Assembly: GCA_043800555.1 (NCBI GenBank)
Contig: JAZDMX010000002.1
Coordinates: 668 to 64,667 of the forward strand
From: Candidatus Omnitrophota bacterium
GTDB lineage: Bacteria; Omnitrophota; Gorgyraeia; Gygaellales; Profunditerraquicolaceae
Direction of reading: 5' to 3'
DNA length: 64,000 nt
Below, one piece after another: positions 1 through 64,000 of this stretch (positions within the stretch are counted from its first letter, which is position 1; the number at the start of each line of letters is the position of its first letter). Below the pieces are notes generated by a model. It was given only the letters and a program-made list of their open reading frames with translations. It searched no databases and had not been told where the DNA came from. A program made the position numbers and the translations under genes.

Positions 1-3000
1 GCGGTAATCCAAGTCTGCTCCTTAATGTTAGCCTTATTCCCGTTCTTTCTGGTGAGATAGCCTTCGAATTTTTTCCTGTTTTCAGGAGTATCCTTCATGC
101 CAAACTTCTTGGTTCCTGAAGAAAGCAGTTCAATCATTTTCTCTCTGGCAGTTATTTGTATAAAAGTATAAATCCATGTTTTGAGCCCTACTGCCGGTGA
201 AGACGAAATTGTGGGATTTGAGGTTGCACTTCCGGAAATGCCAGCTTTTGCGGTGATTGAGGAAGACGCACTTTTCGCGCCACTGGTTTTTGCAGTCTCC
301 GGGCCGGGAATTACTTTGGCCGCGGTATAAGTCCTTACTGCAGCGCCTACATCTTTTCCGGCTCCTTGAGCCAGATTACCTGTATTACCGGATGCACCTT
401 CTGCACCCTGTCCCGCTTCTCCATCTCTGGAGATTGCACTCCGGGAACCTGCCAAACTTCTTAAAACGTTTGCTAAATTGCTTACTGCCTCTGCTACAAC
501 TGCACTTATTTGCGCTCTTATCTGTCTAAAACCGCTAACCAACTTTGAGTAAGAGTCGGTTAGTGAGCCGGCAGGCGGGGCTAATCCGGCTAAGTGAAGT
601 TTGCCATTACTGGTTATTAATGATAACGGGCTGCTCACAACCTTTAATCTGGCATTTAAACCGGGCAACATCGCCGGATTGACCGGGTTAACAATGCTTG
701 AGCTGCTTATAGCGCCAACCAATGAGCCTACGGGAGTGGAAGAAGAAGCAGTATTGGGTATCGTGACCGGAGATGACGCAGGCAAAGCAGTCTCTTTCTT
801 CTCGGTTAATGGCAGAGGCACTTCGCGCTGGCTACCACCCGGGCCATTGCCTTCACCCAAAACGCCTTTACCTATACTACCGCCACCACTGCCACCAACT
901 GCCAAAGCCGCCTTTACCGCTTCCGCTATAATTACCTGCTTCTGTGCCAAAGGAGACGAGGCAGCAACCCAACCACCCTGTTCAATGTATTCTGTTAATG
1001 CTTTTAAAGTAGGAGATAACGGCCTCTGTCCTGAAGCGCTTGGTTGCTGTTTCATACTCTGCATAATAAGCGATTCTATAAAGCTAACGACCGGCCCAGC
1101 CTCTTTACCAGCCTTTTGCAAACGAGCCTTTAGAGCGCCCCATTCAGCCTTGCCAAACTTAGTATCTATATTGCCGATTATCCCTTTAACCTTGCCGACA
1201 AACCCAGCATTAATTTCGTTGGGATCCTGGCTCTTAATATTAAAAGCCTCTCTAATAACTTCCAATAGTTTCTTGGATTTAGAGCCAGCCATCTCTTTCT
1301 CAACAACAGGCTTGCGGGTTGCATACCATTTTTTATATGCGTCTGTTCCATGAATCTGCGGGACATCTTCTTCTTTGATTAAATTACCTTCGATATCAAA
1401 TACCGGCAGGCGATCTTTTCCTGTTCCTCTCGTAATTTCAAACACTTGATCGGCAAAGATTCTATTAACTATAATACCTATTATCACATTAGGAGACAAT
1501 ACGCCTTTTTCTCTTGCGTTGCTTACATTAATCAATCTTCCTTCGGTATTTAAGACTCCGCCCTCTCCCTCAACCTTTGCTCTAGATATAATAAGAGTGA
1601 CTCTTCCATCAAAATTATCCATACCTGCTGTTAACTCCCGGGCTCCATGCCTGTAGGCATTATATTGATCCGCAAAGCCGCCGGGAAGCAAATAGTCGTA
1701 ACTTTCCGATAAGCTAAAACATATATTAGCTGCATCTTGATAGTTTGCTATGCCGATGTGGCTGGTAGGCATACCTGCTCCTGCTAACCTCTCTATTAAA
1801 TGCCCTTTGTTTTCTATCCCGATAGAAAGACTGTCCCTTAAATAATCCATATGAATTCCGCGCAGAATCTCACCCTTAATGCCACCAATGTCCTCGAATT
1901 GCCTATTAGAAGAGGCTTTTGCAACTACCGGCTTTTGCGCCAAAGGCGCAGAAGAACTAAGGCCTTCCGGCTTTTGGGCTTGTAGCGATGTTACTAAAGA
2001 AGAGCTGGCTTTATCTGTTTGCTCTCCTGACAATTCCGCTCTTTTTATGCCTGCAAAATGATCTGCGCCTTCCTGTGTGGCAAAATTCCAACTACCATAA
2101 GGCCGAGAATAAGCCTCCCCTCCAAAAACAGCTCGCTGCTCAACGGTAACTTCCCAGCCCGGTAAAGCCGGATGAACGAATACTTCCAGGGGTGCTTGCG
2201 CTGCCAATGTTTGAGCCTTTGACAGTCTTAGCTCTCTTAACATAGCTTGTCCCGCCGGGCTTGATAAATCGGTTTTGGCGCCGCCACCCCCAAACTCAAA
2301 GCGCCTAAACGGCATCAATGAACCTAATTCATTCTTTTCCACAATGGAATCGACTATTTCCTCATTGGCCGCATTGCCTATTTCTAAATCGCTTAGGCCG
2401 GCTATGTGCCCGATAGCGTCAAGAAGGGTATGGGTAATTTCGTGCGGTATGATTACAGTAAGCAAGTCGCCCCTCCAGCCCGGCCTTAAACCACCCTGCT
2501 CGTCCAGAAGCAGCCTGGAATTTAAGTTTATATTATAGCCGTATTCAGATATGGTGCTATCGGCCAAGCCGTAATCGCCTTCATAGGTATTAGCTGAAGC
2601 CTTTTCTATCTCTTCGTCTAACCGAAAAATAAGCTGCAACTCTTTACCTAAAGCTCCATACACGCCCTGCAGGTTACCTGCGCTTCCAATATTCGCGATG
2701 ACATCTCTGGCGCGCGCTATCTTTACAGCTGTTTCCTCTTTTTCATCTTGAGGCTTATTAACGGATTCCTGCTCCAGCTTATTCAAATAAGATTCCAGCT
2801 TGCTTGTAATCTTATGCAAATACTGCTTGATAAAACCAGCCCCAAGTTCTCCGGTAAGGGCTGCTTCCTGTATTTCCTTAGTCTTACCATCGCGGGCCGC
2901 AATTAAAGAGCCAGAAAGGGCTATGAGGCCTAAGGCCTGCCTGCGCAACATTTCAGCCCTGAAATAAGGCGTATAGAATATTCCGGCTCCGCCTTCTTGC

Positions 3001-6000
3001 GCCGCCACCTTCCTTAAGTTCCGATACGCCGCTATGGTCCTGGCCGAATTCATATCCGCCGGCAAATAATCCTGCCCTTGGCTAAATAGCGAAGAAATGG
3101 TAACTGTAGAAGGCGTATTATCTATAAGCAAAGCTCCTTTTTCGCCAGTTATAACCGGTATGACATTAACCTCTGCTTTACCCACATCCAAAATCGCCTT
3201 TTGCATCATCTTGTAGCTGCGGTAATACCTGTCGTATAAATACGTTCTAAGCATACCCTGCGCAGGCGCAGAATAATCCAGTTGATCCTGCATATTATCC
3301 GTAAATGTTTCAAATGATTCCTGCAACCCGTCAGGGAGCCCGCCTGCCGCTAAACTATCGCCTGACGGGAAATATTCTCCGATACTCTTAATGCGCTTCG
3401 CATATTTCTCCATGGAAGGGTTTTTCTCCAGCTGCTTCTTAAGCTCCGCGCTGTAACGGCTGTTGATACCGGCAAAATCAGCCAAGGTTGTAGCTTCTTT
3501 AAAGAACATATCGGTGAAATTAGATAAGCTGGAAGATGCCCCAAAGAATGAAAGTATATCTTGTTCGGCGCTGCTTAGGTCTCTCTTTTCGGTAAGTTCC
3601 GTAAGATAATCGCGCAATGCCTTATCTTGAGCAAGGATGTCCTGCGTGAAAAGCCTGTATGACGAAAAGATCGCGTAGAAACCCAACAAATCCGTGCCTG
3701 TATTATTAAATATGTCCGGGCTCTTTTCCAGCAAACCACGCAATTTGGATGCGGCTGTTACGGAATCATTCTGGTTGGCGATTTTAGAAAGAGAGGTTAT
3801 TTCCCTGGTGAACGCGGCATTGGCTTTCTGATAATCTGCTGCTGCTCTCCTGCCAAATGCATTTTCCCGGTTGATGACCGAATTATAAAGATAGAACATC
3901 TGGCTGCCGCTACCGGCAAGCAAGCCTTTTACAAAATAAGCCGGGTTGCGCAAGTAAGCCCTTAGCAAGGCCTCTTTTCCGCTTTCATAGAAGAGGGCAG
4001 CTTGTTGAGCTCCGGGAGTCAATAAGCGATAGGCCCCTGCTGCGGAAGCCAAAGAATCATAGGTATAATTAGGGTCTACCAATGCTACCAAGGCATCGGC
4101 AAGCTTGAATCTGTTAAAGCTGAACTTTTCAAAAGTAGGAATAAAATTATACCCGGCAGAATTTTCATCTGTGGGATATATATAGGCATTAATCTGCTCT
4201 ACCATATTCTGAAGATAATCAAAATAGTTGACATTATTGGCTTGGATTGCATTAGCCTGATTTCGGAAGCCTTCTAATACCTGATAGAAAGGCGAAGATT
4301 GAGGGGTATATGGAAGGATGGTATTTATTAACGCATCGGGTGAACCCCTTACGCCGTTAGCCAAACGCGCAGCCTCCAATTGCCCTAGTATTTTCTGGCG
4401 GGCTTCAAGGCTTAATTCTCCGGTTTGTCCTCTAGGCGCATCAGCTGTATTAAACCTCGCATTTTCGATAATTTGGACCACAGGATGGCTGGAATCAAAG
4501 TTGGAGTTTCTGATCTCATCTGGCAATACGCTCTTCTGCAACCCCTCCGGGCTCTTAGCTACTTCGGCAACGCCAAGCAAGCCGCTGGCATCCTGGAAAG
4601 AAGCTTTATCGTTGTAGGCTATCGAATCATATTTGTCTAAAATTCGCGCTGCCTCTGCCAAAACCGAGCGGGCATTGCTCCTCAGGAAATCAGGAGCATT
4701 AGGCTCATTAACGACTTTCTGGAATATGTCTTCGGCTTTTAAGGCAACTTCTTCAAGGGCCATTCTGATGCGCACTTCAGGAGCCTGGCCTGTTTCAGAA
4801 ATAACCACCTTGTAAGATTCTTTATGCTCTATGGCCTCTTTTAACAATTCTTGCAGCCGGGAAGAAAGCCCCGTGTCGCCCAGCGTATTCGCCTGCACGA
4901 CCATAGTTTTTAGCTTTTCGATTATGCCGCGGGACATAGCCGCTTCTCTTACCTGGAAGACAAGCGCGTCCGAAGTCTCGAGTGCTTCTTTTGCTTTCGA
5001 GCTATATTCCACTTTCCTCCTATAATAATCTCCGTCTCCCTCGCCAACGGCCTGCGGAATAAACTTACCAATGGCCCCTATTTCCTCAATCTTCTTCATG
5101 GTCCTAGTATCAAGATTATCTACGGATAACTTACCGTCTTCATAGTAAACAAGCCTCTTGCCCTCTTCAATATCTTCCCGGAGGCTTCTGTTGTTTCTGT
5201 TTATCGCCTGAATAAGGTCGGAACTTGTCCAGTTATGGGCATCTGCCACAATCAAATCAAAAGCGCCTTTATAATCAATACCGGTTGCTCCTCTTTCATT
5301 GGAGAGGACAATGAGCCTGTCTTCTCCTATGCGTTTACTTATATCAAGAATATCTCCTGCAGAAGTGCCCTCTTTTATCTCGGTAACCGTAAGGCCTTTT
5401 CCTTCGAGATTTGCCTTAATTGCCGCGCGCGCGTCTCTGTCTTTAACAAACACGATCAACCCCTTGGTAACGGCCAGATTGATGTCTTTTGCGTTTAACG
5501 GCATAATTTCCGCTGTTTCAAGGCCTTTCGACTCATGCGCAGTTAAAACCCTGTTTCCGATATTAAACAACAGCATAGACCTTACTGATTCCATGGTTCC
5601 GGAAGCGCCGGCAATAGAAGCGTTTTTCTTAAAACGCAGCATTTCTGAAAGGGTCGCCTGCGAAGATGACTTGGATATTTCCAAATTATTCTTAATGAGG
5701 CTTATATCTTTGCCGCTATATCCCAGCTTTTCCTTTTGAGCCGCAACTCTGGCATATATAGCAGCAAGGAACCCTTCTTCGCTAAATACTTTCTTTGCCT
5801 GGGCTTCTCCTCTATTACTCGGGACAATCTTGTTCCCAAGAACCGTAAAATTGCCTTGGCTCTGGGCATCCCGCGCAGCCAGGTATGCCCCGACTTCTTC
5901 CTTGCCAATACCGCGGTCTTTAAGTATATCCAGGGCCTGCCTGCTGATGACTGTTACCCCGTTTTGTTCATAAAAAGAGGCTTTTTTATTAGCTCTCGCC

Positions 6001-9000
6001 TCTTCTATGCCTGTTTCCCTGGAAATAGTGCCATTTTCGAACAAGGGCTCGATTATCCCGAATACTTCTTCAGCCCTGCTAATCTTAGCAGGAGATTTAT
6101 CAACTAATTTCTCTGCCCCGTAAGAACTGATAAAGGTCGTCTTATCCGAGAATGGAATATGGAATTCATCGAAACGCACTACATCGTGATTGTAAATTGC
6201 CCGCATTAAATCGGGGTCATCGGTCCTATTCCTTAAATGCCCGAATTTATCCATCGAGAATACGGTAATCATTTTTGCGTCTCTTAATACATCCTTGAGC
6301 TTGCCTGAATCAGTTTCATTATCCAGGGCGTCGCCATTCTTAATTTCCAAACCAAATTGGCCTAGGAATTCTGCATTATTCAACTCATTTGCCTTCACTC
6401 CCGAGCTTAAGGCCTGGCCCATTTCATCGGAATTCTTGATGACAAGCACCTCATTATTCTTATACACCAGTTTTCCGCCTATTCCTTCTGCCTTAAGCGC
6501 CGCCAGCAGGGCCATTTCTACAGGAAAAGCAAATGTCTTCCCGCCGCCTGAAGATTGCTGCACGCTGCCGCCTTTGGATAAGCCAACAATCATCCGCAAC
6601 TGGCCTTCTGCCGTATCTCTTGAGAACCCTTTGCCGAACTTACCTTCCATATATTTTAAGGCCGAGGCTATAACTATGCCGTATATCTCACTTTCATTAT
6701 TTCTTCCTTCTTTATTGGATTTAATATTCTGGGCAATAAATGCATCCGGCCTAAGCCCTGCGATAAACAAGGAGCCATCTTGAAATATTATCTTGCCCAA
6801 GTAAGCGTTAATGGAATCAACAATGGGCTGCAATTTTATAACATCATCCAGGCTTGCGCCTTCTTTAATACCGACTTTCAAGTCTTGGGTGAGCGTAAGA
6901 GCTCCGATATTAAACCCTGAAGCAGCTTTCTCCATGTCTTTCATGCTGTAGAACCGGCCAATCTCCGAAGAATATTCTGAAAGCTGCTCAACGCTAAAAG
7001 TAATTTTCTCGTTTGCCAGGGGGGAATCCTTGATCTTCTCTAAAGCTTTGCTAAACAAAGAGCCTTCTCTGGCTTGGATACTGTCAATAAACCGGCCGAG
7101 GCGATTCCTTGCTTTTAGCTCGACAGTATTTTCTCCCTCAAGCCTCCCGTAAAGAAGCCCGCCGGCTATCTCTATCAAGGATGCGGTATTTTCCTTAGCG
7201 GCCGACAGGCGCGCGTAATCTTTATTCGAACAAACCGTGCTCAATTCGCCTAATAAGTTATTAACTGCGCCTGCTTCTGTATTAAGCGTATCTGCTGTTA
7301 TGCCGGCATTGAGGATATTCCTTAACGCCCTTAAAGCTTCCAGGGCAGCGCTTAGATTCTCAAATCGTTTTATCTGCCTCCGGTATTCTGCCGCGGAAAC
7401 ATTGTCTACCAGCTCCTTGAGAATCGCATTGGGAGCGAGTTTAACAAAACCGTCCAAATCCGTTATGGGAGTTGTAATTTTTGCGGCCCTGACGTATTCA
7501 CCAATAAGCCCCCAGGTGCTTTCCAAAGCCTTGCTTGAGCCCTTAGAATCAGGGTAAAAATCCTTTATCTTGCCAAATGCCGTCTTTTTATCTTGCGCGT
7601 TATAAGCATCCACTAACCCTTTCTTTAATAACCCTAACTCGCTTAACTGCAATTGATGGATACGGCTTAAATCCGCGCCTTCAAGATAAGCGGATATCCT
7701 TCTCTCTCTCGCATGGAAATAATCTTTATATTTACCGGTTATGGCGGGCTCTTTTCCCTGCGCGCGCTGATACGCCAAGCTCTCGACCTCGCTCATTACT
7801 GAAGAGACATATTCCCTCTTTACTGCTTTATCGGTAATAGCGGACAGATTGGCGGTTAATGTTGTTTCAAATCTTTTCTTAAGGTTATCCGTTAATCCAT
7901 CCCTCCAGATTTCACCTAATTCTATGCCTTTTATCAGGCTGCCGCTCTTCCTTGCGCTCTCAAACAAGGAATCCAGCGCTTTTGTTTTAATCGCTCTGTC
8001 TATGCCTAGCTTAAGGATAATATCCTTCCTGCCGGGGAACCTGAAAGCGATATCCGTAGTGTCGCCTATAGCGGCTTTTGAAACTCTGGCAGCTTCATCG
8101 GAAGTAGCAAAATCCAATAAGCCCGTTCCGCTTCTAAAATTGATTATTGAAGCATCAACCACTTTCCTGACCAAGACATAATTGCCATGATTTGAAGAAA
8201 GTTCTTTTATCTTATTAATCTCTGTTTGTACCTGAGGCCCGTTATCAGCCAAAGCTTCAGTCTTTATCCCTTCTGAAGGATAAGAATTCCTCTGCGCGAC
8301 AAAATCATTAAGATATCCGATAACCCCTTCCTGGTTCCCTTTTAATACCGCATCAAAAGCTTTCTTAAAATTATTGCCTTTATCCCAAATAAAATTAGCC
8401 TGCCCCTCAAGAACTGCCCTGGTAACACCTTCCGGCTCTCCAAGGTTATCATGGGCAAACTTTATGAAATTATCTTTTACGGCGGAGCTAAACCCGGTCA
8501 TCTTCGCTACAGCTTGTTCAAAATTCCCGCCGTTTTCTCTTAATATACCTTTGAACGCATAAAAATCTTCCCTGGAGAGCGCCGTAGCTCCAGCCCTGTC
8601 AATTAAAGAAGGCTCTAAACTCGGCGCCATAAAGAACGGAAGCCACTTAAAAGCTTCTTTTTCTCCGCCGGATAAATAACCGTTTACGCTAAAAAGAGGG
8701 ATTTCTTTACCGTTAATATTAACGCTTCCCTGCTTTCCTGTCTGAAGATCCTTGAGCGGCCGGGCATCAAGCTGGATTCCCGCTGCATTTGCCAAGACGG
8801 AATCGGCCAAGGCTACTGCCTTATCAACGCCTGAAACAAAGCCCGGCATCCAGATTACAGAAGAATCAATCCATTTTCCAAAGCTTATTGCCCTGCCTAA
8901 AGCTCCTGCCGTAGGATTAATTGCCTTAAAAACTATGCCATCTGCGGCATTTTTCTGCAACCCGGACTTTTCTAAGCCCAGCCTGCCGATATTGATAATT

Positions 9001-12000
9001 TTCTCAAACAGGCCCCCTGAAGTTAAGGCCGGGGCTTTGCTGGTTTTCATCTGGAATACTTCAATCATCGGTTTCATCCACAAGCCTGAACGCGGGCCGG
9101 TGACCGCGCTCTGAAGGATATCTGTCATGGTAAGCGGGCCATATACCGGCTTAAAACTTCCATTCTTATCCTTGCCAAGACCTCTTTCTACCATCAACCA
9201 GCCTTTTGCGGAATCTGAATGCACATCCAGTAAGCCTGCCTTATAAAACACTCCGTTCCAGAGGGCTCCGCCAAAAGTAAAAGCAGGCGATACCGCGGTC
9301 CATTCTATAGCGCCTGCCAAGGCGCGGTTGTAAAGTAGTTCCGGGCCAACAGCCTTACTTAAATTCAATATGCCCAGGACTTTTGTTTCCTGTAGCGCTC
9401 CTGCGCCGCCAAATGTTTTCAGGTTCCTGGTAATCTCCATGCCTTGTTTTCCTATATATAAAGCGGTTAACCCGCCCAAAAAGCCTCCGGATACGGCATC
9501 CATTATATAGGCTCTCAAGGGTTTCGTATTTCCGGTAATTAAATCTCCGGTTAGGTTAACTCCTGCTTTTGCGGTTGCGCCAACGGCAAACCCATAGCCA
9601 AACCTATCAAGCCCGGAACCCGTAATCATCCCTGTCTTCAGCCCATACCAGGCCCCCAAGCCTATTACCGCGCCTCTGGCATAATTTAACAGATTGCTAT
9701 TAGACGCCAACCTGCTTAAGAAATCCTGATCTGAAGATTCGCTTTCTATAATTGTTTTGGCCAAAGGAAAGGCCCCGGCTCCAATCGCAATTGAGCTTAT
9801 TAAAGGATATTCTTTAATCATATTTGAAATGGCCGAAGCGGAGGATAAATTTACGATTGCCGAAGATGCGCCAAAGATAGCGCCAAAGATAGCGCCATTG
9901 GCTGCTCCTTGCGCATAAGAAGTTAGGACGTTGGAAGCGGTAATTCTCTGCCCGTCGCCATTTAATGCCGCTAAGCTTGCGCCGGTAATCGCATTGACCT
10001 GCCCCCAGAGCGCGGACTGAGAAAAAACGGAGCGAGCTAACGCGTATCCCTCTCCGGCGGCGATGCTTTTTCCCAAGGGGCCGGTTAAGCCTGCGGCAAC
10101 AAGCGCAAAATTAGCATCCCGCGGGAGAAATCCGTTCCAGACAGATTCCCCGAAGTTTGCTACGCTATTAATCTTGCTGCGGTTATCATAAACTGACCTG
10201 CCTGCACTTACCGCGTTGGGGATGCCGACAGTCAAGGCGACAGATTGAGTAACCGCCGGATTAATAAAACTGAAATTGATCAACGCGTCCTGGCCGAAAG
10301 TCAAAGCTTTGCCCGAAGACATATAAGAAATTTGGTTCGCCAATACGTCTGAAACTGCGGCAAATTGAATGCTTGAATTAGTTATAGAGAAACCGGCGTT
10401 TTTTAAAACGCCTAATTCTATAGCAGTCATCCCCGCCTTACCCAAATACGCTATAGCAAGTTCGTATAATCCCGAGGCTGCATAACCATTGTTAATGAGG
10501 TAATTGCCTTCTTCTATCCCCGCCTTTAACGAGCCTAATCCGCCTGCTTCAGATGCTTTAATCTTAAACCCTGTCCCGGGGTCGATTAAATCCCAGTCCT
10601 GTGAGTTATCGCCGACCCTGTCCACTCTAATTGAGCCATTTTCTTCAAGATAACCGTATATAGACTTGCGGGTAGGTTCTGAATAGAACAATCCCGGTAT
10701 GCTGCGTATAGCGTGCAGGTTTGTTCTTGTCCAAGCTTCATTCCCCCATTGTTTCAATGTATTGATGCCGGTCATATATCCCAATAGGTAATCTGCTCCG
10801 GAGCCAAATGCAGTTGCCCCTGTAAAAAGAGTGGCAAAACCGGCATCTATGCCCTTTTCCAGGTATCGGCCTGCTTTGGCATCAAAATACCCCAATTGCG
10901 CCAACCCTTCCGCGGTAAACTCTTTAGATTGGCGAAGATAATAAGCGGAATCATTCTTTGCCCCTGCCAAATTCGCAATTTCTCCGCTGGCGTAAGTAAG
11001 CCAGCCGCCTATTTGCCCAAAACTGCCTGCTATTATTTTTAGACTAGCGGCTACGTTATCCGGGATGCTAAGCCCGCCTGCCGGGCCTCCTATGCTAGCC
11101 AATTCCATCTTGGCCCACTGGCCGTCGGACATCAACTGATACTCGCCGCTGGCAAGCTTAACAGCTGTCCCCGGTAGGCTACCGGTAAAGGTATGCGTCA
11201 GTTCTCCGCGGCCTGAAGCGCCCCCGGCCTTGATATCAATGGTAGAAATATATTTACCGCTAGAAACTTCCTGGTTCCCCAACTTTATCCCCTGAACAGC
11301 CGTAAATTGCGTCCCGGCATCTTGTGTCATCAAGCGCGACTGCATATTATCGGGGTTTATAGAAACAGGAAGCGAGCCTTCATCGAGCCTGACTTTATTA
11401 TTAAGCCGCGCTGACGGGTCGGTCGCGCCAAAAGAAAAGAGCCTGTCGGAAGAAATCCTCTTACCGCTAACGGTTTCGTTACTGCTATTATCAAGCGACA
11501 AAAGATGCCCTTTTAAATCAGCCAACGGGACATCCACGGCGTGATCCCGGCTAAGAGCCGCTTCCCAGACTCCAGGAATATCCGTTTTATCGGCGTTCTT
11601 CGCGATAGATAGCTGAAGCGGTTCTTTTGAGCCGCTTGATTTCAAGCTCATCGCCGGAAGCCCATCCCATTTAAGAGATATTGTCTTCCACGAGCCGCCC
11701 TGCGGGTTAGCGGCGCTGCCGTTGCTATCGGGTTCAAATGCCAAAACAGGAGCGTTAACTCCCCTGGCTGTAAGTATTATCCCGCTGCCTGAATTATCGT
11801 TGGAAGAAACAGGGGCATTGACAATTCTTTCCCGCGCGCTTTGCTGGACCTGCACGCCTTCCGATGTCCCCTCCCAACTCTGCACTGCCCTCCCATCAAT
11901 CGCTTCCAAGGTCGAAACATACCGGGAGCCGGCTGGGTTATTAAGGATCGCTTGCTCGCCAACCTTGCCTGTGCCGGTCAAAACCAGGCGCGTCCCCAGC

Positions 12001-15000
12001 TGGCCAAAAAGCGGCGCAACGCTAATCTGATCTTTTGTGTCTACCTGAATATTGACAGGCACTTGGGAATCATCAAGGAATTTATGCGTCTCCAGGTCCA
12101 GCCCAAAAGCAATAATCCGGCTGGCAATATTGCTGGCGGCAGAATCAGAAGAACCTGTTGTATTTTCCGGAATCATATAGGGGCTTAACAACGGCAACCA
12201 TTTCGATGGGACAACAACGTTGTTATCAACGGCAAAACATAAGACCTTATCGACATAAGTAACCGGGACCTTCTGCGGTTTCCCGGTGGAATCATTCGGA
12301 AGGATACCGCCGATAATCTTGCTGTTTTGGCTGATTATTTCATTGAAAATTTCGAACTTGGAATCATTAACGACGCGGCCAACGGGCCGGACCACAGAGG
12401 TGATCTTAAATGTCGCGCCAAAATAATCGCTATCCATCACATCCTTGACAATGGGCTTTGCCGCCTGCTGCGGGTAAAAGACGCGCATCTTAGCCGAAGT
12501 GCCTTTAAAATCCGGGCCATTAGGAGCCATATGAGATATCAATTGGTCGCCTTTGATTGTGGCGCGGCCAATGGACATGCCGGAACTGGCTATAAGAGTA
12601 GTCCCGGAAACGCCGGTTAAAGGCGCCGCCCTAAATGCACGCGGGTCAGAATCAGAGCTTCCGATTTCAAAAGGCAAAACTCCCTTATACATAATCCCGT
12701 ATTGCTTATCAAAGTAGCGCACATAAAACCGGTAACTATCTCTGGTAAAACGGATATCGCTTCCCTTGGCTCCCTTAACGGCATCGGGGCTGGAACCCGG
12801 GATATAGGGCATCAACGAATTGTTGACCAGCAAAATACCTTGCTTCTTGCTTGGATCAACAGACGCCTCAATGCCCCAATGAGCGCCCTGCGCCCATATC
12901 CCCTGAATACCGGCTTCCAGGGATTTCTTTCCGGACATTACCGTCTTAAGGTAATGTGGTTTATTTTCAGCCAATACCGAAGAGAACTCTCCATTGCCCT
13001 TACCGAGAAACTCTACGGCGATGCTGCCATTATTATAATTGATCCGCTGGCCTATCCTTGCCGAGAATTCCCCTGTTAAAAGCTGCGCTTTTTCTGAACC
13101 CGAAACCGAAAAGATTTGATAATCCTTATCGGCCAGAGGGATCATCCGGCTATAGTCGCTGCCTGATGCGCCTCTCAACGGCCAAGCCCAGTTCTTCGGA
13201 TCCAGGTCCAACTGGCCATGTTGAATCGGCACGCCCTGCAGGCGCTCAAACAGATACCCGGCTGCGGTAACCGGAGCGCGTGTCGCCCCGGTTACAATCG
13301 TTCCGTCTAAAACTGCCGGCCCGACTGTGCCGCTAGGAGCTATTCCCCAAGGGACGCCTTTTGCGGTAAATTCAATAAATCCATCGCCTATAGCCGCACC
13401 GCTTTCCGTTTTCGACTCAAGATTTATAATCGCGGCTTGGCCCCGCACCGCAGTAGCTGCGTTTGTGCTCTTGCCCTCCGGCACAGCTAACGCGGCAGCG
13501 TCAATAAACGTCAAAGCGGATTTCGTTAATACAAGAGGCTTGCCGTTGTAGAGATATTTTGCGTCCTCAGCCTTTGATAAAGGCACATTAACGCCATTAT
13601 TCGTAATAAGCGTCGCGCCTTTTGCGCCCAGGAAAAGATTAACAATCCCGTCTGTTGAACGCTCGCTATCCAACATCGCCCCCACAGGCACTTCATGATA
13701 AACTATTGCCTTAAGGCCATTCTGGTTACGCGCAATAGAGCCTGTTATTTCGACTTTTTGCCCCAATGTGCCGCTGATATACGCCTTCTGCGGCTTGGTT
13801 TCTGAACGCCACATGCCGTCGGCGCCTATTGAGATACGCTCTTTGATCCCATAGCTAAACTTTACAGGCATCGGCCCTCTATCGGTTTGGGCCAAAGCCC
13901 CAACCATATCGCCCCTATTATAGTAACGGTCATTGGCAATGGGCCTAAGCGCGCCATTCATCATATTAACCTTACCGTTTTCAGGAATAATAGCCACCAG
14001 GTTCTGCTCTTTGGCAATCTGCCAATCAAGCGTAGCTAATCCGGGTTTCAACGAAGAGATATCGGTTTTATCGCTGCCGCCGGCGCCGGGCACCAGATAA
14101 TCAGAAGGCGCTAAAGCAAAGAGGCGCTTAACACCGTCGTAGCCTTCTCCGCGGGCAGGCTTGCCGTCTTTTGTGGTCGAGGTAAGAGTAAAACTGCTTG
14201 TCGGCAGGAGTTGGCCGTTGGCAAGTTTAAGCGTGGTTCTTCCTGTTTCCATATCCCACGCGAATCCTCCGGGCGCTTCCCCGGAAACTTTGGCTCCAGA
14301 AACAAGGATATTGTTTGCTTCCTTCTTCAAAACCGCGCTACCGGACAATCCTTCAACTCTTATAGCGGAAGGATCCGTAATAACGTTCCAAATAGAATGG
14401 CCGCGAGGCCCAAGGGCATTGACAATACCGCCCTGGCTCTGCCACATCAAGGCATTCAAACGGTCGCCGGAACCAATCACATTATAAAGGTTCCCGGAGG
14501 CTACCTCAAAAACCTGATTGGCGCGCGCTACGCCAAAACCAAATGCCGTATCCAGCTTTCCGGCAGCCACTTGTTCAGCCTCCTTTTGCAATCCAAGGCT
14601 CTTAAACATAGCGGCCGCGGTATCTTTAGTAATATGGGTATTATCGAGGTATGCCCCATCCAACATCCATTGGCCTGACCAACGGTGCCAAAGCGGCTGG
14701 AAATTCCCCATAATGTCTTTATGCGAAGCGCTGTTTGTAACCAAGGCTCCTTCGATATTTCCTCCATTGGCGCGCACAACAATCTTCTGGCCATCGGATG
14801 CTACAATGCTAAGCCCATCTTGCAAGAATATTTCTTCGCCGGGCACAGGCTTTCCGGAGGCATAAACATCCAAAGATACGGAAGCAAGGCCGAGATCAAT
14901 TAATTTATTTTTCCATTTATCCGAAGTAACGACCCTCCTGTAAGCCTCCTGGAAATCTAGCTGCGCGTCGTTAGCGCTTAAACTTGCCGCCGCCATTCGA

Positions 15001-18000
15001 ATCTGATTCTTAATCTCTTTCCATTCACTTAACTGCTGCGGGGTCGGATCTTTATGCCAGATGTCGTTGGTAAGGGCGCCGGTCATGGTCCAGCCGTAAT
15101 TCAACCCTTCGGCCCCGGGCACGATAGACAAGCCATAATCAGAGCTTCCCAACGGCCTTATATACCACTTGGCTAAACGGGCAAAGGAAGAATCGCTGTC
15201 GCTAGAGCGTAAAATATCCGGGGTAATCCCGAGAGCTTTATAAGTCCTGGCGCTAAAACCTGCGGCCCCCAAAGTAGCCACTCCCAATATATCCCTTAAA
15301 GTGCTCGAGCTGAATACCCCGTCTAAGGCGTTTATCAACGGAGACGCCGGAGCCTGTAACCCGGCATTAACAAAACTGCTGCCAATGGCTACCCCGGGCT
15401 GAACGCTTTGGGTAATATTATCGAAAAACAGTTTGTTTTCTTTAATTTCAATCTCGCGGTTAGACTTTAACTCGCCGTTATCCTGGTATAAATTTTCCTT
15501 CCAGCTCGTATATCCGGAACCATTCGCCCAGTAATTACCGGTTATTACCGAAAGGGCTTTTGCGGGGCCGTTCTTATCTATTACGGTTTGAATCTGATTA
15601 GTTTGGTTAAATACGAGGTTGCCCCATTTGTCCTCGATGCTTAAATTATCAAACCTGGTCGCGGATAATTTATCGGTGTTTGAATACAATGTCAGCCTGC
15701 CGGACTGTAATACCGAATCGGCGTCGCGATAAGTGGTCATAAAGCTTAGCGGCAGGCCAAATACTTCCCGGAAGCTGGAAACTACCCCGATAATGCCCTC
15801 TGTGTTCCTTATGGCTCCGGATTGGTATATGTCGTGGGCCAACTGGCTCCATCCGGCGATAAAGCTGCTCTGCTGGCTTGATTTGGCATTATACAAAGAG
15901 AAGGTCCCGTTGCCGTTACTGACCCAGATATTGCCCGCCGCATCCATATACTTTAACCCGGAACGCACATTATTGCTCATAAAGATTTTGGCGTCACTGG
16001 AATCGCTGATCAGAATAAGGGTGGTTATCGTGCCGTCTTTTAAGGCCAAGCTCACTGTTGAACCGTTTCCTGTGGTTATGCCGTAGAATGAAGTTGAGGA
16101 CATCTGCTGCCGGAGCAATTCCTGCGTCTGCGGGGCGAATGTCGAGGTTAAGCTGCGCATATAGGATATTTCTCCCAACGCAGACTGTTCGCGCCCGCTA
16201 TATCCGAAACTAAGGGCATTTAATGAATCTCTGTATAAGGCATCGGTTACGCTGCTTAAGAAGCCCGTCTCAGGGATAAATGCCGACGGGGCCTTTGTTG
16301 AATTCAACGACTGGATATCCGTAGTCAAGGGCGAAAGCAAGCTCTCGGCCAAGCCCCTGATTGCGGCAGTTCCGGCGTCTGTCAGGTATGCTGCCATAAC
16401 CGCGGTCATATTCGGATTGTTCTTGAGTATTTCGGATTCTACTTTAGCCGCGCCTATAGCCAGAAAACCGGACAGCAGGCCCCGACTAATGCTCTGGTAT
16501 ACAGGCGTCTTGTCAAAATAAGAGCCGGCAACGCCTCCTATCCCTGAAGATATTGCCGAAACATACGGTAAATTATCCAAATCTTTGGAATTAAGCCCGA
16601 TTAGCCCGGGGTTACGGGTAATTATTTCTGCCGCGCCGCTGCCGATTAAACCGGAAATCAGCCTGCCTTTAGTTAAATCCCATGTTGCGCTGCCATAACT
16701 TAATATTCCGGCTTCTGTCAGATTAGGGTTATTTAAATTAGTTGCGTATATTTTACCGGCTGCCGTATCCACATACTGGCCGTTATAATTATAGAGTGCC
16801 CCGTTAACCGCGGTATTAACAGCCAGGCCCGCGGTATTGCCAAGATACATAGCAAGCACATTACTGTTAACTCCGAGGTCTGAAGCCAGCCGCGTAGCGT
16901 AGGTTCCGGCTGCATTCGTTAATGCCCCGCTAATACCGCGTTGCACCCAATGATCCTGGAGCCCGTTTGTTAATTTGCCCAACCCGCCAACCATTCCCAG
17001 TAAAGCTCCGCTGGCAAAAGAAGCGTATAGCTCCGCTTCCCTCTGGTTGACTCCAGTCAGGGTTAATGCGCCTGAAGACAAATAAGCTATTTGGCCGTTA
17101 GCCATACCTTGGAAGACGTTGCCAACGTTAGAGAAAAATCCCGGCGTCTTAACGCTTAACTGGGCGACAGGCGCTGTTGCAGGAGAAGTTAAACTGCTTG
17201 CAGTATACTGGTTCCAGGCATTTACCGCTAACCCTGCGGCTGTTCCGCCTGCGGCGTAAAAATACCAATTATCCCCAAACCAGTCCCCGGTTTTTAATCT
17301 ATTTACTGCCACTCCTGCCGCAGCTCCGGTCAAAGCATATCTTACATATGAGTTCATTCCCGCGTATGTCTGGCTGCTAAACCAACCCTTAACCGGGCTG
17401 GAAACATATTTGCTATATTCTTTAATCTTCTGCGCGTATGAAAAGATTATCGAAGTAGGGTCATTCCAGGAGCTCGCTACATAATTTGCGCCAAGCCCGG
17501 CAAGCGCTCCTCCGGCAGCATACAAATACCAGGAGTCCCCAAACCATTTTCCGGTAGTCAGGCTGTTAACGACGATTCCGGTAACAACTCCGGTTAAGGC
17601 GTATCTGGCATAAGAAGGCATCCCGGCGTATGTCCCGGTGCTAAACCAGCTTGAAGCTACGCTGGAAAATCCCGCCATCGCTAAAGACACCCCTACGCTT
17701 ATTGCCAAATCTTTCACAAAAGCAGCCTCGGCTTTATTGCGTAAAGAAGAAACTTCGCTCTTTAAACTATTCAGGGTTTTTTCTCTGATATACTGTATCT
17801 CGGCTGCGGAAGCATGCTTATTCCAGACAGACGGGGTGGTCGCCCCCAGGATCTTCTTGCTCTCTGAAACAGGTAATGCCTGTAAGCCATCCGGCAGAAA
17901 GCTGACCAGGCAATAACCGCTGAAACCGTTTAAGAATTTATCTTTCGGCAGGAACTCTTCCCTGTGATTGTCGCTAAAGTAAACCTTGTCTCCGGTTACG

Positions 18001-18701
18001 CGGGTAACCAGGACGTAATGATCGCCGTTTAAGTGGGCAATAAAAGGAGCTAAAGATTCCAAACCGCGGGTATTGGATTCTAAAGCAGTATCGATTTTAA
18101 CCGGGTAAAGTTTTTGGCCAAAAAATATGGCTGCCTGGGACAAAGCGTAAAGGGAATTCTTGATGACCTTGGGGTTGCCTTCCGGCTTGATGATATCATT
18201 TAGTATATCTACGGACAAAACAAATACCGCGATATCCTGCTCTTCAACCTTAACCCCTTTATAGCTTAAGAAGTCATAAAGGGCCTTGGAACCGCAAGGC
18301 TTGCCCAATAACCAGTTATAAAGCTCATCTATCCTCTGATTGGACATTTTCAGAGGCTTGTCCAGGTTTATAGTCAGGTTATCCGAGATTTTTATGGCTG
18401 TTACCGGTTTATTGGCTATATCTTTGAGGATTCTCTTTACTGCTTGAGGGATATTGACATTTTGGACATTTTGAAGGTAATTCGGGGCTATTATACTGCC
18501 GGAGGGAAGGCCTATAGCCGGTTTACTCCAGAGCACGCGCCAATCGTATTCTACTGCTTGCGCTGCCTGTTCAGGCAAGAAGACCGCGGCCACAATAAAA
18601 GCTACCACGCGAATCCAAGCCTTGAAACTAGAGTGGAACTTTTCCTTGGATTTTTCTTGGATAACTTTCCGGTCTTCTGTCTGTTGCTTTTGCTTTATCA
18701 T
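1..18701 (-). CDS. Giant multidomain protein, 5' portion only (at least 6,233 codons within the window). The ORF runs off the window at position 1, so no stop is seen. Contains an N-terminal signal-anchor, a papain-like/C39-like peptidase motif, two tandem Gly-zipper repeats, an SF2/DEAD-like ATPase core, an HExxH motif and a Ser/Gly-rich low-complexity C-terminal tract.
   Basis: No complete ORF of 60 aa or more is reported in the minus frame whose end is congruent to 2 mod 3 anywhere in 1-18701, while the other five frames are littered with short ORFs. A manual codon walk from ATG at 18699-18701 (in-frame TAG upstream at 18717-18719) reaches position 1 without a stop. N-terminus MIKQKQQ...AWIRVVAFIVAAVFLPEQAAQA. 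Cys at codon 136 (LLGKPCGSKALYDF) and His at codon 228 (GDHYVLVTRVTGDKVYFSDN). Walker-A-like QQSSGGGKTFAFPVE (about 6528-6552), DEFH (about 6152-6172), RGATGIDYKG/AINRNNR (about 5260-5290). HEITHTLLDAIGH (2430-2444). Confidence 0.85.
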   Translation of the reverse strand, partial: MIKQKQQTEDRKVIQEKSKEKFHSSFKAWIRVVAFIVAAVFLPEQAAQAVEYDWRVLWSKPAIGLPSGSIIAPNYLQNVQNVNIPQAVKRILKDIANKPVTAIKISDNLTINLDKPLKMSNQRIDELYNWLLGKPCGSKALYDFLSYKGVKVEEQDIAVFVLSVDILNDIIKPEGNPKVIKNSLYALSQAAIFFGQKLYPVKIDTALESNTRGLESLAPFIAHLNGDHYVLVTRVTGDKVYFSDNHREEFLPKDKFLNGFSGYCLVSFLPDGLQALPVSESKKILGATTPSVWNKHASAAEIQYIREKTLNSLKSEVSSLRNKAEAAFVKDLAISVGVSLAMAGFSSVASSWFSTGTYAGMPSYARYALTGVVTGIVVNSLTTGKWFGDSWYLYAAGGALAGLGANYVASSWNDPTSIIFSYAQKIKEYSKYVSSPVKGWFSSQTYAGMNSYVRYALTGAAAGVAVNRLKTGDWFGDNWYFYAAGGTAAGLAVNAWNQYTASSLTSPATAPVAQLSVKTPGFFSNVGNVFQGMANGQIAYLSSGALTLTGVNQREAELYASFASGALLGMVGGLGKLTNGLQDHWVQRGISGALTNAAGTYATRLASDLGVNSNVLAMYLGNTAGLAVNTAVNGALYNYNGQYVDTAAGKIYATNLNNPNLTEAGILSYGSATWDLTKGRLISGLIGSGAAEIITRNPGLIGLNSKDLDNLPYVSAISSGIGGVAGSYFDKTPVYQSISRGLLSGFLAIGAAKVESEILKNNPNMTAVMAAYLTDAGTAAIRGLAESLLSPLTTDIQSLNSTKAPSAFIPETGFLSSVTDALYRDSLNALSFGYSGREQSALGEISYMRSLTSTFAPQTQELLRQQMSSTSFYGITTGNGSTVSLALKDGTITTLILISDSSDAKIFMSNNVRSGLKYMDAAGNIWVSNGNGTFSLYNAKSSQQSSFIAGWSQLAHDIYQSGAIRNTEGIIGVVSSFREVFGLPLSFMTTYRDADSVLQSGRLTLYSNTDKLSATRFDNLSIEDKWGNLVFNQTNQIQTVIDKNGPAKALSVITGNYWANGSGYTSWKENLYQDNGELKSNREIEIKENKLFFDNITQSVQPGVAIGSSFVNAGLQAPASPLINALDGVFSSSTLRDILGVATLGAAGFSARTYKALGITPDILRSSDSDSSFARLAKWYIRPLGSSDYGLSIVPGAEGLNYGWTMTGALTNDIWHKDPTPQQLSEWKEIKNQIRMAAASLSANDAQLDFQEAYRRVVTSDKWKNKLIDLGLASVSLDVYASGKPVPGEEIFLQDGLSIVASDGQKIVVRANGGNIEGALVTNSASHKDIMGNFQPLWHRWSGQWMLDGAYLDNTHITKDTAAAMFKSLGLQKEAEQVAAGKLDTAFGFGVARANQVFEVASGNLYNVIGSGDRLNALMWQSQGGIVNALGPRGHSIWNVITDPSAIRVEGLSGSAVLKKEANNILVSGAKVSGEAPGGFAWDMETGRTTLKLANGQLLPTSSFTLTSTTKDGKPARGEGYDGVKRLFALAPSDYLVPGAGGSDKTDISSLKPGLATLDWQIAKEQNLVAIIPENGKVNMMNGALRPIANDRYYNRGDMVGALAQTDRGPMPVKFSYGIKERISIGADGMWRSETKPQKAYISGTLGQKVEITGSIARNQNGLKAIVYHEVPVGAMLDSERSTDGIVNLFLGAKGATLITNNGVNVPLSKAEDAKYLYNGKPLVLTKSALTFIDAAALAVPEGKSTNAATAVRGQAAIINLESKTESGAAIGDGFIEFTAKGVPWGIAPSGTVGPAVLDGTIVTGATRAPVTAAGYLFERLQGVPIQHGQLDLDPKNWAWPLRGASGSDYSRMIPLADKDYQIFSVSGSEKAQLLTGEFSARIGQRINYNNGSIAVEFLGKGNGEFSSVLAENKPHYLKTVMSGKKSLEAGIQGIWAQGAHWGIEASVDPSKKQGILLVNNSLMPYIPGSSPDAVKGAKGSDIRFTRDSYRFYVRYFDKQYGIMYKGVLPFEIGSSDSDPRAFRAAPLTGVSGTTLIASSGMSIGRATIKGDQLISHMAPNGPDFKGTSAKMRVFYPQQAAKPIVKDVMDSDYFGATFKITSVVRPVGRVVNDSKFEIFNEIISQNSKIIGGILPNDSTGKPQKVPVTYVDKVLCFAVDNNVVVPSKWLPLLSPYMIPENTTGSSDSAASNIASRIIAFGLDLETHKFLDDSQVPVNIQVDTKDQISVAPLFGQLGTRLVLTGTGKVGEQAILNNPAGSRYVSTLEAIDGRAVQSWEGTSEGVQVQQSARERIVNAPVSSNDNSGSGIILTARGVNAPVLAFEPDSNGSAANPQGGSWKTISLKWDGLPAMSLKSSGSKEPLQLSIAKNADKTDIPGVWEAALSRDHAVDVPLADLKGHLLSLDNSSNETVSGKRISSDRLFSFGATDPSARLNNKVRLDEGSLPVSINPDNMQSRLMTQDAGTQFTAVQGIKLGNQEVSSGKYISTIDIKAGGASGRGELTHTFTGSLPGTAVKLASGEYQLMSDGQWAKMELASIGGPAGGLSIPDNVAASLKIIAGSFGQIGGWLTYASGEIANLAGAKNDSAYYLRQSKEFTAEGLAQLGYFDAKAGRYLEKGIDAGFATLFTGATAFGSGADYLLGYMTGINTLKQWGNEAWTRTNLHAIRSIPGLFYSEPTRKSIYGYLEENGSIRVDRVGDNSQDWDLIDPGTGFKIKASEAGGLGSLKAGIEEGNYLINNGYAASGLYELAIAYLGKAGMTAIELGVLKNAGFSITNSSIQFAAVSDVLANQISYMSSGKALTFGQDALINFSFINPAVTQSVALTVGIPNAVSAGRSVYDNRSKINSVANFGESVWNGFLPRDANFALVAAGLTGPLGKSIAAGEGYALARSVFSQSALWGQVNAITGASLAALNGDGQRITASNVLTSYAQGAANGAIFGAIFGASSAIVNLSSASAISNMIKEYPLISSIAIGAGAFPLAKTIIESESSDQDFLSRLASNSNLLNYARGAVIGLGAWYGLKTGMITGSGLDRFGYGFAVGATAKAGVNLTGDLITGNTKPLRAYIMDAVSGGFLGGLTALYIGKQGMEITRNLKTFGGAGALQETKVLGILNLSKAVGPELLYNRALAGAIEWTAVSPAFTFGGALWNGVFYKAGLLDVHSDSAKGWLMVERGLGKDKNGSFKPVYGPLTMTDILQSAVTGPRSGLWMKPMIEVFQMKTSKAPALTSGGLFEKIINIGRLGLEKSGLQKNAADGIVFKAINPTAGALGRAISFGKWIDSSVIWMPGFVSGVDKAVALADSVLANAAGIQLDARPLKDLQTGKQGSVNINGKEIPLFSVNGYLSGGEKEAFKWLPFFMAPSLEPSLIDRAGATALSREDFYAFKGILRENGGNFEQAVAKMTGFSSAVKDNFIKFAHDNLGEPEGVTRAVLEGQANFIWDKGNNFKKAFDAVLKGNQEGVIGYLNDFVAQRNSYPSEGIKTEALADNGPQVQTEINKIKELSSNHGNYVLVRKVVDASIINFRSGTGLLDFATSDEAARVSKAAIGDTTDIAFRFPGRKDIILKLGIDRAIKTKALDSLFESARKSGSLIKGIELGEIWRDGLTDNLKKRFETTLTANLSAITDKAVKREYVSSVMSEVESLAYQRAQGKEPAITGKYKDYFHARERRISAYLEGADLSRIHQLQLSELGLLKKGLVDAYNAQDKKTAFGKIKDFYPDSKGSSKALESTWGLIGEYVRAAKITTPITDLDGFVKLAPNAILKELVDNVSAAEYRRQIKRFENLSAALEALRALRNILNAGITADTLNTEAGAVNNLLGELSTVCSNKDYARLSAAKENTASLIEIAGGLLYGRLEGENTVELKARNRLGRFIDSIQAREGSLFSKALEKIKDSPLANEKITFSVEQLSEYSSEIGRFYSMKDMEKAASGFNIGALTLTQDLKVGIKEGASLDDVIKLQPIVDSINAYLGKIIFQDGSLFIAGLRPDAFIAQNIKSNKEGRNNESEIYGIVIASALKYMEGKFGKGFSRDTAEGQLRMIVGLSKGGSVQQSSGGGKTFAFPVEMALLAALKAEGIGGKLVYKNNEVLVIKNSDEMGQALSSGVKANELNNAEFLGQFGLEIKNGDALDNETDSGKLKDVLRDAKMITVFSMDKFGHLRNRTDDPDLMRAIYNHDVVRFDEFHIPFSDKTTFISSYGAEKLVDKSPAKISRAEEVFGIIEPLFENGTISRETGIEEARANKKASFYEQNGVTVISRQALDILKDRGIGKEEVGAYLAARDAQSQGNFTVLGNKIVPSNRGEAQAKKVFSEEGFLAAIYARVAAQKEKLGYSGKDISLIKNNLEISKSSSQATLSEMLRFKKNASIAGASGTMESVRSMLLFNIGNRVLTAHESKGLETAEIMPLNAKDINLAVTKGLIVFVKDRDARAAIKANLEGKGLTVTEIKEGTSAGDILDISKRIGEDRLIVLSNERGATGIDYKGAFDLIVADAHNWTSSDLIQAINRNNRSLREDIEEGKRLVYYEDGKLSVDNLDTRTMKKIEEIGAIGKFIPQAVGEGDGDYYRRKVEYSSKAKEALETSDALVFQVREAAMSRGIIEKLKTMVVQANTLGDTGLSSRLQELLKEAIEHKESYKVVISETGQAPEVRIRMALEEVALKAEDIFQKVVNEPNAPDFLRSNARSVLAEAARILDKYDSIAYNDKASFQDASGLLGVAEVAKSPEGLQKSVLPDEIRNSNFDSSHPVVQIIENARFNTADAPRGQTGELSLEARQKILGQLEAARLANGVRGSPDALINTILPYTPQSSPFYQVLEGFRNQANAIQANNVNYFDYLQNMVEQINAYIYPTDENSAGYNFIPTFEKFSFNRFKLADALVALVDPNYTYDSLASAAGAYRLLTPGAQQAALFYESGKEALLRAYLRNPAYFVKGLLAGSGSQMFYLYNSVINRENAFGRRAAADYQKANAAFTREITSLSKIANQNDSVTAASKLRGLLEKSPDIFNNTGTDLLGFYAIFSSYRLFTQDILAQDKALRDYLTELTEKRDLSSAEQDILSFFGASSSLSNFTDMFFKEATTLADFAGINSRYSAELKKQLEKNPSMEKYAKRIKSIGEYFPSGDSLAAGGLPDGLQESFETFTDNMQDQLDYSAPAQGMLRTYLYDRYYRSYKMMQKAILDVGKAEVNVIPVITGEKGALLIDNTPSTVTISSLFSQGQDYLPADMNSARTIAAYRNLRKVAAQEGGAGIFYTPYFRAEMLRRQALGLIALSGSLIAARDGKTKEIQEAALTGELGAGFIKQYLHKITSKLESYLNKLEQESVNKPQDEKEETAVKIARARDVIANIGSAGNLQGVYGALGKELQLIFRLDEEIEKASANTYEGDYGLADSTISEYGYNINLNSRLLLDEQGGLRPGWRGDLLTVIIPHEITHTLLDAIGHIAGLSDLEIGNAANEEIVDSIVEKNELGSLMPFRRFEFGGGGAKTDLSSPAGQAMLRELRLSKAQTLAAQAPLEVFVHPALPGWEVTVEQRAVFGGEAYSRPYGSWNFATQEGADHFAGIKRAELSGEQTDKASSSLVTSLQAQKPEGLSSSAPLAQKPVVAKASSNRQFEDIGGIKGEILRGIHMDYLRDSLSIGIENKGHLIERLAGAGMPTSHIGIANYQDAANICFSLSESYDYLLPGGFADQYNAYRHGARELTAGMDNFDGRVTLIISRAKVEGEGGVLNTEGRLINVSNAREKGVLSPNVIIGIIVNRIFADQVFEITRGTGKDRLPVFDIEGNLIKEEDVPQIHGTDAYKKWYATRKPVVEKEMAGSKSKKLLEVIREAFNIKSQDPNEINAGFVGKVKGIIGNIDTKFGKAEWGALKARLQKAGKEAGPVVSFIESLIMQSMKQQPSASGQRPLSPTLKALTEYIEQGGWVAASSPLAQKQVIIAEAVKAALAVGGSGGGSIGKGVLGEGNGPGGSQREVPLPLTEKKETALPASSPVTIPNTASSSTPVGSLVGAISSSSIVNPVNPAMLPGLNARLKVVSSPLSLITSNGKLHLAGLAPPAGSLTDSYSKLVSGFRQIRAQISAVVAEAVSNLANVLRSLAGSRSAISRDGEAGQGAEGASGNTGNLAQGAGKDVGAAVRTYTAAKVIPGPETAKTSGAKSASSSITAKAGISGSATSNPTISSSPAVGLKTWIYTFIQITAREKMIELLSSGTKKFGMKDTPENRKKFEGYLTRKNGNKANIKEQTWIT
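17195..17650 (-). repeat. Intragenic tandem repeat (2 x about 65 codons) inside the giant gene, encoding glycine-zipper-like hydrophobic units (WF..TYAGM.SY.RYALTG...V.VN.L.TG.WFGD.WY.YAAGG.AGL..N)
   Basis: Direct translation gives two consecutive, clearly homologous units; the DNA shows the corresponding about 200-bp tandem duplication. Confidence 0.6.
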
Positions 18702-19105
18702 TTTATATTTATATTTCTATATACACAAAATGCAATATAAAAGTTTCCCCTTACCCCATCACTCTTCTTAGATTGAATGAGAAAATTCTTCATATTGGTT
18801 TTATAAAGCGTTTATTAAATACTTTACTAAGCCGCTAAAAATAAATCCGAGCTGTCAAATATATCGTCGGTATTTCGGCAGCTCGGCTATCCTTTGATAA
18901 TCCCGATGTTTTAACTTCTCTTAGGACCCGTAGCTTTGCGTCCTCAAATTGCTCTGAGTTTGCCATTTCGTTAGTTGTTGTTGGTTGTTCCAATCACAAC
19001 CAGAGTATAACACACAGCTCGTCGCTGTCAAGAAGAAATTCCACTTTTTTTGGTAGCGCTTTCCCGGTCAAAAACCCCCTGTTTTTACTGCACTTTTAAA
19101 TGCAA

Positions 19106-19214
19106 AAAAAGGGGGACGTTTCTACTTTTCCGGCAACTTGAAGCGTGAAAAAGGGGGACGTTTCTACTTTTCCGGCAACTTGAAGCGTGAAAAGTAGAAA
19201 CGTCCCCCTTTTTC
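19106..19214. repeat. Palindromic hairpin repeat, copy 1 (complex form: left arm + loop duplicated, then right arm)
   Basis: GAAAAAGGGGGACGTTTCTACTTTTC at 19106-19130 and again at 19147-19172. Loop CGGCAACTTGAAGCGT twice. Right arm GAAAAGTAGAAACGTCCCCCTTTTTC at 19189-19214. Confidence 0.9.
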
Positions 19215-19255
19215 CCACCAGAATGGACAATATTTTAAAAGTAGAAACGTCTCCC
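19215..19255. repeat. Left inverted-repeat module (CCACCAGAATGGACAATATT + degenerate hairpin half-arm AAAAGTAGAAACGTCTCCC) flanking the porin gene
   Basis: Reverse complement matches 20501-20542 (19/20 in the 20-mer; half-arm about 16/20). Contains a plus-strand ATG (19223) followed by the codons MDNILKVETSPS and a stop. Confidence 0.8.
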
Positions 19256-19304
19256 TCTTAGAATGGACATTAGTAAGAGAGTTTTAGGGCAGAATGGACA
19301 ATAA

Positions 19305-20534
19305 TCAGAAGCTAATCAGGAGCCTTAAGCCACAAACAACCTCAATATCAACCGTCTGGTCAGCATCGGGATTAGTAACTATTTGTATGCTCGGAGTCAA
19401 GGTGAGCGCGGGTTTTAAGCTGTAACTGTAATAGGCTTCGTAAATTGTCTCCGCCCTAGCGGCATCATTTACTTGCCGGTAATCATGGCCCATAATAGAT
19501 TGGGCGACTCCCGCGCCTAAACAATCAAATTTGCGTCCGGCAACAGGCTCGGTTATCTGGCCGCCGCAAGACCAGAAATATGCGATGTCGCTTACTTTCG
19601 GATCGGCAAAGCCGTAACGTAAAAACAAAGTTGCGCGCCCGGTTATTGCCTGGTCAAAGCTCAATCCCCAGCTTAGGCTATTCTCCTGGGTTTTATCGCT
19701 ATTGATACGGCTTGATTTCTTATGATTGATACTCAGGATAAACCGGTAATTACCTTTTAACGCGCCGAATTCAGAAGACAATCCTAATTCATTGATAAAG
19801 AAAGAACTGCTAAAAGCGTTGCTTAATCCTGTTTTTGTGGAACTTGCCTTGGCGCTAGAGGCTCCTGCCTGAAAATATACCCAATCATTAGGGGTAAAAC
19901 TCGCCATCGCCCCTATCCCCTTAGCCGGGAAAGGAAGGGCCAGATTGTTTACCAAAGCGCTGGATAGGAATTGCGTATCCGCGGAATTGGCAACATCATT
20001 ACAATCGAACCAATAGGATAAATCCAGTTTCCCCGCGGCAAGAAATACCTTCTGGCCGGCGAGCGTTTGCTCCAGATATAACACGGGTATGTAAAGATTG
20101 GCGTCATCCCCGGAATTATCATTAAAGCCGGAAAAGGTAGGCAGCAATTTATCCACGCCCTTACCCCTGTCCACTTCAAGCTCCGTAAATAACTCCGCGC
20201 CCTGCCAAAGCCTCTGCGCCGCTTCAATGTTCCAATACCAAACCCCTTGGCTCCTGCCTTTATCATTTGGGCCGTCCAATATCGCCTGCTGGGTATAATT
20301 CAGGAGGAAGGCAAACTTTGTCCCGTATTTTTCAGTTAAATTTCCCCGGTAATCGCTAAAATTATTGAACCAGTTTCTCTTAATTATTCCCTGGCTCCTG
20401 ATTTCTTCCTGCGCGGATATTTCCAGGGGCGTGGGAGCGGCGTTTGTATAGGAAGGAAACCCCAGCAGGAACATTAAGGCGAGACTCCCGTAAATGAAAA
20501 AGGGGGAGGTTTCTACTTTTAAGATATTGTCCAT
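19305..20534 (-). CDS. OprB-family (carbohydrate-selective) porin-like outer-membrane beta-barrel protein
   Basis: 409-aa ORF ending in a C-terminal Phe (…GLRLLISF), the typical OMP beta-signal. The LTEKYGTKFAFLLNYTQQAILDG region resembles the OprB family signature. The N-terminal 13 codons (MDNILKVETSPFF) are encoded by the repeat module. An alternative start at M21 (20474) has a GGGAG Shine-Dalgarno-like motif about 10 nt upstream but would leave only a 12-aa signal peptide. Confidence 0.6.
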   Translation of the reverse strand: MDNILKVETSPFFIYGSLALMFLLGFPSYTNAAPTPLEISAQEEIRSQGIIKRNWFNNFSDYRGNLTEKYGTKFAFLLNYTQQAILDGPNDKGRSQGVWYWNIEAAQRLWQGAELFTELEVDRGKGVDKLLPTFSGFNDNSGDDANLYIPVLYLEQTLAGQKVFLAAGKLDLSYWFDCNDVANSADTQFLSSALVNNLALPFPAKGIGAMASFTPNDWVYFQAGASSAKASSTKTGLSNAFSSSFFINELGLSSEFGALKGNYRFILSINHKKSSRINSDKTQENSLSWGLSFDQAITGRATLFLRYGFADPKVSDIAYFWSCGGQITEPVAGRKFDCLGAGVAQSIMGHDYRQVNDAARAETIYEAYYSYSLKPALTLTPSIQIVTNPDADQTVDIEVVCGLRLLISF

Positions 20535-20542
20535 TCTGGTGG
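20496..20542. repeat. Right inverted-repeat module (degenerate hairpin half-arm GAAAAAGGGGGAGGTTTCTACTTTT + AAGATATTGTCCATTCTGGTGG), inverted partner of 19215-19255; overlaps the porin start codon
   Basis: Sequence identity to the reverse complement of 19215-19255. The ATG of the porin ORF (20532-20534) lies inside it. Confidence 0.8.
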
Positions 20543-20638
20543 GAAAAAGGGGGACGTTTCTACTTTTCCGGCAGTCAGGTTTGAGAAAAGTAGAAACGTC
20601 CCCCTTTTTCCGCGGAAAAGTAGAAACGTCCCCGTTTT
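20543..20638. repeat. Palindromic hairpin repeat, copy 2 (left arm, loop CGGCAGTCAGGTTTGA, right arm, plus a second tandem right arm)
   Basis: Perfect 24-bp arms at 20543-20568 and 20585-20610; extra right arm GAAAAGTAGAAACGTCCCCGTTTT at 20615-20638. Confidence 0.9.
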
Positions 20639-20654
20639 CGCCATTTTCGTTACA

Positions 20655-21515
20655 TTAGAAACCCGGGACCATCTTGCCCTGGGTAAACTGCAGGAATATG
20701 GGCCCGCCGATGATGATGCCGATTACCGGCATTATAAAAAAGATAAGCGGGAGCAGTATCTTAATCGGCGCCTGTAACGCTATTCTTTCCCCCCGGTGAA
20801 ACCTTTGGGCGCGGGCGTCGTCGGAAAGTATCGTAAAAACTTCGGCAACAGGCGAACCCATCCTCTCCGCCTGGATAATAGTCTGCGCGAAAGAGCTCAT
20901 TTCAGGGATATCCAGCCTGCTTGACATATCTTTTAAAGCCTGGATGCGGGACTTACCCCATTTTATCTCTTCCAGGACAAGGCTGAATTCTTCGTTGATG
21001 GGGGTAGGCGGGGTTTTATCAATCACCCATTTTATGGCGCTGGAGAAATCCAGCCCGGCTTCGATACAAAGGCCCAATAAATCCACTGTTTCCGGAAGCC
21101 GGCGGACGATTTGATATTTGCGCTTGGAAATTTTTTGTTTCAAATAGAAATCCGGAGCTATATAACCGATCGCCATAGCAACTAAAATATACAGGGGCTC
21201 AACCTTGCCCAAGGCAGCCGGAGTAATCAAGGCTAAGCCCGCCATAGCCAGTATTTTCAAGTTAAAGAACCCTTCGGGGCTGATATTCAAATGGCTGGCT
21301 TCGGTTAATTTCTTCAGTTTAGGGTATAGCTTTATCTGCTCCAGAAACGCCCGGGTAGGCAGGATGCGCGACAATACGGCTACAGGGCTAGCGCGCTTGG
21401 CAGGCGGATTCAACCTGGGCAGGCGCCGGATCCGATTGCCCTGCTGGCTGATAACCAGGCTCCAAACAATTAGCCCCGCGGAAAGAATCAGAAAAAGATA
21501 GATAAGTATGCCCAT
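20655..21515 (-). CDS. tadC: Tad pilus inner-membrane platform protein, TadC-like (T2SS F-domain)
   Basis: 286 aa; multiple TM segments; T2SSF-like core (…VDLLGLCIEAGLDFSSAI…). Second of two adjacent paralogs in operon order, so the B/C assignment is by position only. Confidence 0.7.
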   Translation of the reverse strand: MGILIYLFLILSAGLIVWSLVISQQGNRIRRLPRLNPPAKRASPVAVLSRILPTRAFLEQIKLYPKLKKLTEASHLNISPEGFFNLKILAMAGLALITPAALGKVEPLYILVAMAIGYIAPDFYLKQKISKRKYQIVRRLPETVDLLGLCIEAGLDFSSAIKWVIDKTPPTPINEEFSLVLEEIKWGKSRIQALKDMSSRLDIPEMSSFAQTIIQAERMGSPVAEVFTILSDDARAQRFHRGERIALQAPIKILLPLIFFIMPVIGIIIGGPIFLQFTQGKMVPGF

Positions 21516-21516
21516 A

Positions 21517-22363
21517 TTAAATAGTTATTGCGCTGAATTTACGGATTAAAAACATCCCGATAACCTGCAATAATACCGCTAAAACCAAAAGCATCCTGCC
21601 TATGTCGCTGCCAAGCATTATATCAAAATGATGCCTGTTCACCGAAACCACCCAAAGCACAAACAAAATCGGCAAAAATGACATAATCGCCCCCTGCATC
21701 CTCCCTTGAAGAGTCAGGGTTTTAACGCTCTCTTTAAGCTTGCGGTTATCCCTGATAGTGGTGGTCAGGCGGCTAAAAACTTTTGTCAGCTCGCCACCTG
21801 TTTCCCGTGACACTAACAGAGCGTTAACAACCAGGCTCAACTCCTCGATATTCATCCTTTGGTTCAACCTTACGAGGCTATCCTCAAAAGGTATGCCCAT
21901 TTTGTTCTCTTTAAGCAGCAGGCTCAACTCCTGGCTCATCGGAGGCGGCATCTCCTCCACTAAAACCTCAAACCCCTGCAACAGGCTTAAGCCGCCCTTT
22001 AAACAACTGGAAAGCATGCTGATGGCGTCTAGGAGCTGGGCATTAAATTTTTGTTTATTCCGGGCCAGGCGCATTTTAAGGATAAAATTAGGTATGACCA
22101 AGCCTACTGCCCCGGCGATTATCGCGGGGATTAAAGATTGGGAAAGAAAATAACCCGTTATGCTAAAAACTACCGGCAGGATGAAATAAAGCCGGGCAAT
22201 TGCCTGCGGGCTTTTATCATAAAACACCTGGTCCATCTGTTTTATGACCTTAGCTTCTTTTGCCGCATGCCAGGATTCTACCCGCTTCAAAAATACCGGG
22301 AAAATGCTTATGGCGATTAAAACCACCGAACCCATTATCAACAAACTGAATAATATTATCATG
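21517..22363 (-). CDS. tadB: Tad pilus inner-membrane platform protein, TadB-like (T2SS F-domain)
   Basis: The ORF track extends to 22497, but a real start at MIILFSLLIMG (ATG 22361-22363) avoids overlap with the flp gene. T2SSF-like core (…LLDAISMLSSCLKGGLSLLQGFEVL…). Confidence 0.7.
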
Positions 22364-22381
22364 TTTTCTTCGCGTTTTGGC

Positions 22382-22564
22382 TTACGGTGAAACAGGGGTA
22401 TATTGCTCTCCTGAACCAATAGCATCCCCTGCCTGCTTAAGCCTCTCCTGCAAACCCCTTTTGTAATAAGCGCCCATAGCGATAAATACGGCGGCAAGCA
22501 AAGTTACCACCGCTATATATTCTATAACAGTTTGGGCTTTATTGGTTATTTTTTTTGTTGCCAT
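22382..22564 (-). CDS. flp: Flp-family pilin (60 aa)
   Basis: MATKKITNKAQTVIEYIAVVTLLAAVFIAMGAYYKRGLQERL: Flp motif G/A-x-x-x-x-EY followed by a hydrophobic segment and the conserved YxKRGxQ also seen in the tandem pilin array. Confidence 0.8.
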   Translation of the reverse strand: MATKKITNKAQTVIEYIAVVTLLAAVFIAMGAYYKRGLQERLKQAGDAIGSGEQYTPVSP

Positions 22565-23363
22565 TATAGGTAACCAAAATAGTGGTCTTACTGGAAAATT
22601 GATCCAACGCTTGCCCTTCCAAAGCCAACTTCTTGACCATGGCCTCGCTCATCCCGAATACGCCCTGGTATAGCCTTATTATGCAAATTTCTCCGTTTGT
22701 TTTGCGGAATGTCAAGCTGGCCTTGCTGGATGCAACCTTGATTTCTTCGCCGGCTATCTTTTTTGCCAGGGCCTTGCGGCATTCAGGGCAATCGGCAGTA
22801 TTTGCCGTTACCGGATCCTCGCCGGACAAACTCCAGCCATAGTTAAGCATGGCGGACTTGAAAAAGAAAATCACATCATCAATACTCTTAGTTGTCTCGT
22901 AAGCAGCCGAAGCCCCTGTCGGCCGATCCAAAAGGAAATCCTGTTTAGCCCCGGGGTAAACCGGCATAAAACCCAATTTATCCGGCGTCTCCTTACCGGA
23001 AGCCAGTATATCCTCTTTGGTAGGTATTTTAGTAGTGGTAACGCTAAAGCGCGTTTTGTTATCCCGGCGGCGTATCCGCGGGTTAACCGCGACAATAACC
23101 ATATACCCGTCTTTTAAATATACCCCGCTAGACTGTTCAGCCCAGCCTTCACGAAGCAATTTTTTCTTATACATCGCAATGATATCGTTTCCGGAAAGAG
23201 CTGTCATATAAACCTGGATACGGGTCCGAGTCAAACCCGCGTCTACGTCCTTATCCATGGTCTTAACAGCGTCGGAAGGCAAGGGAAGGACTAATTCTTC
23301 GGCTTGCAGCAAATTAAAATACCCGCATATAAAAAATAAAAGCGCGCAGATAATTATCCTCAT
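22539..23363 (-). CDS. Hypothetical secreted protein (signal peptide MRIIICALLFFICGYFNLLQA) within the Tad locus
   Basis: ORF 22539..23384; start trimmed to the Met that begins a signal peptide; contains CPEC. No recognisable family. Confidence 0.5.
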   Translation of the reverse strand: MRIIICALLFFICGYFNLLQAEELVLPLPSDAVKTMDKDVDAGLTRTRIQVYMTALSGNDIIAMYKKKLLREGWAEQSSGVYLKDGYMVIVAVNPRIRRRDNKTRFSVTTTKIPTKEDILASGKETPDKLGFMPVYPGAKQDFLLDRPTGASAAYETTKSIDDVIFFFKSAMLNYGWSLSGEDPVTANTADCPECRKALAKKIAGEEIKVASSKASLTFRKTNGEICIIRLYQGVFGMSEAMVKKLALEGQALDQFSSKTTILVTYNGNKKNNQ

Positions 23364-23405
23364 CTCATCTCCTTTTCCAAACAAACGGCTGCTTTTTTGT
23401 TTTCC

Positions 23406-24962
23406 CTATCGTGTCCCCGTTATCCTGGAGTCATAGGTATATTCGAAATTCCCCACGTCTCCGCCGTCAAAGCTGGCCTCGCTGCTGCTGGTTATCTCCG
23501 GATAACTCGTAGCTATAATCCCGGAGCTGGCCCCGGGGTGCTTCTGGGTTGTCGTACATATAGTATGCCAATACGGGAATATTACGTCGGCTATCCTGAC
23601 AATCATCATGTCGCTAACGGCCTGGCAAGGAACACAGGAGGCAAGTTCTCCGCTTATGTCGTTACGGCAAGGCTTGCAATCCAGGCAATTATATACGGAC
23701 TCACTGCCATCAGGCCCCCAATCATCATATACTTCACGATTATTCTCTTGCACCAGCACTATCGAATTTATCCCTCCGGCTGATACAATAGCCGACAGAA
23801 TCGCGGCAATAGAACTGGAAATTAACATTTCCGTTGTTCTCATGGCTACGATTGCCGCGCATAACGCGACAGCGGCGATACATACCAGGCAGTCGTAAGA
23901 CTTGCAATTCTCGCATATGGTGGTCAGGACCGCTGTAACAGCGCTCAAGGCAAAAATTATCGTAAGCGTCGCGCCTTGCGCCCCCAATGTAGTAGCTGCG
24001 CTGCTTAAGGCTTGGGAAATGCCTGGCGCTGCGCCGATATTATAATCCAGTAAACTGCCAATCTCTGAATAGCTGCCTACGGTATGCTGGACTTCATAAG
24101 AAGTTATTTTTGGCAAGTCTAAAGTAGCGCTAACCGTATGCTCCTGGCTGGGCCGGGGATTAAGAGGCTCACTGGAAGGTTTGTCCTGCCAACTGTAAAC
24201 CCCCTCCTTGGCCGGCCGGGAGAGTATCCAGTCGTCAGTCCCGCCGCTATCAGTGGTAAACGACGACATCCAAAGGCTAAACGCGTCATTCTGCTCATTA
24301 GAAAGCTTGGAAGGTATGCAGCTATTTGAAAAGGCGTAAGTAAAGCCGGCGTTATACGAGCTTTCATAAGCGCTATCCATAGATACTACGCTCTCGCAAA
24401 AAGCTTCCCATTGAGCGTCGTGGAATGAATCTGTTATTGACCGCATTGTCTTAGCGTTCTGTAGGTAAGCTTCGACTTCAACATAAGCCTCTTCAAGCGT
24501 GATAGAGGCAGCCAAAGCTAAACCCACGGCAACTAAAAAAGAGGCCCAGACAACCTCGCAAGACTCGCTGGAACTCGAAGTAGCTAAAAGAGTGGCCAGC
24601 GCGGTTGCCGATAGGCTACCGGCTACCGCAAGCGTTACTGCGGTGCTTAAATGCTGGTCTGATTCCTGATAAGTAGTCTCGAATTCACCGTCATAGGTAA
24701 TATCAAAATTATCCTCCAGGTTTGCGTTCGCCTGCGCGAGGTTATTTAAGCCTGTGGCATAAACCGAAGCTGCCGCAAGCGCTCCGGCGTCAGCGGCATT
24801 GGCAGAGCAGGTTTTGTCCAAAGAAACCCTGCCGATATTAATTGTGGCGATCGCGGCAATCAACAGGATAACCAGCACCACCAGCAAAAGAGGGGTGATT
24901 TGGCCGGCTAAATTATCCTTTTTGCCAAACTGCTTGTTCTGGCTGAACCAGGAAAAAAACAC
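23406..24962 (-). CDS. TadG-like pilus-associated protein (N-terminal pseudopilin-like hydrophobic segment, Cys-rich C-terminus)
   Basis: 518 aa; N-term …LAGQITPLLLVVLVILLIAAIATINIGRVS…; C-terminal region has many Cys (CENCKSYDCLVC…CLDCKPCRND…CVPCQ). Position next to TadE/F-like genes. Confidence 0.55.
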   Translation of the reverse strand: MFFSWFSQNKQFGKKDNLAGQITPLLLVVLVILLIAAIATINIGRVSLDKTCSANAADAGALAAASVYATGLNNLAQANANLEDNFDITYDGEFETTYQESDQHLSTAVTLAVAGSLSATALATLLATSSSSESCEVVWASFLVAVGLALAASITLEEAYVEVEAYLQNAKTMRSITDSFHDAQWEAFCESVVSMDSAYESSYNAGFTYAFSNSCIPSKLSNEQNDAFSLWMSSFTTDSGGTDDWILSRPAKEGVYSWQDKPSSEPLNPRPSQEHTVSATLDLPKITSYEVQHTVGSYSEIGSLLDYNIGAAPGISQALSSAATTLGAQGATLTIIFALSAVTAVLTTICENCKSYDCLVCIAAVALCAAIVAMRTTEMLISSSIAAILSAIVSAGGINSIVLVQENNREVYDDWGPDGSESVYNCLDCKPCRNDISGELASCVPCQAVSDMMIVRIADVIFPYWHTICTTTQKHPGASSGIIATSYPEITSSSEASFDGGDVGNFEYTYDSRITGTR

Positions 24963-24972
24963 GTCCGCTCCC

Positions 24973-25266
24973 TTATTTCAATAAATAGACTTCGTTTTCC
25001 TGCATCTCCTCGGCCTCGTATGTAGCCGGGGGTTCTTGCCCGGAAGAAATTTGGCCTGCTGCCTGGCGGGTATCGTTATAGCTTATCTGGCGCTTAATGA
25101 TGTTATCGCTGGACCACTTCCACAAGCTAATCAAGCCCGCCAGTAAAGCAGTCGTGGCAACAAAAATAAGCGTGAACTCCAGGGTTACCTGGCCCAGGGA
25201 GGCCACCAACCAAGGTTTCTTATTGTAAGGGGCGCTTTTCAATAACGCCTGATGCGGCCCTGTCAT
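24973..25266 (-). CDS. TadE-like pseudopilin
   Basis: 97 aa; …LGQVTLEFTLIFVATTALLAGLISL… (TadE-type N-terminal motif). Confidence 0.6.
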   Translation of the reverse strand: MTGPHQALLKSAPYNKKPWLVASLGQVTLEFTLIFVATTALLAGLISLWKWSSDNIIKRQISYNDTRQAAGQISSGQEPPATYEAEEMQENEVYLLK

Positions 25267-25922
25267 TGCATACTCCGGGATCTCTGCAAGCTTGTCTGAT
25301 CGGGGTAATATTTGCCGTCCGAACCCAAATATTGGTTAAACTGCTGGTAAACAACCTGGTTCGTTGCGTTGTCAAAACCAAGAGCGACATTCGCCTGTAA
25401 AGTATCCGCGGCATTAAGGGTTTTCGTCGTAAGGATGTTCCCGGAACCTTCGTTTTTCACAAGGACCCGGTTTGCGTCTATGGTATCCTGGAAACTGCTT
25501 GCATTAGTTTCTACTTCGCCTTCGGCTGGCTGATTTGCATCTTCACGCTGGGTTACGTCAATGGCGCCGGCTTCATTAAGCTGGTATTTATTTACCCCTT
25601 TTTTCTCCACATAATAGCCGTACTTATCCAGCTCCTCGCCTGTGGACCATAAGACATTAGAGCTGCTGCTAAAAGACTGCATTTGCCCTAGTTCCATCGG
25701 ATTGGATATGTTGGGCATACGCCGGAAAACAACCCTGGTATAGCTGGCCGAATCATTGGCTTGCCTGGCTGTTTTCAGCGCCGCCCTGAAGGTTTGCATA
25801 ATGTAAGACTGTTGACGGTTAAGTTTTTCGCTATAATTGATCAGGAAGGAAAATGCCACAATAATCAACATCCCCAAAATAGCAAATTCCGTGGCTGCTT
25901 GCGCCCTTGTGCCGGTTGACAT
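25263..25922 (-). CDS. TadE/TadF-like pseudopilin
   Basis: 219 aa; MSTGTRAQAATEFAILGMLIIVAFSFLINY… (TadE-like N-terminus). Confidence 0.6.
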   Translation of the reverse strand: MSTGTRAQAATEFAILGMLIIVAFSFLINYSEKLNRQQSYIMQTFRAALKTARQANDSASYTRVVFRRMPNISNPMELGQMQSFSSSSNVLWSTGEELDKYGYYVEKKGVNKYQLNEAGAIDVTQREDANQPAEGEVETNASSFQDTIDANRVLVKNEGSGNILTTKTLNAADTLQANVALGFDNATNQVVYQQFNQYLGSDGKYYPDQTSLQRSRSMQ

Positions 25923-25937
25923 CGCTTAATCACCCCA

Positions 25938-26282
25938 CTAATTAGCGGCGCCGGAATCTTCTGCCCTTGAACTGTAATGAGTAACCGCGCTCTCGTTAGC
26001 CTGTGATGTTTTCTCCCCGCCGCTTGTTTCCGTTAAGGTTGTTGCCGAACTGGCGACATAATCCGAGCTGGATTCGTTAATCTCCAGGCCCGAAGTATCC
26101 TGCTGGTAAGCCTTATGTTCCCGGCCTATCCAGTTGTCGGCCATATCCTTGATTTTTCCGCTTATCCCGCGTTTGAAATAAATCTCCATCCCAATCAACG
26201 CCAAGCTCACCACTCCGAGAAGAAGCACGATTTCGGTTAGATTCTGCCCTTTTCTTAATAGCTCCCGCTTCATCCGCTCCAT
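25938..26282 (-). CDS. Pilin-like protein (Flp-related N-terminus lacking EY, Ser/Thr-rich tail)
   Basis: MERMKRELLRKGQNLTEIVLLLGVVSLALIGMEIYFKRGISGKIKD…, then an S/T-rich C-terminus. Confidence 0.55.
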   Translation of the reverse strand: MERMKRELLRKGQNLTEIVLLLGVVSLALIGMEIYFKRGISGKIKDMADNWIGREHKAYQQDTSGLEINESSSDYVASSATTLTETSGGEKTSQANESAVTHYSSRAEDSGAAN

Positions 26283-26839
26283 CCATCATTTGAAGTAACG
26301 CCTAAGCTTTCGCTTGCCTGCCGGTCAAGCTGTTGGGCTCCGGTTTCAGTATTAGAGCTGCTAGAAGTTGTCCTATCGGTTGTTTTCTCTTCTAACTGCC
26401 ATTCCCTTATGGCGATATTCAATTCTTTCTGCTTCTCGTTAAGAAGGTCCTTTTGGATGCCTAAGGCGGTATTAAGCCCCTCCCATACAGAGCTGTGTTC
26501 CACAGAATTATGCATCTTGACTGCTAAAACGTTAATTTCATCCTGCAAAGCTTTTGTTTGCGCCTTAAGCGCGAGTATAGCGCTGGAATAACGATGGGAA
26601 TTGCCGTAAGTTATCGTGCTTACGGAGCTTGAATTTATTTCCGATTCCAAGCCTTTATTTTCCCTGCTGGAGGCGCTGGTATTTCCCGGAGAATAGCCTC
26701 CTGCGCCAAGCTGATCAGCCTGGCTGCGCAAGTTTCCCTGGAACCCGCGTTTAATATAAACCGTCATGGCAATAATAGCAGCCGCCACTATTGCCAGCAA
26801 ATATACGTATTCTAGCGTGCTTTGGCCCTTACGCAACAC
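26270..26839 (-). CDS. flp: Flp-family pilin with long C-terminal extension (189 aa)
   Basis: MLRKGQSTLEYVYLLAIVAAAIIAMTVYIKRGFQGNL…, then a coiled-coil and an S/T-rich tail. Confidence 0.75.
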   Translation of the reverse strand: MLRKGQSTLEYVYLLAIVAAAIIAMTVYIKRGFQGNLRSQADQLGAGGYSPGNTSASSRENKGLESEINSSSVSTITYGNSHRYSSAILALKAQTKALQDEINVLAVKMHNSVEHSSVWEGLNTALGIQKDLLNEKQKELNIAIREWQLEEKTTDRTTSSSSNTETGAQQLDRQASESLGVTSNDGWSG

Positions 26840-26846
26840 CGGTTAA

Positions 26847-27161
26847 CTAACTGCCCCAGTATTCTTTGCTTTGTTCGGCTACGGCTTCGTTGCCGGTTTT
26901 TTGCTGTTGATTCTGGTTAATAGTAGTTGTTGTAACCCCGGCGTCAACGTTCTCCGACTGCCCTATATTGGTCGTAGTGGTATAGCTTGAAGTAGTATAC
27001 CCCGGAGAATACTGCTGGCCGACCTGATCCGTAGATTCTTTCAACCTCCCTTGGACTCCGCGCTTCATATACACGCCCATAGCGATAAGGGCTGCTACTA
27101 CGAACGAAATCAAGATAACGTATTCTAACGTGCTTTGTCCCCGTGACTTACGCTTAAGCAT
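26847..27161 (-). CDS. flp: Flp-family pilin with Thr-rich tail (104 aa)
   Basis: MLKRKSRGQSTLEYVILISFVVAALIAMGVYMKRGVQGRL…TTSSYTTTTN…TTTT. Strong SD (AAGGAGGTG) upstream. Confidence 0.8.
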   Translation of the reverse strand: MLKRKSRGQSTLEYVILISFVVAALIAMGVYMKRGVQGRLKESTDQVGQQYSPGYTTSSYTTTTNIGQSENVDAGVTTTTINQNQQQKTGNEAVAEQSKEYWGS

Positions 27162-27187
27162 CTCTTCACCTCCTTAAAAAATACGCC

Positions 27188-27526
27188 CTAAGGATTACTC
27201 TGGTTAACCGCAGCCTTAACCGTTTGAGTCCCTGTCCTGGATGCGGCAGTATTAACGGTCCTGGCAACCCCTCCGCCTGTAGCTGTATCTTCTGTATCAG
27301 TAGCGGATTGGGTAGAGCTCATGGCTGACTGCGTGTAATATGGCTCATACTGCGCGGTTGTGCCGGTAACATTATCTCCGGAATCCTTATAATCCACCGC
27401 GTCCTTGATTTTTCCCTGCAGCCCGCGTTTAACATAGACTTGCATAGCCACTACCGCGGCAACAACCAAACCTATAACTATGGCGTATTCCGCGGTGCTC
27501 TGGCCCTTTCTTGTCAGCTTAAACAT
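27188..27526 (-). CDS. flp: Flp-family pilin with Thr/Ala-rich tail (112 aa)
   Basis: MFKLTRKGQSTAEYAIVIGLVVAAVVAMQVYVKRGLQGKI…; SD AGGAGGT upstream. Confidence 0.8.
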   Translation of the reverse strand: MFKLTRKGQSTAEYAIVIGLVVAAVVAMQVYVKRGLQGKIKDAVDYKDSGDNVTGTTAQYEPYYTQSAMSSTQSATDTEDTATGGGVARTVNTAASRTGTQTVKAAVNQSNP

Positions 27527-27571
27527 ATCTTACCTCCTTTTATTGTCCGCCCGGGCAAACCCGGTTTCATC

Positions 27572-27760
27572 TTACGGCGTAGTTGTGCCGCCGAAACTAA
27601 CCGACTCTATCTTATCATGCATCTTGGTAGTAAGAGTATCGTAAGAACTCTGTAGTTTTGGTTTAAGAAGCGTGCTGGCGACATAAATTATCGCCCCGAC
27701 CACCGCAGCCAAAATAATAACGTACTCCAGCGTGCTTTGAGCCCTGCTAAACTTTTTCAT
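27572..27760 (-). CDS. flp: Flp-family pilin (62 aa)
   Basis: MKKFSRAQSTLEYVIILAAVVGAIIYVASTLLKPKL…; SD GGGAGGTG upstream. Confidence 0.8.
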   Translation of the reverse strand: MKKFSRAQSTLEYVIILAAVVGAIIYVASTLLKPKLQSSYDTLTTKMHDKIESVSFGGTTTP

Positions 27761-27779
27761 CTTTTCACCTCCCTATTGA

Positions 27780-27941
27780 TTATTCCTTCCGGTAATAATT
27801 CAATTCGTCCTGCGCCTGTATAAGGCGGGCGTTCATCGAACGCATTATATACGTAGTCATCGCCATCAACGCGGCAGCGACGATAATTATCAACATGGTA
27901 TACTCCACGACACTCTGGGCTTTTTGTTTGGCTGTTTTCAT
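27780..27941 (-). CDS. flp: Flp-family pilin (53 aa). Not in the ORF track (under 60 aa).
   Basis: Manual translation: MKTAKQKAQSVVEYTMLIIIVAAALMAMTTYIMRSMNARLIQAQDELNYYRKE*. The track's 27757..27978 ORF is in another frame and judged spurious. Confidence 0.6.
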   Translation of the reverse strand: MKTAKQKAQSVVEYTMLIIIVAAALMAMTTYIMRSMNARLIQAQDELNYYRKE

Positions 27942-28081
27942 TCCATTCTTGCCTTGGCATTGGCAACGTAATCCTCAAAGATCTTTGGGATCTTCTCCAT
28001 AAAAATCACGGAGAGGCTCACGATAATCGCAAAAATAACCACATACTCTATTACGCTCTGGCCCTTCTTCGCTAAAATCAT
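27938..28081 (-). CDS. flp: Flp-family pilin (47 aa). Not in the ORF track (under 60 aa).
   Basis: Manual translation: MILAKKGQSVIEYVVIFAIIVSLSVIFMEKIPKIFEDYVANAKARME*; 4-nt ATGA overlap with the next pilin gene. Confidence 0.55.
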   Translation of the reverse strand: MILAKKGQSVIEYVVIFAIIVSLSVIFMEKIPKIFEDYVANAKARME

Positions 28082-28122
28082 CGCTTAAAATATAACACTT
28101 TGCCGCGCGCTAGTCAAGCTTA

Positions 28123-30276
28123 TTAAGGCCTGGCGAGAAAGCGCTTTCCATCCAAAACCGCCTCTCTTTCATTTATCCTTTGGCAGAAATAGGCCAGGTC
28201 ATTGCCAAAGGCGTAACCTTCTGCGGGCAAGACAAACTCGGCTACGTAATTTTCCCCGCCCTTATCTAACCGCGCGCCTAAATCATAAAAACGCTCCTGG
28301 GTAACCGCAAAATCTTTGTCCTCATAGCCTGCCGGCAGGAAATGCCAACGGCTGTAAGCGTCTAAAACCGCCAGATAATTCTCAAACAGGGACTTGACGC
28401 TTGAATCCCGGGTCAATCCCGAATTAATATTTTCGGCGTTAAAAAACCTCCGGGAATCAGCGGTATAGGTGAAAAGCTCTATTTTCCGGCTGTAATCCTG
28501 AAAGGCCTCGTCGAGATTCGGCCAATGGCTAAGGTACAAACAAGCTATTTCTTCGGCCCTTTTGGCCCCGGGCTCCAGGTTGCTCAAGATAACCAAACGG
28601 GTTTTTCCGGTAATGGCTGTCTTTAAAGCGCAGCCTCTTAAGATTACCTGCTTAGCGTTCCCGGAATTACGCAATTCCATCTCTATATCCGCGATAAAAA
28701 AATCCTTGCCCTGGCCTTCCAAGCGATAGGGCCGGAAATCTCCTATGCTCCTGACCTTGCGGCATTCGATAAACTGCCAGGGCCATACGCCAAAAATAAA
28801 AAGGTGTTTGCCGGCCTGGGATACAGGCAAAGTTTCCAACTCCTCGAGTTTGTTCCCGTGGATAGTCAGGCTGTTTACGCTATTTTCCTTTGCCTCAAGC
28901 CCGGCAAGAAGATTAAAAAATTCCTGCGAAGGCGAATCATAACCCGGGGCGTTAAAAAGGATAAGCGGGGCAGCCGTATTAAAAGATTTATTTATCCTCT
29001 TCTTTAAATCATGTAGCGGAGAGGAAAAATCATAAGGCATATACGGGCTTGACCAAACTGAATAGAATTGGCCGTCCAGGTAAAGAGTTGAACCGTCGGA
29101 TAAACTAACCTTTAGGCAACGGGCCTCGCGCAGAGCAAAATCCATAATGCGCCAGATACCCAGGCCGATTACCTTGATGTTTTCTATAGCGTCCAAACAG
29201 CCGTTTAGCTTATCTTCTAAAGATTTTTCTATTTTTCCCCGCAGTAAAGGCAGGTAAATAATACTCTCCGTTATGCCTTCAAAATCCCACCCGCTTTCTG
29301 GAAGCCGGTTTTTAATTTCCGCGGCAATTAATTTGCTTACGCCGAGAACGGAATCTACCGCCCTAAGCAATATGATGCCGGTATTTTCCAGTTGTAAAGG
29401 CCTATCGAATGTAAATATACTGGCCTCCTTGCCGGCCGGCTCTTTTGCCTCGCCTCCCATAGCTTGCCTGCCGGATTCTTCTTTGTCCCCGGCGCCGGCA
29501 TCTTCCTTGCGGGTAAGCTCTTCTTCTTGGGCTTTCCTGGCTGCTTCTGCCCGGGCCTTCTGCAATTCTTCCTCCCGGCGCTTAGCCTCTTCTTCTATCT
29601 GAAGCGCTTTTAACCTTTCGGCTTCGGCTTTGATTTTTTGTTCTGCCTCTTCCCGGGCCGCTCTTATTTCTTCCTGACGGCGTTCTTCTTCAAGAACGCG
29701 CTCTCTTTCCCGAACGATTTCTTCTTCCTGCCTGCGGATAGCTTTTTCCTCTGCTTCTTTCACCGGCCCACTGCCATCGATGGGCAAGGGGAGCAAAGTA
29801 ATCTGGCTAACGGGAATTTCCTGCCCGCCGGCAGGCAGGCTGCTTTGGGACTTATCATCCTCGAAATGTTTGGGGTTTTCCGAAGGCTGGGCTGTTACGG
29901 ATTTTGCCTCTGCTTTTTGGGATGATGCGTCTTCCAATAAAACAGGAAGCTTGGGCATAACAATGCGCTGCTTCTTCTGTTTGGGGGCCCTTCCAACAGG
30001 AGCGCTCAAACCAACCTCTTTTATAATCCTGTTTATGGCGGACTTAGACAAGGCTATTTTATAGTGATCCAGGGCTAAGGCGGTTAATTTACGGCAGCTT
30101 AAGGCAGGATTGGATTTCTTTTGCTCTATTATAAAATCCCTTATTTCCGGTTTTAGCTTATGCACTACACCCATATATCTCCTGACAATAGAAATTTTCT
30201 TATCGAAAATATCCCCTTGCAGCGGGCGTTGAAATGCCTGCCCTGCTGTAACTCGCTCCAGATTGGACATTTTCAA
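28123..30276 (-). CDS. HTH-domain protein with a long Glu/Arg/Lys-rich coiled-coil and an about 400-aa C-terminal domain of unknown function (possibly transposase-derived regulator)
   Basis: 717 aa; N-terminal …IIEQKKSNPALSCRKLTALALDHYKIALSKSAINRIIKEVGL (HTH-like). Charged heptad region EEKAIRRQEEEIVRERERVLEEERRQEEIRAAREEAEQKIKAEAERLKALQIEE…; no family recognised for the C-terminus. Confidence 0.5.
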   Translation of the reverse strand: MKMSNLERVTAGQAFQRPLQGDIFDKKISIVRRYMGVVHKLKPEIRDFIIEQKKSNPALSCRKLTALALDHYKIALSKSAINRIIKEVGLSAPVGRAPKQKKQRIVMPKLPVLLEDASSQKAEAKSVTAQPSENPKHFEDDKSQSSLPAGGQEIPVSQITLLPLPIDGSGPVKEAEEKAIRRQEEEIVRERERVLEEERRQEEIRAAREEAEQKIKAEAERLKALQIEEEAKRREEELQKARAEAARKAQEEELTRKEDAGAGDKEESGRQAMGGEAKEPAGKEASIFTFDRPLQLENTGIILLRAVDSVLGVSKLIAAEIKNRLPESGWDFEGITESIIYLPLLRGKIEKSLEDKLNGCLDAIENIKVIGLGIWRIMDFALREARCLKVSLSDGSTLYLDGQFYSVWSSPYMPYDFSSPLHDLKKRINKSFNTAAPLILFNAPGYDSPSQEFFNLLAGLEAKENSVNSLTIHGNKLEELETLPVSQAGKHLFIFGVWPWQFIECRKVRSIGDFRPYRLEGQGKDFFIADIEMELRNSGNAKQVILRGCALKTAITGKTRLVILSNLEPGAKRAEEIACLYLSHWPNLDEAFQDYSRKIELFTYTADSRRFFNAENINSGLTRDSSVKSLFENYLAVLDAYSRWHFLPAGYEDKDFAVTQERFYDLGARLDKGGENYVAEFVLPAEGYAFGNDLAYFCQRINEREAVLDGKRFLARP

Positions 30277-30353
30277 TCTTAATCACAGCTTAGCATAGAT
30301 TATAATTTTGTCAAGACAGGCTAGATTGGACATTTCAGCGTAAGGGAGGACGA

Positions 30354-30417
30354 GAAAAGGGGGACGTTTCTACTTTTCCGGCAGCGGGATCGAGAAAAGT
30401 AGAAACGTCCCCCTTTT
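30354..30417. repeat. Palindromic hairpin repeat, copy 3 (loop CGGCAGCGGGATCGA)
   Basis: Perfect 24-bp arms flanking a 15-nt loop; between the DUF192 gene stop and the HTH gene start. Confidence 0.9.
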
Positions 30418-30434
30418 CTGAAACGTTTCCCTTT

Positions 30435-30797
30435 TCACTCTAAGGTAATGTGATCGCCCACGGCTGTAAAGCTATCTTTGATTGCCCCGGAAGGAAGTTC
30501 AATGACATAATTGGCTTGGAAATATATCCTGGTGAATTTAAACGGCTTAATACCGGAAAGGGTTTGAATGACCTTATTATCCCTGCCCATAAATAAGGCA
30601 TCAATGGAAAATCGCATAAAGAACGTGTGGATGGAATTACAGGGTTTAATTATAAGGGCTTGGCTTTTATTAAAACTTTTCTTTCCTAACAGGCCTTTGA
30701 TCCTCTTAAGCGGGGAACCGGCAATAAAAACGTCGCCGGCTACAACTGTATTCCGGGTTTTATTAATCAGGCGCATAGAGTTAATAGGAAGATACAA
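30435..30797 (-). CDS. DUF192 (COG1430) family protein
   Basis: 120 aa; …IIKPCNSIHTFFMRFSIDALFMGRDNKVIQ… matches the conserved core of DUF192. Confidence 0.6.
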   Translation of the reverse strand: MYLPINSMRLINKTRNTVVAGDVFIAGSPLKRIKGLLGKKSFNKSQALIIKPCNSIHTFFMRFSIDALFMGRDNKVIQTLSGIKPFKFTRIYFQANYVIELPSGAIKDSFTAVGDHITLE

Positions 30798-30818
30798 CCG
30801 AAAAAACCGCCGCTATCC

Positions 30819-32981
30819 CTATTTATTGGGCTTACTGGGTTTGAATATTTCTTCCGAGACCACGATGCCGCGCACCCGGATCTCGTCGAGAAAAGAAGGC
30901 TTGTATCCGGTGGCGGTAAAATACCCGTGCACCTTGCCCTGGGCGTCCACCCCGGTCTGCTTAAAGACGAATATATCGTTAAGAATAATGTGCAACTCGT
31001 CTTTCATCCCGGTAATTTCAGATACAGCCATGATTTTACGCGAGCCGTCGGATAACCGGGCCGTATGGACTATTATGTCGACGGCAGAGGCGATCATTTC
31101 GCGTATGGCCCTGACCGGGAGCTCTACTCCCGACATAAGGATCATGGAATCCAGCCGGGACAAAACATCATAGGTGGAATTGGCGTGAATGGTGGTCATC
31201 GAACCGTCGTGGCCGGTATTCATTGCCTGAAGCATATCCAGAGACTCTGTCCCGCGGCATTCGCCGACGATAATCCTGTCCGGGCGCATGCGCAGGGTAT
31301 TGCGGAAAAGGTCTTTTATGGCAACCGCGCCCTTGCCCTCGATGTTCGGCGGACGGCTCTCCAATCTTACCCAATGCTCCTGGTTTAGTTTTAATTCGGC
31401 GGCATCCTCTAAGGTTATGATCCTCTCGTTATTGGGGATATGCTCGGAGAGGGCGTTAAGCACGGTGGTTTTGCCGGAGCCGGTGCCGCCGGAAACAATC
31501 ATGTTCTTACGGCATAGAACGCAAGTCATGATAAAATCCGCCATTTCCTGCGTAAGCGCGCCCAAAGCAATCAGGTCTTTCGTCTTATACCTCTCCTTGC
31601 GGAATTTCCTGATTGTTAACGTCGGGCCTGTTAAGGCAAGCGGCGGGATAATCGCGTTTACGCGCGAGCCATCGGCAAGGCGGGCGTCAACCATAGGCAC
31701 AGATTCATCGATACGCCTTCCGATAGGGGCGATTATGCGTTCGATGATCGTGCGGACCTGCTCGTTAGAGATGAATTTCTTGCTGGTTGGCTCGATCCTG
31801 CCGTGTTTTTCGACAAAGATTTCATCTTTGTTATTAACCATAATATCGGTGATATCCGTATCGGCCAAAAGGTCCTCTAAGGGCCCCAGCCCCAGGGCTT
31901 CATCAAGTATTTCTTTAACAAGCTTTTTCCTGTCGTCCTGGGAAGGGATAAAACTTCCCGCTTCTTCCAGCAAAAGATTAGCTACGGTAATTTCCGCCCT
32001 GTCTCTTAATTCTTTGGTTTTCTTGTAGTCGCTGAAGACATTCAGGTTCATTAACTTGATATTCATGCCGTCGAGAAGGCGGCTATGTATTTTCCTCTTA
32101 AGGGCCAAAACTTCATCCCTGTCTTCTGAACTCGGCTCAACCACCGTATCAGTCAGGCCCTGCTCTTGCCAAAATTGCCCCGGTTTTTCCAACCCGCTAG
32201 ACTTTAAAGCAATTTCATCGAGGTTCTTCCTGTCTACGAATAAATTTTTGTTCGCGCAAAGCGCGCGGGCCAATCCTATAATCGACTGCGCTACCCGCGA
32301 ATGCGGCGCATCGATAACAACCGGCACTCCCCGGTTCACCGCCTGGTTTACTACTCTTCCGTCGGAAGGGATCCTCTCAATTATTTCCAAAGGGATGTTA
32401 TTGCGGATCTCCTGCCAGCTTATGCTCGAGGAGGACTCTGCCCGGTTAAGCACAAGCCTTATCATGTTCAAAGGAAAATGCAGCACCTGCAGGGTATCCA
32501 GCATCCATTTAGTCTGATACACCGAAAGCACGTCCGGAGTAACCATCAAAAGCATTAAATTCGCCTGATTTAAAGCGGAGAGGAAAACGTTGTTAAAGCT
32601 CTCTCCCGCGTCGGAGATTATATAATCGTAATCTTTATCCAGAAAAGAAAAGACTTCCTGGATCATTTCCGGGTGCAGGTGCGCCGCCTGTTGCGGCCTC
32701 AAAATACCCGTCAGGAAATCCACGCTATAAAGGTTGGTCTTAACGACAAAATCCTCTTTTTTGGTCTTTTGCGGCTGTTTTTGCAGGAAGCCCATAAGGT
32801 CGGCTATTGATTTCTGCGGGCTGAGGTTAAGCATATGCGCCATGTCTCCGACCACATGGGTATCCAGGTCAATAAGGCAAACCCGGTTGCCTTCGGCGGC
32901 AAGAGCCACCGCCAGGCTGGAAGTAATCAGCGTCTTGCCTGTCCCGCCTTTAGTGCTGAATATTACTATTCTTTTGGCCAT
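30819..32981 (-). CDS. cpaF: Fusion of a CpaE/TadZ-like ParA/MinD ATPase domain (N-terminal) with the CpaF/TadA secretion ATPase (C-terminal)
   Basis: 720 aa; N-term MAKRIVIFSTKGGTGKTLITSSLAVALAAEGNRVCLIDLD (deviant Walker A of ParA/MinD). C-term …MIVSGGTGSGKTTVLNALS…RIITLEDAAEL…GHDGSMTTIHANS… (VirB11/CpaF family). Confidence 0.8.
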   Translation of the reverse strand: MAKRIVIFSTKGGTGKTLITSSLAVALAAEGNRVCLIDLDTHVVGDMAHMLNLSPQKSIADLMGFLQKQPQKTKKEDFVVKTNLYSVDFLTGILRPQQAAHLHPEMIQEVFSFLDKDYDYIISDAGESFNNVFLSALNQANLMLLMVTPDVLSVYQTKWMLDTLQVLHFPLNMIRLVLNRAESSSSISWQEIRNNIPLEIIERIPSDGRVVNQAVNRGVPVVIDAPHSRVAQSIIGLARALCANKNLFVDRKNLDEIALKSSGLEKPGQFWQEQGLTDTVVEPSSEDRDEVLALKRKIHSRLLDGMNIKLMNLNVFSDYKKTKELRDRAEITVANLLLEEAGSFIPSQDDRKKLVKEILDEALGLGPLEDLLADTDITDIMVNNKDEIFVEKHGRIEPTSKKFISNEQVRTIIERIIAPIGRRIDESVPMVDARLADGSRVNAIIPPLALTGPTLTIRKFRKERYKTKDLIALGALTQEMADFIMTCVLCRKNMIVSGGTGSGKTTVLNALSEHIPNNERIITLEDAAELKLNQEHWVRLESRPPNIEGKGAVAIKDLFRNTLRMRPDRIIVGECRGTESLDMLQAMNTGHDGSMTTIHANSTYDVLSRLDSMILMSGVELPVRAIREMIASAVDIIVHTARLSDGSRKIMAVSEITGMKDELHIILNDIFVFKQTGVDAQGKVHGYFTATGYKPSFLDEIRVRGIVVSEEIFKPSKPNK

Positions 32982-32982
32982 G

Positions 32983-34617
32983 CTATTCCAATTGATAAAT
33001 AATGGGAATGTCTATCCAAAGATCATTTTCTTTTATTGCGGGAGGAAACGGGGGATACGGCGCTATTTTTCGAGCCGCGCTTAAAGCGTCATCGTCGAGC
33101 ATGCGGGACATTGAAGATTCCTTGATTTTCGAATCCAGCAATTCCCCCTGATAAGAAAGCCTGAGGCTCAACTTTACCGTGCCCTGCAAACCCAGTTGCC
33201 TGGCTTCGGACGGATAAGAAAGATTATCCAGTATCTTTCTCTGGATTATTTTACAATAGTTTAAAACCGGATCCTGCTCCTTGTCGTTAACGGCCAAAGG
33301 GGCATCCGCCGCAGGCGCCTTTTCTATTGCCTCTTCTTGCGGCTTTTGAGGGTAAACGATTCTCGGCGTAAGCGTAATAAATAATTCTGTATCGGTTAAA
33401 TTATCGGTGTCGGAATTCCAGCCCTGCTGGGTTGTTTTTTGCCTGAAGATGGCCCCTAAAACAGGGATCTCGGAAAGCCAGGGGACCCGGCGCAGTGTCT
33501 CTTTATTCTTCTTTTTAATTAAGCCTCCGATGGCCATGGTCTCGCCGTCGTTAAGGAATAACTCGGTGGTCGCGGTGCGCTTAGTCATTTTATACGCCAA
33601 GGCATAAGTAGTCTCCACCTGGTCCCCTAATTCGCTGACCACGACATTCAGGTTAAGGTGGACACGGCCAGAATCTTCGAGCCTGGGGTTTATGCTAAGG
33701 ATTATCCCGTATTCTTTATACTCGACAGTCCCTCCCGTGGTTGCGCCAACCGAGCTAGAGCCGCTTGTGCCCGGGGTGACTGTGCCGCTTAAAACCGGGA
33801 CTTCCCCTCCGACAACCAACTTTGCTTCTTTACCGCTCTGGCAGGAAAGCCTGGGCCGGGAAAGTATTCTCGCCTTGCCCTCCTGTATTAAGGCGTCTAA
33901 TTTCAACGTAAATGGGTTTGCTGTCCCGTCTACTGAACGGGCAACATTAGAAACGTGGAAAACCTTGCCCCAGGTTGTGCCTCCGGCAGAAAGGGCGGCA
34001 GAGCCGACTTCGGTAAAAGTAACTGAACCCGGCCAGGTAAATCCCAGGTCATTCTCATGCCCGCTATTTATTTCGATTACCTGGACATCGATCTCCAGGC
34101 TTGCCTCCTCCTCTTTTACCACTATTAAATCAACCGCTTTTTCTTTGAGCGGCCCCAAAGCGATAGCGATCCTGTCTTTATCTTTAGGGGATTTTATGCT
34201 TCCCAACAGCATTACCTTTCCTTCTTCATCTTCGGCTTTAGTATTTACGCCGGATATACCGAGTTTGGACAATATATTATCTATCCGGCGCTTGATCGCT
34301 CCGGTATCTTCCGCATAAACTTTTATCCGGTAAGACTGTTCCCCGAAATTATCCCAAACAGTCAGGGTGGCCGTGCCGGCGGATTTAGGATTAAGCGTTA
34401 TCTCGGATTTACTGACGCTAACGACATCGGCGACCGCGGGCTTGCTGATAGAAACGCGCATAGGATTGCTCACCGGCACTATCTGGATCTCTCCGACAAA
34501 ACACTTCAATTCTTCAGCCGATGCGTCAATCGAATAAACCTTAAAAGGCATGATAATAACCGAAGCAATTACGAATATAAGGCCGGTAAGTAATCTTTTC
34601 ATTTTCCTCGCTCTCAT
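32983..34617 (-). CDS. cpaC: CpaC/RcpA-type secretin with an appended C-terminal TonB-C-like domain
   Basis: 544 aa; signal peptide. Secretin core …ARILSRPRLSCQSGKEAKLVVGGEVPVLSGTV…EYKEYGIILSINPRL… The last about 90 aa (…NYCKIIQRKILDNLSYPSEARQLGLQGTVKLSLRLSYQGELLDSKIKESSMSRMLDDDALSAARKIAPYPPFP…) match the TonB C-terminal consensus (YP..A…G.V.v.f.i…G.v…v..SSG…LD.aAl.av). Confidence 0.7.
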   Translation of the reverse strand: MRARKMKRLLTGLIFVIASVIIMPFKVYSIDASAEELKCFVGEIQIVPVSNPMRVSISKPAVADVVSVSKSEITLNPKSAGTATLTVWDNFGEQSYRIKVYAEDTGAIKRRIDNILSKLGISGVNTKAEDEEGKVMLLGSIKSPKDKDRIAIALGPLKEKAVDLIVVKEEEASLEIDVQVIEINSGHENDLGFTWPGSVTFTEVGSAALSAGGTTWGKVFHVSNVARSVDGTANPFTLKLDALIQEGKARILSRPRLSCQSGKEAKLVVGGEVPVLSGTVTPGTSGSSSVGATTGGTVEYKEYGIILSINPRLEDSGRVHLNLNVVVSELGDQVETTYALAYKMTKRTATTELFLNDGETMAIGGLIKKKNKETLRRVPWLSEIPVLGAIFRQKTTQQGWNSDTDNLTDTELFITLTPRIVYPQKPQEEAIEKAPAADAPLAVNDKEQDPVLNYCKIIQRKILDNLSYPSEARQLGLQGTVKLSLRLSYQGELLDSKIKESSMSRMLDDDALSAARKIAPYPPFPPAIKENDLWIDIPIIYQLE

Positions 34618-35537
34618 TTAGATATCGGGATTCTTTCTTTATTCGCCCCGCGGTAAATTTCTATCGTATCCGCCGAAGATTGCTCTTCTTTCTTTTCATG
34701 GCCTGCTGCCGGGTTTAACCCGGAATTGGCGTCTTGAGACTGCGGCATAATATACTGAAAGAGCGTATTCAGGTTAGCCGGCATAATCGGTTCGACTCTT
34801 GCATCTGCCGGAGAGCGCAGGGTAAAACGAATTTTACCCTGTTCCTGCACAAAGGCGATAAAACTGGATTCCTGGGGGGATAACGCCAAAGTAACTAAAA
34901 CCGTCCCGCCGGAGATAGGGGCTTCTTCTCTGGTGCGGCTGTGCTGGCTTACAGGGGCTCCGGTATTCTGGCCTACAGCCAAAACCAAGACATTTTGGAA
35001 TAACGGTATTACCGCTATTTGAGAGCCTTGCTGGCCGTCAGCGCCCTGGACCGGTATCTGAATCGTCGCGATAACATCCACATAATCCCCCGGTTTTACC
35101 ATGCCTGCCACAGAAGCTATATTATCAACCGCGACTGAAATCGCCCGCTTTCCTGCCGGGGTTATGCCGGCTAGATCTCCGCCGGCCTGCTTTACGTTAG
35201 CTAACTTCGAGAGGGTCACTTGCTCTCCCTTGGAAATAGGCGCCACGGTGACCATGCCGGAGACCCTGCTTAACGAAGTAACTGCCTGCGGCTGGACAAA
35301 TTTATTCGGCACAACAGCGGTATCTAGCGGCGCGGACTCTATATACGTGCCTTTAGGTATATCCTGCTTTGCCACTAAAACGGCGCTTTGATTGCTCTGG
35401 ATATTGGCAATCGCCCTTCTGGCCTCTTCCCGGGAGGCCTGCTGCTGATGATCCAGGTAGACCTTGACCATGACAATCGCCAATAACCCCAAAGCCACTC
35501 CGGCAATAAGTACAATTTTTTGTTTTTCAATAGGCAC
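34614..35537 (-). CDS. cpaB: Flp pilus assembly protein CpaB/RcpC
   Basis: 307 aa; N-terminal TM (IVLIAGVALGLLAIVMV), then a SAF-like region; adjacent to the secretin. Confidence 0.65.
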   Translation of the reverse strand: MPIEKQKIVLIAGVALGLLAIVMVKVYLDHQQQASREEARRAIANIQSNQSAVLVAKQDIPKGTYIESAPLDTAVVPNKFVQPQAVTSLSRVSGMVTVAPISKGEQVTLSKLANVKQAGGDLAGITPAGKRAISVAVDNIASVAGMVKPGDYVDVIATIQIPVQGADGQQGSQIAVIPLFQNVLVLAVGQNTGAPVSQHSRTREEAPISGGTVLVTLALSPQESSFIAFVQEQGKIRFTLRSPADARVEPIMPANLNTLFQYIMPQSQDANSGLNPAAGHEKKEEQSSADTIEIYRGANKERIPISK

Positions 35538-36448
35538 TATTTTATCTCTCCTTCGTTTATTTCAATTTTAGCTTCGCGGGAAAGCTTGCCGATTAGGTCC
35601 TCTACAACTTGCTGTTGCTTCAAAAAGGTAAGGCCGCGTTTTATATCATCCCACATATCGGAAAGCGACTTCTGTTTTCCTCCGTGCTTGAGCTCCAGCT
35701 TGATAATATAATACCCGTCGGGGCCCTTAAAAATACTGCTGATTTTTCCCAGCTCCAGGGAATCGGAGAAAGCTACTGCGTCAAACTGGGCGGGTTTCTG
35801 GCCTTTCTTGATGAAACCCAGGTCTCCGCCGTTTTTTGCGCTGGATGAAATCGAGCGTTCTTTGGCTAAAGTGGCAAAGTCCGCGCCCTGCAGCAGCTGG
35901 ATCATTATATCTTTGGCGTCCTGCTCGGTGGGAACGACAATTTCCCGTATCTGCCTTTCCTCGGGTTCTTTGAGCTGTTCTTTATAAGTATTATAATAAT
36001 CCTCTATCTCCTTGGAAGAGACGTCGACTTTCTGAGTAACGTCTTTAATCAACTGCAGGACTAACAGGTCCATCTTGGTTTTTTCCAGGGCCCGCAGGAC
36101 ATCTTCATTCCTGTCCAGGCCTTTATCCAAAGCATCCTGGTATAAGAGGGTCCGGCGGATTACTTCATTCTTAAGGTAAGCGATTTTCTGTTCGCGCGTG
36201 GTTACTTTAAGCTCGGGTTTATCGGCGGGCACATTGGCGTTGTAAAGATCGACCTCCTGGTTAAAATCATCCAGGCCTATCGAGATATTATTGACTTTGG
36301 CAACTATCGGGCCTTTTGGCTGGGCAGTCAAGGCGGGAATTTTTATTTCTACCTTACGCCCCCCGACCATTGAGTTAATCTTATTGCATCCTACAATAAC
36401 GCTAAAGAATAAACCTAAAACCGCCCACAAAATAATATTGCGTTTCAA
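35537..36448 (-). CDS. Parvulin-type peptidyl-prolyl isomerase lipoprotein (PrsA/SurA-like)
   Basis: 303 aa; lipoprotein signal (…FSVIVGC). PpiC domain …AKNGGDLGFIKKGQKPAQFDAVAFSDSLELGKISSIFKGPDGYYIIKLE. Confidence 0.7.
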   Translation of the reverse strand: MKRNIILWAVLGLFFSVIVGCNKINSMVGGRKVEIKIPALTAQPKGPIVAKVNNISIGLDDFNQEVDLYNANVPADKPELKVTTREQKIAYLKNEVIRRTLLYQDALDKGLDRNEDVLRALEKTKMDLLVLQLIKDVTQKVDVSSKEIEDYYNTYKEQLKEPEERQIREIVVPTEQDAKDIMIQLLQGADFATLAKERSISSSAKNGGDLGFIKKGQKPAQFDAVAFSDSLELGKISSIFKGPDGYYIIKLELKHGGKQKSLSDMWDDIKRGLTFLKQQQVVEDLIGKLSREAKIEINEGEIK

Positions 36449-36523
36449 TCTTTACCTCCTCGATTCTCCAGGCTTACTCCCGGGAATGTATCCCGGGTTT
36501 TAGCCAGGGGACTAAAAAACTGC

Positions 36524-36769
36524 CTACTCTTTCTTGATTTCTTTTATGATCAGGCTCAATAATTCGGCGATCTTGGCGATAAGAAAAAGAAAAAAGAAAA
36601 AAAAGGTATAAACTACCAGCACAACGGCCCCCGTCCAGCGGGAATTCCCGGGCGAGGCTCCAAAAATAATCGAAACCCCTCCTACGACCCCAAAAAAAAG
36701 AAAAATCCAGGCAGCGATTTTTACCACCGTGCTGGATGTTTTTAGGAAACTCAGGTGTTCGCGCATCAA
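36524..36769 (-). CDS. Small hypothetical membrane protein (81 aa, two TM segments)
   Basis: Hydrophobic ORF; no family recognised. Confidence 0.35.
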   Translation of the reverse strand: MMREHLSFLKTSSTVVKIAAWIFLFFGVVGGVSIIFGASPGNSRWTGAVVLVVYTFFFFFLFLIAKIAELLSLIIKEIKKE

Positions 36770-36833
36770 ACCTCCTTGTTATTGTATTTTTTTATCATAA
36801 AGCGCGCTAAATAGCAAGAGAAATCTTCATTTT

Positions 36834-36906
36834 GAAAAAAAGGGGGACGTTTCTACTTTTCTCGAGCCCGATTGCTGGAAAAGTGGAAACGTCCCCCTTT
36901 TTTTCA
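36834..36906. repeat. Palindromic hairpin repeat, copy 4 (loop TCGAGCCCGATTGCTG, opposite loop orientation; one mismatch in the right arm)
   Basis: GAAAAAAAGGGGGACGTTTCTACTTTTC … GAAAAGTGGAAACGTCCCCCTTTTTTTC. Confidence 0.9.
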
Positions 36907-36980
36907 TCGGGCTTCACTTTGCGGTGCTTATTATAAAATTCTGCGCCGCCAGGCGCAAAGCCTGCCTGGCGAAACATAAA

Positions 36981-37055
36981 TAGCCCCAACCGGATTTGAA
37001 CCGGTGTTTATTGGCTGAGAACCAAGCGTCCTAGGCCGGGCTAGACGATGGGGCC
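36981..37055 (-). tRNA. tRNA-Glu (anticodon CUC)
   Basis: Reverse complement GGCCCCAUCGUCUAGCCCGGCCUAGGACGCUUGGUUCUCAGCCAAUAAACACCGGUUCAAAUCCGGUUGGGGCUA folds as a cloverleaf (acceptor GGCCCCA/UGGGGCU, T-loop UUCAAAU, anticodon loop UUCUCAG). D-arm resembles bacterial tRNA-Glu. No encoded CCA. Confidence 0.8.
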
Positions 37056-37156
37056 GTTTTCGATTCCTGGAAAATACTTTTATAACGGAAATTTGGGATT
37101 CAGTTGCAAAAGCGAACATATTGTAATATAAAGAAGGAACCGGGTCAATAATTATG

Positions 37157-37185
37157 TTGACCCGGGTTCTCAAAGCGCTTATAAT
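37157..37185 (+). promoter_or_regulatory. Sigma-70-like promoter for the FIST/HK/RR operon: TTGACC, 17-nt spacer, TATAAT
   Basis: TTGACC at 37157-37162, 17-nt spacer, TATAAT at 37180-37185, ATG at 37193. The -35 is embedded in an inverted repeat GAACCGGGTCAA…TTGACCCGGGTTC (37137-37170). Confidence 0.55.
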
Positions 37186-37192
37186 ACAAAAC

Positions 37193-38383
37193 ATGCGTGT
37201 AGGCATAGGCGTAAGCACGGAACTCGATCACTTAAAAGCGGCAAAAGAAGCGGTTGAAAAAGCAACTGCCCAGCTAAACTCGGACAATATCGATTTTGCG
37301 TTTCTGTTTGCTACGAAAGAATTCAGCCATCAGCTAGTCTTGCAAACAATCGCCGGCCTTATCGGCTCAACACCCCTCCTTGGCTCAAGCAGCTCAATTA
37401 TCATATCCAAAAACGGGCCCTTGAAATACGGCCTGGCCCTTGCGCTCTTCAGCTTAAGCGAAGGCGCTTATTGCAACGCTGCTTGCGTCAAAAACATACC
37501 TGCGAATGGCACGCTGGCAGCCGGAGAAGAGCTGGGAGAAAAACTCTTGTATGGGTGCAAAGACGTGCGCCGCGATTTAAGCGTTATATTTTCCAATACG
37601 AATACGAGCGATTATTCAAACCTAATCATAGGCGTGCAGGAAAAACTAGGCAAAGGCTTCCCTTTGGTCGGGGCTTCCCTGTCAAAGAATACGGGAAGTC
37701 CCGAAAACCACGTTTATTTCGGCGCGGAAATATTAAATAACGCGGCTTGCGGGATACTCTGGGGCGGCAAGCTTAATTTTAGCTTAGGCATAGAACACGG
37801 CTGGCAGCCTTTGGGAAAGCCGCGTTACGTTACGCGGGCGCAGATGGATACGGTTAACGAAATAGACGGCTTGCCGGCGGTTAATTTATATAAAGAATAC
37901 TTCGGCAAAGAAATTCTCTCCCTGAAAAGAGAACTTAAGCGCATCTCGGTATTTTATCCGCTGGGGGTAGCTTTGCCCGAGAAAAACGAATACCTGGTAA
38001 GGAGCGTCGTATCGATAAAAAATGACGGCTCCCTTCTTTTTCAGGGAGAGGTCCCCGAAGGAAGCAAGGTCAGGCTTATGATCAGCTCAAAGGATTCCTG
38101 CCTGGCCAGCGTAGCTAAAGCCGCCCAGGCGGCCTTAAATAACGCCAAAGGCAAAAAAATTAAATTTGCGCTTGTATTAAATTCTTTATCGCGGTATGCT
38201 CTCTTAGGCAGGCAGGCCTCCCAAGAGATAAAAATCATGCGGGAGGCGCTGGGTAACGAAGTGCCCTTTGCCGGCGTATACACCTCGGCGGAACAAGCCC
38301 CTTTAAGCTCCGCTAACTACAGTTTGGGGAAAACATATTTTCACAATAACTCGATAGCGATATTAACCATAACCGAATGGTAA
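37193..38383 (+). CDS. FIST-domain sensory protein
   Basis: About 396 aa from MRVGIGVSTELDH…; the C-terminal …ALGNEVPFAGVYTSAEQAP… resembles the FIST_C motif. The ORF track begins at 37154, upstream of the promoter, so the downstream ATG is preferred. Confidence 0.55.
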   Translation: MRVGIGVSTELDHLKAAKEAVEKATAQLNSDNIDFAFLFATKEFSHQLVLQTIAGLIGSTPLLGSSSSIIISKNGPLKYGLALALFSLSEGAYCNAACVKNIPANGTLAAGEELGEKLLYGCKDVRRDLSVIFSNTNTSDYSNLIIGVQEKLGKGFPLVGASLSKNTGSPENHVYFGAEILNNAACGILWGGKLNFSLGIEHGWQPLGKPRYVTRAQMDTVNEIDGLPAVNLYKEYFGKEILSLKRELKRISVFYPLGVALPEKNEYLVRSVVSIKNDGSLLFQGEVPEGSKVRLMISSKDSCLASVAKAAQAALNNAKGKKIKFALVLNSLSRYALLGRQASQEIKIMREALGNEVPFAGVYTSAEQAPLSSANYSLGKTYFHNNSIAILTITEW

Positions 38384-38396
38384 CCCCTGTTCAGAA

Positions 38397-39872
38397 ATGC
38401 TGACTATTATAGTATTCGCCTTAACAACCATACCTCTTGCCCTGGTGCTCCTGTATAAAATACAGGGCATAAAGCAATTGCGTTCGCAAGTCAACAGCCT
38501 GAAAAAATCCCTCGATGATATGGATGAACAGGCCAAGCTTATCGTGCGCACGGATATGGAATTGAATAAAATAGGGGAAGAGCTGGATAAAAAGGTATCC
38601 GGCCTCTACGCGCTGCAAAGTTTATCCCGCATCATAAGCATGACCCTGGAGGAAGACCAAATATTTAAACGGATACAGCCGGAATATTTGAAGGAGCTGG
38701 GGTTTGAAAAGGCGTTTGGCTTTCTCTGGAACGATAAAAACAAGGATTTTGTTTTGCGTTTTAGCGTAGGATACTCCGAAGAGGAGGTCAAAGCGATAGA
38801 GTCGTTCATTAACGGCAATAAAGAAAGCTGCATGAATTTTATAACAAGCGACAAAACGCTGTCTTCTGTCTCGGCATCCAATAATTTAATCTCTACGCAG
38901 CAGTTAAATGAAATTTTCAAGGCCCACTCGTTTATCGTTTCCCCTTTGGCCCCTCAACAGAATAACCGGGGATTGATCTTTGCCGGGACGCAAAACTTGG
39001 AAACGCTGGTCACCGAAGGAGATGAGGAATTAATTAAAATACTCTCTACCCAGTTGGCCCAAGCCCTTGAAAATGCCCGTCTTTTTGAAAAGACCTGGCG
39101 CGCGCAGCAGGAGCTGGAACATAAAGTAACCGAAAGGACCCATGAATTAACCGTGGCCCTGGAAGAAGTAAAAAAGATAAGCGACCGCAAAACCAGTTTC
39201 GTTTCAAGCGTTTCCCACGAATTAAGGACGCCCCTTACTTCCATAAAAGGATACGCCGCGATAATGCTTGCCGGAAAATTAGGGGATTTACCGCCCGACG
39301 TGCGCCAACGGCTGGAGAAAATAAACCGGCATAGCGACGAACTTGTGCATATGGTCAACGAACTGCTGGATATATCCCGTATTGAATCCGGCCGGGTAAC
39401 GATGCGGGCAGAGATTTGCAACCTGAAAGAGATAGCGGATAAAACGGATGATTTATTATCCGGCCAACTAAAGGAACGGAAATTACATTTGACTGCTGAG
39501 ATTAACCCCGAGGCAAACTTAGTTTTAGCCGACAGGACGCAGATAGAGCGCGTATTTATAAACCTTGTGGGCAACGCGATGAAATTTACTCCGCCCGGCG
39601 GCGCGATAACCATAAAAAGCCGCAAAGCGGACAATATGGCGGAGGTCAGCGTAACGGATACCGGCTGCGGCATACCCGAAGAAGCGCATAACGTTATATT
39701 TGACGAATTCTACCGGGTGGATAATGCCATAAACCAGGAAGTTAAGGGGACGGGCTTAGGGCTGGCCCTTGTAAAACACATCGTTGAGGCTCATGGCGGA
39801 AGAATTTGGGTAAAAAGCCCTCCCGGAAGCGGAGCAACTTTTAGCTTTACGCTTCCGATAGCTTGCGCGTAA
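38397..39872 (+). CDS. Sensor histidine kinase (membrane anchor, coiled-coil, GAF-like region, HisKA, HATPase_c)
   Basis: H-box SHELRTPLTSIKGY; N/G1/G2 boxes …NLVGNAMKFT…DTGCGIP…GTGLGLALVKHIVEAHGG…. Confidence 0.85.
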   Translation: MLTIIVFALTTIPLALVLLYKIQGIKQLRSQVNSLKKSLDDMDEQAKLIVRTDMELNKIGEELDKKVSGLYALQSLSRIISMTLEEDQIFKRIQPEYLKELGFEKAFGFLWNDKNKDFVLRFSVGYSEEEVKAIESFINGNKESCMNFITSDKTLSSVSASNNLISTQQLNEIFKAHSFIVSPLAPQQNNRGLIFAGTQNLETLVTEGDEELIKILSTQLAQALENARLFEKTWRAQQELEHKVTERTHELTVALEEVKKISDRKTSFVSSVSHELRTPLTSIKGYAAIMLAGKLGDLPPDVRQRLEKINRHSDELVHMVNELLDISRIESGRVTMRAEICNLKEIADKTDDLLSGQLKERKLHLTAEINPEANLVLADRTQIERVFINLVGNAMKFTPPGGAITIKSRKADNMAEVSVTDTGCGIPEEAHNVIFDEFYRVDNAINQEVKGTGLGLALVKHIVEAHGGRIWVKSPPGSGATFSFTLPIACA

Positions 39873-39906
39873 TCAACCTGGGGGCTTTTAACGGATACTA
39901 TTAACT

Positions 39907-40842
39907 ATGTCCATAAAAATACTTATAGTCGATGATGACCCCGATATACGGGACGTATTAAAACTCACCCTCTCCGAGGAAAATTATGAAATACTGGAAG
40001 TGGGCGACGGAGAGGAAGCCCTGAAGGTAATCCACGACAACCAGCCTGACCTGATACTGCTGGATTATAAAATACCCAAGATTGACGGCCGCGAAGTATG
40101 CCGCAGAATAAAAAGCGATTTACTCCTGCGGCATTTACCTATAATTATGGTAACCGGTAAAGGCGATATAAGCGACAAGGTTGACGGCATTGACGCCGGC
40201 GCCGACGATTACGTAGTTAAGCCATTTGAGCCGAAAGAACTTCTGGCGCGGATCCGCATGATCTTAAGGCATACTGAACGCGACCTGGAAGCAAACCCGC
40301 TTACCCGCCTTCCCGGGAACGTTTCGATATTAAAAGAGCTCTCCACGCGCATCGAAAGCAAATCTTTATTTGCCGTATGCTACATAGACCTGGATAAATT
40401 CAAATCCTATAACGATAAATACGGGTTTGAGCACGGAGACGAGGTAATCCGCGAAACCGCGCGCATCCTGATACGCGCGACGCAGGAGCATGGCAATAAC
40501 AACGACTTCGTAGGGCACATAGGCGGAGACGATTTCGTAATCGTAACTACTCCTGAGAAAACTGACCCGCTATGCCAGAAAGTGATACTTGATTTCGAGA
40601 AGCTTGTCCCTTCCTTTTATAATGAAAATGACGGGAAAAACGGGTACATAATAGGCAAGGGAAGGCACGGACAGGAACAAAAAATACCTCTTCTCTCCAT
40701 ATCCATAGGTATAGTAACCAACCAATACCGCAAAGTTACTCACGTAGCCCAAATCGGAGAAATAGGCGCGGAGTTAAAAGCTTACGCTAAAAGCCTCGAA
40801 AGAAGTAACTATGTAAAAGACAGGCGCATAGAAAACAGATAA
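39907..40842 (+). CDS. Response regulator with receiver domain fused to a GGDEF-family domain carrying a non-canonical GGDDF motif
   Basis: REC: ILIVDDDPDIRD…DLILLDYKIPKIDG…; GGDEF-like: NPLTRLPGN…YIDLDKFKSYND…GHIGGDDFVIV. Confidence 0.8.
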   Translation: MSIKILIVDDDPDIRDVLKLTLSEENYEILEVGDGEEALKVIHDNQPDLILLDYKIPKIDGREVCRRIKSDLLLRHLPIIMVTGKGDISDKVDGIDAGADDYVVKPFEPKELLARIRMILRHTERDLEANPLTRLPGNVSILKELSTRIESKSLFAVCYIDLDKFKSYNDKYGFEHGDEVIRETARILIRATQEHGNNNDFVGHIGGDDFVIVTTPEKTDPLCQKVILDFEKLVPSFYNENDGKNGYIIGKGRHGQEQKIPLLSISIGIVTNQYRKVTHVAQIGEIGAELKAYAKSLERSNYVKDRRIENR

Positions 40843-40843
40843 C

Positions 40844-40908
40844 AAACAGGGACAGCAACCGTTTTCCAAGCAGGCGATAATTTGAGAAACGGTTGCTGTC
40901 CCTGTTTA
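40844..40908. terminator. Bidirectional rho-independent terminator (21-bp perfect inverted repeat, T-run on the plus strand)
   Basis: AAACAGGGACAGCAACCGTTT at 40844-40864, a 23-nt loop, AAACGGTTGCTGTCCCTGTTT at 40888-40908, then TAATTT. Lies between the convergent RR gene and tRNA-Leu. Confidence 0.7.
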
Positions 40909-40914
40909 ATTTAC

Positions 40915-41000
40915 TGGTGCGCGAGGGGGGAGTTGAACCCCCAAGCCTTGCGGCACAAGCCCCTCATGCTTGCGTGTCTGCCATTCCACCACCCGCGCGC
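40915..41000 (-). tRNA. tRNA-Leu (anticodon GAG), type II with long variable arm
   Basis: Reverse complement GCGCGCGGGUGGUGGAAUGGCAGACACGCAAGCAUGAGGGGCUUGUGCCGCAAGGCUUGGGGGUUCAACUCCCCCCUCGCGCACCA. Anticodon stem CAAGC/GCUUG, loop AUGAGGG (U33, GAG, G37). T-arm GGGGG-UUCAACU-CCCCC; CCA encoded. Overall similarity to bacterial tRNA-Leu. Confidence 0.75.
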
Positions 41001-41067
41001 AATCTGCGTCGACCCGTGATTATAACAATAGCCGGATAAAATATCAAGTAAAAATGAGCTCGAAAAC

Positions 41068-41134
41068 GGAAAAGGGGGACGTTTCTACTTTTCCGGCACG
41101 AGGCTTGCGAAAAGTAGAAACGTCCCCCTTTTCC
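41068..41134. repeat. Palindromic hairpin repeat, copy 5 (loop CGGCACGAGGCTTGC)
   Basis: Perfect arms GGAAAAGGGGGACGTTTCTACTTTTC / GAAAAGTAGAAACGTCCCCCTTTTCC, directly downstream of the antiporter-like gene stop (41136). Confidence 0.9.
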
Positions 41135-41135
41135 T

Positions 41136-42278
41136 TCACAAATTGAAGCGTTCCCTGTTCAGTTGAAAGAATACCCGGAAAGCGTTCCTGTTCTCGAAAT
41201 TCTTGACCAGCCTGATTGTTTCGATTAACGCCCAGGCCCCATACACCCAGATGATCTCTGCGCGTATGGCCGGAAAGATGAATTGAGCCAGCCATAACAA
41301 AAACAGGGCTGCGGCCTCAAAAAACTTAAAATCCATGCTTGCTAAAAACAAGAAGCCCAGATAAGACTGGATAATCGTAAGGAGTATCTCCACCTTTTGC
41401 TGGTCGTCGAAAATAACGCTCGCCACCCTGCCCATGCCGAAAGAATAAATAAACGGAATAAGCGCCACCAGGATGGTCCACTGGTTGATGGAGGAAGAAA
41501 CAAAATTGGCCAGCGCCATAGGCGCCTTATTTACCTTTCTGGCCCAATAGAACGCCGAAAGCTTCTCGGGGAACTCGCTTAAGAACGGCGCCACCCACTG
41601 CACAAATACGAATTGCGATATGCCGGCCGAAACAGCCAAAGCAAGCATGGAGTCTAAAAACGGGTGGGCTGCGAAATAAAGGACCGTGCCTCCTGCAACA
41701 AAGAATAATACGACCCAGGCTATATTCAACGGGCGTTTTTGCCGCATTACGTATTTAGGTATCCGGCCCAAATCGCCGACATCCTCCTGTTCATGCGGAG
41801 GCATCTTCGATAAAAGATACAAATAGCCGAAATAAATCGCGCTGAGGATTAAACCGTCAAAAATATTCAGGGAACTCTTAAAATAGATAACCAGAAAATA
41901 GAGCAAAGCCGGCAAAAGCGAAAGGACGGCTATGGAATGTTCATCCTCCAGCTCTATGCTCCACGGATTTTTACCGCCGGGTTTACCCCTCCTGTGGAAA
42001 AAAGCGACAAAATAAACCATCGGCCAGCCTAAACCGACGAATAGCCTTAAAGAGCCTGTATAATTAGCGGTGATTAGATGTAATTTGGAAGGGTCTCTGG
42101 CCGCGGTAAAAGCAATTACTCCTTCTACCGCAAACTCCGGAAGGGTTTGTATCCATGCCAAAACAGCCAAAGCCAGGCCTTGCGAAATAAAGAATTGCCC
42201 GCACTCGGCTGCCCAGGAAATAAGCAGGGCGGCTAAGATTATCGCGGGAAACGTCCATAGGGCGCTTAAAGCTTCCAT
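41136..42278 (-). CDS. Polytopic membrane protein, Na+/Ca2+ (cation) antiporter-like
   Basis: 380 aa, about 10 hydrophobic segments with an internal duplication pattern; family assignment tentative. Confidence 0.4.
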   Translation of the reverse strand: MEALSALWTFPAIILAALLISWAAECGQFFISQGLALAVLAWIQTLPEFAVEGVIAFTAARDPSKLHLITANYTGSLRLFVGLGWPMVYFVAFFHRRGKPGGKNPWSIELEDEHSIAVLSLLPALLYFLVIYFKSSLNIFDGLILSAIYFGYLYLLSKMPPHEQEDVGDLGRIPKYVMRQKRPLNIAWVVLFFVAGGTVLYFAAHPFLDSMLALAVSAGISQFVFVQWVAPFLSEFPEKLSAFYWARKVNKAPMALANFVSSSINQWTILVALIPFIYSFGMGRVASVIFDDQQKVEILLTIIQSYLGFLFLASMDFKFFEAAALFLLWLAQFIFPAIRAEIIWVYGAWALIETIRLVKNFENRNAFRVFFQLNRERFNL

Positions 42279-42295
42279 ATAATAAAGGGGAACCC

Positions 42296-42652
42296 TTATT
42301 CGTTAGCGTCGTTTAAATCGCTAAGATTTCTTATTTTTAAACCGCTTAAATCATCTTTATAATAGGTAATCGAAACAGGGTCTCCCTGCTCGACATCGAA
42401 GAGTAAGATAGATTCTGTGCCCCGGGTAAGCTCTGAATCACCGGTAACCTTAAGGGCAATCTCATCCGAGTCCCCGGTATAGGGATCGGTATAACGCACG
42501 CTCAATACCGATTTTATCCAGTCTACGGAAGAGACTGTCCCGGAAATAGATTTATCGCCGCTTTCATCCGCTAAAGCCGCGGGAGCAATTATAAAGCAGA
42601 AAATCAGGAAAATAATGCTTATTTTATTCATTTTTCTCCTTTCTACGGGCAT
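42296..42652 (-). CDS. Small secreted hypothetical protein
   Basis: Signal peptide MNKISIIFLIFCFIIAPAALA (start probably at the internal Met); no family recognised. Confidence 0.4.
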   Translation of the reverse strand: MPVERRKMNKISIIFLIFCFIIAPAALADESGDKSISGTVSSVDWIKSVLSVRYTDPYTGDSDEIALKVTGDSELTRGTESILLFDVEQGDPVSITYYKDDLSGLKIRNLSDLNDANE

Positions 42653-42827
42653 TCATCTCCGGCGGCATTCCGAGCCCTATTTGCTTACGGCAACAAAAAA
42701 CAGGCTGCTTCCTCCATATTACTGCCGGCAACTAACATAAAACCGGCGGAACCCATTATACCCCGCCCACCCCAAAAAAGCGCCCACTTACAAACTCAAT
42801 AGTATGATACAATAAATAAGGTGAATA

Positions 42828-43949
42828 TCAAGGAATTACGCTGGAGGCGTTTTCTTCTTCCAGGATATTAACCAAGGCGGGATTTTCAGTCAGGCTGCTA
42901 TAATGAAAAATAACATATCCCCCTGCCTCCAGCTTCTCCGAAAACCTAAGCTCTTCCTTGAATTCTTCCGGTAAATTCCCCAGCTTATAAGCGCCAATGC
43001 CAATCTTCACTTTTCTAAAATCATCCACCTTATCTTTAATTGCTGATATCCACCTTTTGAATTCCGAAGGCTCCGGAGAATAATCCATCACCGTAACAAA
43101 ATCAACTAATTTGCGGTTAAGCCAGGAAGGCCAATCCTGAAATGCCTCAGAGCAGGCGCGCTGGATAGGCATACACCCTGTAACCGAAATCCGGATATTC
43201 GGGCGGATCCGCCGGGCCGCTTGCACAAGCCTTTCAAGCATTGCGGTTACCTGGGCGGATTTCCAATCTTGCCAAACATGGCTATCTTCTTCTATGTGTT
43301 TGGCGCCGGTTGCTTTCCGGAAACGTTCCATATTCATCGCGGTATAGCCGTAAGCGGGGTTCTTATCCGGATACCGGACATAATCAAGCTGTATACCGTC
43401 TAAATCCGGATAGGCCCGGACAACTTCCTCGACAATTCCGGAAAGTTCGCCGCGGACGCGGATATCCCCCGGCTCAAGGAAATATTGCCCATCAATCCTA
43501 TAATCTTCCGGGCCCTTCTTTTCTTTCAGGTCCCTCGTCAAAACGCTAAAGCCGTATTTTCTAAGAATGGGGGCGTTTTTATTCCTGCTTAAGCTTAAAA
43601 TATTGAGCCAGGCGTGCACCTCTATGCCGAGGCTATGGGCTTGCTTAATAAGAAGCCCAAGCGGGTCTTCAGAAACATTTTCCAGGCAGGCATTGTATGG
43701 GGCAGGATCCGCGATTTTCGACGCAAACCAAGACCGGTTCCCCCGGTAGATTTGAATAAAAATGACTCTAGCGCGGATCCTTTTGGCTAAATTTACAAGC
43801 TTGGATATTTCCCGGCGGCTTGAAAGCGCTTGGGGTTCATCCAGCGCCATCACAAATAGCCCGCTACCGGCTAAAGCCCCTTCGCACCTGGCAATGGGCG
43901 AAAAGAGAAATAACAGGCATAAGATATAAACTAAACCGCATTTCTTCAT
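42828..43949 (-). CDS. UPF0748/YddW-like glycosyl-hydrolase-like lipoprotein (GH10-like fold family)
   Basis: 373 aa; signal peptide; …RVIFIQIYRGN…GIEVHAWLNIL…GIQLDYVRYPD… matches conserved blocks of the YddW/UPF0748 family. Confidence 0.6.
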   Translation of the reverse strand: MKKCGLVYILCLLFLFSPIARCEGALAGSGLFVMALDEPQALSSRREISKLVNLAKRIRARVIFIQIYRGNRSWFASKIADPAPYNACLENVSEDPLGLLIKQAHSLGIEVHAWLNILSLSRNKNAPILRKYGFSVLTRDLKEKKGPEDYRIDGQYFLEPGDIRVRGELSGIVEEVVRAYPDLDGIQLDYVRYPDKNPAYGYTAMNMERFRKATGAKHIEEDSHVWQDWKSAQVTAMLERLVQAARRIRPNIRISVTGCMPIQRACSEAFQDWPSWLNRKLVDFVTVMDYSPEPSEFKRWISAIKDKVDDFRKVKIGIGAYKLGNLPEEFKEELRFSEKLEAGGYVIFHYSSLTENPALVNILEEENASSVIP

Positions 43950-43968
43950 TTTTACGCGCCGTTAAACT

Positions 43969-45390
43969 TTATTCCGCAATGCTACGTATGGATATGACCC
44001 GCTCAAGCAAAGAACCTTTCCGGGAACCCTCGCCTAAAGCAAGATCGCTGACCACCGCCCGGTTTAGCTTATGGAATACCTCTTTGCCCAACCCTTGTTT
44101 TTGCCTATAACCGTAAATTTCGTGTATCACATACGGACGGTTGCCAAACATCCCCAGATATAAAAGGATATGGCCTTTTAACTGTAAGATTGTTACTCCC
44201 CCGATAGCCTCTTTAGCTAAAATACGCGTTTTCAACTCATTACTCGTCTTCTGCTCAAAGTTGCCTAAAAGCTTCCCGGACCTGCCTTGCTCCGCGGAAT
44301 CCCTCGGCAAGACTATTCCCACCGTAGAAAAAACCTCCTGGATAAAACCCGAACAGTCCTGTTCGCCCCCCTTGCCTCCCCAGCCATAAGGGGCGCCTAA
44401 AAGTTTAAAAGCCTGTTCTATGGTATTACGCGGAGTATACTCCAAATAACCCGGGTTTATCTCTGCCTTCCTTAAATAGGCGGCCTGCTCAACGAACTTC
44501 CCCTCTTTTTGCTGCGAAGGGATAAGGACCGTGGCTGTTTCGGATGCAATCCCTATCAAAGGAAATTTCGCGCCCATCCTGACATAGCCGATACGGCGCG
44601 TTAATGCGGGGTCTTGGAAAATACCGGCCTTGGCGCTAACCACTACGGCAAACGGCGATCTCCCCAGGAAAGCCTTGAAATCGCTGAATTCGCAAAAGGC
44701 AACCTTATCTTTTTTGACCCATCCGGAACTTGTCGGAGAATATACATATACCCAAAGCCCGTCCCTGCTTTCGTGTAAGGCCACCAAAGGAGTGCCGATA
44801 TCTAAAGAACTGTTTTGGAGCTCGTCAAATGCGGCATCTGCCGGAAGTACGGTCAAAATATCCTCAGTCGGAAGCAAACGCTGGTCAGCGTAATGGCGGA
44901 TAAACCCGTAACGCGCATTAATCCTGGAAGGAATTGCCGCAACACTAATTTGCTTTTCCATCTCCTGATAAAAAGGCTCCGCCGCAATTATCGAATCTTT
45001 TGCATAAAGCTTCTGTTTGACAAATCCAGCGAACTCTTTTCTTAAGGAAGAGGCCAATTCTTCTCCGGAACATACCGGGCCTGTTTTTAACAAGTCTTTT
45101 ATAAGCCCAAGCTCTTTTTCTGTCCTGGAATTAAACGCTGCGATACCGGATTGGCTTAAGATAATTTTATCTGCGGAATCGTTCCGGCTGATCCAGAAAC
45201 CAGGCTCTTGTATATGCCTGTTGGCGCAAGGGGCTGTATCGCATCCTGTTGCGGATAATAAGAAAATTGCCAGTAGAAAAAAACAGGGGCGAAAAAAGGG
45301 GGACGTTTCTACTTTTCTCGAGCCCGATTGCCAGAAAAGTAGAAACGTCCCCCTTTTTTCTGAAACACTCCTATTTCCGCGCATTTTCAA
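43969..45390 (-). CDS. NlpC/P60 (C40) cell-wall peptidase lipoprotein with N-terminal SH3-like region; 5' end overlaps hairpin repeat copy 6
   Basis: C-terminal catalytic block …GWGGKGGEQDCSGFIQEVF…HILLYLG…YVIHE… (Cys/His/His). Lipobox-like …LLSATGC. The first about 30 codons (…EKRGTFLLFWQSGSRKVETSPFF) are a translation of the hairpin repeat, so the exact start is uncertain. Confidence 0.7.
   Translation of the reverse strand: MKMRGNRSVSEKRGTFLLFWQSGSRKVETSPFFRPCFFLLAIFLLSATGCDTAPCANRHIQEPGFWISRNDSADKIILSQSGIAAFNSRTEKELGLIKDLLKTGPVCSGEELASSLRKEFAGFVKQKLYAKDSIIAAEPFYQEMEKQISVAAIPSRINARYGFIRHYADQRLLPTEDILTVLPADAAFDELQNSSLDIGTPLVALHESRDGLWVYVYSPTSSGWVKKDKVAFCEFSDFKAFLGRSPFAVVVSAKAGIFQDPALTRRIGYVRMGAKFPLIGIASETATVLIPSQQKEGKFVEQAAYLRKAEINPGYLEYTPRNTIEQAFKLLGAPYGWGGKGGEQDCSGFIQEVFSTVGIVLPRDSAEQGRSGKLLGNFEQKTSNELKTRILAKEAIGGVTILQLKGHILLYLGMFGNRPYVIHEIYGYRQKQGLGKEVFHKLNRAVVSDLALGEGSRKGSLLERVISIRSIAE
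45291..45359. repeat. Palindromic hairpin repeat, copy 6 (loop TCGAGCCCGATTGCCA, same orientation as copy 4)
   Basis: GAAAAAAGGGGGACGTTTCTACTTTTC … GAAAAGTAGAAACGTCCCCCTTTTTT. Confidence 0.9.
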
Positions 45391-45634
45391 CCAATTTGCC
45401 CTGAATCAATGCTAATTTTTTCTTTCTCGCCCAACCTTTGATCAGGGACTCGCGTTTCAGGGCTTCATTCCTACTGCCGCTCGGTTCAGAATAAAGAAGC
45501 TTACGGGCCTTAAATGCGCGGGTAAATTTTCCGCCCTTGCCGGATTTGTGTTCTTGGAATCTTCGCCGGAGATTATCGGTAATGCCGGTATAAAGACTTT
45601 CGTTTCTGCATTCAAGGATATAGACATACCACAT
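45371..45634 (-). CDS. GIY-YIG nuclease-family protein (small, YhbQ-like)
   Basis: 87 aa; MWYVYILECRNESLYTGITDNLRRRFQEHKSG… (GIY-YIG motif: YVYIL…YTGIT…R…E). Confidence 0.7.
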   Translation of the reverse strand: MWYVYILECRNESLYTGITDNLRRRFQEHKSGKGGKFTRAFKARKLLYSEPSGSRNEALKRESLIKGWARKKKLALIQGKLVENARK

Positions 45635-45924
45635 TTCGGTGTATCCTTCGACTCAGTCGCCCTTCGGGCTCCTTCGCTCAGGATGGTTCGCCTCGCTTCT
45701 TAAAGACTCGCTTCAGCTCACTCATATGGCTTGTGGTGAGCGAGCGAAGCGAGTCGAACCACTGCCCAAAGTTGTCGCCAGCCGAGTTTCGCAACCTCAA
45801 TATTGCCAAATAGTTATCAAAATGACTATCCGCTGCGGTAAAGGCGGATTTATTTATCTTGGCGATCCGTCAATCGACAATTAAAATGACAACCTAAATG
45901 GCAATCAAGCTCTATGTTTAGTGC

Positions 45925-46365
45925 TTATTTTCTACGCCCTACTAGTGAAAGTTTCTCTATATATTTATCAATGTTTTTTTCTTCGCCAAAAATATCTGCC
46001 CTAATAGATTTAATAAGAGATTTTAATAGCCTATCATGTTCAATAACCCACTCTTCAGACCATCTGGGGAATTTATCTTCGGCACCCTGGCGTACAAAAC
46101 TGTGAAATTCCATTAAATCTTTTACTACCTGAGGACTGGCAATAACCAATAAAAAATTGATGGATTCTGATAGTTTCTCTTGCGCTTTATCATTTTTGTT
46201 ATCAATAGCGACGTCACTTAATGATTTAAGAAAAGACTTATAGTATTCCTCTTTTAATCTCCTATCTTCTGTTTTTAGTTGAAGTCTCTTTGTGAAATAA
46301 AAAGATAGGGATGCTGTTATTACCGATGCAAATAACCCAATTGTAGCTACTATAATTGGCTCCAC
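45925..46365 (-). CDS. Hypothetical membrane-anchored protein
   Basis: 146 aa; single N-terminal TM; no family recognised. Confidence 0.35.
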   Translation of the reverse strand: MEPIIVATIGLFASVITASLSFYFTKRLQLKTEDRRLKEEYYKSFLKSLSDVAIDNKNDKAQEKLSESINFLLVIASPQVVKDLMEFHSFVRQGAEDKFPRWSEEWVIEHDRLLKSLIKSIRADIFGEEKNIDKYIEKLSLVGRRK

Positions 46366-46430
46366 TTGTTTTTCTTCCTTATGCTAATATTTGTTCGCCT
46401 GAGCCTCAAGATCGGCTGAAAAATTGCGCC

Positions 46431-46841
46431 TTAGATCTTCCCGATCGTCTCCCTTACCCATTGATAAACTCTTGTGGCCACTTTAACTATCTCATCCGCA
46501 TCTGATTTATTAACACTGCGGCACTCGTATTGGACAAGGTTTTTGCGGGCGATTACTTTGCGCAACTGCTTGGACTTTTCTTCCGCGCCATCAAAAGGCA
46601 GACCAGCTACCAAATCGCAAACGTCAAAATGATCCTGCGAAACCGAACGTACTCCTTTTCCATAGACACAAATCGCATCTGCAGAAGAAATCACACATTG
46701 AACAGCCAATGTCGCTGCCGCATTCCAGTTTGAGGCATTAAACGCAACCAGCATCTGTTCATAATTATCGGCGGCTTTCTTTAAATACTCCGAAGCTGTA
46801 GATCTGTCCTCTTGCCTGACTTTTATTTCGCGGGCTGTCAT
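46431..46841 (-). CDS. HEPN-domain protein (putative toxin of HEPN/MNT pair)
   Basis: 136 aa; R-x4-6-H motif RSVSQDH; immediately downstream of and co-oriented with the MNT gene. Confidence 0.55.
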   Translation of the reverse strand: MTAREIKVRQEDRSTASEYLKKAADNYEQMLVAFNASNWNAAATLAVQCVISSADAICVYGKGVRSVSQDHFDVCDLVAGLPFDGAEEKSKQLRKVIARKNLVQYECRSVNKSDADEIVKVATRVYQWVRETIGKI

Positions 46842-46843
46842 AC

Positions 46844-47473
46844 CTAAATCTCCAACGGTTCTTTGCCGTATAAAACGGAATAGGATTTCATTAAAGTTGA
46901 AACCGGCGGCTGATTCTTTTTAAGCCGCTCTTTAAATTCAACAGCTGACTTGATATATGCATCCATCTGAACGCCAAAATATGCCTTAAATCTGGGAGCT
47001 ATTTCAGAAAGAAAAACATTTTCAACTGAATGAAGATCCGTAGCCCTAAGGACCACCGCCGCAATATCAATATCGCTTCCTTTTTTGGCTGTCTCGGTTT
47101 GCATGCTTCCGTAAAGGATTAACGATATTATTTTCGTTCTAATCTTAGTTCGCTTGAATTCTTTTAAAAGAAAATCGCGGATTTCGTTCTTAACGTTGCT
47201 TTCAGCGGCAAACATCGGACGAATAATTTTTTGAACAATCCGATCGTCATCATTTAAAGCATAAATATGCTGTTTTCCAATAATATCTAATTTTAAGATG
47301 TTACGGCTATGCAGATCTTTTAATGAGTCATGCGTAGAAGGCGCTGAATAACCAATGAGCTTAGCAATCTGGCGACCTGTGGCCTTGAAGTTCTTCCGAG
47401 CAGTAAAAAGCCGCAAAATTGCTACCTTGGAAGGAGAATCGATAATTTCTTCAATTTGAAATGTTTTAACCAT
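46844..47473 (-). CDS. Minimal nucleotidyltransferase (MNT) with N-terminal winged-HTH (putative antitoxin)
   Basis: 209 aa; NTase signature LYGSMQTETAKKGSDIDIAAV (GS…D.D); N-terminal HTH-like region. Confidence 0.6.
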   Translation of the reverse strand: MVKTFQIEEIIDSPSKVAILRLFTARKNFKATGRQIAKLIGYSAPSTHDSLKDLHSRNILKLDIIGKQHIYALNDDDRIVQKIIRPMFAAESNVKNEIRDFLLKEFKRTKIRTKIISLILYGSMQTETAKKGSDIDIAAVVLRATDLHSVENVFLSEIAPRFKAYFGVQMDAYIKSAVEFKERLKKNQPPVSTLMKSYSVLYGKEPLEI

Positions 47474-47490
47474 AATATAAACCTAACATA

Positions 47491-47508
47491 TGTAAGGTTA
47501 ACCTTACA
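47491..47508. promoter_or_regulatory. Perfect 18-bp palindrome TGTAAGGTTAACCTTACA, candidate operator upstream of the MNT/HEPN operon
   Basis: Located 18 nt upstream of the MNT start codon (47473). Confidence 0.5.
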
Positions 47509-47686
47509 CTGAATATAACACGTTTTATATAATTGTCAAGGAGATTAGCTAATGAAAGCGCCCTACAGAAGTCTGTAAGGCGCTTGTGGCTACTGCACCG
47601 CTTGGCGGTGATTCGGCCAGTTGTCAACATTGGCTGCCCCTACTGGACGAAATATGCAACTGGGTATATTCTCTTGAAACAGTAAA

Positions 47687-48250
47687 TTACTTCGATGAAA
47701 GTATATCCTTGCCCAATTTAACGGCTACTTCCGCTGTCTGAACTAATAGATTTTGTTCGAGTTGATTAAATTGCCCAGAATAAACTATTTCTTTGAGCTT
47801 TAAAGATTTTTCATCTAATTTATCATCGTAGTGAGCACCGCCCTCTTTCTCCGCCACCATTCTTATAACTTCATTTGGAGTATAAATCATACTACCCAAT
47901 CTTACAAAAGGAGAAAATAACCAATCATTTAATTCGTATCTTTGATTAGCAGGAGAAAAAGGCAATAATCCAATAAGAAAGAATGAAATCTTTAAAACTG
48001 TAAATTCATCTGTATCAGAACTTCTTGTAGAGGGTCCATAACAGAATAACAACACATTTCTCTCTTTAGCTAAGTTTATTAAAAGAGGACTGAGACTACG
48101 GCTTCCTGAGCATATTAGCGCTCTTAGTTGGGATGAAATAACTTTAAAATATTTGAGGTCTCCAGATTTTACTTTTTGCAAGGCATCTTCTAACAAAGAT
48201 ATTGATTCGTTTAATTCGTTCAATCTTGTATCAAGACTTTTGCTTTTCAT
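47687..48250 (-). CDS. Hypothetical protein (187 aa), accessory-region gene
   Basis: ORF only; no recognised motif. Confidence 0.35.
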   Translation of the reverse strand: MKSKSLDTRLNELNESISLLEDALQKVKSGDLKYFKVISSQLRALICSGSRSLSPLLINLAKERNVLLFCYGPSTRSSDTDEFTVLKISFFLIGLLPFSPANQRYELNDWLFSPFVRLGSMIYTPNEVIRMVAEKEGGAHYDDKLDEKSLKLKEIVYSGQFNQLEQNLLVQTAEVAVKLGKDILSSK

Positions 48251-48329
48251 CTGATTACTATTTATCCCTTAAACAGAGGTTTATTAAAATTGTTGTAACT
48301 CGTTATAATGCAAATGTTTAATTATTTAA

Positions 48330-48401
48330 CTGCCCCGCATGGAATCGAACCATGATAGTCAGATCCAGAATCTGAAGTCCTACCGATTAGACGACAGGGC
48401 A
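48330..48401 (-). tRNA. tRNA-Gln (anticodon CUG)
   Basis: Reverse complement UGCCCUGUCGUCUAAUCGGUAGGACUUCAGAUUCUGGAUCUGACUAUCAUGGUUCGAUUCCAUGCGGGGCAG. Anticodon stem UCAGA/UCUGA, loop UUCUGGA; T-loop UUCGAUU. Confidence 0.75.
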
Positions 48402-48429
48402 AAATTATTATAGAGGGGCGAAAATGTGG

Positions 48430-48487
48430 GAAACGGGGACGTTTCTACTTTTCCGGCAGCCAGGCTCGAGAAAAGTAGAAACGTCCC
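48430..48487. repeat. Palindromic hairpin repeat, copy 7 (slightly degenerate; loop CGGCAGCCAGGCTCGA)
   Basis: GAAACGGGGACGTTTCTACTTTTC … GAAAAGTAGAAACGTCCCC. Confidence 0.85.
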
Positions 48488-48495
48488 CATTCTCG

Positions 48496-48696
48496 CTACC
48501 AGAGATTCTTCTTGAACCAGGTATCGGCATTATCAACGCTCTTTACAAGCCATGACCAATCTTCCCTGGCCCCTTCCTGGAACCCCTCTTTTGCTCCCTT
48601 GGCCAGCCCGCTTGTCCCCTTATATAATGTCCCGCAGCCGCCCGCCAAAACAACAAAAGCCAGAAGAACACCTGATAAGAATACTTTTTTAAACAT
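48496..48696 (-). CDS. Small lipoprotein (66 aa)
   Basis: MFKKVFLSGVLLAFVVLAGGCG… lipobox. Confidence 0.45.
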   Translation of the reverse strand: MFKKVFLSGVLLAFVVLAGGCGTLYKGTSGLAKGAKEGFQEGAREDWSWLVKSVDNADTWFKKNLW

Positions 48697-50083
48697 CCTC
48701 TCCCCCTTTTACCGCGCCAGAAACCCCCGTTTCTGAAGCCTTTTTTCTTACAGGGTTTACCCAACGGCCCAATCTTTCTTTCGTCCGCTCTTTTCCTAGA
48801 TAATATATTACTTCGAATAATCCCGGCCCGATTGTTTTCCCGGTAAGCGCCACCCTTATCGGATGGATAAGCTCCTTGGATTCAATGTTTAGTTCTTTGA
48901 CTAAGCCGCGGAAACCCTCTTCTATCGTAAGAATATCAAATTTATCCATTTTATCAAGCTTTTCTATGAAGAGCCTAAACTCGCGGGAGAGGTCTTTAGA
49001 CAAACATTTATTTTCGGCCGCCGGGTCAATCTTTAATTCTTTAACAAAGAAAAAATCTGCCCAGTCGGGAAAATCGTTAATGGTAGTCAGGCGAGGCTGA
49101 AATAATCTTACCAGGGAAACCAGATACTCCTTATCCGGGTTATCTTTGCCAATATAGCCTTTCTCAATGAGCGCCGGAACCAGCATATCCGCCAGTTTTT
49201 CGGGATCTTCATTTTTAAGATACTGGTTGTTCATCCAATTAAGCTTCTTCAGGTCAAATGTGGCGGCCGTCTTGTTAACCTGGGTTACGTCAAAGAGTTT
49301 TACCGCCTCACTTATGTCGATACGCTCGACGTTATTCCCGGGAGCCCAGCTTAAAAGCAAAAGGTAATTTACAAGGGCCCGGGGCAAATAACCCATCTTA
49401 CGGTAATCGCTTATGGCGGTCGCGCCTGTCCTTTTAGAGAGCCTGCCTCCTTCTATGCCCATAATTAAAGGCAAATGCGCAAATTTTGGCAAACTAAAAC
49501 CAAGGGCCTCATATAAAAGCGCTTGTTTTGGAGTATTGGAGATATGGTCATCGCCCCGGATAACATGGGTAATATTCATATCCGCGTCATCAACCACGCA
49601 GGCAAAGTTATAAGCCGGCGTCCCGTCGGATTTTATTAAAACCTGGTCTTTGATTACAGCAGTGTCAAACTCAATCTCACCCCGGATTAAATCCTGAATC
49701 TTAATTTTTTGCCGGGGCACCTTAAAGATTACCGCTTCCTGCGGCTTATCCGGAAGCTTCTCTTTATAAGCCTTGCCTTCCTCAAGCAGCCTTTGCGCGC
49801 ATGCGTTATAAATATCGAACCGCTTACTCTGGTAACCAATCTCGTCCCAGTTGAACCCGAGCCATTGCAGGCTGTTTAAGATCTCATCCACGAATTCCTG
49901 CTTTGAACGGGTTTGGTCCGTATCTTCGATCCTAAGGACAAACTTTCCCCCTTTTGCCCGGGCATAAAGCCAATTAAATAAAGCTGTGCGCGCGCCGCCG
50001 ATATGCAGGTTCCCGGTCGGGCTGGGAGCAAAACGGACCTTAATCATTTCTTGTGACTCCGGCGGCAAATCTTTCCCGGCCAT
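48689..50083 (-). CDS. gltX: Glutamyl-tRNA synthetase
   Basis: HIGH-type motif PTGNLHIGGARTALFNW; KMSKS-type RLSKR; overall class I GluRS layout. Confidence 0.9.
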   Translation of the reverse strand: MAGKDLPPESQEMIKVRFAPSPTGNLHIGGARTALFNWLYARAKGGKFVLRIEDTDQTRSKQEFVDEILNSLQWLGFNWDEIGYQSKRFDIYNACAQRLLEEGKAYKEKLPDKPQEAVIFKVPRQKIKIQDLIRGEIEFDTAVIKDQVLIKSDGTPAYNFACVVDDADMNITHVIRGDDHISNTPKQALLYEALGFSLPKFAHLPLIMGIEGGRLSKRTGATAISDYRKMGYLPRALVNYLLLLSWAPGNNVERIDISEAVKLFDVTQVNKTAATFDLKKLNWMNNQYLKNEDPEKLADMLVPALIEKGYIGKDNPDKEYLVSLVRLFQPRLTTINDFPDWADFFFVKELKIDPAAENKCLSKDLSREFRLFIEKLDKMDKFDILTIEEGFRGLVKELNIESKELIHPIRVALTGKTIGPGLFEVIYYLGKERTKERLGRWVNPVRKKASETGVSGAVKGGEDV

Positions 50084-50611
50084 TTATAATCCCATGCCTT
50101 TCTTTAATGCCTTGAGGTTTACCTGGAGGAGTTCCGGCTGGCCCTTTGGCGCCATCTTCTTCATGGCTTTCACGATATTCTCCGGGTTAATAATATTCTT
50201 GCCGGCAAGATACCCGCCCAAGGCCACCATATTGGCTACTTTAATGTTGCCTAAGCCTATCGCTATATCCGTAAATCTTCCGGATACTGATTTAATTTCC
50301 GGCTCACCCTGCGGGCTGGCCAAAGAACTGTTTATAACCATAAGACCGCCGGGTTTTAACCGATTCCTGAATTTGCTTAAAGATGCCTGGTTCATAATAA
50401 TCAGGGTATCCGCTTTATCCACATAAGGAGAGCCGATTTCATCATCAGCCAAAGTCACCATGCAATAGGCGCACCCTCCGCGCACTTCCGGCCCGTAAGC
50501 GGGAAGCCAGGTAACAAACTTATCGTTAAATAGCGCCGCTTCAGCCAGAACTTTTCCCAGAAGCATAATGCCTTGCCCGCCGCTACCGGCGATTATTATA
50601 CGTTCGGTCAT
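50084..50611 (-). CDS. 2-oxoacid:ferredoxin oxidoreductase, gamma subunit
   Basis: MTERIIIAGSGGQGIMLLGKVLAEAA…; POR/VOR gamma family. Confidence 0.8.
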   Translation of the reverse strand: MTERIIIAGSGGQGIMLLGKVLAEAALFNDKFVTWLPAYGPEVRGGCAYCMVTLADDEIGSPYVDKADTLIIMNQASLSKFRNRLKPGGLMVINSSLASPQGEPEIKSVSGRFTDIAIGLGNIKVANMVALGGYLAGKNIINPENIVKAMKKMAPKGQPELLQVNLKALKKGMGL

Positions 50612-50615
50612 TTTA

Positions 50616-51344
50616 TTATTTTATCCTTCCCAACGGGAACTCTTTGGACATGACATCTTTAATCCAATCCAGGGATAATTTAGGGGACATGCCCCAATAG
50701 GTCGGGCAAGCAGATAACATCTCCACTAAAGAAAAACCCACGCCTGTGATCTGATTTATAAATACCTGTTTTATGGCCTTCTTGGCTTTCATAATCTCCT
50801 GCGGGGAATCCAGCGCTACGCGTTCGATATATTTTACCCCCGGTAAAAGCGCTAACATTTCAGAAATCTTCAAAGGATACCCTTGCCCATTGGCTAGCCT
50901 GCCCGACGGAGAAGTGGATGTCTTTTGGTTTAAAAGAGTAGTCGGCGCCATTTGCCCGCCGGTCATCCCGTAAACAGCGTTATTGATGAAAAAAACGGAG
51001 ATGTTCTCTGCGCGGTTAGCCGCATGTATTGTCTCGTTTGTCCCAATGGCTGCCAGGTCTCCGTCACCCTGATAAGTAAATACAATATTCTTCGGCCTGA
51101 CCCTTTTTATGCCGGTAGCCACTGCCAACGCCCTTCCGTGCGCGGCTTCCGAACAATCAAAATCCCAATAATCATAAGCGATGACGGCGCAGCCAACCGG
51201 AGCTACCGCGATAACTTTCTGGCGTATCCCTAATTCATCGATTACTTCGGCAATAAGCCGATGCGCCAGGCTGTGGCCGCAACCCGGGCAATAATGGGTC
51301 GAAACATCCCGCAATGATTTCGGATGAGAGTATATTTTATCCAT
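50616..51344 (-). CDS. 2-oxoacid:ferredoxin oxidoreductase, beta (TPP-binding) subunit
   Basis: …HYCPGCGHSLAHRLI…GDGDLAAIG…. Confidence 0.8.
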   Translation of the reverse strand: MDKIYSHPKSLRDVSTHYCPGCGHSLAHRLIAEVIDELGIRQKVIAVAPVGCAVIAYDYWDFDCSEAAHGRALAVATGIKRVRPKNIVFTYQGDGDLAAIGTNETIHAANRAENISVFFINNAVYGMTGGQMAPTTLLNQKTSTSPSGRLANGQGYPLKISEMLALLPGVKYIERVALDSPQEIMKAKKAIKQVFINQITGVGFSLVEMLSACPTYWGMSPKLSLDWIKDVMSKEFPLGRIK

Positions 51345-52464
51345 TGTATATTTTATTGGCTTTGTTAATTATCTCTTCTTCCGAAGGGACCCCTCCTCCC
51401 GAACGGCCCATAAATTCAACCTTCGCCCGGCCGCAAAGAGCCAACTGCACGTCTTCCAGCATTTGCCCGTAGGACATTTCAACGACCAGGTATTTTCCGT
51501 TTGGCGCCGGGAGTTTAGAAAAAGCCCGCTTAGGAAACGGCCACAAGGTTATCGGCCTGATCAAGCCGGCCTTTTTGCCCTTGCTCCTTAAAATCTTTAC
51601 CGCTGATTTGGCAATCCTGGCCATACTGCCATAGGCAACCAGAATTATTTTCGCGTCATTCACGCAAAATTCTTCCCAGCGCTCTTCTTTCGACTGTATC
51701 TGTTTATACTTTGCCTGCAGCTTAAGGTTAAATTTCTCCAAATCCCCTTCTTTTAAATAAAAAGACTTAACTACGCGGGCTTTCCTGCCCTGGCATCCGC
51801 TCAAAGCCCAGGGCTTATCGATTGATTGCTTCTCTCTGCGGGATGCAAGCTGCCGGCTGCGGGTTGATATCGGCTCCATCATCTGCCCAAGCCTGCCGTC
51901 TCCCAAAATTATCGCCGGGGTCCGGTATTTATCGGCAAGGTCAAAAGCAAGGCTTGTGAAATCATAGCACTCCTGAACAGTTGCCGGGGCTAAAACTATG
52001 CAATGATAATCTCCGTGCCCGCCTGAACGCGTTGCCTGGAAATAATCCGATTGGGCGGGAGCAATATTGCCTAAGCCCGGCCCGCCGCGCACAATATTTA
52101 CGATTACAGCCGGTAACTCTGCTCCGGCTATATAAGAGATGCCTTCCTGTTTCAGGCTGATGCCGGGGCTGGAAGAGGAAGTCATTGCGCGCGCGCCTGC
52201 GGCTGCAGCGCCAAATACCATATTAATCGCGGCCACTTCGGCTTCCGCCTGGATAAAGACTCCTGCGCTTTTCTCCATATGGTTAGCCATATAGGCGATA
52301 AGTTCATTTTGCGGAGTAATCGGATAGCCGGCATAAAACCGGCAGCCTGCGTCGATAGCAGCTTTCGCTATGGCCTCATTACCGGTAATCAGTATTTTCT
52401 TCACCTGTACACCTCGATACAGCAATCCGGGCAGATGACCGCGCACATCGCGCATCCTAGGCAT
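51337..52464 (-). CDS. 2-oxoacid:ferredoxin oxidoreductase, alpha subunit
   Basis: Family-typical N-terminal …ITGNEAIAKAAIDAGCRFYAGYPITPQNE…. Confidence 0.8.
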   Translation of the reverse strand: MPRMRDVRGHLPGLLYRGVQVKKILITGNEAIAKAAIDAGCRFYAGYPITPQNELIAYMANHMEKSAGVFIQAEAEVAAINMVFGAAAAGARAMTSSSSPGISLKQEGISYIAGAELPAVIVNIVRGGPGLGNIAPAQSDYFQATRSGGHGDYHCIVLAPATVQECYDFTSLAFDLADKYRTPAIILGDGRLGQMMEPISTRSRQLASRREKQSIDKPWALSGCQGRKARVVKSFYLKEGDLEKFNLKLQAKYKQIQSKEERWEEFCVNDAKIILVAYGSMARIAKSAVKILRSKGKKAGLIRPITLWPFPKRAFSKLPAPNGKYLVVEMSYGQMLEDVQLALCGRAKVEFMGRSGGGVPSEEEIINKANKIYNG

Positions 52465-52643
52465 TTCTTCCCGGCTTTTCCCGGCGCTCCCGCTGCTTTC
52501 GCATTAGCCTGGGGAGAGAATTTTACCGGTTTTATCCCGCGTAAATTAAGTTCGTCATCTATTATAATCAGCCCTTGGGGACAAGCGCTTACGCACAAAA
52601 GGCAGCCTTTGCATTTATCTTTATTAATGGTGATTCTCGGCAT
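52401..52643 (-). CDS. 2-oxoacid:ferredoxin oxidoreductase, delta subunit (2x[4Fe-4S] ferredoxin)
   Basis: Two CxxCxxCxxxCP motifs (CKGCLLCVSACP; CLGCAMCAVICP). Confidence 0.8.
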   Translation of the reverse strand: MPRITINKDKCKGCLLCVSACPQGLIIIDDELNLRGIKPVKFSPQANAKAAGAPGKAGKKCLGCAMCAVICPDCCIEVYR

Positions 52644-52748
52644 AGACTAAATTTCTCCTACCGGATACAGGTTGCGCCGCTTAAAACGCCTAGCGCCTTA
52701 TGCCATATGATGGCTCATAACGCTTAATAATCCGCGGCGCGAAACCGT

Positions 52749-54611
52749 TTAACGGGCGCTGACCTTATCCTTAATCTTATCCGCAATTGCCTTGGCGGTC
52801 AACCCGTATTTTTCCAACAACAACTCCCTCTTGCCATGCTCAATAAATGAGCAGGGCAAGCCGATCTTTATAACCGCTTTACCCAACGCGTCTTCTATGG
52901 CGCTTCCAAATCCGCCGGCAACAATTCCTTCTTCAACCGTAAAAATATAGCTTACCTTCCTAGATATTTCGTCAAATAATGGCTTATCCAAAGGCTTGGC
53001 AAAGCGCGAGTTTATCAAAAATCCCGATAGCCCTTCCTTCTTCAGCAATTCCCGGGCCTCTAAAGAAACCTTGACCATGCTTCCTAAGGCAAAAATGGCA
53101 AAATCTTTCCCTTCGCTTAGGACTTCTGCCTTGCCTAATTCAATCTCCTGGGTTTTAGCCCCTTCTGCCAGGCCCTCTGCCTTTCCCTTAGGATACCTTA
53201 TTACCATGGGGAGGCCGGATTTAAGGCTAAACTCAAGCATCATTTCTAACTCCTTAGCGCCTTTCGGCGCTAAAATCGCCAAGTTCGGGACTGTATTTAA
53301 GAAGCTTATATCGAATACCCCCTGGTGAGTCATTCCGTCTTCTCCGGTAATCCCGGCGCGGTCAACGCAAAAGATAACCGCCAGTTTCTGTAGGGCCACA
53401 TCTTCGATAATCTGGTCATAAGCCCTCTGTAAAAAAGTGGAATATAAAACGACCACCGGCTTAAGCCCGGCCTTGGCTAATCCGGCGGCAAAACAAACGG
53501 CGTGCCCCTCGGCAATGCCGACATCAAAGAACCTGTCCGGAAATAAACAACGGAACTTGTCCAACCCTGTCCCTTCGGGCATCGCCGCAGTAATGGCCAT
53601 AATTTTGTTATCTCCGGCGGCTAACTCCGCCAGCTTGTCGCTAAAGACCTCCGTATAGGTTTTTACTCCGGGCGGATTAGGCAGGCCCAAGCCTGTCTGA
53701 ATGTCAAAAGGGCCTGTCCCATGGAACCTCACCGGTTCTTTTTCGGCGGCAAAATAACCTTTGCCCTTTTTTGTAACTATGTGCAGGATGCGCGGCCCTT
53801 TTATATTCAGTATATTTTTGAGGGAATGCACCAAAGGCTCTATGTTGTGCCCGTCAAACGGGCCAAAATAACGAAAGCCCAGCTCTTCGAATAACATCCC
53901 CGGTATAAATAGGCCTTTGAGCCCTTCTTCAAATTTATAAAACAAATTTAGGATCCGGCTCTTGCCTGTCCCGTGTTTGGTAAGAAAATTCTCCAAAGAT
54001 TCCTTAAAACGGTTATAAACCGGAAGAGAAATTATTTTATTCAAATAATTGCTTATGGCCCCGACATTGGGAGAAATGCTTAACTCATTGGTGTTGAGGA
54101 CTACCAGTATGTCTTTTTTCAAGTGGCCGGCGTTATTTAAACCCTCGAAGCACAAGCCTCCGCTTAAAGAGCCATCCCCGATCACCGCCACAACCTTAAA
54201 GTGATTGTCAACGGGGAGCCTGTCTCTGGCTATTGCTAACCCTAAAGCCAAAGATACCGCATTTGAAGAATGCCCGGTCGTAAAGCAATCATAGGCCGAT
54301 TCATCTTGAGACGGAAATCCCGAAATCCCCCGGTAAGCCCTAAGCGTGGAGAATTCTTTGTTCCTGCCGGTCAATATCTTGTGCGCGTAAGCCTGGTGGC
54401 CGACATCAAAAACTATTTTATCAACAGGGGTATTCAAGCAATAATGCAGGGCAATTATCAATTCTACCGCTCCCAAGCTAGAAGCCAGATGCCCCCCGTT
54501 AACTGCCACAACCTCGGTTATCCTCTGCCTTATCTCCGAAGCAAGCAGCGGCAGCTCTTCAAGCTTGAGCTTCTTTAAACCCTGCGGAGAATCAATGCCT
54601 TCCAGCAACAT
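52749..54611 (-). CDS. dxs: 1-deoxy-D-xylulose-5-phosphate synthase
   Basis: …GGHLASSLGAVELIIALHY…DVGHQAYAHKILTGR…GDGSLSGG… (TPP-binding transketolase-like). Confidence 0.9.
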   Translation of the reverse strand: MLLEGIDSPQGLKKLKLEELPLLASEIRQRITEVVAVNGGHLASSLGAVELIIALHYCLNTPVDKIVFDVGHQAYAHKILTGRNKEFSTLRAYRGISGFPSQDESAYDCFTTGHSSNAVSLALGLAIARDRLPVDNHFKVVAVIGDGSLSGGLCFEGLNNAGHLKKDILVVLNTNELSISPNVGAISNYLNKIISLPVYNRFKESLENFLTKHGTGKSRILNLFYKFEEGLKGLFIPGMLFEELGFRYFGPFDGHNIEPLVHSLKNILNIKGPRILHIVTKKGKGYFAAEKEPVRFHGTGPFDIQTGLGLPNPPGVKTYTEVFSDKLAELAAGDNKIMAITAAMPEGTGLDKFRCLFPDRFFDVGIAEGHAVCFAAGLAKAGLKPVVVLYSTFLQRAYDQIIEDVALQKLAVIFCVDRAGITGEDGMTHQGVFDISFLNTVPNLAILAPKGAKELEMMLEFSLKSGLPMVIRYPKGKAEGLAEGAKTQEIELGKAEVLSEGKDFAIFALGSMVKVSLEARELLKKEGLSGFLINSRFAKPLDKPLFDEISRKVSYIFTVEEGIVAGGFGSAIEDALGKAVIKIGLPCSFIEHGKRELLLEKYGLTAKAIADKIKDKVSAR

Positions 54612-54613
54612 CC

Positions 54614-54871
54614 CTAACCTTTCCCCCGGTCATCTTCGGAGAAATCCTGAAGCGAGAATTTCCCGTCTTTTTTCATCAAAGACGACACCTTGGTTTCGGC
54701 ATCCTGCAACGCCTGAGAACAGCTTTCGGCAAGCTTGATCCCTTCCTCGTATTTCTTAAGCGCCTCCCCCAGGGTAAGCTTACCGCCGGATAAATCTTCC
54801 ACGATTTTATGCAGCTTCTTTATATCTTCTTCAAGCGGCTGTTTTTCTTTTGTCATTGGTGACCTCCTCAA
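54614..54871 (-). CDS. xseB: Exodeoxyribonuclease VII small subunit
   Basis: 85 aa; …LTLGEALKKYEEGIKLAESCSQALQDAE…; immediately downstream of xseA. Confidence 0.8.
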   Translation of the reverse strand: MRRSPMTKEKQPLEEDIKKLHKIVEDLSGGKLTLGEALKKYEEGIKLAESCSQALQDAETKVSSLMKKDGKFSLQDFSEDDRGKG

Positions 54872-56063
54872 CTAAGCTTATAAAACTCCCCTCGCTTAAA
54901 ATTGTCTTGATTTTGCCCCCTACCTTGATTTGGGAGGCATTTTTAATCACTACTTCATCCGTCAAACGCATGCTTAAACTATAACCGCGGGATAGAACCG
55001 CCAGAGGGCTAAGCGCCTCTAACCTGTGTATTAATGCCCGGGACCTTTCGCGGGAGATATCAATAAACTTGCGCATATTCTGGTTTAAACCAAGCGATAG
55101 GTCATCAACCAACTGCTCTTTTTCATGCAGGCGGTCCAACGGGCTCTTGATCGAATTCCTCAAGGCAATAAGGCCATTTTTAAAAACGCTGATAATATTT
55201 GAAACGGAGAAATCCATTTTGTGGCCTAAGCTGTCAATTTGGGCTAAAATCGAATTTTTCTTATCTACGATTATTTTTGCCGCTGCCGTAGGAGTTTCGA
55301 CAAAACAATCCGCCGTTAAATCGCAAAGGCTCGTGTTTATTTGATGCCCCACCGCGGAAATTACCGGTATTTTCGAATTATAAACTGCCCTGGCCGCAAT
55401 TTCTTCGTTAAAGGACCAAAGGTCTTCGGCGCTTCCTCCGCCGCGGCTGACAATGATAAGGTCAACCCTATTGAATTGATTGAGGTCTTCGACTCCCCGG
55501 GCTATTTCCTCCGCCGCGCCTTCGCCCTGCACGCGCACAGAACGTATTACCACGTCTACGCAAGGCGCGCCTTTCTTTAGTATCCCTAAAATATCGCGAA
55601 TCGCGGCCCCTGATCCGGAAGTAACTACGCCAATCCTAAGGGGCATAAAAGGAAGCTCCCTTTTGTGGGCGGCATCAAACAGCCCTTCTTTATGCAATTT
55701 CTCTTTTAACTGCTCAAAAGCCAGCTGGCGGGCGCCAACACCTTTCGGCTCCATTTTCTCTACAATCATCTGGTATTGCCCGCGCGGGCCATAAACATCG
55801 ATTTTGCCGAAACAAATTACTTTAATCCCATCCTGCAGTTTAAACTTCAACTCCCGGTTTGCCCGGGCAAACATCGCGGCAGCCAAAACAGCCGCGCCAT
55901 CTTTAAGCGAAAAATAAAAATGCCCGGAGGTGGCAACTTTGAAGTTAGAAAGCTCTCCCTCCACCCACACTCCATTGCCAAAGGTGTTTTCAAAGATAAC
56001 CCCGATCTCCCGGGTAACCTGCGAGACTGTATAGATATGTTTATTTCCCGGCGGAGTTAGCAT
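54831..56063 (-). CDS. xseA: Exodeoxyribonuclease VII large subunit
   Basis: N-terminal OB-fold …YTVSQVTREIGVIFENTFGNGVWVEGELSNFKVATSGHFYFSLKD…; about 410 aa. Confidence 0.85.
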   Translation of the reverse strand: MLTPPGNKHIYTVSQVTREIGVIFENTFGNGVWVEGELSNFKVATSGHFYFSLKDGAAVLAAAMFARANRELKFKLQDGIKVICFGKIDVYGPRGQYQMIVEKMEPKGVGARQLAFEQLKEKLHKEGLFDAAHKRELPFMPLRIGVVTSGSGAAIRDILGILKKGAPCVDVVIRSVRVQGEGAAEEIARGVEDLNQFNRVDLIIVSRGGGSAEDLWSFNEEIAARAVYNSKIPVISAVGHQINTSLCDLTADCFVETPTAAAKIIVDKKNSILAQIDSLGHKMDFSVSNIISVFKNGLIALRNSIKSPLDRLHEKEQLVDDLSLGLNQNMRKFIDISRERSRALIHRLEALSPLAVLSRGYSLSMRLTDEVVIKNASQIKVGGKIKTILSEGSFISLVEEVTNDKRKTAA

Positions 56064-57942
56064 CTTTGACAGCCTCCCCTAATTTAGGCCCTTCTGCCTT
56101 AGGCGCCTCTGTTGCTTGCGCTTCTGGTTTTTTCTTCAAAACAATAAGCTCAACCGAATAAGGGCTTAAAGAAAGTTCTTCCTGGTAAGAATCTTGGGCG
56201 GTAATTTCTTTTTCAATAACCGGCTTAAATTCGCAATTCAGGCTGCAGGATGAATCTACCCTAAACAAGCTATAGGAGTAATTTCCCTTAATGTTCTTTA
56301 AATTAAGCTTAAAAACCCGTTTGGCGGTTTTTGCCTCCTCGGCCCTGTCGTAAAGCTCCTTGGCATTCTTCAGTAAACTCTTGACTCTACCGGTGGTAGA
56401 TAAAGCGCCTATTTCCTCGTGTTGCGAAATAATCGTGGAGATCCGGCCAGAGCGGATAATGCCGAGCAGGAATCTACTTTCCTCCGCGTTAAGCCCGGCG
56501 ATATTCTGGGCGATTAACCCCCGCACTATTTCCGGGTCAATGTAATTATAGACCAATATAGCGATTTTTTCCTCCGACTTTGTGGCAATCGCTCCCACAA
56601 ATTCATCGTTAAGCTTAACCGGAAACATATTTTTCTCCAAGCCCTTAAGCATCTTGAAAACATTGTAACTGGCCTTTTGCCCTATGGAATGCCGGGCAGA
56701 GGAATAAAATACTCCCGTGTTCCTGGTCACCCCCTCCTTATTCCCCTGAAAATCCTCCAGGCAAAAATAGAGTTGATTATCCAGTCCCGCTTCGTACATA
56801 TTTTTTATGCGCGCCGGAATATAGCTGGCTGAAATATAAGATTTCTCTTTGCGTTCAGGTATAAGGTTTGCGTGGCGGTCATAGTTCCATTCATCCACGA
56901 TCAAAAAAGTATTTTTGTCAAAGTTAAAATATGTCAGCCAGTCCCGCACAAGGCTGGCGGCGTCTTTCTCATATATGGTATTTTCTTTTTCTGTTTTAGG
57001 GTCGGTAGAAAAACCATGCCAGGTAATAAAATCAAGGCGCAGGCGGTTTTGGTAACAAAATTTAATCAGCGCGTAGATTAAACTCTTTTCCGGGGTTAAA
57101 ACGGTATTGCCCCCCAGGTTATGGAACCAGGAGCTTACCCCGGGAGCGCCGACCGGAATATGAATTTTATACTCGGCCTCCAACTCCTTTACGCTCTCGC
57201 TGGCCAAACGGTATAGATTAAGATAATCCGCCTCTCTGCCCAGGAAGAACCCTTCCAAGTCCGGGGCATTCCAGAGTTCATACCAAATATTATACTTTTT
57301 ATCACAGCTTAAATCTTTGATTACGCTTTTTACCAAATTTTTATAAGCTGCTGAATTTAACGGTCCGCTGTTTTTATCCAAAACCTTCCCCATGCCCGCG
57401 GGCATGCCGCATAAATCCAGGATAACCGTCCCTCCGGAATCGCTTATATTCTTGATGATGGCGTCGTAGGCGGCTAGCATTTTATCTTTGGCTGCCGGAT
57501 CCTTCTCAAGCTGGGTGATCTCCCAAAGGTTAAACTGAATACGGTAGAATCCGTTAAAACCGATATCTTTTTGCCAGGCGCCCAGGGCTTCTTTTGAGGC
57601 CAGGCTTTGCGGCCAGGCATTGTCGGGATTAAAGCCCCTGCCGCTTAAATCAAGGTTGGGTTTAAATATTCCGGGGGTAGGCAGGGTATTGGAATTTATA
57701 TCTATGGTTAATTCGAGATCGTTTGCCGTTTGAGCAAAGGCCAAAGAACAAATGCCCGCATTCAAAATCCATAATAACGCTAAAACGCAAATACCGGACC
57801 TGGTTACCGTTGGCCCGGAGGCCGGCCAAGCGCGGCAAAAAAGCCAAAGCCTAAAAACCCGCAGGCAGCTGGGCCGGTTTACGGGGCTTGCGGCGGCGGC
57901 TCCCCGCAACAACGCTTCAGTTTTGGGCTGGGGGTTATTCAT
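56041..57942 (-). CDS. Secreted TIM-barrel glycoside-hydrolase-like protein (GH5/GH39-like motif)
   Basis: 633 aa; N-terminal signal/anchor; …YNIWYELWNAPDLEGFF… resembles the GH5/GH39 (W)ELWNEP block; family not resolved. Confidence 0.45.
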   Translation of the reverse strand: MNNPQPKTEALLRGAAAASPVNRPSCLRVFRLWLFCRAWPASGPTVTRSGICVLALLWILNAGICSLAFAQTANDLELTIDINSNTLPTPGIFKPNLDLSGRGFNPDNAWPQSLASKEALGAWQKDIGFNGFYRIQFNLWEITQLEKDPAAKDKMLAAYDAIIKNISDSGGTVILDLCGMPAGMGKVLDKNSGPLNSAAYKNLVKSVIKDLSCDKKYNIWYELWNAPDLEGFFLGREADYLNLYRLASESVKELEAEYKIHIPVGAPGVSSWFHNLGGNTVLTPEKSLIYALIKFCYQNRLRLDFITWHGFSTDPKTEKENTIYEKDAASLVRDWLTYFNFDKNTFLIVDEWNYDRHANLIPERKEKSYISASYIPARIKNMYEAGLDNQLYFCLEDFQGNKEGVTRNTGVFYSSARHSIGQKASYNVFKMLKGLEKNMFPVKLNDEFVGAIATKSEEKIAILVYNYIDPEIVRGLIAQNIAGLNAEESRFLLGIIRSGRISTIISQHEEIGALSTTGRVKSLLKNAKELYDRAEEAKTAKRVFKLNLKNIKGNYSYSLFRVDSSCSLNCEFKPVIEKEITAQDSYQEELSLSPYSVELIVLKKKPEAQATEAPKAEGPKLGEAVKDANSAGK

Positions 57943-57944
57943 CT

Positions 57945-58730
57945 TTATTCCTGCAGCTTCCTTTTTATCCTCTCGATAGACCTTGCCCTGCCGGTTTCTC
58001 CGTCAATATCTAAAACCGCGCCGCACAACTGGACATCGCCTTCAGCTACTTCAAATCTCACCGGTATGCCCGTAATAAACCTCTCCAGGACATTCTCCGC
58101 TTTTCTTCCGATAACCGAATCATACGGGCCGCACATGCCCGCATCGGTCAAATAAGCCGTCCCTTGCGGCAATACTCTTTCATCCGCGGTCTGGATATGG
58201 GTATGCGTGCCTAAAACTGCCGAGACTTTGCCATCCAGATACCAGCCTAAAGCCACTTTCTCGGAGGTAGCTTCAGCGTGAACATCCACTATAATTATTT
58301 TTGTTTCTGGAAAGAGTTCATTCCGGGCGTTAAGCGCTGCCTTAAACGGGCAATCCAACGCCTCCATAAAAACCCGGCCATTAACATTAATTACTCCGAT
58401 TTTATCGCCTGTTTTAGACCTGAATACCCCGCTCCCCTTGCCGGGAGAAGACGCGGGAAAATTTACCGGCCGCAGGATCCTTTTTTCGCGGCTTATCAAC
58501 TCAAATATTGCGCTCTTTTTCCAAATATGGTCGCCCGAAGTAATAACGTCAACCCCGGAGGCGAATAATTCATCCGCTACCTTAGGGACAATCCCGGAAC
58601 CGCCGGAAGCATTCTCGGCATTGGCAATAACAAAATCCAGGGAATATTCTTCCTTTAGTCCCGGTATAAGCTTATTAACCGCCCTTCTTCCGGGGCTGCC
58701 GACTATATCGCCGATAAACAGGATTTTCAT
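57945..58730 (-). CDS. YmdB-like metallophosphoesterase (TIGR00282 family)
   Basis: MKILFIGDIVGSPGRRAV…; downstream of rny, as in many bacteria. Confidence 0.8.
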   Translation of the reverse strand: MKILFIGDIVGSPGRRAVNKLIPGLKEEYSLDFVIANAENASGGSGIVPKVADELFASGVDVITSGDHIWKKSAIFELISREKRILRPVNFPASSPGKGSGVFRSKTGDKIGVINVNGRVFMEALDCPFKAALNARNELFPETKIIIVDVHAEATSEKVALGWYLDGKVSAVLGTHTHIQTADERVLPQGTAYLTDAGMCGPYDSVIGRKAENVLERFITGIPVRFEVAEGDVQLCGAVLDIDGETGRARSIERIKRKLQE

Positions 58731-58756
58731 ATTTTTACGGGCCTATAGGCTAGCGC

Positions 58757-60313
58757 CTATTTTGCGTACTCTATCGCCCTTGTCTCCCTTATTACCGTAA
58801 CCTTGATCTGCCCGGGGTATTCCATCCCTTCCTCTATCTTTTTGCGGATGTCTCTTGCCATATTAGTCGCTTCGGCATCGGATACTTTCTCCGGCTGGAC
58901 AATCACCCGGATCTCCCGGCCTGCCTGTATGGCAAAGGATTTTTCTACTCCTTTAAACAGGTTGGCAATCGACTCTAATTTCTCCAGCCGCTTAACGTAA
59001 GTTTCCAGGGTTTCCCTGCGCGCGCCCGGACGGGCTGCGCTGATGGCATCGGCTGCTATGGCCAACACCGCGTAAATGCTCTGCGGAGCAGACTCCTCAT
59101 GATGGGCTTCAATCGCCGCGACGACTTCCGGAGACTCCCCGTATTTCCTGGCCAGTTCCGCTCCAAGTTTGGCGTGCGTGCCTTCAACCTGATGGTCAAC
59201 TGCCTTGCCTATATCATGCAAGAGCCCGATCCGGCGGGACAGTTTAAAATCCAAGCCCAGTTCCGAAGCCATAGACCCCAACAAAAACGCCGCTTCTTTA
59301 GAGTGCTGCAGGGCGTTCTGGCCGAAACTCGTCCGGTATCTCAAGCGGCCGAGCAATTTAATTATCTCCGGATGCAAACCATTCACCCCGGCCTCAAACG
59401 CCGCGCGCTCTCCTTCCTCGCGGATCTTCTCGTCCATCTCCTTCTTGGTCTTTTCAACGATTTCTTCGATTCTTCCCGGGTGTATCCTGCCGTCGGCAAG
59501 CAGCTTTTCCAGGCTCAAACGGGCAATTTCACGGCGCACAGCGTCAAAAGCGGAAATCGTAACTGCTTCCGGGGTATCGTCAATGATTACATCCACCCCC
59601 GTGGCCATCTCCAAAGCGCGGATATTCCTTCCTTCGCGGCCTATAACACGGCCTTTCATTTCATCGTTAGGTAAAGTTACAACGCTCACCGTAGATTCCA
59701 CCGTATGCTCGGCGGCGCATTTCTGTATAGCAAGGCTCAAAATCTCCCTGGCTTTTTTGTTGGAGGCGCTGCGGATTTCTTCTTCCTGTTTCTTAATCAA
59801 AACCGCCTTTTCATTGTTTAGTTCTTCGTTCATCCGGCTAAGCAAAATCTGTTTTGCTTCCTCTGCCGAAAGCGTCGAAATCTTCTGCAACCTTTCTTTT
59901 TCTTCGGCAATCAAAGAATGCAGCTGGGAATCTTTGGCTTTAATCGCTTCTTCCTGCTTTCTGATATTATCATGCTTTGCTTCAAGCTCTTTTTCCTTCT
60001 TCTCCAAGAGATCGAGCCTTCGGTCGATGTTCTCTTCTTTCTGCGAAAGCCTTTTCTCCATATTGGAGATTTCCTGGCGCCTGTCTTTTGTCTCGCGTTC
60101 AAAATCCTGGCGTATACGGTATAATAAATCTTTTGCTTCCAGCTCCACTTCACGGCGCTTGTCCTGGGCCTCTTTTTTGGCCTGCTCCAGGATATGCTGC
60201 GCCTTGGCTTCGGCATCCTGTATTTTCTTTTCAGCCACCTGCTTCCGGAAAACGTAACCTGCCAAAACAGAAACGCAAGCAACTGCTAAAGATATGAATA
60301 TAGTTAATAACAT
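58757..60313 (-). CDS. rny: Ribonuclease Y
   Basis: N-terminal TM, coiled-coil, KH region (…VTLPNDEMKGRVIGREGRNIRALE…), HD domain (…LLHDIGKAVDHQVEGTHAKLGAE…). Confidence 0.9.
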   Translation of the reverse strand: MLLTIFISLAVACVSVLAGYVFRKQVAEKKIQDAEAKAQHILEQAKKEAQDKRREVELEAKDLLYRIRQDFERETKDRRQEISNMEKRLSQKEENIDRRLDLLEKKEKELEAKHDNIRKQEEAIKAKDSQLHSLIAEEKERLQKISTLSAEEAKQILLSRMNEELNNEKAVLIKKQEEEIRSASNKKAREILSLAIQKCAAEHTVESTVSVVTLPNDEMKGRVIGREGRNIRALEMATGVDVIIDDTPEAVTISAFDAVRREIARLSLEKLLADGRIHPGRIEEIVEKTKKEMDEKIREEGERAAFEAGVNGLHPEIIKLLGRLRYRTSFGQNALQHSKEAAFLLGSMASELGLDFKLSRRIGLLHDIGKAVDHQVEGTHAKLGAELARKYGESPEVVAAIEAHHEESAPQSIYAVLAIAADAISAARPGARRETLETYVKRLEKLESIANLFKGVEKSFAIQAGREIRVIVQPEKVSDAEATNMARDIRKKIEEGMEYPGQIKVTVIRETRAIEYAK

Positions 60314-60439
60314 AGGGTTCTCCTCCTGTAAGATTATCCCATATATTTTTCAAGAGCTACCGCACAAGTTGGCTAAAGCGGGATTAATCTGCGCAGCCTT
60401 ATCTTTTTTAATCTGTGTAACCGGATTTAGAAACTGTTT

Positions 60440-61045
60440 TTAGGCGAAGAGCACTTTTTTGACGCTTACATCGTGGGAGACAGTAGGAACAGCGGGCAAG
60501 ATTTGCAGTTGGAATGCCAAACCAATAGAAGGAGTATCCTTGGGTAGCTTGCTTAGGAAGCGGTCATAATAACCTTTGCCCCGGCCCAGCCGGTTGCCTT
60601 TTTTATCAAAGGCGACTCCCGGGATAATTACCAAATCCAGGTCTTTGGGCTTAATAAACCTGCTTATGACAGGCTCCGCTACCCCATAAGGTCCTTTTCT
60701 TAAGTGGGCATGGCTATCTAATATAGCCGGCCTTAAGGACGTTCTATTTTCCACGCAAACTGGCACGGCAATAATCTTGCCTAATCTTTTCGCTGATTCT
60801 ATCATTTCTCTTGTTTCCACTTCGCCTTTTATCGCGATGTAAAACATAACTTTTTTCGCTTTTCTAAAAACCTTCTGCCTTAAAAGCCTGTTCTTGATTA
60901 ACCGGCTCCTCCTTTTACGCTCACCCTCCTCCTGATTTTTGAGCTTAAGTAAAATTCTACTACGCAATTCCTGCTTTGTCAACCCCGCGGTTCTACCCAT
61001 CCTACAAACAGGCCTCTCCCTCATGTTTATGCTCCTTGGAATCAA
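60440..61045 (-). CDS. 5-formyltetrahydrofolate cyclo-ligase
   Basis: …IIPGVAFDKKGNRLGRGKGYYDRFL… The start is probably an internal Met near 61000, which would avoid the overlap with the upstream gene. Confidence 0.7.
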   Translation of the reverse strand: MIPRSINMRERPVCRMGRTAGLTKQELRSRILLKLKNQEEGERKRRSRLIKNRLLRQKVFRKAKKVMFYIAIKGEVETREMIESAKRLGKIIAVPVCVENRTSLRPAILDSHAHLRKGPYGVAEPVISRFIKPKDLDLVIIPGVAFDKKGNRLGRGKGYYDRFLSKLPKDTPSIGLAFQLQILPAVPTVSHDVSVKKVLFA

Positions 61046-61439
61046 AAGGGACGGGCTTGCCCTGCCGGGTATAATAATCTTTTAACGCTGAACGCAAGGC
61101 CTCTTCCGCCAGGACCGAACAATGCATCTTAATCGCCGGCAGTCCTCCCAATGCTTCAACAACCGCCTTATTGGTAATCTTCAACGCTTCGGAGATTGGC
61201 TTACCTTTGACCATCTCCGTAACTATGGAACTGGTGGCAACCGCAGCTCCGCAGCCAAATGTCTTAAATTTTACGTCCACGATTATGTCGTTTTCTATTT
61301 TAAGGAACATCTTCATTACGTCGCCGCAGATAGGATTCCCGACGGTGCCGATGCCGCTGGCATCGGGGATCTCTCCGACGTTGCGCGGATTTTTAAAGTG
61401 GTCCATCACTTTTTCGCCATAAGGCGGTTGTTCTGCCAT
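61002..61439 (-). CDS. IscU/NifU-like Fe-S cluster assembly scaffold
   Basis: …GNPICGDVMKMFL…FGCGAAVATSS…HCSVLAEEAL… (three conserved Cys blocks). Confidence 0.8.
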   Translation of the reverse strand: MAEQPPYGEKVMDHFKNPRNVGEIPDASGIGTVGNPICGDVMKMFLKIENDIIVDVKFKTFGCGAAVATSSIVTEMVKGKPISEALKITNKAVVEALGGLPAIKMHCSVLAEEALRSALKDYYTRQGKPVPFDSKEHKHEGEACL

Positions 61440-61440
61440 T

Positions 61441-62094
61441 TTATTTACGCATTGCTAATTTATGAGGCTTAACTGATTTCTGAAAATCTTTAGGCCCCCG
61501 GATTTCTTTTAATGTCTCCAGCCTTTTGCGCTTCTCTAATTCTTTATAGATCAAAATCCAGGCACAGTCTTTATCTTTATCTACTTCGCATTTTCCTTTA
61601 TTCATACCGCCGCAAGGCCCGTTAAGCAGGCCTTTGGCGCAAAGCGTAACCGGGCAAATTCCGCCGGTCAGATGCAAAACGCACTCTGCGCACAAAGAAC
61701 ATTTCTCGTAGAAATCCCCTTTGGCGTCAACTACCGCGCCAAAAATAGTATCGCAGGCGGGAAAAACCGCTAAGCCCAGCCTGTCGTTATCCTTAAAAGA
61801 CTGCGCCCCCAATCCGCAGGATAAAACCAAAACCGCTTCGGACTGGCGTAAAAAAAGCGTATTCTTGGCTAATTCGGCCTTAAGCTTAGCTGCCACGCAA
61901 GGGGCAGAAGGTATGCAATAGCCTGTGATTATCTTGCCTGCGGCCTCCAAATCCTTTTTCATTTTGAGGATTTCCGGCTCGCCCCCGGTCTTGCAAGTAG
62001 TGGCGCATTCGCCGCAACCCACTAAGAAAATCTTAGAATAGCCTTTTAAGCTATCTATAATGCCCTGAAGAGGTTTTAGCTCTGTTATGATCAT
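61441..62094 (-). CDS. Methylene-tetrahydrofolate reductase C-terminal-domain-like (Cys-rich zinc-ribbon) protein
   Basis: 217 aa with many Cys (…GCGECATTCKTGG…CPVTLCAKGLLNGPCGGMNKGKCEV…), matching the MTHFR_C-like family. Confidence 0.55.
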   Translation of the reverse strand: MIITELKPLQGIIDSLKGYSKIFLVGCGECATTCKTGGEPEILKMKKDLEAAGKIITGYCIPSAPCVAAKLKAELAKNTLFLRQSEAVLVLSCGLGAQSFKDNDRLGLAVFPACDTIFGAVVDAKGDFYEKCSLCAECVLHLTGGICPVTLCAKGLLNGPCGGMNKGKCEVDKDKDCAWILIYKELEKRKRLETLKEIRGPKDFQKSVKPHKLAMRK

Positions 62095-62146
62095 ATAAAA
62101 ATTTTACCACTATTTAAAGGCCGGGGCAAGGAAAATATGGGCGGGG

Positions 62147-64000
62147 CTAATACTCTTCTTTGTCGCGAAAATACTCTCGCATCATTCTTAAGAATTCTTT
62201 ATCTGTCGCGCTTTCTTTGCCGGCATCCCCTTGGAATTCATCGCAACCTGCGTCAAATTCATTCCCTGTATCTTCAATCTGGAGAAGCTTATCCATCCCG
62301 GCTTCATCCAGAAAACGCGAAACCTGCGTAAGTACCGGGCCGCCTCCATCCAGGAAACTTCTGGGGTTCCGGTCAACATGCGGTTTAAGCAAAAACAATT
62401 TTTCCTTCGCCCGGGTTGAAGCAACATAAAAAAGCCGGCGCTCTTCTTCAATCCCTTCTTCATCCTCCAGGGAGCGATAAGAAGGCAGATGGCCTTCGGC
62501 AACATAAATCAGAAAAACCGTGTGCCACTCCAGGCCTTTAGCCGAATGAATCGTGGAGAGCGTAAGAGCGGGGTCATCTTTATCTTTTGACCCTGCCTCG
62601 GCAAGAGAACGCTCCGGAGGCTCCAAAGCCATATCGGTCAAAAATTGCTCCAGCGACTTGTAGCGCGAGGCAATCCGCAGAAGCGAATCCAAATCATTAA
62701 TCCTCTTATGAAAATCATCATATTTATTTTTAAGCAAAGGCTGATAATACTCCAAGAATGCCCCGATTATCTTGGCTGGGCCTTGTTTAGCGGAATCAAT
62801 ATCCTTCAAAATGCCAAAAAGCTTATTCACCTCTTCCTTATTCTTCCCGGGAGCCGCTTGAGGCGCGCCTTTATCCAGGACAAACGCATTAATTATTTTC
62901 TCCGCGCTCCTGGGCCCTATGCCGGGTATTAAAAGCAGGGCGCGCAACCAGCTTACCTGATCGGCGCAGTTATAGACGATGCGCAAATAAGAGATTACGT
63001 CTTTAATGTGCGCTGCCTCGACAAATTTCTGGCCGCCGTATTTTACGAAAGGAATGTTGCGGCTGGCTAATTCCACCTCCAGGTCATTAGAGTGCCAGCC
63101 CGAGCGGAACAAAACCGCCATATCCTTTAATTCGACCCCCTCTTCCCTTAGCTCCAGGACCTTCTTGGCGATATAACGGGATTGGGCGTTTTCATCCTCA
63201 GCGTCGACAAAAATCGGCTGCTGATCCCCCTTCTTCCTGGTGTAAAGATTCTTCTCAAACTTCTCTTTCGCTCCCCTGATTACTTCATTAGTCAGGTTCA
63301 GGATTGGCTGGGTCGAACGGTAATTCTCCTCGAGGGTTATAATTTCGGTATCTTTAAATAGCCGGGGGAAATCCATGATATTCCTGAAGTTCGCGCCTCT
63401 AAAAGAGTAAATGCTCTGGGCGTCATCTCCGACAACCATAATATTCTTATGCTCTGAGGCCAGTAAACAGGCAATAAAGGCCTGCAGTTTATTGGTGTCC
63501 TGGTATTCATCAACCATAATGTATTTGTATTGCCGGGAAAGCGAAACCCGCGCTTCTTCGTGGTCGGTTAAAAGTTTCTTCAGGTAAACCAAAAGGTCGT
63601 CATAGTCTAAAAGCGATTTTTCAACTTTGTATTTGTGGTATGCGGCCCTGATCTTTTTAATCTCTTCGCTGAATTCCAAGAATTGCGGATACTCCTCATA
63701 CAGGATATCTTCTAACTTCTCGGATTTATTGACGCTTTTAGAGATTACTTCCAGGATGGCCCTTTTGCGGGGAAAACGTTTTTCGCTCTTATTAAAACCC
63801 AGCTGGGTGCGGATGAGATTGATTGTATCTGCGGCGTCAGATTCATCGAGAATGGAAAAATTATTGGATAAGCCCAAAACCTTCGCGTATCTTCTAAGGA
63901 TGGCGTTGGCAAATGAATGGAATGTGCCTCCGCTGACCCTTGAACAACGTTCATCCAAGAGTAAACTCGCCCGGCGCAGCATCTCTTCGCTGGCCCTGCG
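62147..64000 (-). CDS. UvrD/PcrA/Rep-family DNA helicase, partial (N-terminus beyond window end)
   Basis: …VDEYQDTN…AVLFRSGWHSNDLE…VHSAKGLEWHTVFLI…LFYVASTRAKEKL… (SF1 motifs II to VI). Walker A is absent because the ORF continues past 64000. Confidence 0.8.
   Translation of the reverse strand, partial: RRASEEMLRRASLLLDERCSRVSGGTFHSFANAILRRYAKVLGLSNNFSILDESDAADTINLIRTQLGFNKSEKRFPRKRAILEVISKSVNKSEKLEDILYEEYPQFLEFSEEIKKIRAAYHKYKVEKSLLDYDDLLVYLKKLLTDHEEARVSLSRQYKYIMVDEYQDTNKLQAFIACLLASEHKNIMVVGDDAQSIYSFRGANFRNIMDFPRLFKDTEIITLEENYRSTQPILNLTNEVIRGAKEKFEKNLYTRKKGDQQPIFVDAEDENAQSRYIAKKVLELREEGVELKDMAVLFRSGWHSNDLEVELASRNIPFVKYGGQKFVEAAHIKDVISYLRIVYNCADQVSWLRALLLIPGIGPRSAEKIINAFVLDKGAPQAAPGKNKEEVNKLFGILKDIDSAKQGPAKIIGAFLEYYQPLLKNKYDDFHKRINDLDSLLRIASRYKSLEQFLTDMALEPPERSLAEAGSKDKDDPALTLSTIHSAKGLEWHTVFLIYVAEGHLPSYRSLEDEEGIEEERRLFYVASTRAKEKLFLLKPHVDRNPRSFLDGGGPVLTQVSRFLDEAGMDKLLQIEDTGNEFDAGCDEFQGDAGKESATDKEFLRMMREYFRDKEEY

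Follow-up and report, generated by a model that had tools for sequence, protein, structure and literature searches.

A conserved set of predicted pilin genes in a Tad-like locus of Omnitrophota

Tad (type IVc) systems are thought to stem from an Epd-like archaeal system, and a prepilin peptidase can be encoded at a separate site and serve more than one system (PMC6668835). The Kil system is a predatory Tad system with adapter and tip minor pilins (PMC12075869). V. archaeovorus expresses Tad (Seymour et al. 2023, PMC10066038), and a secretion locus that includes small genes with class III signals is known to be conserved upstream of giant genes (bioRxiv 10.1101/2023.11.21.568195). The locus analyzed here, in a 64-kb stretch of DNA (the window) on a contig from a Candidatus Omnitrophota MAG, is the locus of the latter study and that of the Tad complexes of the former. 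Neither paper describes its pilin families, their fixed order, the pairing of the genes here called p112 and p104, a YxKRGxQG block, the predicted tail fold, the missing peptidase or the riboswitch, and the words "riboswitch" and "c-di-GMP" are absent from the text of West-Roberts (bioRxiv 10.1101/2023.11.21.568195). New here are two large unnamed pilin families, their conserved pairing and a predicted tail fold. Our main reading, to which we give a probability of roughly 60%, is that the region codes for the subunits of the filament built by a Tad-like (type IVc) machine, which is conserved beside giant genes across the uncultured phylum Omnitrophota.

The pilin genes and their prepilin signal

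Ten genes carry a class III signal for prepilins, (K/R)(G/A)-Q-S/T-x-x-E-Y: eight encode small pilins and two are TadE-like, and all ten are read from the minus strand. The seven tandem pilin ORFs (25938-28081) and the separate one of the original prediction exist at the positions given, and lie on the minus strand. The tandem opens downstream of a promoter-like site (TTGACT-17-TATATT with TG, 28089..28117, minus strand; a consensus match only), whose -10 box ends 8 nt ahead of the ATG of the adjoining 47-aa gene. This gene, p47 (27938..28081; KKGQSVIEY), has sub-threshold matches to Flp1_like (23.4 bits) and Class_IIIsignal, and the start of p53 (27780..27941; QKAQSVVEY, with Ala at -1) overlaps its stop codon (ATGA). 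There follow p62, of classical size (27572..27760; SRAQSTLEY), p112 (27188..27526), p104 (26847..27161), p189 (26270..26839), which has a GTG start 8 nt past the p104 stop, and p114 (25938..26282; KGQNLTEI), for which the NCBI start is 26273 (111 aa). The separate gene, p60 (22382..22564; NKAQTVIEY), lies just upstream of tadB.

A ninth ORF had been predicted as a pilin-like variant and most likely corresponds to the 219-aa e219 (25263..25922, minus strand; RAQAATEF). It has no Pfam or NCBIfam match and is assigned as a TadE/F-type minor pilin because its position adjoins a TadG-like gene. A tenth class-III-like ORF, absent from the original prediction, encodes a second minor pilin in the TadE/F position, the 97-aa e97 (24973..25266, minus strand; LGQVTLEF; Class_IIIsignal E=0.09). 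The prediction that every pilin carries the Flp signature stands as far as the prepilin motif and hydrophobic helix are concerned, but p114 has QNLTEI and lacks Tyr at +6. A six-frame scan of the 64 kb for [KRNS][GAS]Q[STNA]xxE[YFIL] returned nine matches, confined to the 22.5-28.1 kb interval of the minus strand, each of them an ORF N-terminus followed by a hydrophobic stretch; this clustering in one locus is far from chance.

The short ORFs (47, 53, 60 and 62 aa) fall below usual gene-calling cutoffs, several are uncalled in related contigs and none attains an HMM threshold, as might be expected if they arose by chance or encoded membrane micropeptides with no connection to pili. However, all of them bear the same N-terminal signal motif, found nowhere else in the 64 kb, and their orthologs keep both sequence and position. 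A related contig, L001, holds one-to-one orthologs of the window pilin genes, including the 47- and 53-aa ORFs, whose proposed status as real genes is thereby upheld. The p53 ortholog is identical at 48 of 53 residues, with 11 synonymous and 5 non-synonymous codon changes; the corresponding numbers are 21 and 10 for p62 and 10 and 13 for p47. Synonymous changes are in the majority in p53, p62, p112 and p104, and are not in p47, p60, p189 and p114. The p60 ortholog in L001 (14845-15027) is uncalled, and the p60 counterpart in locus L004 is 267 aa long and has a coiled-coil tail. Since the short ORFs are conserved, their reading as chance ORFs is effectively refuted and we consider it extremely improbable. 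The eight small ORFs and the two in the TadE position are genuine conserved genes with a prepilin signal.

Two further predicted features proved less general than proposed. The YxKRGxQG block, said to be shared by nine genes, is present in five of the nine ORFs and exact in three, namely p112 (YVKRGLQG), p104 (YMKRGVQG) and p189 (YIKRGFQG); it is degenerate in p114 (YFKRGISG) and p60 (YYKRGLQE) and absent from the 47-, 53-, 62- and 219-aa ORFs. Likewise, AGGAGGT precedes p112 and p104 rather than several genes. With GGGAGGT ahead of p62, these are the only strong Shine-Dalgarno sequences, those of the remaining pilin genes being weak or absent.

Family identity and the surrounding Tad-type locus

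The description of these proteins as Flp pilins holds in that the prepilin motif, (G/A)|Q-x-x-x-E-(Y), and locus context assign them to a Tad (type IVc) system as its type IV-filament pilins, but it fails on the Flp family itself. In the search with Flp_Fap (PF04964), the test named with the original prediction, no window ORF matches at E<=1, and 8 of 65 family members match, all below threshold. The archaeal-type Class_IIIsignal model (PF04021; gathering cutoff 23.7 bits) matches all 65, again sub-threshold, with p62 reaching 21.8 bits. Pfam and NCBIfam scans gave no pilin model above threshold for the window pilin ORFs, and similarity to solved Tad or archaeal pilins was not detectable. The two pilin family searches returned 1,224 and 588 homologs, the latter being full-length p112-type proteins at E<=1e-5, and p104 has 4,311 cluster representatives at E<=1e-3, a number that falls to 1,524 at E<=1e-10. 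The "QYEPYY-type" p112 and the "DQxGxQY-type" p104 define two large families missing from Pfam and NCBIfam.

The pilin genes lie within a complete Tad-type locus, also on the minus strand, and separate its ATPase/secretin half from its TadB/TadC platform half. The locus begins with an 81-aa two-TM protein (36524..36769), the conserved first gene in related loci, and a SurA-like peptidyl-prolyl isomerase (35537..36448) conserved near the locus head. These are followed by CpaB/RcpC (34614..35537; TIGR03177 equivalog, 162.6 bits against a cutoff of 71), an RcpA/CpaC-type secretin (32983..34617) whose N-terminal domain is T2SS-T3SS_pil_N and whose C-terminal domain is TonB_C, and a ParA/MinD-like TadZ fused to a TadA/CpaF-type ATPase (30819..32981; TIGR03819 TadA family, 339 bits). 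A DUF192 protein (30435..30797; PF02643 in orthologs) is conserved in the locus, and u717 (28123..30276), a conserved protein of unassigned function without matches in profile and database searches, is present in nearly all loci, always between DUF192 and the pilin genes. Beyond the pilins lie the TadG-like large minor pilin g518 (23406..24962; PF13400 Tad, 34.2 bits against a cutoff of 22.3; in 41/57 loci) and u281 (22539..23384), a conserved secreted or lipoprotein-like protein of unassigned function with a faint PF27226 (AF_1845) match in orthologs. The TadB-like (21517..22362; likely ATG at 22362, for a length of 281 aa that relatives share) and TadC-like (20655..21515) platform proteins each have a single T2SSF domain. 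No prepilin peptidase lies in the window, and none was found up to 10 kb from the pilin in any of 84 related loci.

Downstream on the same strand, a strong promoter-like site (19031-19004) is followed by a c-di-GMP-I-GGC riboswitch aptamer (18873..18973), present as the same element in the same place in 11/14 related loci, and then by a giant ORF (3..18716), which has at least 6,238 codons and runs off the window start. Its orthologs are called at 7,682, 15,744 and 27,940 aa, and a frame that stays open for 500 aa or more runs off the locus end in 20 of the 31 loci with enough downstream sequence. This arrangement could suggest a T2SS-like pseudopilus, in which a short periplasmic piston pushes the giant protein or its fragments through the secretin, rather than an external adhesive pilus. 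Multiple different pilin-like subunits are typical of T2SS pseudopili, and there is no separate retraction ATPase. The recognizable parts, however, are Tad-type and not T2SS-type: CpaB scores above its cutoff, TadZ and a TadG-like protein are present, TadB and TadC are split and the secretin is of the pil_N kind, while the Pfam and NCBIfam scans yielded no GspG-K-type N-methylation pilins and no GspC/L/M. A single ATPase also suffices in Tad systems (PMC12019362), and a promoter-like site and riboswitch of its own mark the giant gene as a separate transcription unit. We thus regard the pseudopilus as an unlikely, though not negligible, alternative to the Tad-like filament.

A fixed pilin set with conserved tails

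The same ordered pilin set occurs in approximately 80 Omnitrophota species genomes. We found 110 matching stretches in GTDB species genomes, almost all of them labeled Omnitrophota, and the 57 complete loci contain 4-13 pilin-like ORFs each (median 8). Within these 57, p53 is present in 48 and p62, the first gene of a conserved p62-p112-p104 core, in 44. A p112-type gene is followed directly by a p104-type gene in all 57 by best BLAST hit, but in only 29 by strict signature motifs; in distant lineages the partner of p112 is p104-like by best hit only. The QYEP signature is present in 55. In at least nine loci (L038, L042, L049, L054, L055, L069, L070, L075 and L081), tadB-tadC directly follow p62-p112-p104 and the other pilins come next. 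The repertoire had been described as expanded; the one-to-one orthologs in the same order in other species indicate an old fixed set rather than a recent local expansion.

The four long ORFs (104-189 aa) do have Ser/Thr-rich tails as predicted, with 24-32% Ser+Thr from residue 51 to the end; the tail of p189 also has a helical, coiled-coil-looking insert ahead of its Ser/Thr-rich end. Locally expanded, interchangeable major Flp pilins, whose surface-exposed tails would be variable and/or O-glycosylated for antigenic or host-range variation, would account for this composition, and heavily O-glycosylated Ser/Thr-rich archaeal pilins exist. In comparison with L001, the long tails are also less conserved (63-75% identity) than the heads (68-90% across the pilins and 86-90% for the core pilins p53, p62, p112, p104 and p189). 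Lengths at the p189 and p114 positions differ widely between loci (96-433 and 70-304 aa, respectively), and p112/p104 pairs are duplicated in 21/57 loci. Against this stand the one-to-one orthology of each paralog, the failure to recover Flp_Fap and the lack of a glycosyltransferase in the locus. Furthermore, the tails are neither variable nor strain-specific: over phylum-level distances they keep a mean column identity of 61% with invariant Q/E/G positions, and p112 retains the motifs QYEPYY, GG.V.R and RTGTQ. The p112 and p104 tails are both conserved from end to end. Column entropy in the conserved Thr-rich p104 tail has a period of 2 (autocorrelation -0.44, +0.45 and -0.34 at lags 1, 2 and 3), a beta-strand periodicity. 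Variable tails on interchangeable pilins therefore seem improbable, more so than a pseudopilus.

From two independent alignments AlphaFold predicts a helix followed by a long beta-hairpin, with a helix (11-44) and a hairpin (65-81/87-103) for p112 (pLDDT 64.7) and a helix (11-50) and a hairpin (56-73/76-94) for p104 (pLDDT 67.9). The core pilins p112 and p104 are thus predicted, at the moderate confidence of monomer-only models with pLDDT 65-68 and pTM <0.3, to carry an unusual beta-hairpin tail.

Proposed filament and comparison with known systems

In the Tad-like filament that we favor, the prepilins would insert in the inner membrane and, processing being assumed, would be cut after Gly/Ala before Gln+1 by an A24 prepilin peptidase encoded elsewhere in the genome. 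The TadZ-TadA ATPase, TadB and TadC would polymerize the pilins, and the filament would leave through the secretin. We infer the identity of the major pilin, the co-polymerization of p112 and p104 and the role of the filament as follows. The p62-p112-p104 module would form the bulk filament because it has strong Shine-Dalgarno sequences, is retained everywhere and moves as a unit in rearranged loci. The p112 and p104 proteins probably act as a pair, with their N-terminal helices as the core and their Thr-rich beta-hairpins as the outer surface, and the YxKRGxQG block at the end of the hydrophobic helix would most likely be a structural hinge or helix-tail contact. By analogy with KilK/KilO and KilL/M/N of Myxococcus, a second module (p53, p189, p114, e219, e97, g518, u281 and p60) may supply low-abundance adapter and tip subunits. 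The filament and the neighboring giant surface protein could jointly serve attachment between cells or predation, regulated by c-di-GMP.

Like Flp pilins (Caulobacter crescentus PilA, PDB 8U1K; Aggregatibacter Flp1; PF04964), the Omnitrophota pilins are small, with a short basic leader cut after Gly, Glu at +5 and Tyr at +6 (G/XXXXEY) and then a hydrophobic helix. The loci share TadA, TadB, TadC, CpaB/RcpC, an RcpA-type secretin and TadE/G-like proteins, and multiple flp paralogs per locus are common in Flp systems. Unlike Flp pilins, those of Omnitrophota lack a PF04964 match and align to PilA by hhalign over just 18 columns around the cleavage site (3% probability); they have Gln at +1, allow Ala at -1 and possess the conserved YxKRGxQG block, and their locus has no tadV/cpaA. 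Flp pilins have 50-80 aa and are helical throughout (PMC12075869, PMC11067988), whereas the core types here run to 100-112 aa and have a predicted beta-hairpin tail.

The best HMM similarity, though sub-threshold, is to the archaeal class III signal pilins (EppA-dependent Epd), with which they share Q(+1)-x-S/T(+3)-x-E(+5) and Ala or Gly at -1. No archaeal counterpart of the p112 and p104 tail families was detected, and the Omnitrophota setting, in contrast, is bacterial and diderm, with a secretin, CpaB and TadZ. A functional comparison can be made with the Kil Tad system of Myxococcus xanthus (PMC12075869), which has a predatory host, a main pilin, KilP, short Flp-like adapters, KilK/KilO, and KilL/M/N as TadE/F/G tips; at 97 aa, KilP provides a precedent for a major pilin of approximately 100 aa. 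The Kil genes are spread over several loci and include a dedicated peptidase, KilA, while the locus analyzed here contains all but the peptidase. Also, KilP is predicted to be fully helical, whereas the core of the Omnitrophota filament would be a pair of pilins with predicted beta-hairpin tails.

Small pilin genes in a Tad-type locus

The predicted gene content of the locus is that of Tad (type IVc) core machinery. In minus-strand gene order it opens with an 81-aa membrane protein, a SurA-like isomerase and CpaB/RcpC (NCBIfam equivalog TIGR03177, 162.6 bits against a cut-off of 71), followed by a secretin with a T2SS-T3SS_pil_N domain and a C-terminal TonB_C domain (32983-34617; PF13629 and PF00263), a 720-aa fusion of a ParA/MinD-like TadZ to TadA (30819-32981; TIGR03819 at 339 bits, just under the cut-off of 373), a DUF192 protein (30435-30797; PF02643) and the 717-aa protein u717 (28123-30276), directly before seven tandem pilin genes. 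Next come the TadE-position genes e219 and e97, the 518-aa TadG-like protein g518 (PF13400), the 281-aa secreted protein u281, a separate 60-aa pilin, TadB and TadC with one T2SSF domain each (PF00482 twice), and an OprB porin; a promoter-like site, a riboswitch and a giant ORF lie beyond it. The secretin-TonB_C and TadZ-TadA (~720 aa) fusions both recur in related loci, and in essentially all of these loci the DUF192 gene stands between those for the ATPase and u717. The u717 gene invariably lies between the DUF192 and pilin genes, a few loci having it in the opposite orientation; its product starts with an HTH-like segment, continues with a long Glu/Arg/Lys/Ala-rich stretch and ends in a region of ~430 aa, and gave no match in Pfam, NCBIfam or the PDB.

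The pilin ORFs named in the original prediction were found on the minus strand, seven in tandem (47, 53, 62, 112, 104, 189 and 114 aa; 25938-28081) and one apart (60 aa; 22382-22564), and are called here p47 to p114 and p60 after their lengths. Each of the eight begins with a short basic leader leading into (G/A)-Q-(S/T/N)-x-x-E-(Y/I) and then ~20 hydrophobic residues, and they thereby have the G/XXXXEY prepilin motif and hydrophobic helix of Flp/Fap pilins. A cleavage motif of this type, which the prediction proposed looking for, is present with Glu at +5 in all eight and Tyr at +6 in seven; the Flp signature ascribed to every ORF holds in outline, the 114-aa ORF being the one without Tyr at +6. 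Gln at +1 and Glu at +5 are invariant (alignment A1), and Thr occupies +3 in p62, p112 and p104. Gln at +1 together with a Q-x-S/T-x-E pattern characterises archaeal-type class III signal proteins (PF04021), and the window pilins fit this description. The -1 residue is Gly in five pilins and Ala in three (p53, p62 and p60); Ala at this position is accepted by archaeal-type peptidases and is not known to be accepted by those of the PilD type.

Two other features had been overstated. The Y-x-K-R-G-x-Q-G block, said to be common to nine ORFs, is exact in three (112, 104 and 189 aa), degenerate in two (114 and 60 aa) and missing from the remaining four. The Shine-Dalgarno sequence AGGAGGT, said to precede several genes, stands ahead of the 112- and 104-aa genes solely, the 62-aa gene having GGGAGGT. 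The first pilin gene, p47, is directly preceded by a promoter-like site (28081-28117, minus strand) whose -10 box ends 8 nt before the ATG; a Shine-Dalgarno sequence is lacking, and the p47 mRNA may be leaderless or nearly so. A terminator or attenuator behind a candidate major pilin was also sought, and terminator-like sites were not enriched (25 found against 26.2 expected); a T-run is missing from the coding strand at the GC hairpin (27551-27564) that separates p62 from p112.

We rejected the reading of the small genes as chance ORFs, which is ruled out by a motif scan and by codon comparison with a close relative, locus L001. The six-frame scan of the 64 kb returned nine prepilin motifs, all at ORF N-termini in this locus and on the minus strand; the ninth belongs to the 219-aa e219 (25263-25922; RAQAATEF), and the pattern is also present in the 97-aa e97 (24973-25266; LGQVTLEF). 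Over the first 50 residues, p53, p62, p112, p104 and p189 are 86-90% identical between the window and L001 and p47, p60 and p114 are 68-76% identical, with 63-75% identity in the long tails. Synonymous changes exceed non-synonymous changes in p53 (11 vs 5), p62 (21 vs 10), p112 and p104, an excess not seen in p47, p60, p189 and p114. From this pattern of identity and codon change, we conclude that the pilin genes are real and under purifying selection.

Assignment to a named pilin family was less direct. The HMM test proposed for the Flp family formally failed, as none of ten window ORFs matched Flp_Fap (PF04964) even at E<=1; among members of the p104 family, 8 of 65 did, all sub-threshold (best E=0.002). 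Class_IIIsignal (PF04021) matched six of the ten window ORFs, the best being p62 at 21.8 bits against a gathering score of 23.7, and all 65 p104 homologues at E<=1 (best 1.9e-4), again sub-threshold. An NCBIfam search of the window pilin ORFs gave nothing at threshold, a PDB sequence search with the p104-family profile found no pilin, and hhalign against Caulobacter PilA (query sequence checked against PDB 8U1K) covered no more than 18 columns at the cleavage site, with a probability of 3%. Despite the missing Flp_Fap match, we would still regard these as Tad-type pilins on the basis of the G/XXXXEY motif and the accompanying machinery. By HMM they resemble archaeal class III signal proteins more than Flp, and such a signal in a Tad locus fits, and bears on, the proposed descent of Tad systems from an archaeal Epd-like system (PMC6668835).

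Pfam detected no Peptidase_A24 domain among window ORFs of at least 120 aa, and neither in the window nor in the 10 kb on either side of the pilin genes of 84 related loci did a crude regex find a multi-TM ORF with GxGD(xK). An A24 prepilin peptidase may be encoded elsewhere, and we would expect a single copy linked to T4aP genes or an orphan one; such peptidases can lie outside the locus they serve and act for more than one system, and the MSH loci too have none (PMC6668835).

A conserved, ordered pilin set with two core families

The locus encodes a conserved, ordered set of class III-signal pilins within a Tad-type machine, including two large unnamed core families, the QYEPYY-type represented by p112 and the DQxGxQY-type represented by p104. 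The window itself belongs to a Candidatus Omnitrophota MAG contig (locus tags V1869_000xx). A profile of the five YxKRG-bearing N-termini retrieved 1,224 proteins, mostly of 100-112 aa and mostly from Omnitrophota, with no Pfam domain among them. As sole query, p112 gave 588 full-length homologues, and exhaustive HMMER searching gave 4,311 cluster representatives of the p104 family at E<=1e-3, a number that falls to 1,524 at E<=1e-10; most were matched along their full length. The two core families comprise at least 1,500 clusters at 50% identity that Pfam and NCBIfam do not detect; as short members are also often uncalled, Tad pilins are under-annotated across the phylum. An orthologue of p60, for example, exists in close relatives of the window but was left uncalled as a gene.

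A scan of GTDB species genomes yielded 110 stretches, and of the 80 kept nearly all are labelled Omnitrophota, with a few odd labels. The latter (L012, L017, L019, L020, L060, L061, L080 and others) include Planctomycetales, Eubacteriales and Pseudomonadota, with Dehalococcoidia, Methanosarcinales and Elusimicrobia also attached to Omnitrophota-type loci. These contigs are probably from mis-binned or loosely labelled MAGs rather than true occurrences outside the phylum.

Gene order is strongly maintained. The close relatives L001-L003 share an identical gene-by-gene order, followed by giant genes of 7,682, 15,744 and 27,940 aa. In 57 complete loci, each with 4-13 pilin-like ORFs (median 8), a p112-type gene is followed directly by a p104-type gene in all 57 when paralogue classes in distant loci are assigned by best BLAST hit, and 21 of the 57 contain the pair at least twice; when strict signature motifs are required, QYEP-type pilins are found in 55 of 57 loci and p112-p104 adjacency in just 29. 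In at least nine loci, tadB-tadC lies directly behind p62-p112-p104 with the other pilin genes after it, which divides the genes between a core module and a second one consisting of p53, p189, p114, the TadE/F/G-position genes, u281 and p60. The most length-variable positions are p189 (96-433 aa) and p114 (70-304 aa). The p60 position carries lineage-specific extensions, among them a 267-aa protein with a long Glu/Ala-rich, coiled-coil-like tail in L004 (14280-15083, plus strand) and a 509-aa ORF in L069.

The repertoire had originally been described as expanded, and a recent local expansion or antigenic variation was rejected because every paralogue has a positional orthologue in other species. 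The same finding makes it quite improbable that these are interchangeable, variable or glycosylated major pilins. The Ser/Thr-rich tails, which had been proposed as O-glycosylation targets or surface-exposed variable regions, point the same way as regards variability. In the p104 family the tail is conserved as QYS(A/P)GxTTSxYTTTT..Q.E....GG.TTT.I..N.Q.KTGSETV, with Q68, E70, G75, Q86 and E92 invariant or nearly so, and p112-family tails retain QYEPYY, GG.V.R and RTGTQ. AlphaFold2 monomer models built from two independent alignments predict one shared architecture, with a helix at residues 11-50 and a two-stranded hairpin at 56-73/76-94 in p104 (mean pLDDT 67.9), and a helix at 11-44 and a hairpin at 65-81/87-103 in p112 (mean pLDDT 64.7); since pTM is below 0.3 in both, model confidence is only moderate. 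In the p104 tail, column entropy rises and falls with a period of 2 (autocorrelation -0.44, +0.45 and -0.34 at lags 1-3), a pattern that is absent from the helix region and reads as a beta-strand signature independent of the models; the signal is weaker in the p112 tail. Taken together, the conserved motifs, predicted hairpin and period-2 signal indicate that the tails are conserved structural elements rather than variable ones. A Foldseek search of the PDB with the p104 model gave no match at E<=1e-3, the weak matches being to long beta-hairpins of pore-forming toxins. The YxKRGxQG block closes the hydrophobic helix, in a part where model confidence drops, and its position there and two invariant glycines suggest a hinge or contact element.

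The giant gene, its riboswitch and nearby genes

Downstream of the porin gene, the leader of the giant ORF carries a c-di-GMP-I-GGC riboswitch aptamer (18873-18973, minus strand; 65 bits against a cut-off of 59) preceded by a strong, near-consensus promoter-like site (19031-19004, minus strand). The ORF itself (3-18716, minus strand) has at least 6,238 codons and continues past the window edge. Of 14 related loci tested, 11 have the same aptamer in the equivalent place, between tadC or the porin and the giant gene. In another Omnitrophota lineage, represented by L039 (7744-7881, plus strand) and L043 (8373-8518, plus strand), the first pilin gene is separated from u717 by a canonical c-di-GMP-I riboswitch (37.3 bits against a cut-off of 35), and the pilin operon itself appears to be controlled by c-di-GMP there.

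Divergently upstream of the Tad locus (37154-40842, plus strand) are genes for a FIST sensor, a GAF histidine kinase and a GGDEF response regulator, which are a plausible local source of c-di-GMP signal; the FIST gene adjoins the locus in L004 too. At a distance of a few kb from the Tad locus (42828-45390, minus strand) are genes for a GHL10 glycosyl-hydrolase-like protein and an SH3b-NlpC/P60 cell-wall peptidase, which would suit the predatory way of life, with degradation of cell walls, that has been proposed for Omnitrophota. Farther along, a low-GC stretch (46001-48000; 38.5% vs about 47%) adjoining a tRNA-Gln contains a toxin-antitoxin-like HEPN and nucleotidyltransferase pair (46431-46841 and 46844-47473, both minus strand).

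A possible heteropolymeric filament and its relatives

Omnitrophota are abundant, uncultured nanobacteria that are probably predatory or parasitic, and the Tad-like locus beside their giant genes is the leading candidate for their attachment to, and attack on, other cells. Tad complexes in Omnitrophota have been published (PMC10066038), and a passage of that paper citing Kizina et al. 2022 reports Tad proteins as expressed in V. archaeovorus, whose own Tad locus, with orthologues of these genes, is at 12382-29832 of CP019384. West-Roberts et al. (bioRxiv 10.1101/2023.11.21.568195) described this locus upstream of giant genes, and the existence of its small genes was therefore already noted; the word "riboswitch" is absent from their paper. 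A 2026 preprint reports that 13 of 14 giants have pilus or secretion flanks, and a 2025 limonene-enrichment paper leaves pili unmentioned. In those published texts we did not find the two pilin families, their fixed order, the p112/p104 pairing or the YxKRGxQG motif, nor the helix-plus-hairpin fold, the consistent absence of a peptidase or the riboswitches. With the candidate filament genes named, proteomics, labelling by antibody or cysteine and cryo-EM have concrete targets.

In the mechanism we consider most likely, an A24 peptidase encoded elsewhere would cleave the pilins before Gln+1, and the TadZ-TadA ATPase and TadB/TadC platform would polymerise them through the secretin. The bulk subunits would be p62, p112 and p104, on the grounds that they are kept everywhere, act as one unit and are preceded by strong Shine-Dalgarno sequences; of the three, p112 and p104 may pair, with their hairpins forming the filament surface. 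We put at roughly one in five the probability of the full reading, a novel heteropolymeric type IV filament of paired p112/p104 with a helix core, Thr-rich hairpins zipped between subunits into an outer beta-sheet sheath and a cap from a dedicated minor-pilin module. On this reading the filament would also be functionally linked to how the giant protein is displayed or delivered, and c-di-GMP riboswitches would switch the giant gene or else, in certain lineages, the operon of the pilins. A T2SS-like pseudopilus exporting the giant protein is unlikely on the Pfam and NCBIfam content of the locus: all locus ORFs were searched against both, with no GspG-K-type N-methylation pilins and no GspC/L/M recovered, and the sole T2SS-type match was XpsH (E=0.034; 13.9 bits against a cut-off of 160).

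For the proposed filament, an analogy is offered by the Kil system of Myxococcus, which has KilK/KilO adapters and KilL/M/N tips (PMC12075869); by this analogy, the second module would supply adapter and tip subunits. Flp pilins are 50-80 aa and fully helical (PMC12075869). By length, p53, p62 and p60 (53-62 aa) fall within this range and p47 is slightly short, whereas p112, p104, p189 and p114 (104-189 aa) exceed it. KilP, at 97 aa, is all-helical like the Flp pilins (PMC12075869), and Caulobacter Tad pilins have no beta domain (PMC11067988). In contrast to the all-helical Flp fold, p104 and p112 are predicted with moderate confidence to combine a helix with a long beta-hairpin, and this predicted architecture, the fixed gene set and the two unnamed core families are the facts that bear on the choice of experimental targets.

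Follow-up and report, generated by a model that had tools for sequence, protein, structure and literature searches.

A Tad pilus secretin of Omnitrophota carrying a C-terminal TonB-type domain

Type II and type III secretion systems, type IV pili and filamentous phage all use secretins as their gates in the outer membrane, and how these proteins are targeted and anchored there is a recurring question. The secretins of Tad/Flp pili form SDS-resistant channels of 13-14 subunits. In the 64-kb stretch of Omnitrophota DNA analysed here (the window), the gene for such a secretin appeared in a first-pass annotation to run on into a TonB C-terminal-like domain (TonB_C), which raises the questions of whether a single protein really combines the two and what a TonB-type domain would do on a pilus channel. 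Omnitrophota are ultra-small and proposed to be host-dependent, and it has been suggested that they attach by means of their Tad pilus (PMC10066038).

Domain composition of the secretin

The gene encoding this Tad (Flp, type IVc) pilus secretin with its C-terminal TonB_C (32983..34617, minus strand, as are all genes described below) is complete, forming one stop-free open reading frame of 544 aa that contains both motifs quoted in the first-pass annotation. Its ATG overlaps the stop codon of cpaB (ATGA), and 1 nt separates its own stop from the ATG of cpaE/F. The protein begins with a predicted Sec signal peptide (residues 1 to ~34; 34516..34617), read from the sequence with an inferred cleavage site, which has a basic n-region, the hydrophobic core LLTGLIFVIASVIIMPF and an A-S-A/E cleavage-type motif and is not a TonB-type membrane anchor; the AF2 model places a helix at residues 2-17, followed by low-confidence residues. 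Next is T2SS-T3SS_pil_N (residues 34-100; 34318..34518; Pfam PF13629, E 1e-9, above cutoff), the N-terminal domain typical of RcpA/CpaC secretins, which is present in 65 of 67 diverse homologues (Pfam) and is modelled as all-beta with pLDDT 96-98. A second periplasmic alpha/beta domain, predicted by AF2 to be BON/N1-like (residues ~101-170; 34108..34317), has the order helix-strand-strand-helix-strand at pLDDT 93-97, and a few homologues give Pfam BON or YscD Bon-like matches. Pfam returned no match to Secretin_N or STN on the 544-aa protein, the N0/STN domain and Secretin_N repeats being a trait of GspD and PilQ.

The channel domain (residues 242-421; 33355..33894) matches Secretin PF00263 over profile positions 1-168 of 169 (E 7.8e-40, 136.7 bits). 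The secretin part also matches 8jvb (E 5.6e-27) and RcpA 8odn (E 2.1e-21) in PDB sequence searches, and 9wfd/8jvb and 8odn in Foldseek. Behind it lies a linker of ~28 aa (residues ~422-449; 33271..33354) that is predicted to be disordered (AF2 pLDDT <50) and is rich in P, E, K, A and Q, in place of the long proline-rich, periplasm-spanning spacer of TonB. Linkers across the family range from 20 to 361 aa (median 42), are E/A/K/S/P-rich with 7.5% Pro, and are the least conserved segment of the protein, with a top-residue fraction of 0.59 against 0.77 in the tail and 0.82 in the secretin core.

The tail is a TonB/TolA-type C-terminal domain by Pfam, NCBIfam, AF2 and Foldseek (residues ~450-544; 32986..33270). 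Pfam TonB_C PF03544 matches residues 465-543 (32989..33225) with E 6.7e-17 and 62.1 bits (gathering cutoff 24.6) over 78 of the 79 profile positions; TonB_2 also matches (E 2.8e-5), as does NCBIfam tonB_Cterm TIGR01352 (E 5.3e-16, 58.7 bits against a cutoff of 27.1). The earlier estimate of ~90 residues for this part was right, the folded domain including an extra N-terminal helix. It carries a YP motif, a PYPPFP loop and the terminal beta-strand WIDIPIIYQL, and the chain ends 2 residues past the last strand. Searched alone against PDB sequences, the tail retrieved only TonB/HasB C-terminal domains, among them H. pylori TonB (5lw8/6sly, E 1e-4).

Structure prediction agrees with these profiles. 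The tail is modelled with a helix-helix-strand-strand-helix-strand topology at pLDDT 92-98 (92.1 when modelled separately) and superposes on solved TonB C-terminal domains with TM 0.72-0.78 and rmsd 1.5-3 Å (Foldseek), best on 9dc4_T (TM 0.78, rmsd 1.5 Å) and 2gsk_B (TM 0.77, rmsd 1.8 Å). Against TonB chains from receptor complexes (9dc4_T, 2gsk_B, 2grx_C, 6i97_D) the rmsd is 1.5-2.1 Å, TolAIII bound to a TolB peptide (6s3w) is also matched, and the top 25 Foldseek PDB matches are all TonB, FusB, HasB or TolA C-terminal domains. The model thus gives the tail the TonB/TolA C-terminal domain fold of helix, two-strand hairpin, helix and terminal edge strand. With the C-terminal domains of TonB, HasB, FusB and TolA, represented by H. 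pylori TonB-CTD (5lw8/6sly), E. coli TonB-BtuB (2gsk), N. meningitidis TonB (9dc4) and TolAIII (6s3w), the predicted domain shares not only the fold and the YP motif but also a G-x-V strand, an SSG...LD helix and a terminal IPI strand.

Integrity, operon context and distribution of the fusion

The name of a 100% identical public protein at NCBI (P0001), 'TonB family protein [Candidatus Omnitrophota bacterium]', might suggest an artefact or misannotation, either a secretin and a tonB gene joined by a frameshift or missed stop or a genuine TonB that resembles a secretin. This has virtually no chance of being correct and is refuted by the comparative data. The strength of the Secretin match speaks against it, the DNA at the junction of secretin and tail contains no stop, ambiguous base or homopolymer run, and the linker offers neither a start site nor a membrane anchor for a second protein. 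The identical in-frame fusion occurs in all 79 complete orthologous reading frames from 80 GTDB species genomes, which are independent assemblies, thereby excluding a frameshift or assembly error. It also extends to divergent homologues, since our own HMM detected the tail in 144 of the 150 best 50%-identity cluster representatives (of the six lacking it, four are obvious fragments; nine representatives have two tails) and Pfam detected TonB_C in 66 of 67 diverse homologues. Conservation of the tail is similar to that of the N-terminal domains. By these counts and this conservation the fusion is real and selected, and the CpaC/RcpA-type Tad secretin fused to TonB_C that had been proposed from the sequence is borne out by profile, structural and comparative evidence alike.

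The gene sits in a conserved Tad operon, for which synteny was counted over 80 loci from 80 species genomes, all of Omnitrophota type. The first gene of the conserved block encodes a lipoprotein parvulin-type PPIase with a SurA-like N-terminal region, a PrsA/SurA-like foldase (35537..36448; Pfam Rotamase/SurA_N), which is syntenic in 71/80 loci and also present at the locus of the most distant member. Its lipobox (...L-G-C-(D/N)-K) is conserved. It is followed by the periplasmic alignment-ring protein CpaB/RcpC (34614..35537; TIGR03177, E 1e-47; Pfam RcpC/SAF), syntenic in 76/80 loci, with a TM helix at its N-terminus and, at its C-terminus, a conserved hairpin motif (...TIEIYRGANKERIPISK). 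Downstream of the secretin, a MinD/ParA-like CpaE (residues 1-250) is fused to the CpaF/TadA secretion ATPase (residues 363-643; 30819..32981; Pfam, NCBIfam) in a gene that is likewise syntenic in 76/80 loci and fused at the P0266 locus too. A DUF192 protein (30435..30797; Pfam E 4.9e-15) follows, present in 66/80 loci and at one unfused locus, DUF192 being a common companion of tad loci.

Beyond these lie a conserved 717-aa protein with an E/K-rich centre (28123..30276; syntenic in 60/80 loci), which has no Pfam match, and four paralogous small genes for Flp-like pilins (25938..27526) with class-III-type signal peptides (KGQST(A/L)EY) and a weak Class_IIIsignal match, syntenic in 44-51 of the 80 loci. 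The distal part of the tad operon (20655..24962; Pfam Tad and T2SSF matches) encodes a TadG/TadE-like protein of 518 aa (23406..24962), a 281-aa protein of no named family (22539..23384), TadB (21517..22497) and TadC (20655..21515). Its domains and this context show that the fused protein serves a complete Tad/Flp pilus machine of an Omnitrophota bacterium as its outer-membrane secretin. It shares with RcpA/CpaC secretins (P. aeruginosa RcpA-TadD, PDB 8odn) the pil_N domain and the secretin barrel, and with their loci an operon of RcpC/CpaB, TadZ/CpaE, TadA/CpaF, TadB, TadC, pilins and DUF192. It differs from them in that a lipoprotein PPIase gene, absent from the unfused CpaC loci examined, precedes cpaB, and in that CpaE and CpaF, which are separate genes at one unfused-secretin locus, are fused.

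A survey of homologues shows that the fusion is conserved throughout the Omnitrophota Tad secretin clade. The first-pass description of such a secretin as unusual therefore holds with respect to characterised secretins and the unfused CpaC relatives retrieved, from which the tail is absent, but not within this clade, where the tail is the rule. The nearest unfused CpaC proteins are much more remote relatives, with at most 31% identity over about 60% of the length, and their genes have no adjoining separate tonB-like gene. An origin of the tail from an adjoining tonB gene was considered and rejected for this reason, and no other TonB_C-like reading frame was found within ±10 kb at the 80 related loci. 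All named members of the family are Omnitrophota, and no genuine case of the fusion outside this phylum emerged among the family members retrieved.

Two sets of deposited sequences, one 5-kb contig labelled Nitrospirota and several MAGs deposited as "uncultured Planctomycetales", carry other labels yet share the full Omnitrophota-type operon.

Possible roles of the tail

The protein is not a TonB energy transducer. Where TonB has an uncleaved N-terminal inner-membrane helix, it has a signal-peptide-like segment with A-x-A followed by the pil_N and secretin domains, and without an N-terminal membrane anchor the secretin itself cannot transduce energy. The C-terminal domains of TonB, HasB, FusB and TolA terminate inner-membrane-anchored proteins that are energised by ExbBD or TolQR, whereas here a short acidic tether joins TonB_C to an outer-membrane channel and the domain lacks its own membrane anchor, an arrangement that inverts the topology of TonB. 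The window ORFs that were scanned yielded no exbB, exbD, tolQ or tolR and no gene for a TonB-dependent receptor. A trio of TolQRA-sized genes (201, 145 and 217 aa; 60440..62094) proved to encode 5-FTHF cyclo-ligase, a NifU-like protein and a protein with an MTHFR C-terminal-type domain. The first-pass suggestion that the secretin couples the pilus channel to the PMF-dependent Ton/Tol machinery was not upheld, given the missing anchor and the lack of Ton/Tol genes among these ORFs.

A version of this coupling in which the tail would be a handle for a PMF-driven stator of the ExbBD, TolQR or PocAB type encoded elsewhere and acting on the secretin appears improbable. The fusion would then amount to a TonB that has handed its C-terminal half over to the outer-membrane protein it serves. 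This would fit the P. aeruginosa PocAB-TonB3 system, which is needed for type IVa pilus assembly and localisation and for which a direct, though undemonstrated, TonB3-PilQ contact has been proposed (PMC5285504), and TonB has been reported to heterodimerise with the periplasmic domain of ExbD (PMC9389320). PocAB-TonB3 and the fusion both link a TonB-type protein with a secretin-dependent pilus, but TonB3 is a separate inner-membrane protein with a motor, whereas the TonB_C described here is a covalent part of the secretin with no motor genes nearby. Linkers of 150-361 aa in some members would be long enough to span the periplasm, but the median of 42 aa and the 28 aa in this protein are not in favour of such a reach, the helix by which TonB contacts ExbB is absent, and stator genes were found neither in the 64-kb window nor in the conserved operon of 80 species.

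Rather than transducing energy, the tail could be a passive periplasmic docking or anchoring module that captures a partner peptide and takes over a pilotin-type role, a reading that we tentatively prefer and consider plausible, if somewhat short of probable. In RcpA the C-terminus is a short tail, and its final four residues are the binding site for the pilotin TadD, a TPR lipoprotein (PMC10499894). The chain described here instead runs on into the linker and a TonB_C of ~95 aa, so that the module would sit where P. aeruginosa RcpA has its TadD-binding residues, although such a tail, described in P. aeruginosa RcpA, may not be a trait of the family as a whole. Pfam scans of the locus ORFs in this one window gave no match to a TPR or TadD family. 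As no TadD-like TPR lipoprotein was detected at the locus, the module most likely fills a targeting, assembly or stabilisation role, which would be that of pilotin-binding tails, S-domains or AMIN domains in other secretins.

By extrapolation from RcpA, a ring of about 13-14 subunits would bear about 13-14 tethered TonB_C modules, and the secretin C-terminus would emerge at the periplasmic rim of the barrel, so that the modules would form a crown directly under the outer membrane. To our knowledge, all characterised TonB/TolA C-terminal domains capture partner peptides by beta-strand augmentation along their last strand. By analogy, each module may capture an extended partner peptide in this way, and the secretin would thereby be linked to a further component of the envelope while it assembles or operates. 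A precedent is provided by GltG and GltJ of the Myxococcus Agl-Glt gliding machine, in which TonB-CTD-like domains on long disordered tethers act as structural connectors in a trans-envelope machine that is neither a Ton system nor a nutrient importer (PMC11761067); these differ in being inner-membrane proteins that are coupled to the AglRQS motor and have GltD as a periplasmic partner.

No partner of the tail was found among the candidates compared, namely the CpaB C-terminus and the PPIase tether. Although similar to a TonB box and strongly conserved beyond a variable spacer, the CpaB C-terminus (…DTIEIYRG…) is better explained as the RcpC beta-hairpin. RcpC of P. aeruginosa has the same linker and hairpin, and the hairpin binds the N-domain of RcpA (PMC12307814). 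Since the general CpaB model TIGR03177 covers this motif too, it is not specific evidence for a partner of the tail. In the PPIase, the sequence that follows the lipidated Cys varies and contains no conserved strand motif.

Since linkers range from 20 to 361 aa and the tail occurs in one or two copies, a machine component at a constant distance is a poor candidate for the partner; a widely distributed target, for instance peptidoglycan or outer-membrane proteins in general, would fit better. This variability in length and number also resembles repeat-type wall-binding modules, and the tethered TonB_C modules might, as the first-pass annotation also suggested for peptidoglycan, bind the wall and fix the secretin in the envelope, as AMIN domains do for PilQ and the LysM proteins TsaP and FimV for type IVa secretins. 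We regard this as unlikely, though a serious alternative. A tether of 28-42 aa could reach the wall layer below the outer membrane, and the E. coli TonB C-terminal domain is said, by Kaserer in 2008 and Klebba in 2016, to bind peptidoglycan and to have LysM-like features. Wall-binding accessories also recur in secretin systems (PMC5285504). Set against this, the tail of this protein matched none of the peptidoglycan-binding families LysM, OmpA_C, SPOR, AMIN and PG_binding in Pfam or NCBIfam, the solved complexes of the fold among the Foldseek PDB matches are all protein-peptide complexes, and across the family most tails are acidic to neutral (median pI 5.3, 61% below pI 6), which is weak evidence.

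Crystals of TonB C-terminal fragments show intertwined dimers, and one such fragment (1u07) is among the fold matches of the tail. The tails might thus bind each other or the same secretin ring, for example as domain-swapped dimers, and act as an oligomerisation clamp, and 13-14 copies would give a high local concentration. This is very unlikely, as contacts between neighbours need neither very long linkers nor tandem copies, and in an odd-numbered ring (C13 in RcpA, PMC10499894) not all tails can pair. A passive docking module remains the preferred reading.

Novelty and significance

Databases name members of this family either "TonB family protein" or "CpaC", a split annotation that can mislead surveys. 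No description of a secretin with a TonB_C tail was found in the literature. A 2026 preprint on Omnitrophota genomes mentions "TonB-domain" genes beside giant ORFs and pilus genes without giving their identity, and these may be the secretin described here.

For secretins in general, the tail resembles the S-domain and pilotin of GspD/PulD-PulS/AspS, the AMIN domains of PilQ and the LysM proteins TsaP and FimV in being an optional, lineage-specific periplasmic module on a conserved secretin core. None of these modules is a TonB_C, their folds are unrelated to it, and AMIN is N-terminal; the C-terminal position is also that of the S-domain and the RcpA tail (PMC10499894, PMC5285504). TonB_C is thus a third kind of C-terminal secretin accessory, located at the pilotin-binding site of Tad secretins.

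TonB paralogues and pilus secretins are genetically linked in a way that is still unexplained, and the fusion offers a concrete, testable approach to this link. In a 'Rosetta stone' reading, to which we attach little likelihood, TonB-type C-terminal domains and pilus secretins would be physical partners, the capture domain having moved in Omnitrophota onto the outer-membrane channel, where an inner-membrane PMF motor (ExbBD/TolQR/PocAB-like) or the CpaB ring would engage it. If true, assembly, positioning or gating of the pilus channel would be mechanically coupled to the inner membrane, which would explain the need for TonB3/PocAB in Pseudomonas type IV pili. For Omnitrophota themselves, the fusion is fixed across the whole candidate phylum and is a clean marker of its type of Tad locus.

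Domain architecture and fold of the secretin

The secretin gene (32983..34617, minus strand) is a single open reading frame of 544 codons without a stop, encoding T2SS-T3SS_pil_N (residues 34-100, Pfam E 1e-9), Secretin (residues 242-421, E 7.8e-40) and TonB_C (residues 465-543, E 6.7e-17, covering 78 of the 79 profile positions and scoring 62.1 bits where the gathering cutoff is 24.6), with a weaker Pfam match to TonB_2. The NCBIfam model tonB_Cterm also matched (E 5.3e-16), and the NCBIfam GspD/PilQ-type secretin models gave only partial matches under their full-length cutoffs. Searched against PDB sequences, the last 122 residues matched only TonB and HasB C-terminal domains, the best being H. 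pylori TonB (5lw8/6sly, E 1e-4), and the secretin core matched the A. caldus secretin 8jvb and P. aeruginosa RcpA 8odn. Translational coupling links the gene to both neighbours: its ATG overlaps the stop codon of cpaB (ATGA), and the ATG of the next gene follows 1 nt after the secretin stop.

An AlphaFold2 model built from an alignment of 67 homologous sequences (28-81% identity) had a mean pLDDT of 81.6 and comprised two confidently predicted N-terminal domains, the sheets of the secretin (whose gate and lip loops have low confidence), a disordered linker (residues 427-439 in 539-aa numbering, pLDDT <50) and a C-terminal domain (the tail) of helix-helix-strand-strand-helix-strand topology at pLDDT 94-98. 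Modelled by itself, the tail reached pLDDT 92.1, and the 25 best matches that Foldseek gave for it in the PDB were all TonB, FusB, HasB or TolA C-terminal domains, including the TonB chains of receptor complexes 9dc4_T (TM 0.78, rmsd 1.5 Å), 2gsk_B (TM 0.77, rmsd 1.8 Å), 2grx_C and 6i97_D. The full-length model retrieved secretins first, RcpA 8odn among them, and the same TonB domains after. The tail belongs genuinely to the TonB/TolA C-terminal fold.

The identical public protein is named "TonB family protein [Candidatus Omnitrophota bacterium]". This identity was rejected, as the protein has no N-terminal inner-membrane helix, a signal-peptide-like start instead, and no long proline-rich spacer; by domain content, fold and operon it is a Tad/Flp pilus secretin.

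Distribution and conservation of the fusion

Precomputed Secretin and TonB_C domains were present in 119 of the 120 closest 90%-identity clusters (52-100% identity), the sole exception being a shorter protein of 450 aa (P0109), and Pfam TonB_C was found in 66 of 67 diverse homologues. When 1.84 billion 50%-identity representatives were searched exhaustively with phmmer, 261 matched at E ≤ 1e-30; the best 150 of these (28-55% identity) were scanned with HMMs built from close homologues. The fusion was present in 144 of these 150, with one tail after the Secretin domain in 135 and two in nine; four of the six representatives lacking it are obvious fragments. A scan of GTDB species-representative genomes gave 188 relatives, and the best 80 loci, all from Omnitrophota MAGs, were analysed. 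Every full-length match among them ran through the tail, which was in frame in 79 of 79 complete secretin ORFs, the two remaining ORFs being truncated by contig ends.

A search from the most divergent fused member (P0266, 28% identity) recovered 69 clusters at ≥419 bits, all of them fused and the named ones from Omnitrophota, followed by one fragment and then, at ≤128 bits, by ordinary CpaC proteins (Ralstonia, Planctomycetaceae and other sources), all lacking TonB_C. Because of this clear break in score, the fused secretins form a discrete clade. The first-pass annotation had proposed a Tad secretin fused to TonB_C, with a frameshift or missed stop as the possible artefact; domain models, fold matches and homologues agree on the fusion, the reading frame is uninterrupted with nothing remarkable in the junction DNA, and the in-frame homologues show that it is neither an artefact nor rare in its own lineage. 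Its description as unusual holds relative to unfused CpaC, but not within the lineage.

Thirteen loci (L004, L006-L008, L013, L031, L034, L041, L049, L051, L052, L069 and L074), deposited as 'uncultured Planctomycetales bacterium', carry a full Omnitrophota-type tad operon with a fused secretin at 44-64% identity, and one public protein, encoded on a contig of 5 kb, bears a Nitrospirota label. These submitter labels are probably wrong.

Conservation, measured as the mean top-residue fraction among the 120 close homologues, was 0.77 in the tail, 0.76-0.77 in the N-terminal domains, 0.82 in the secretin core and 0.59 in the linker; the tail is conserved on a par with the N-terminal domains. The terminal strand (ELW-x-x-IPIVY) and a YP motif are conserved in the tails, which are mostly acidic (median pI 5.3). 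Across the family the linker is low-complexity, rich in E/A/K/S/P and 20-361 residues long (median 42). Of the nine tandem-tail proteins, eight have copies that share 46-57% identity, and these duplications are therefore old. In P0269 (1091 aa, ENA metagenome) the copies show 100% identity across the aligned columns of the domain, pointing to either a very recent duplication or a repeat created in assembly.

The tad operon and its surroundings

The secretin gene lies inside a complete tad operon on the minus strand. In transcription order, a lipoprotein parvulin PPIase with a SurA-like N-terminus (35537..36448) and CpaB/RcpC (34614..35537) precede the secretin, which is followed by a CpaE(MinD-like)-CpaF(ATPase) fusion (30819..32981), DUF192, a conserved 717-aa protein without a Pfam family (28123..30276), four Flp-like pilins with class-III-type leaders (25938..27526), a TadG-like protein, a 281-aa protein without family assignment and finally TadB and TadC. 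Over the best 80 GTDB loci the first six genes, PPIase to 717-aa protein, are syntenic in 60-76 and the pilins in 44-51; the P0266 locus retains this front block except for the 717-aa protein.

The PPIase, whose lipobox is conserved with mostly Asp at +2, occurs alongside the fused secretin and may serve as a dedicated foldase or stand in for a pilotin; the nearest unfused CpaC loci inspected contained neither a PPIase nor a TonB_C gene. CpaE/TadZ (MinD/ParA-like, residues 1-250) and the CpaF/TadA ATPase (363-643) form one 720-aa protein, syntenic in 76 of the 80 Omnitrophota loci and present at the P0266 locus; they are separate genes at the unfused-secretin tad locus where both are present. 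The 717-aa protein (60 of 80 loci) has no evident signal peptide and a central Glu/Lys/Arg/Ala-rich stretch, and the four paralogous pilin-like genes encode proteins of 104-189 aa with the leader motif K/RGQST(A/L)EY and Ser/Thr-rich tails.

Upstream, a divergent cassette (37154..40842, plus strand) carries genes for a FIST-domain sensor, a GAF histidine kinase and a GGDEF-domain response regulator; its conservation in 35-39 of the 80 loci suggests that c-di-GMP regulates the pilus. Directly downstream of the operon and an OprB-like porin gene (19305..20534), on the same strand, a giant stop-free frame (3..18716, minus strand) of at least 6238 codons runs past the left window end, with a Peptidase_C39 match in its first 500 residues (E 7e-6; 26.3 bits, cutoff 22). 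The presence of giant ORFs beside genes for pili or secretion has been reported as a trait of Omnitrophota (2026 preprint). Cell-wall or glycan hydrolase genes near the locus (42828..45390 and 56041..57942, both minus strand) comprise a GHL10-type hydrolase, an SH3b-NlpC/P60 peptidase and a GH39-like protein, and a HEPN-domain protein adjoining a minimal nucleotidyltransferase (46431..47473, minus strand) is likely a HEPN/MNT toxin-antitoxin pair.

The first-pass annotation had also suggested that the tail couples the secretin to PMF-dependent Ton/Tol machinery. Such coupling would tie in with the need of Pseudomonas type IVa pili for PocAB-TonB3, which is unexplained (PMC5285504), but neither the window nor the conserved operon offers a supporting gene: the window ORFs scanned (most predicted genes) included no ExbB, ExbD, TolQ, TolR, TonB-dependent receptor or TPR pilotin, and there was no second TonB_C-like ORF within ±10 kb of the secretin at the best 80 GTDB loci. 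On present evidence this more exciting reading is unlikely, and we give it little credence.

Position and proposed role of the tail

In P. aeruginosa, the last four residues of RcpA, at the rim of a 13- or 14-mer, bind the pilotin TadD, and RcpA without this contact does not assemble into a secretin (PMC10499894). The linker of the fused secretin begins at the end of the aligned RcpA core, and therefore the tail occupies the C-terminal position of the TadD-binding residues. Because of this placement, some 13-14 tethered TonB_C modules would ring the channel beneath the outer membrane, where the tail could replace or extend the pilotin-binding tail. To our knowledge, every solved complex of the TonB/TolA C-terminal fold holds an extended partner peptide along the terminal strand, examples among the matched structures being the TonB boxes of BtuB, FhuA, FoxA and TbpA and, for TolA, the TolB N-terminus. 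TonB-CTD-like domains are predicted to be static connectors in the Myxococcus gliding machine (PMC11761067).

Two candidates were examined, and no partner was found. The conserved CpaB C-terminal motif (…YVEIYRGLNKEKVPLSK) resembles a TonB box, and was rejected as its equivalent is the beta-hairpin with which RcpC binds the RcpA N-domain; the tether of the lipoprotein PPIase is variable and carries no candidate motif. Anchoring to peptidoglycan is the main rival explanation, consistent with the variable tether length and tail copy number and with earlier reports of TonB binding the wall, but the acidic tails are unsupportive and no wall-binding signature was found; we consider it doubtful, if less so than energy coupling.

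Published work on the Omnitrophota Tad locus, which includes an RcpA phylogeny, mentions neither TonB nor a fusion (PMC10066038), and a 2026 preprint reports "TonB-domain" genes beside giant ORFs and pilus genes, gene identity not being stated. No account of the architecture turned up in full-text literature searches that paired secretin with the TonB C-terminal domain, with fusion or with Omnitrophota. The parts are familiar; the combination, real and clean, is undescribed and fixed in the lineage. Because of its RcpA-like position, the peptide capture typical of the fold, the conserved strand and YP motif and the Myxococcus precedent, we tentatively prefer to read the tail as a passive docking or anchoring module, which would help to target, assemble or stabilise the secretin.
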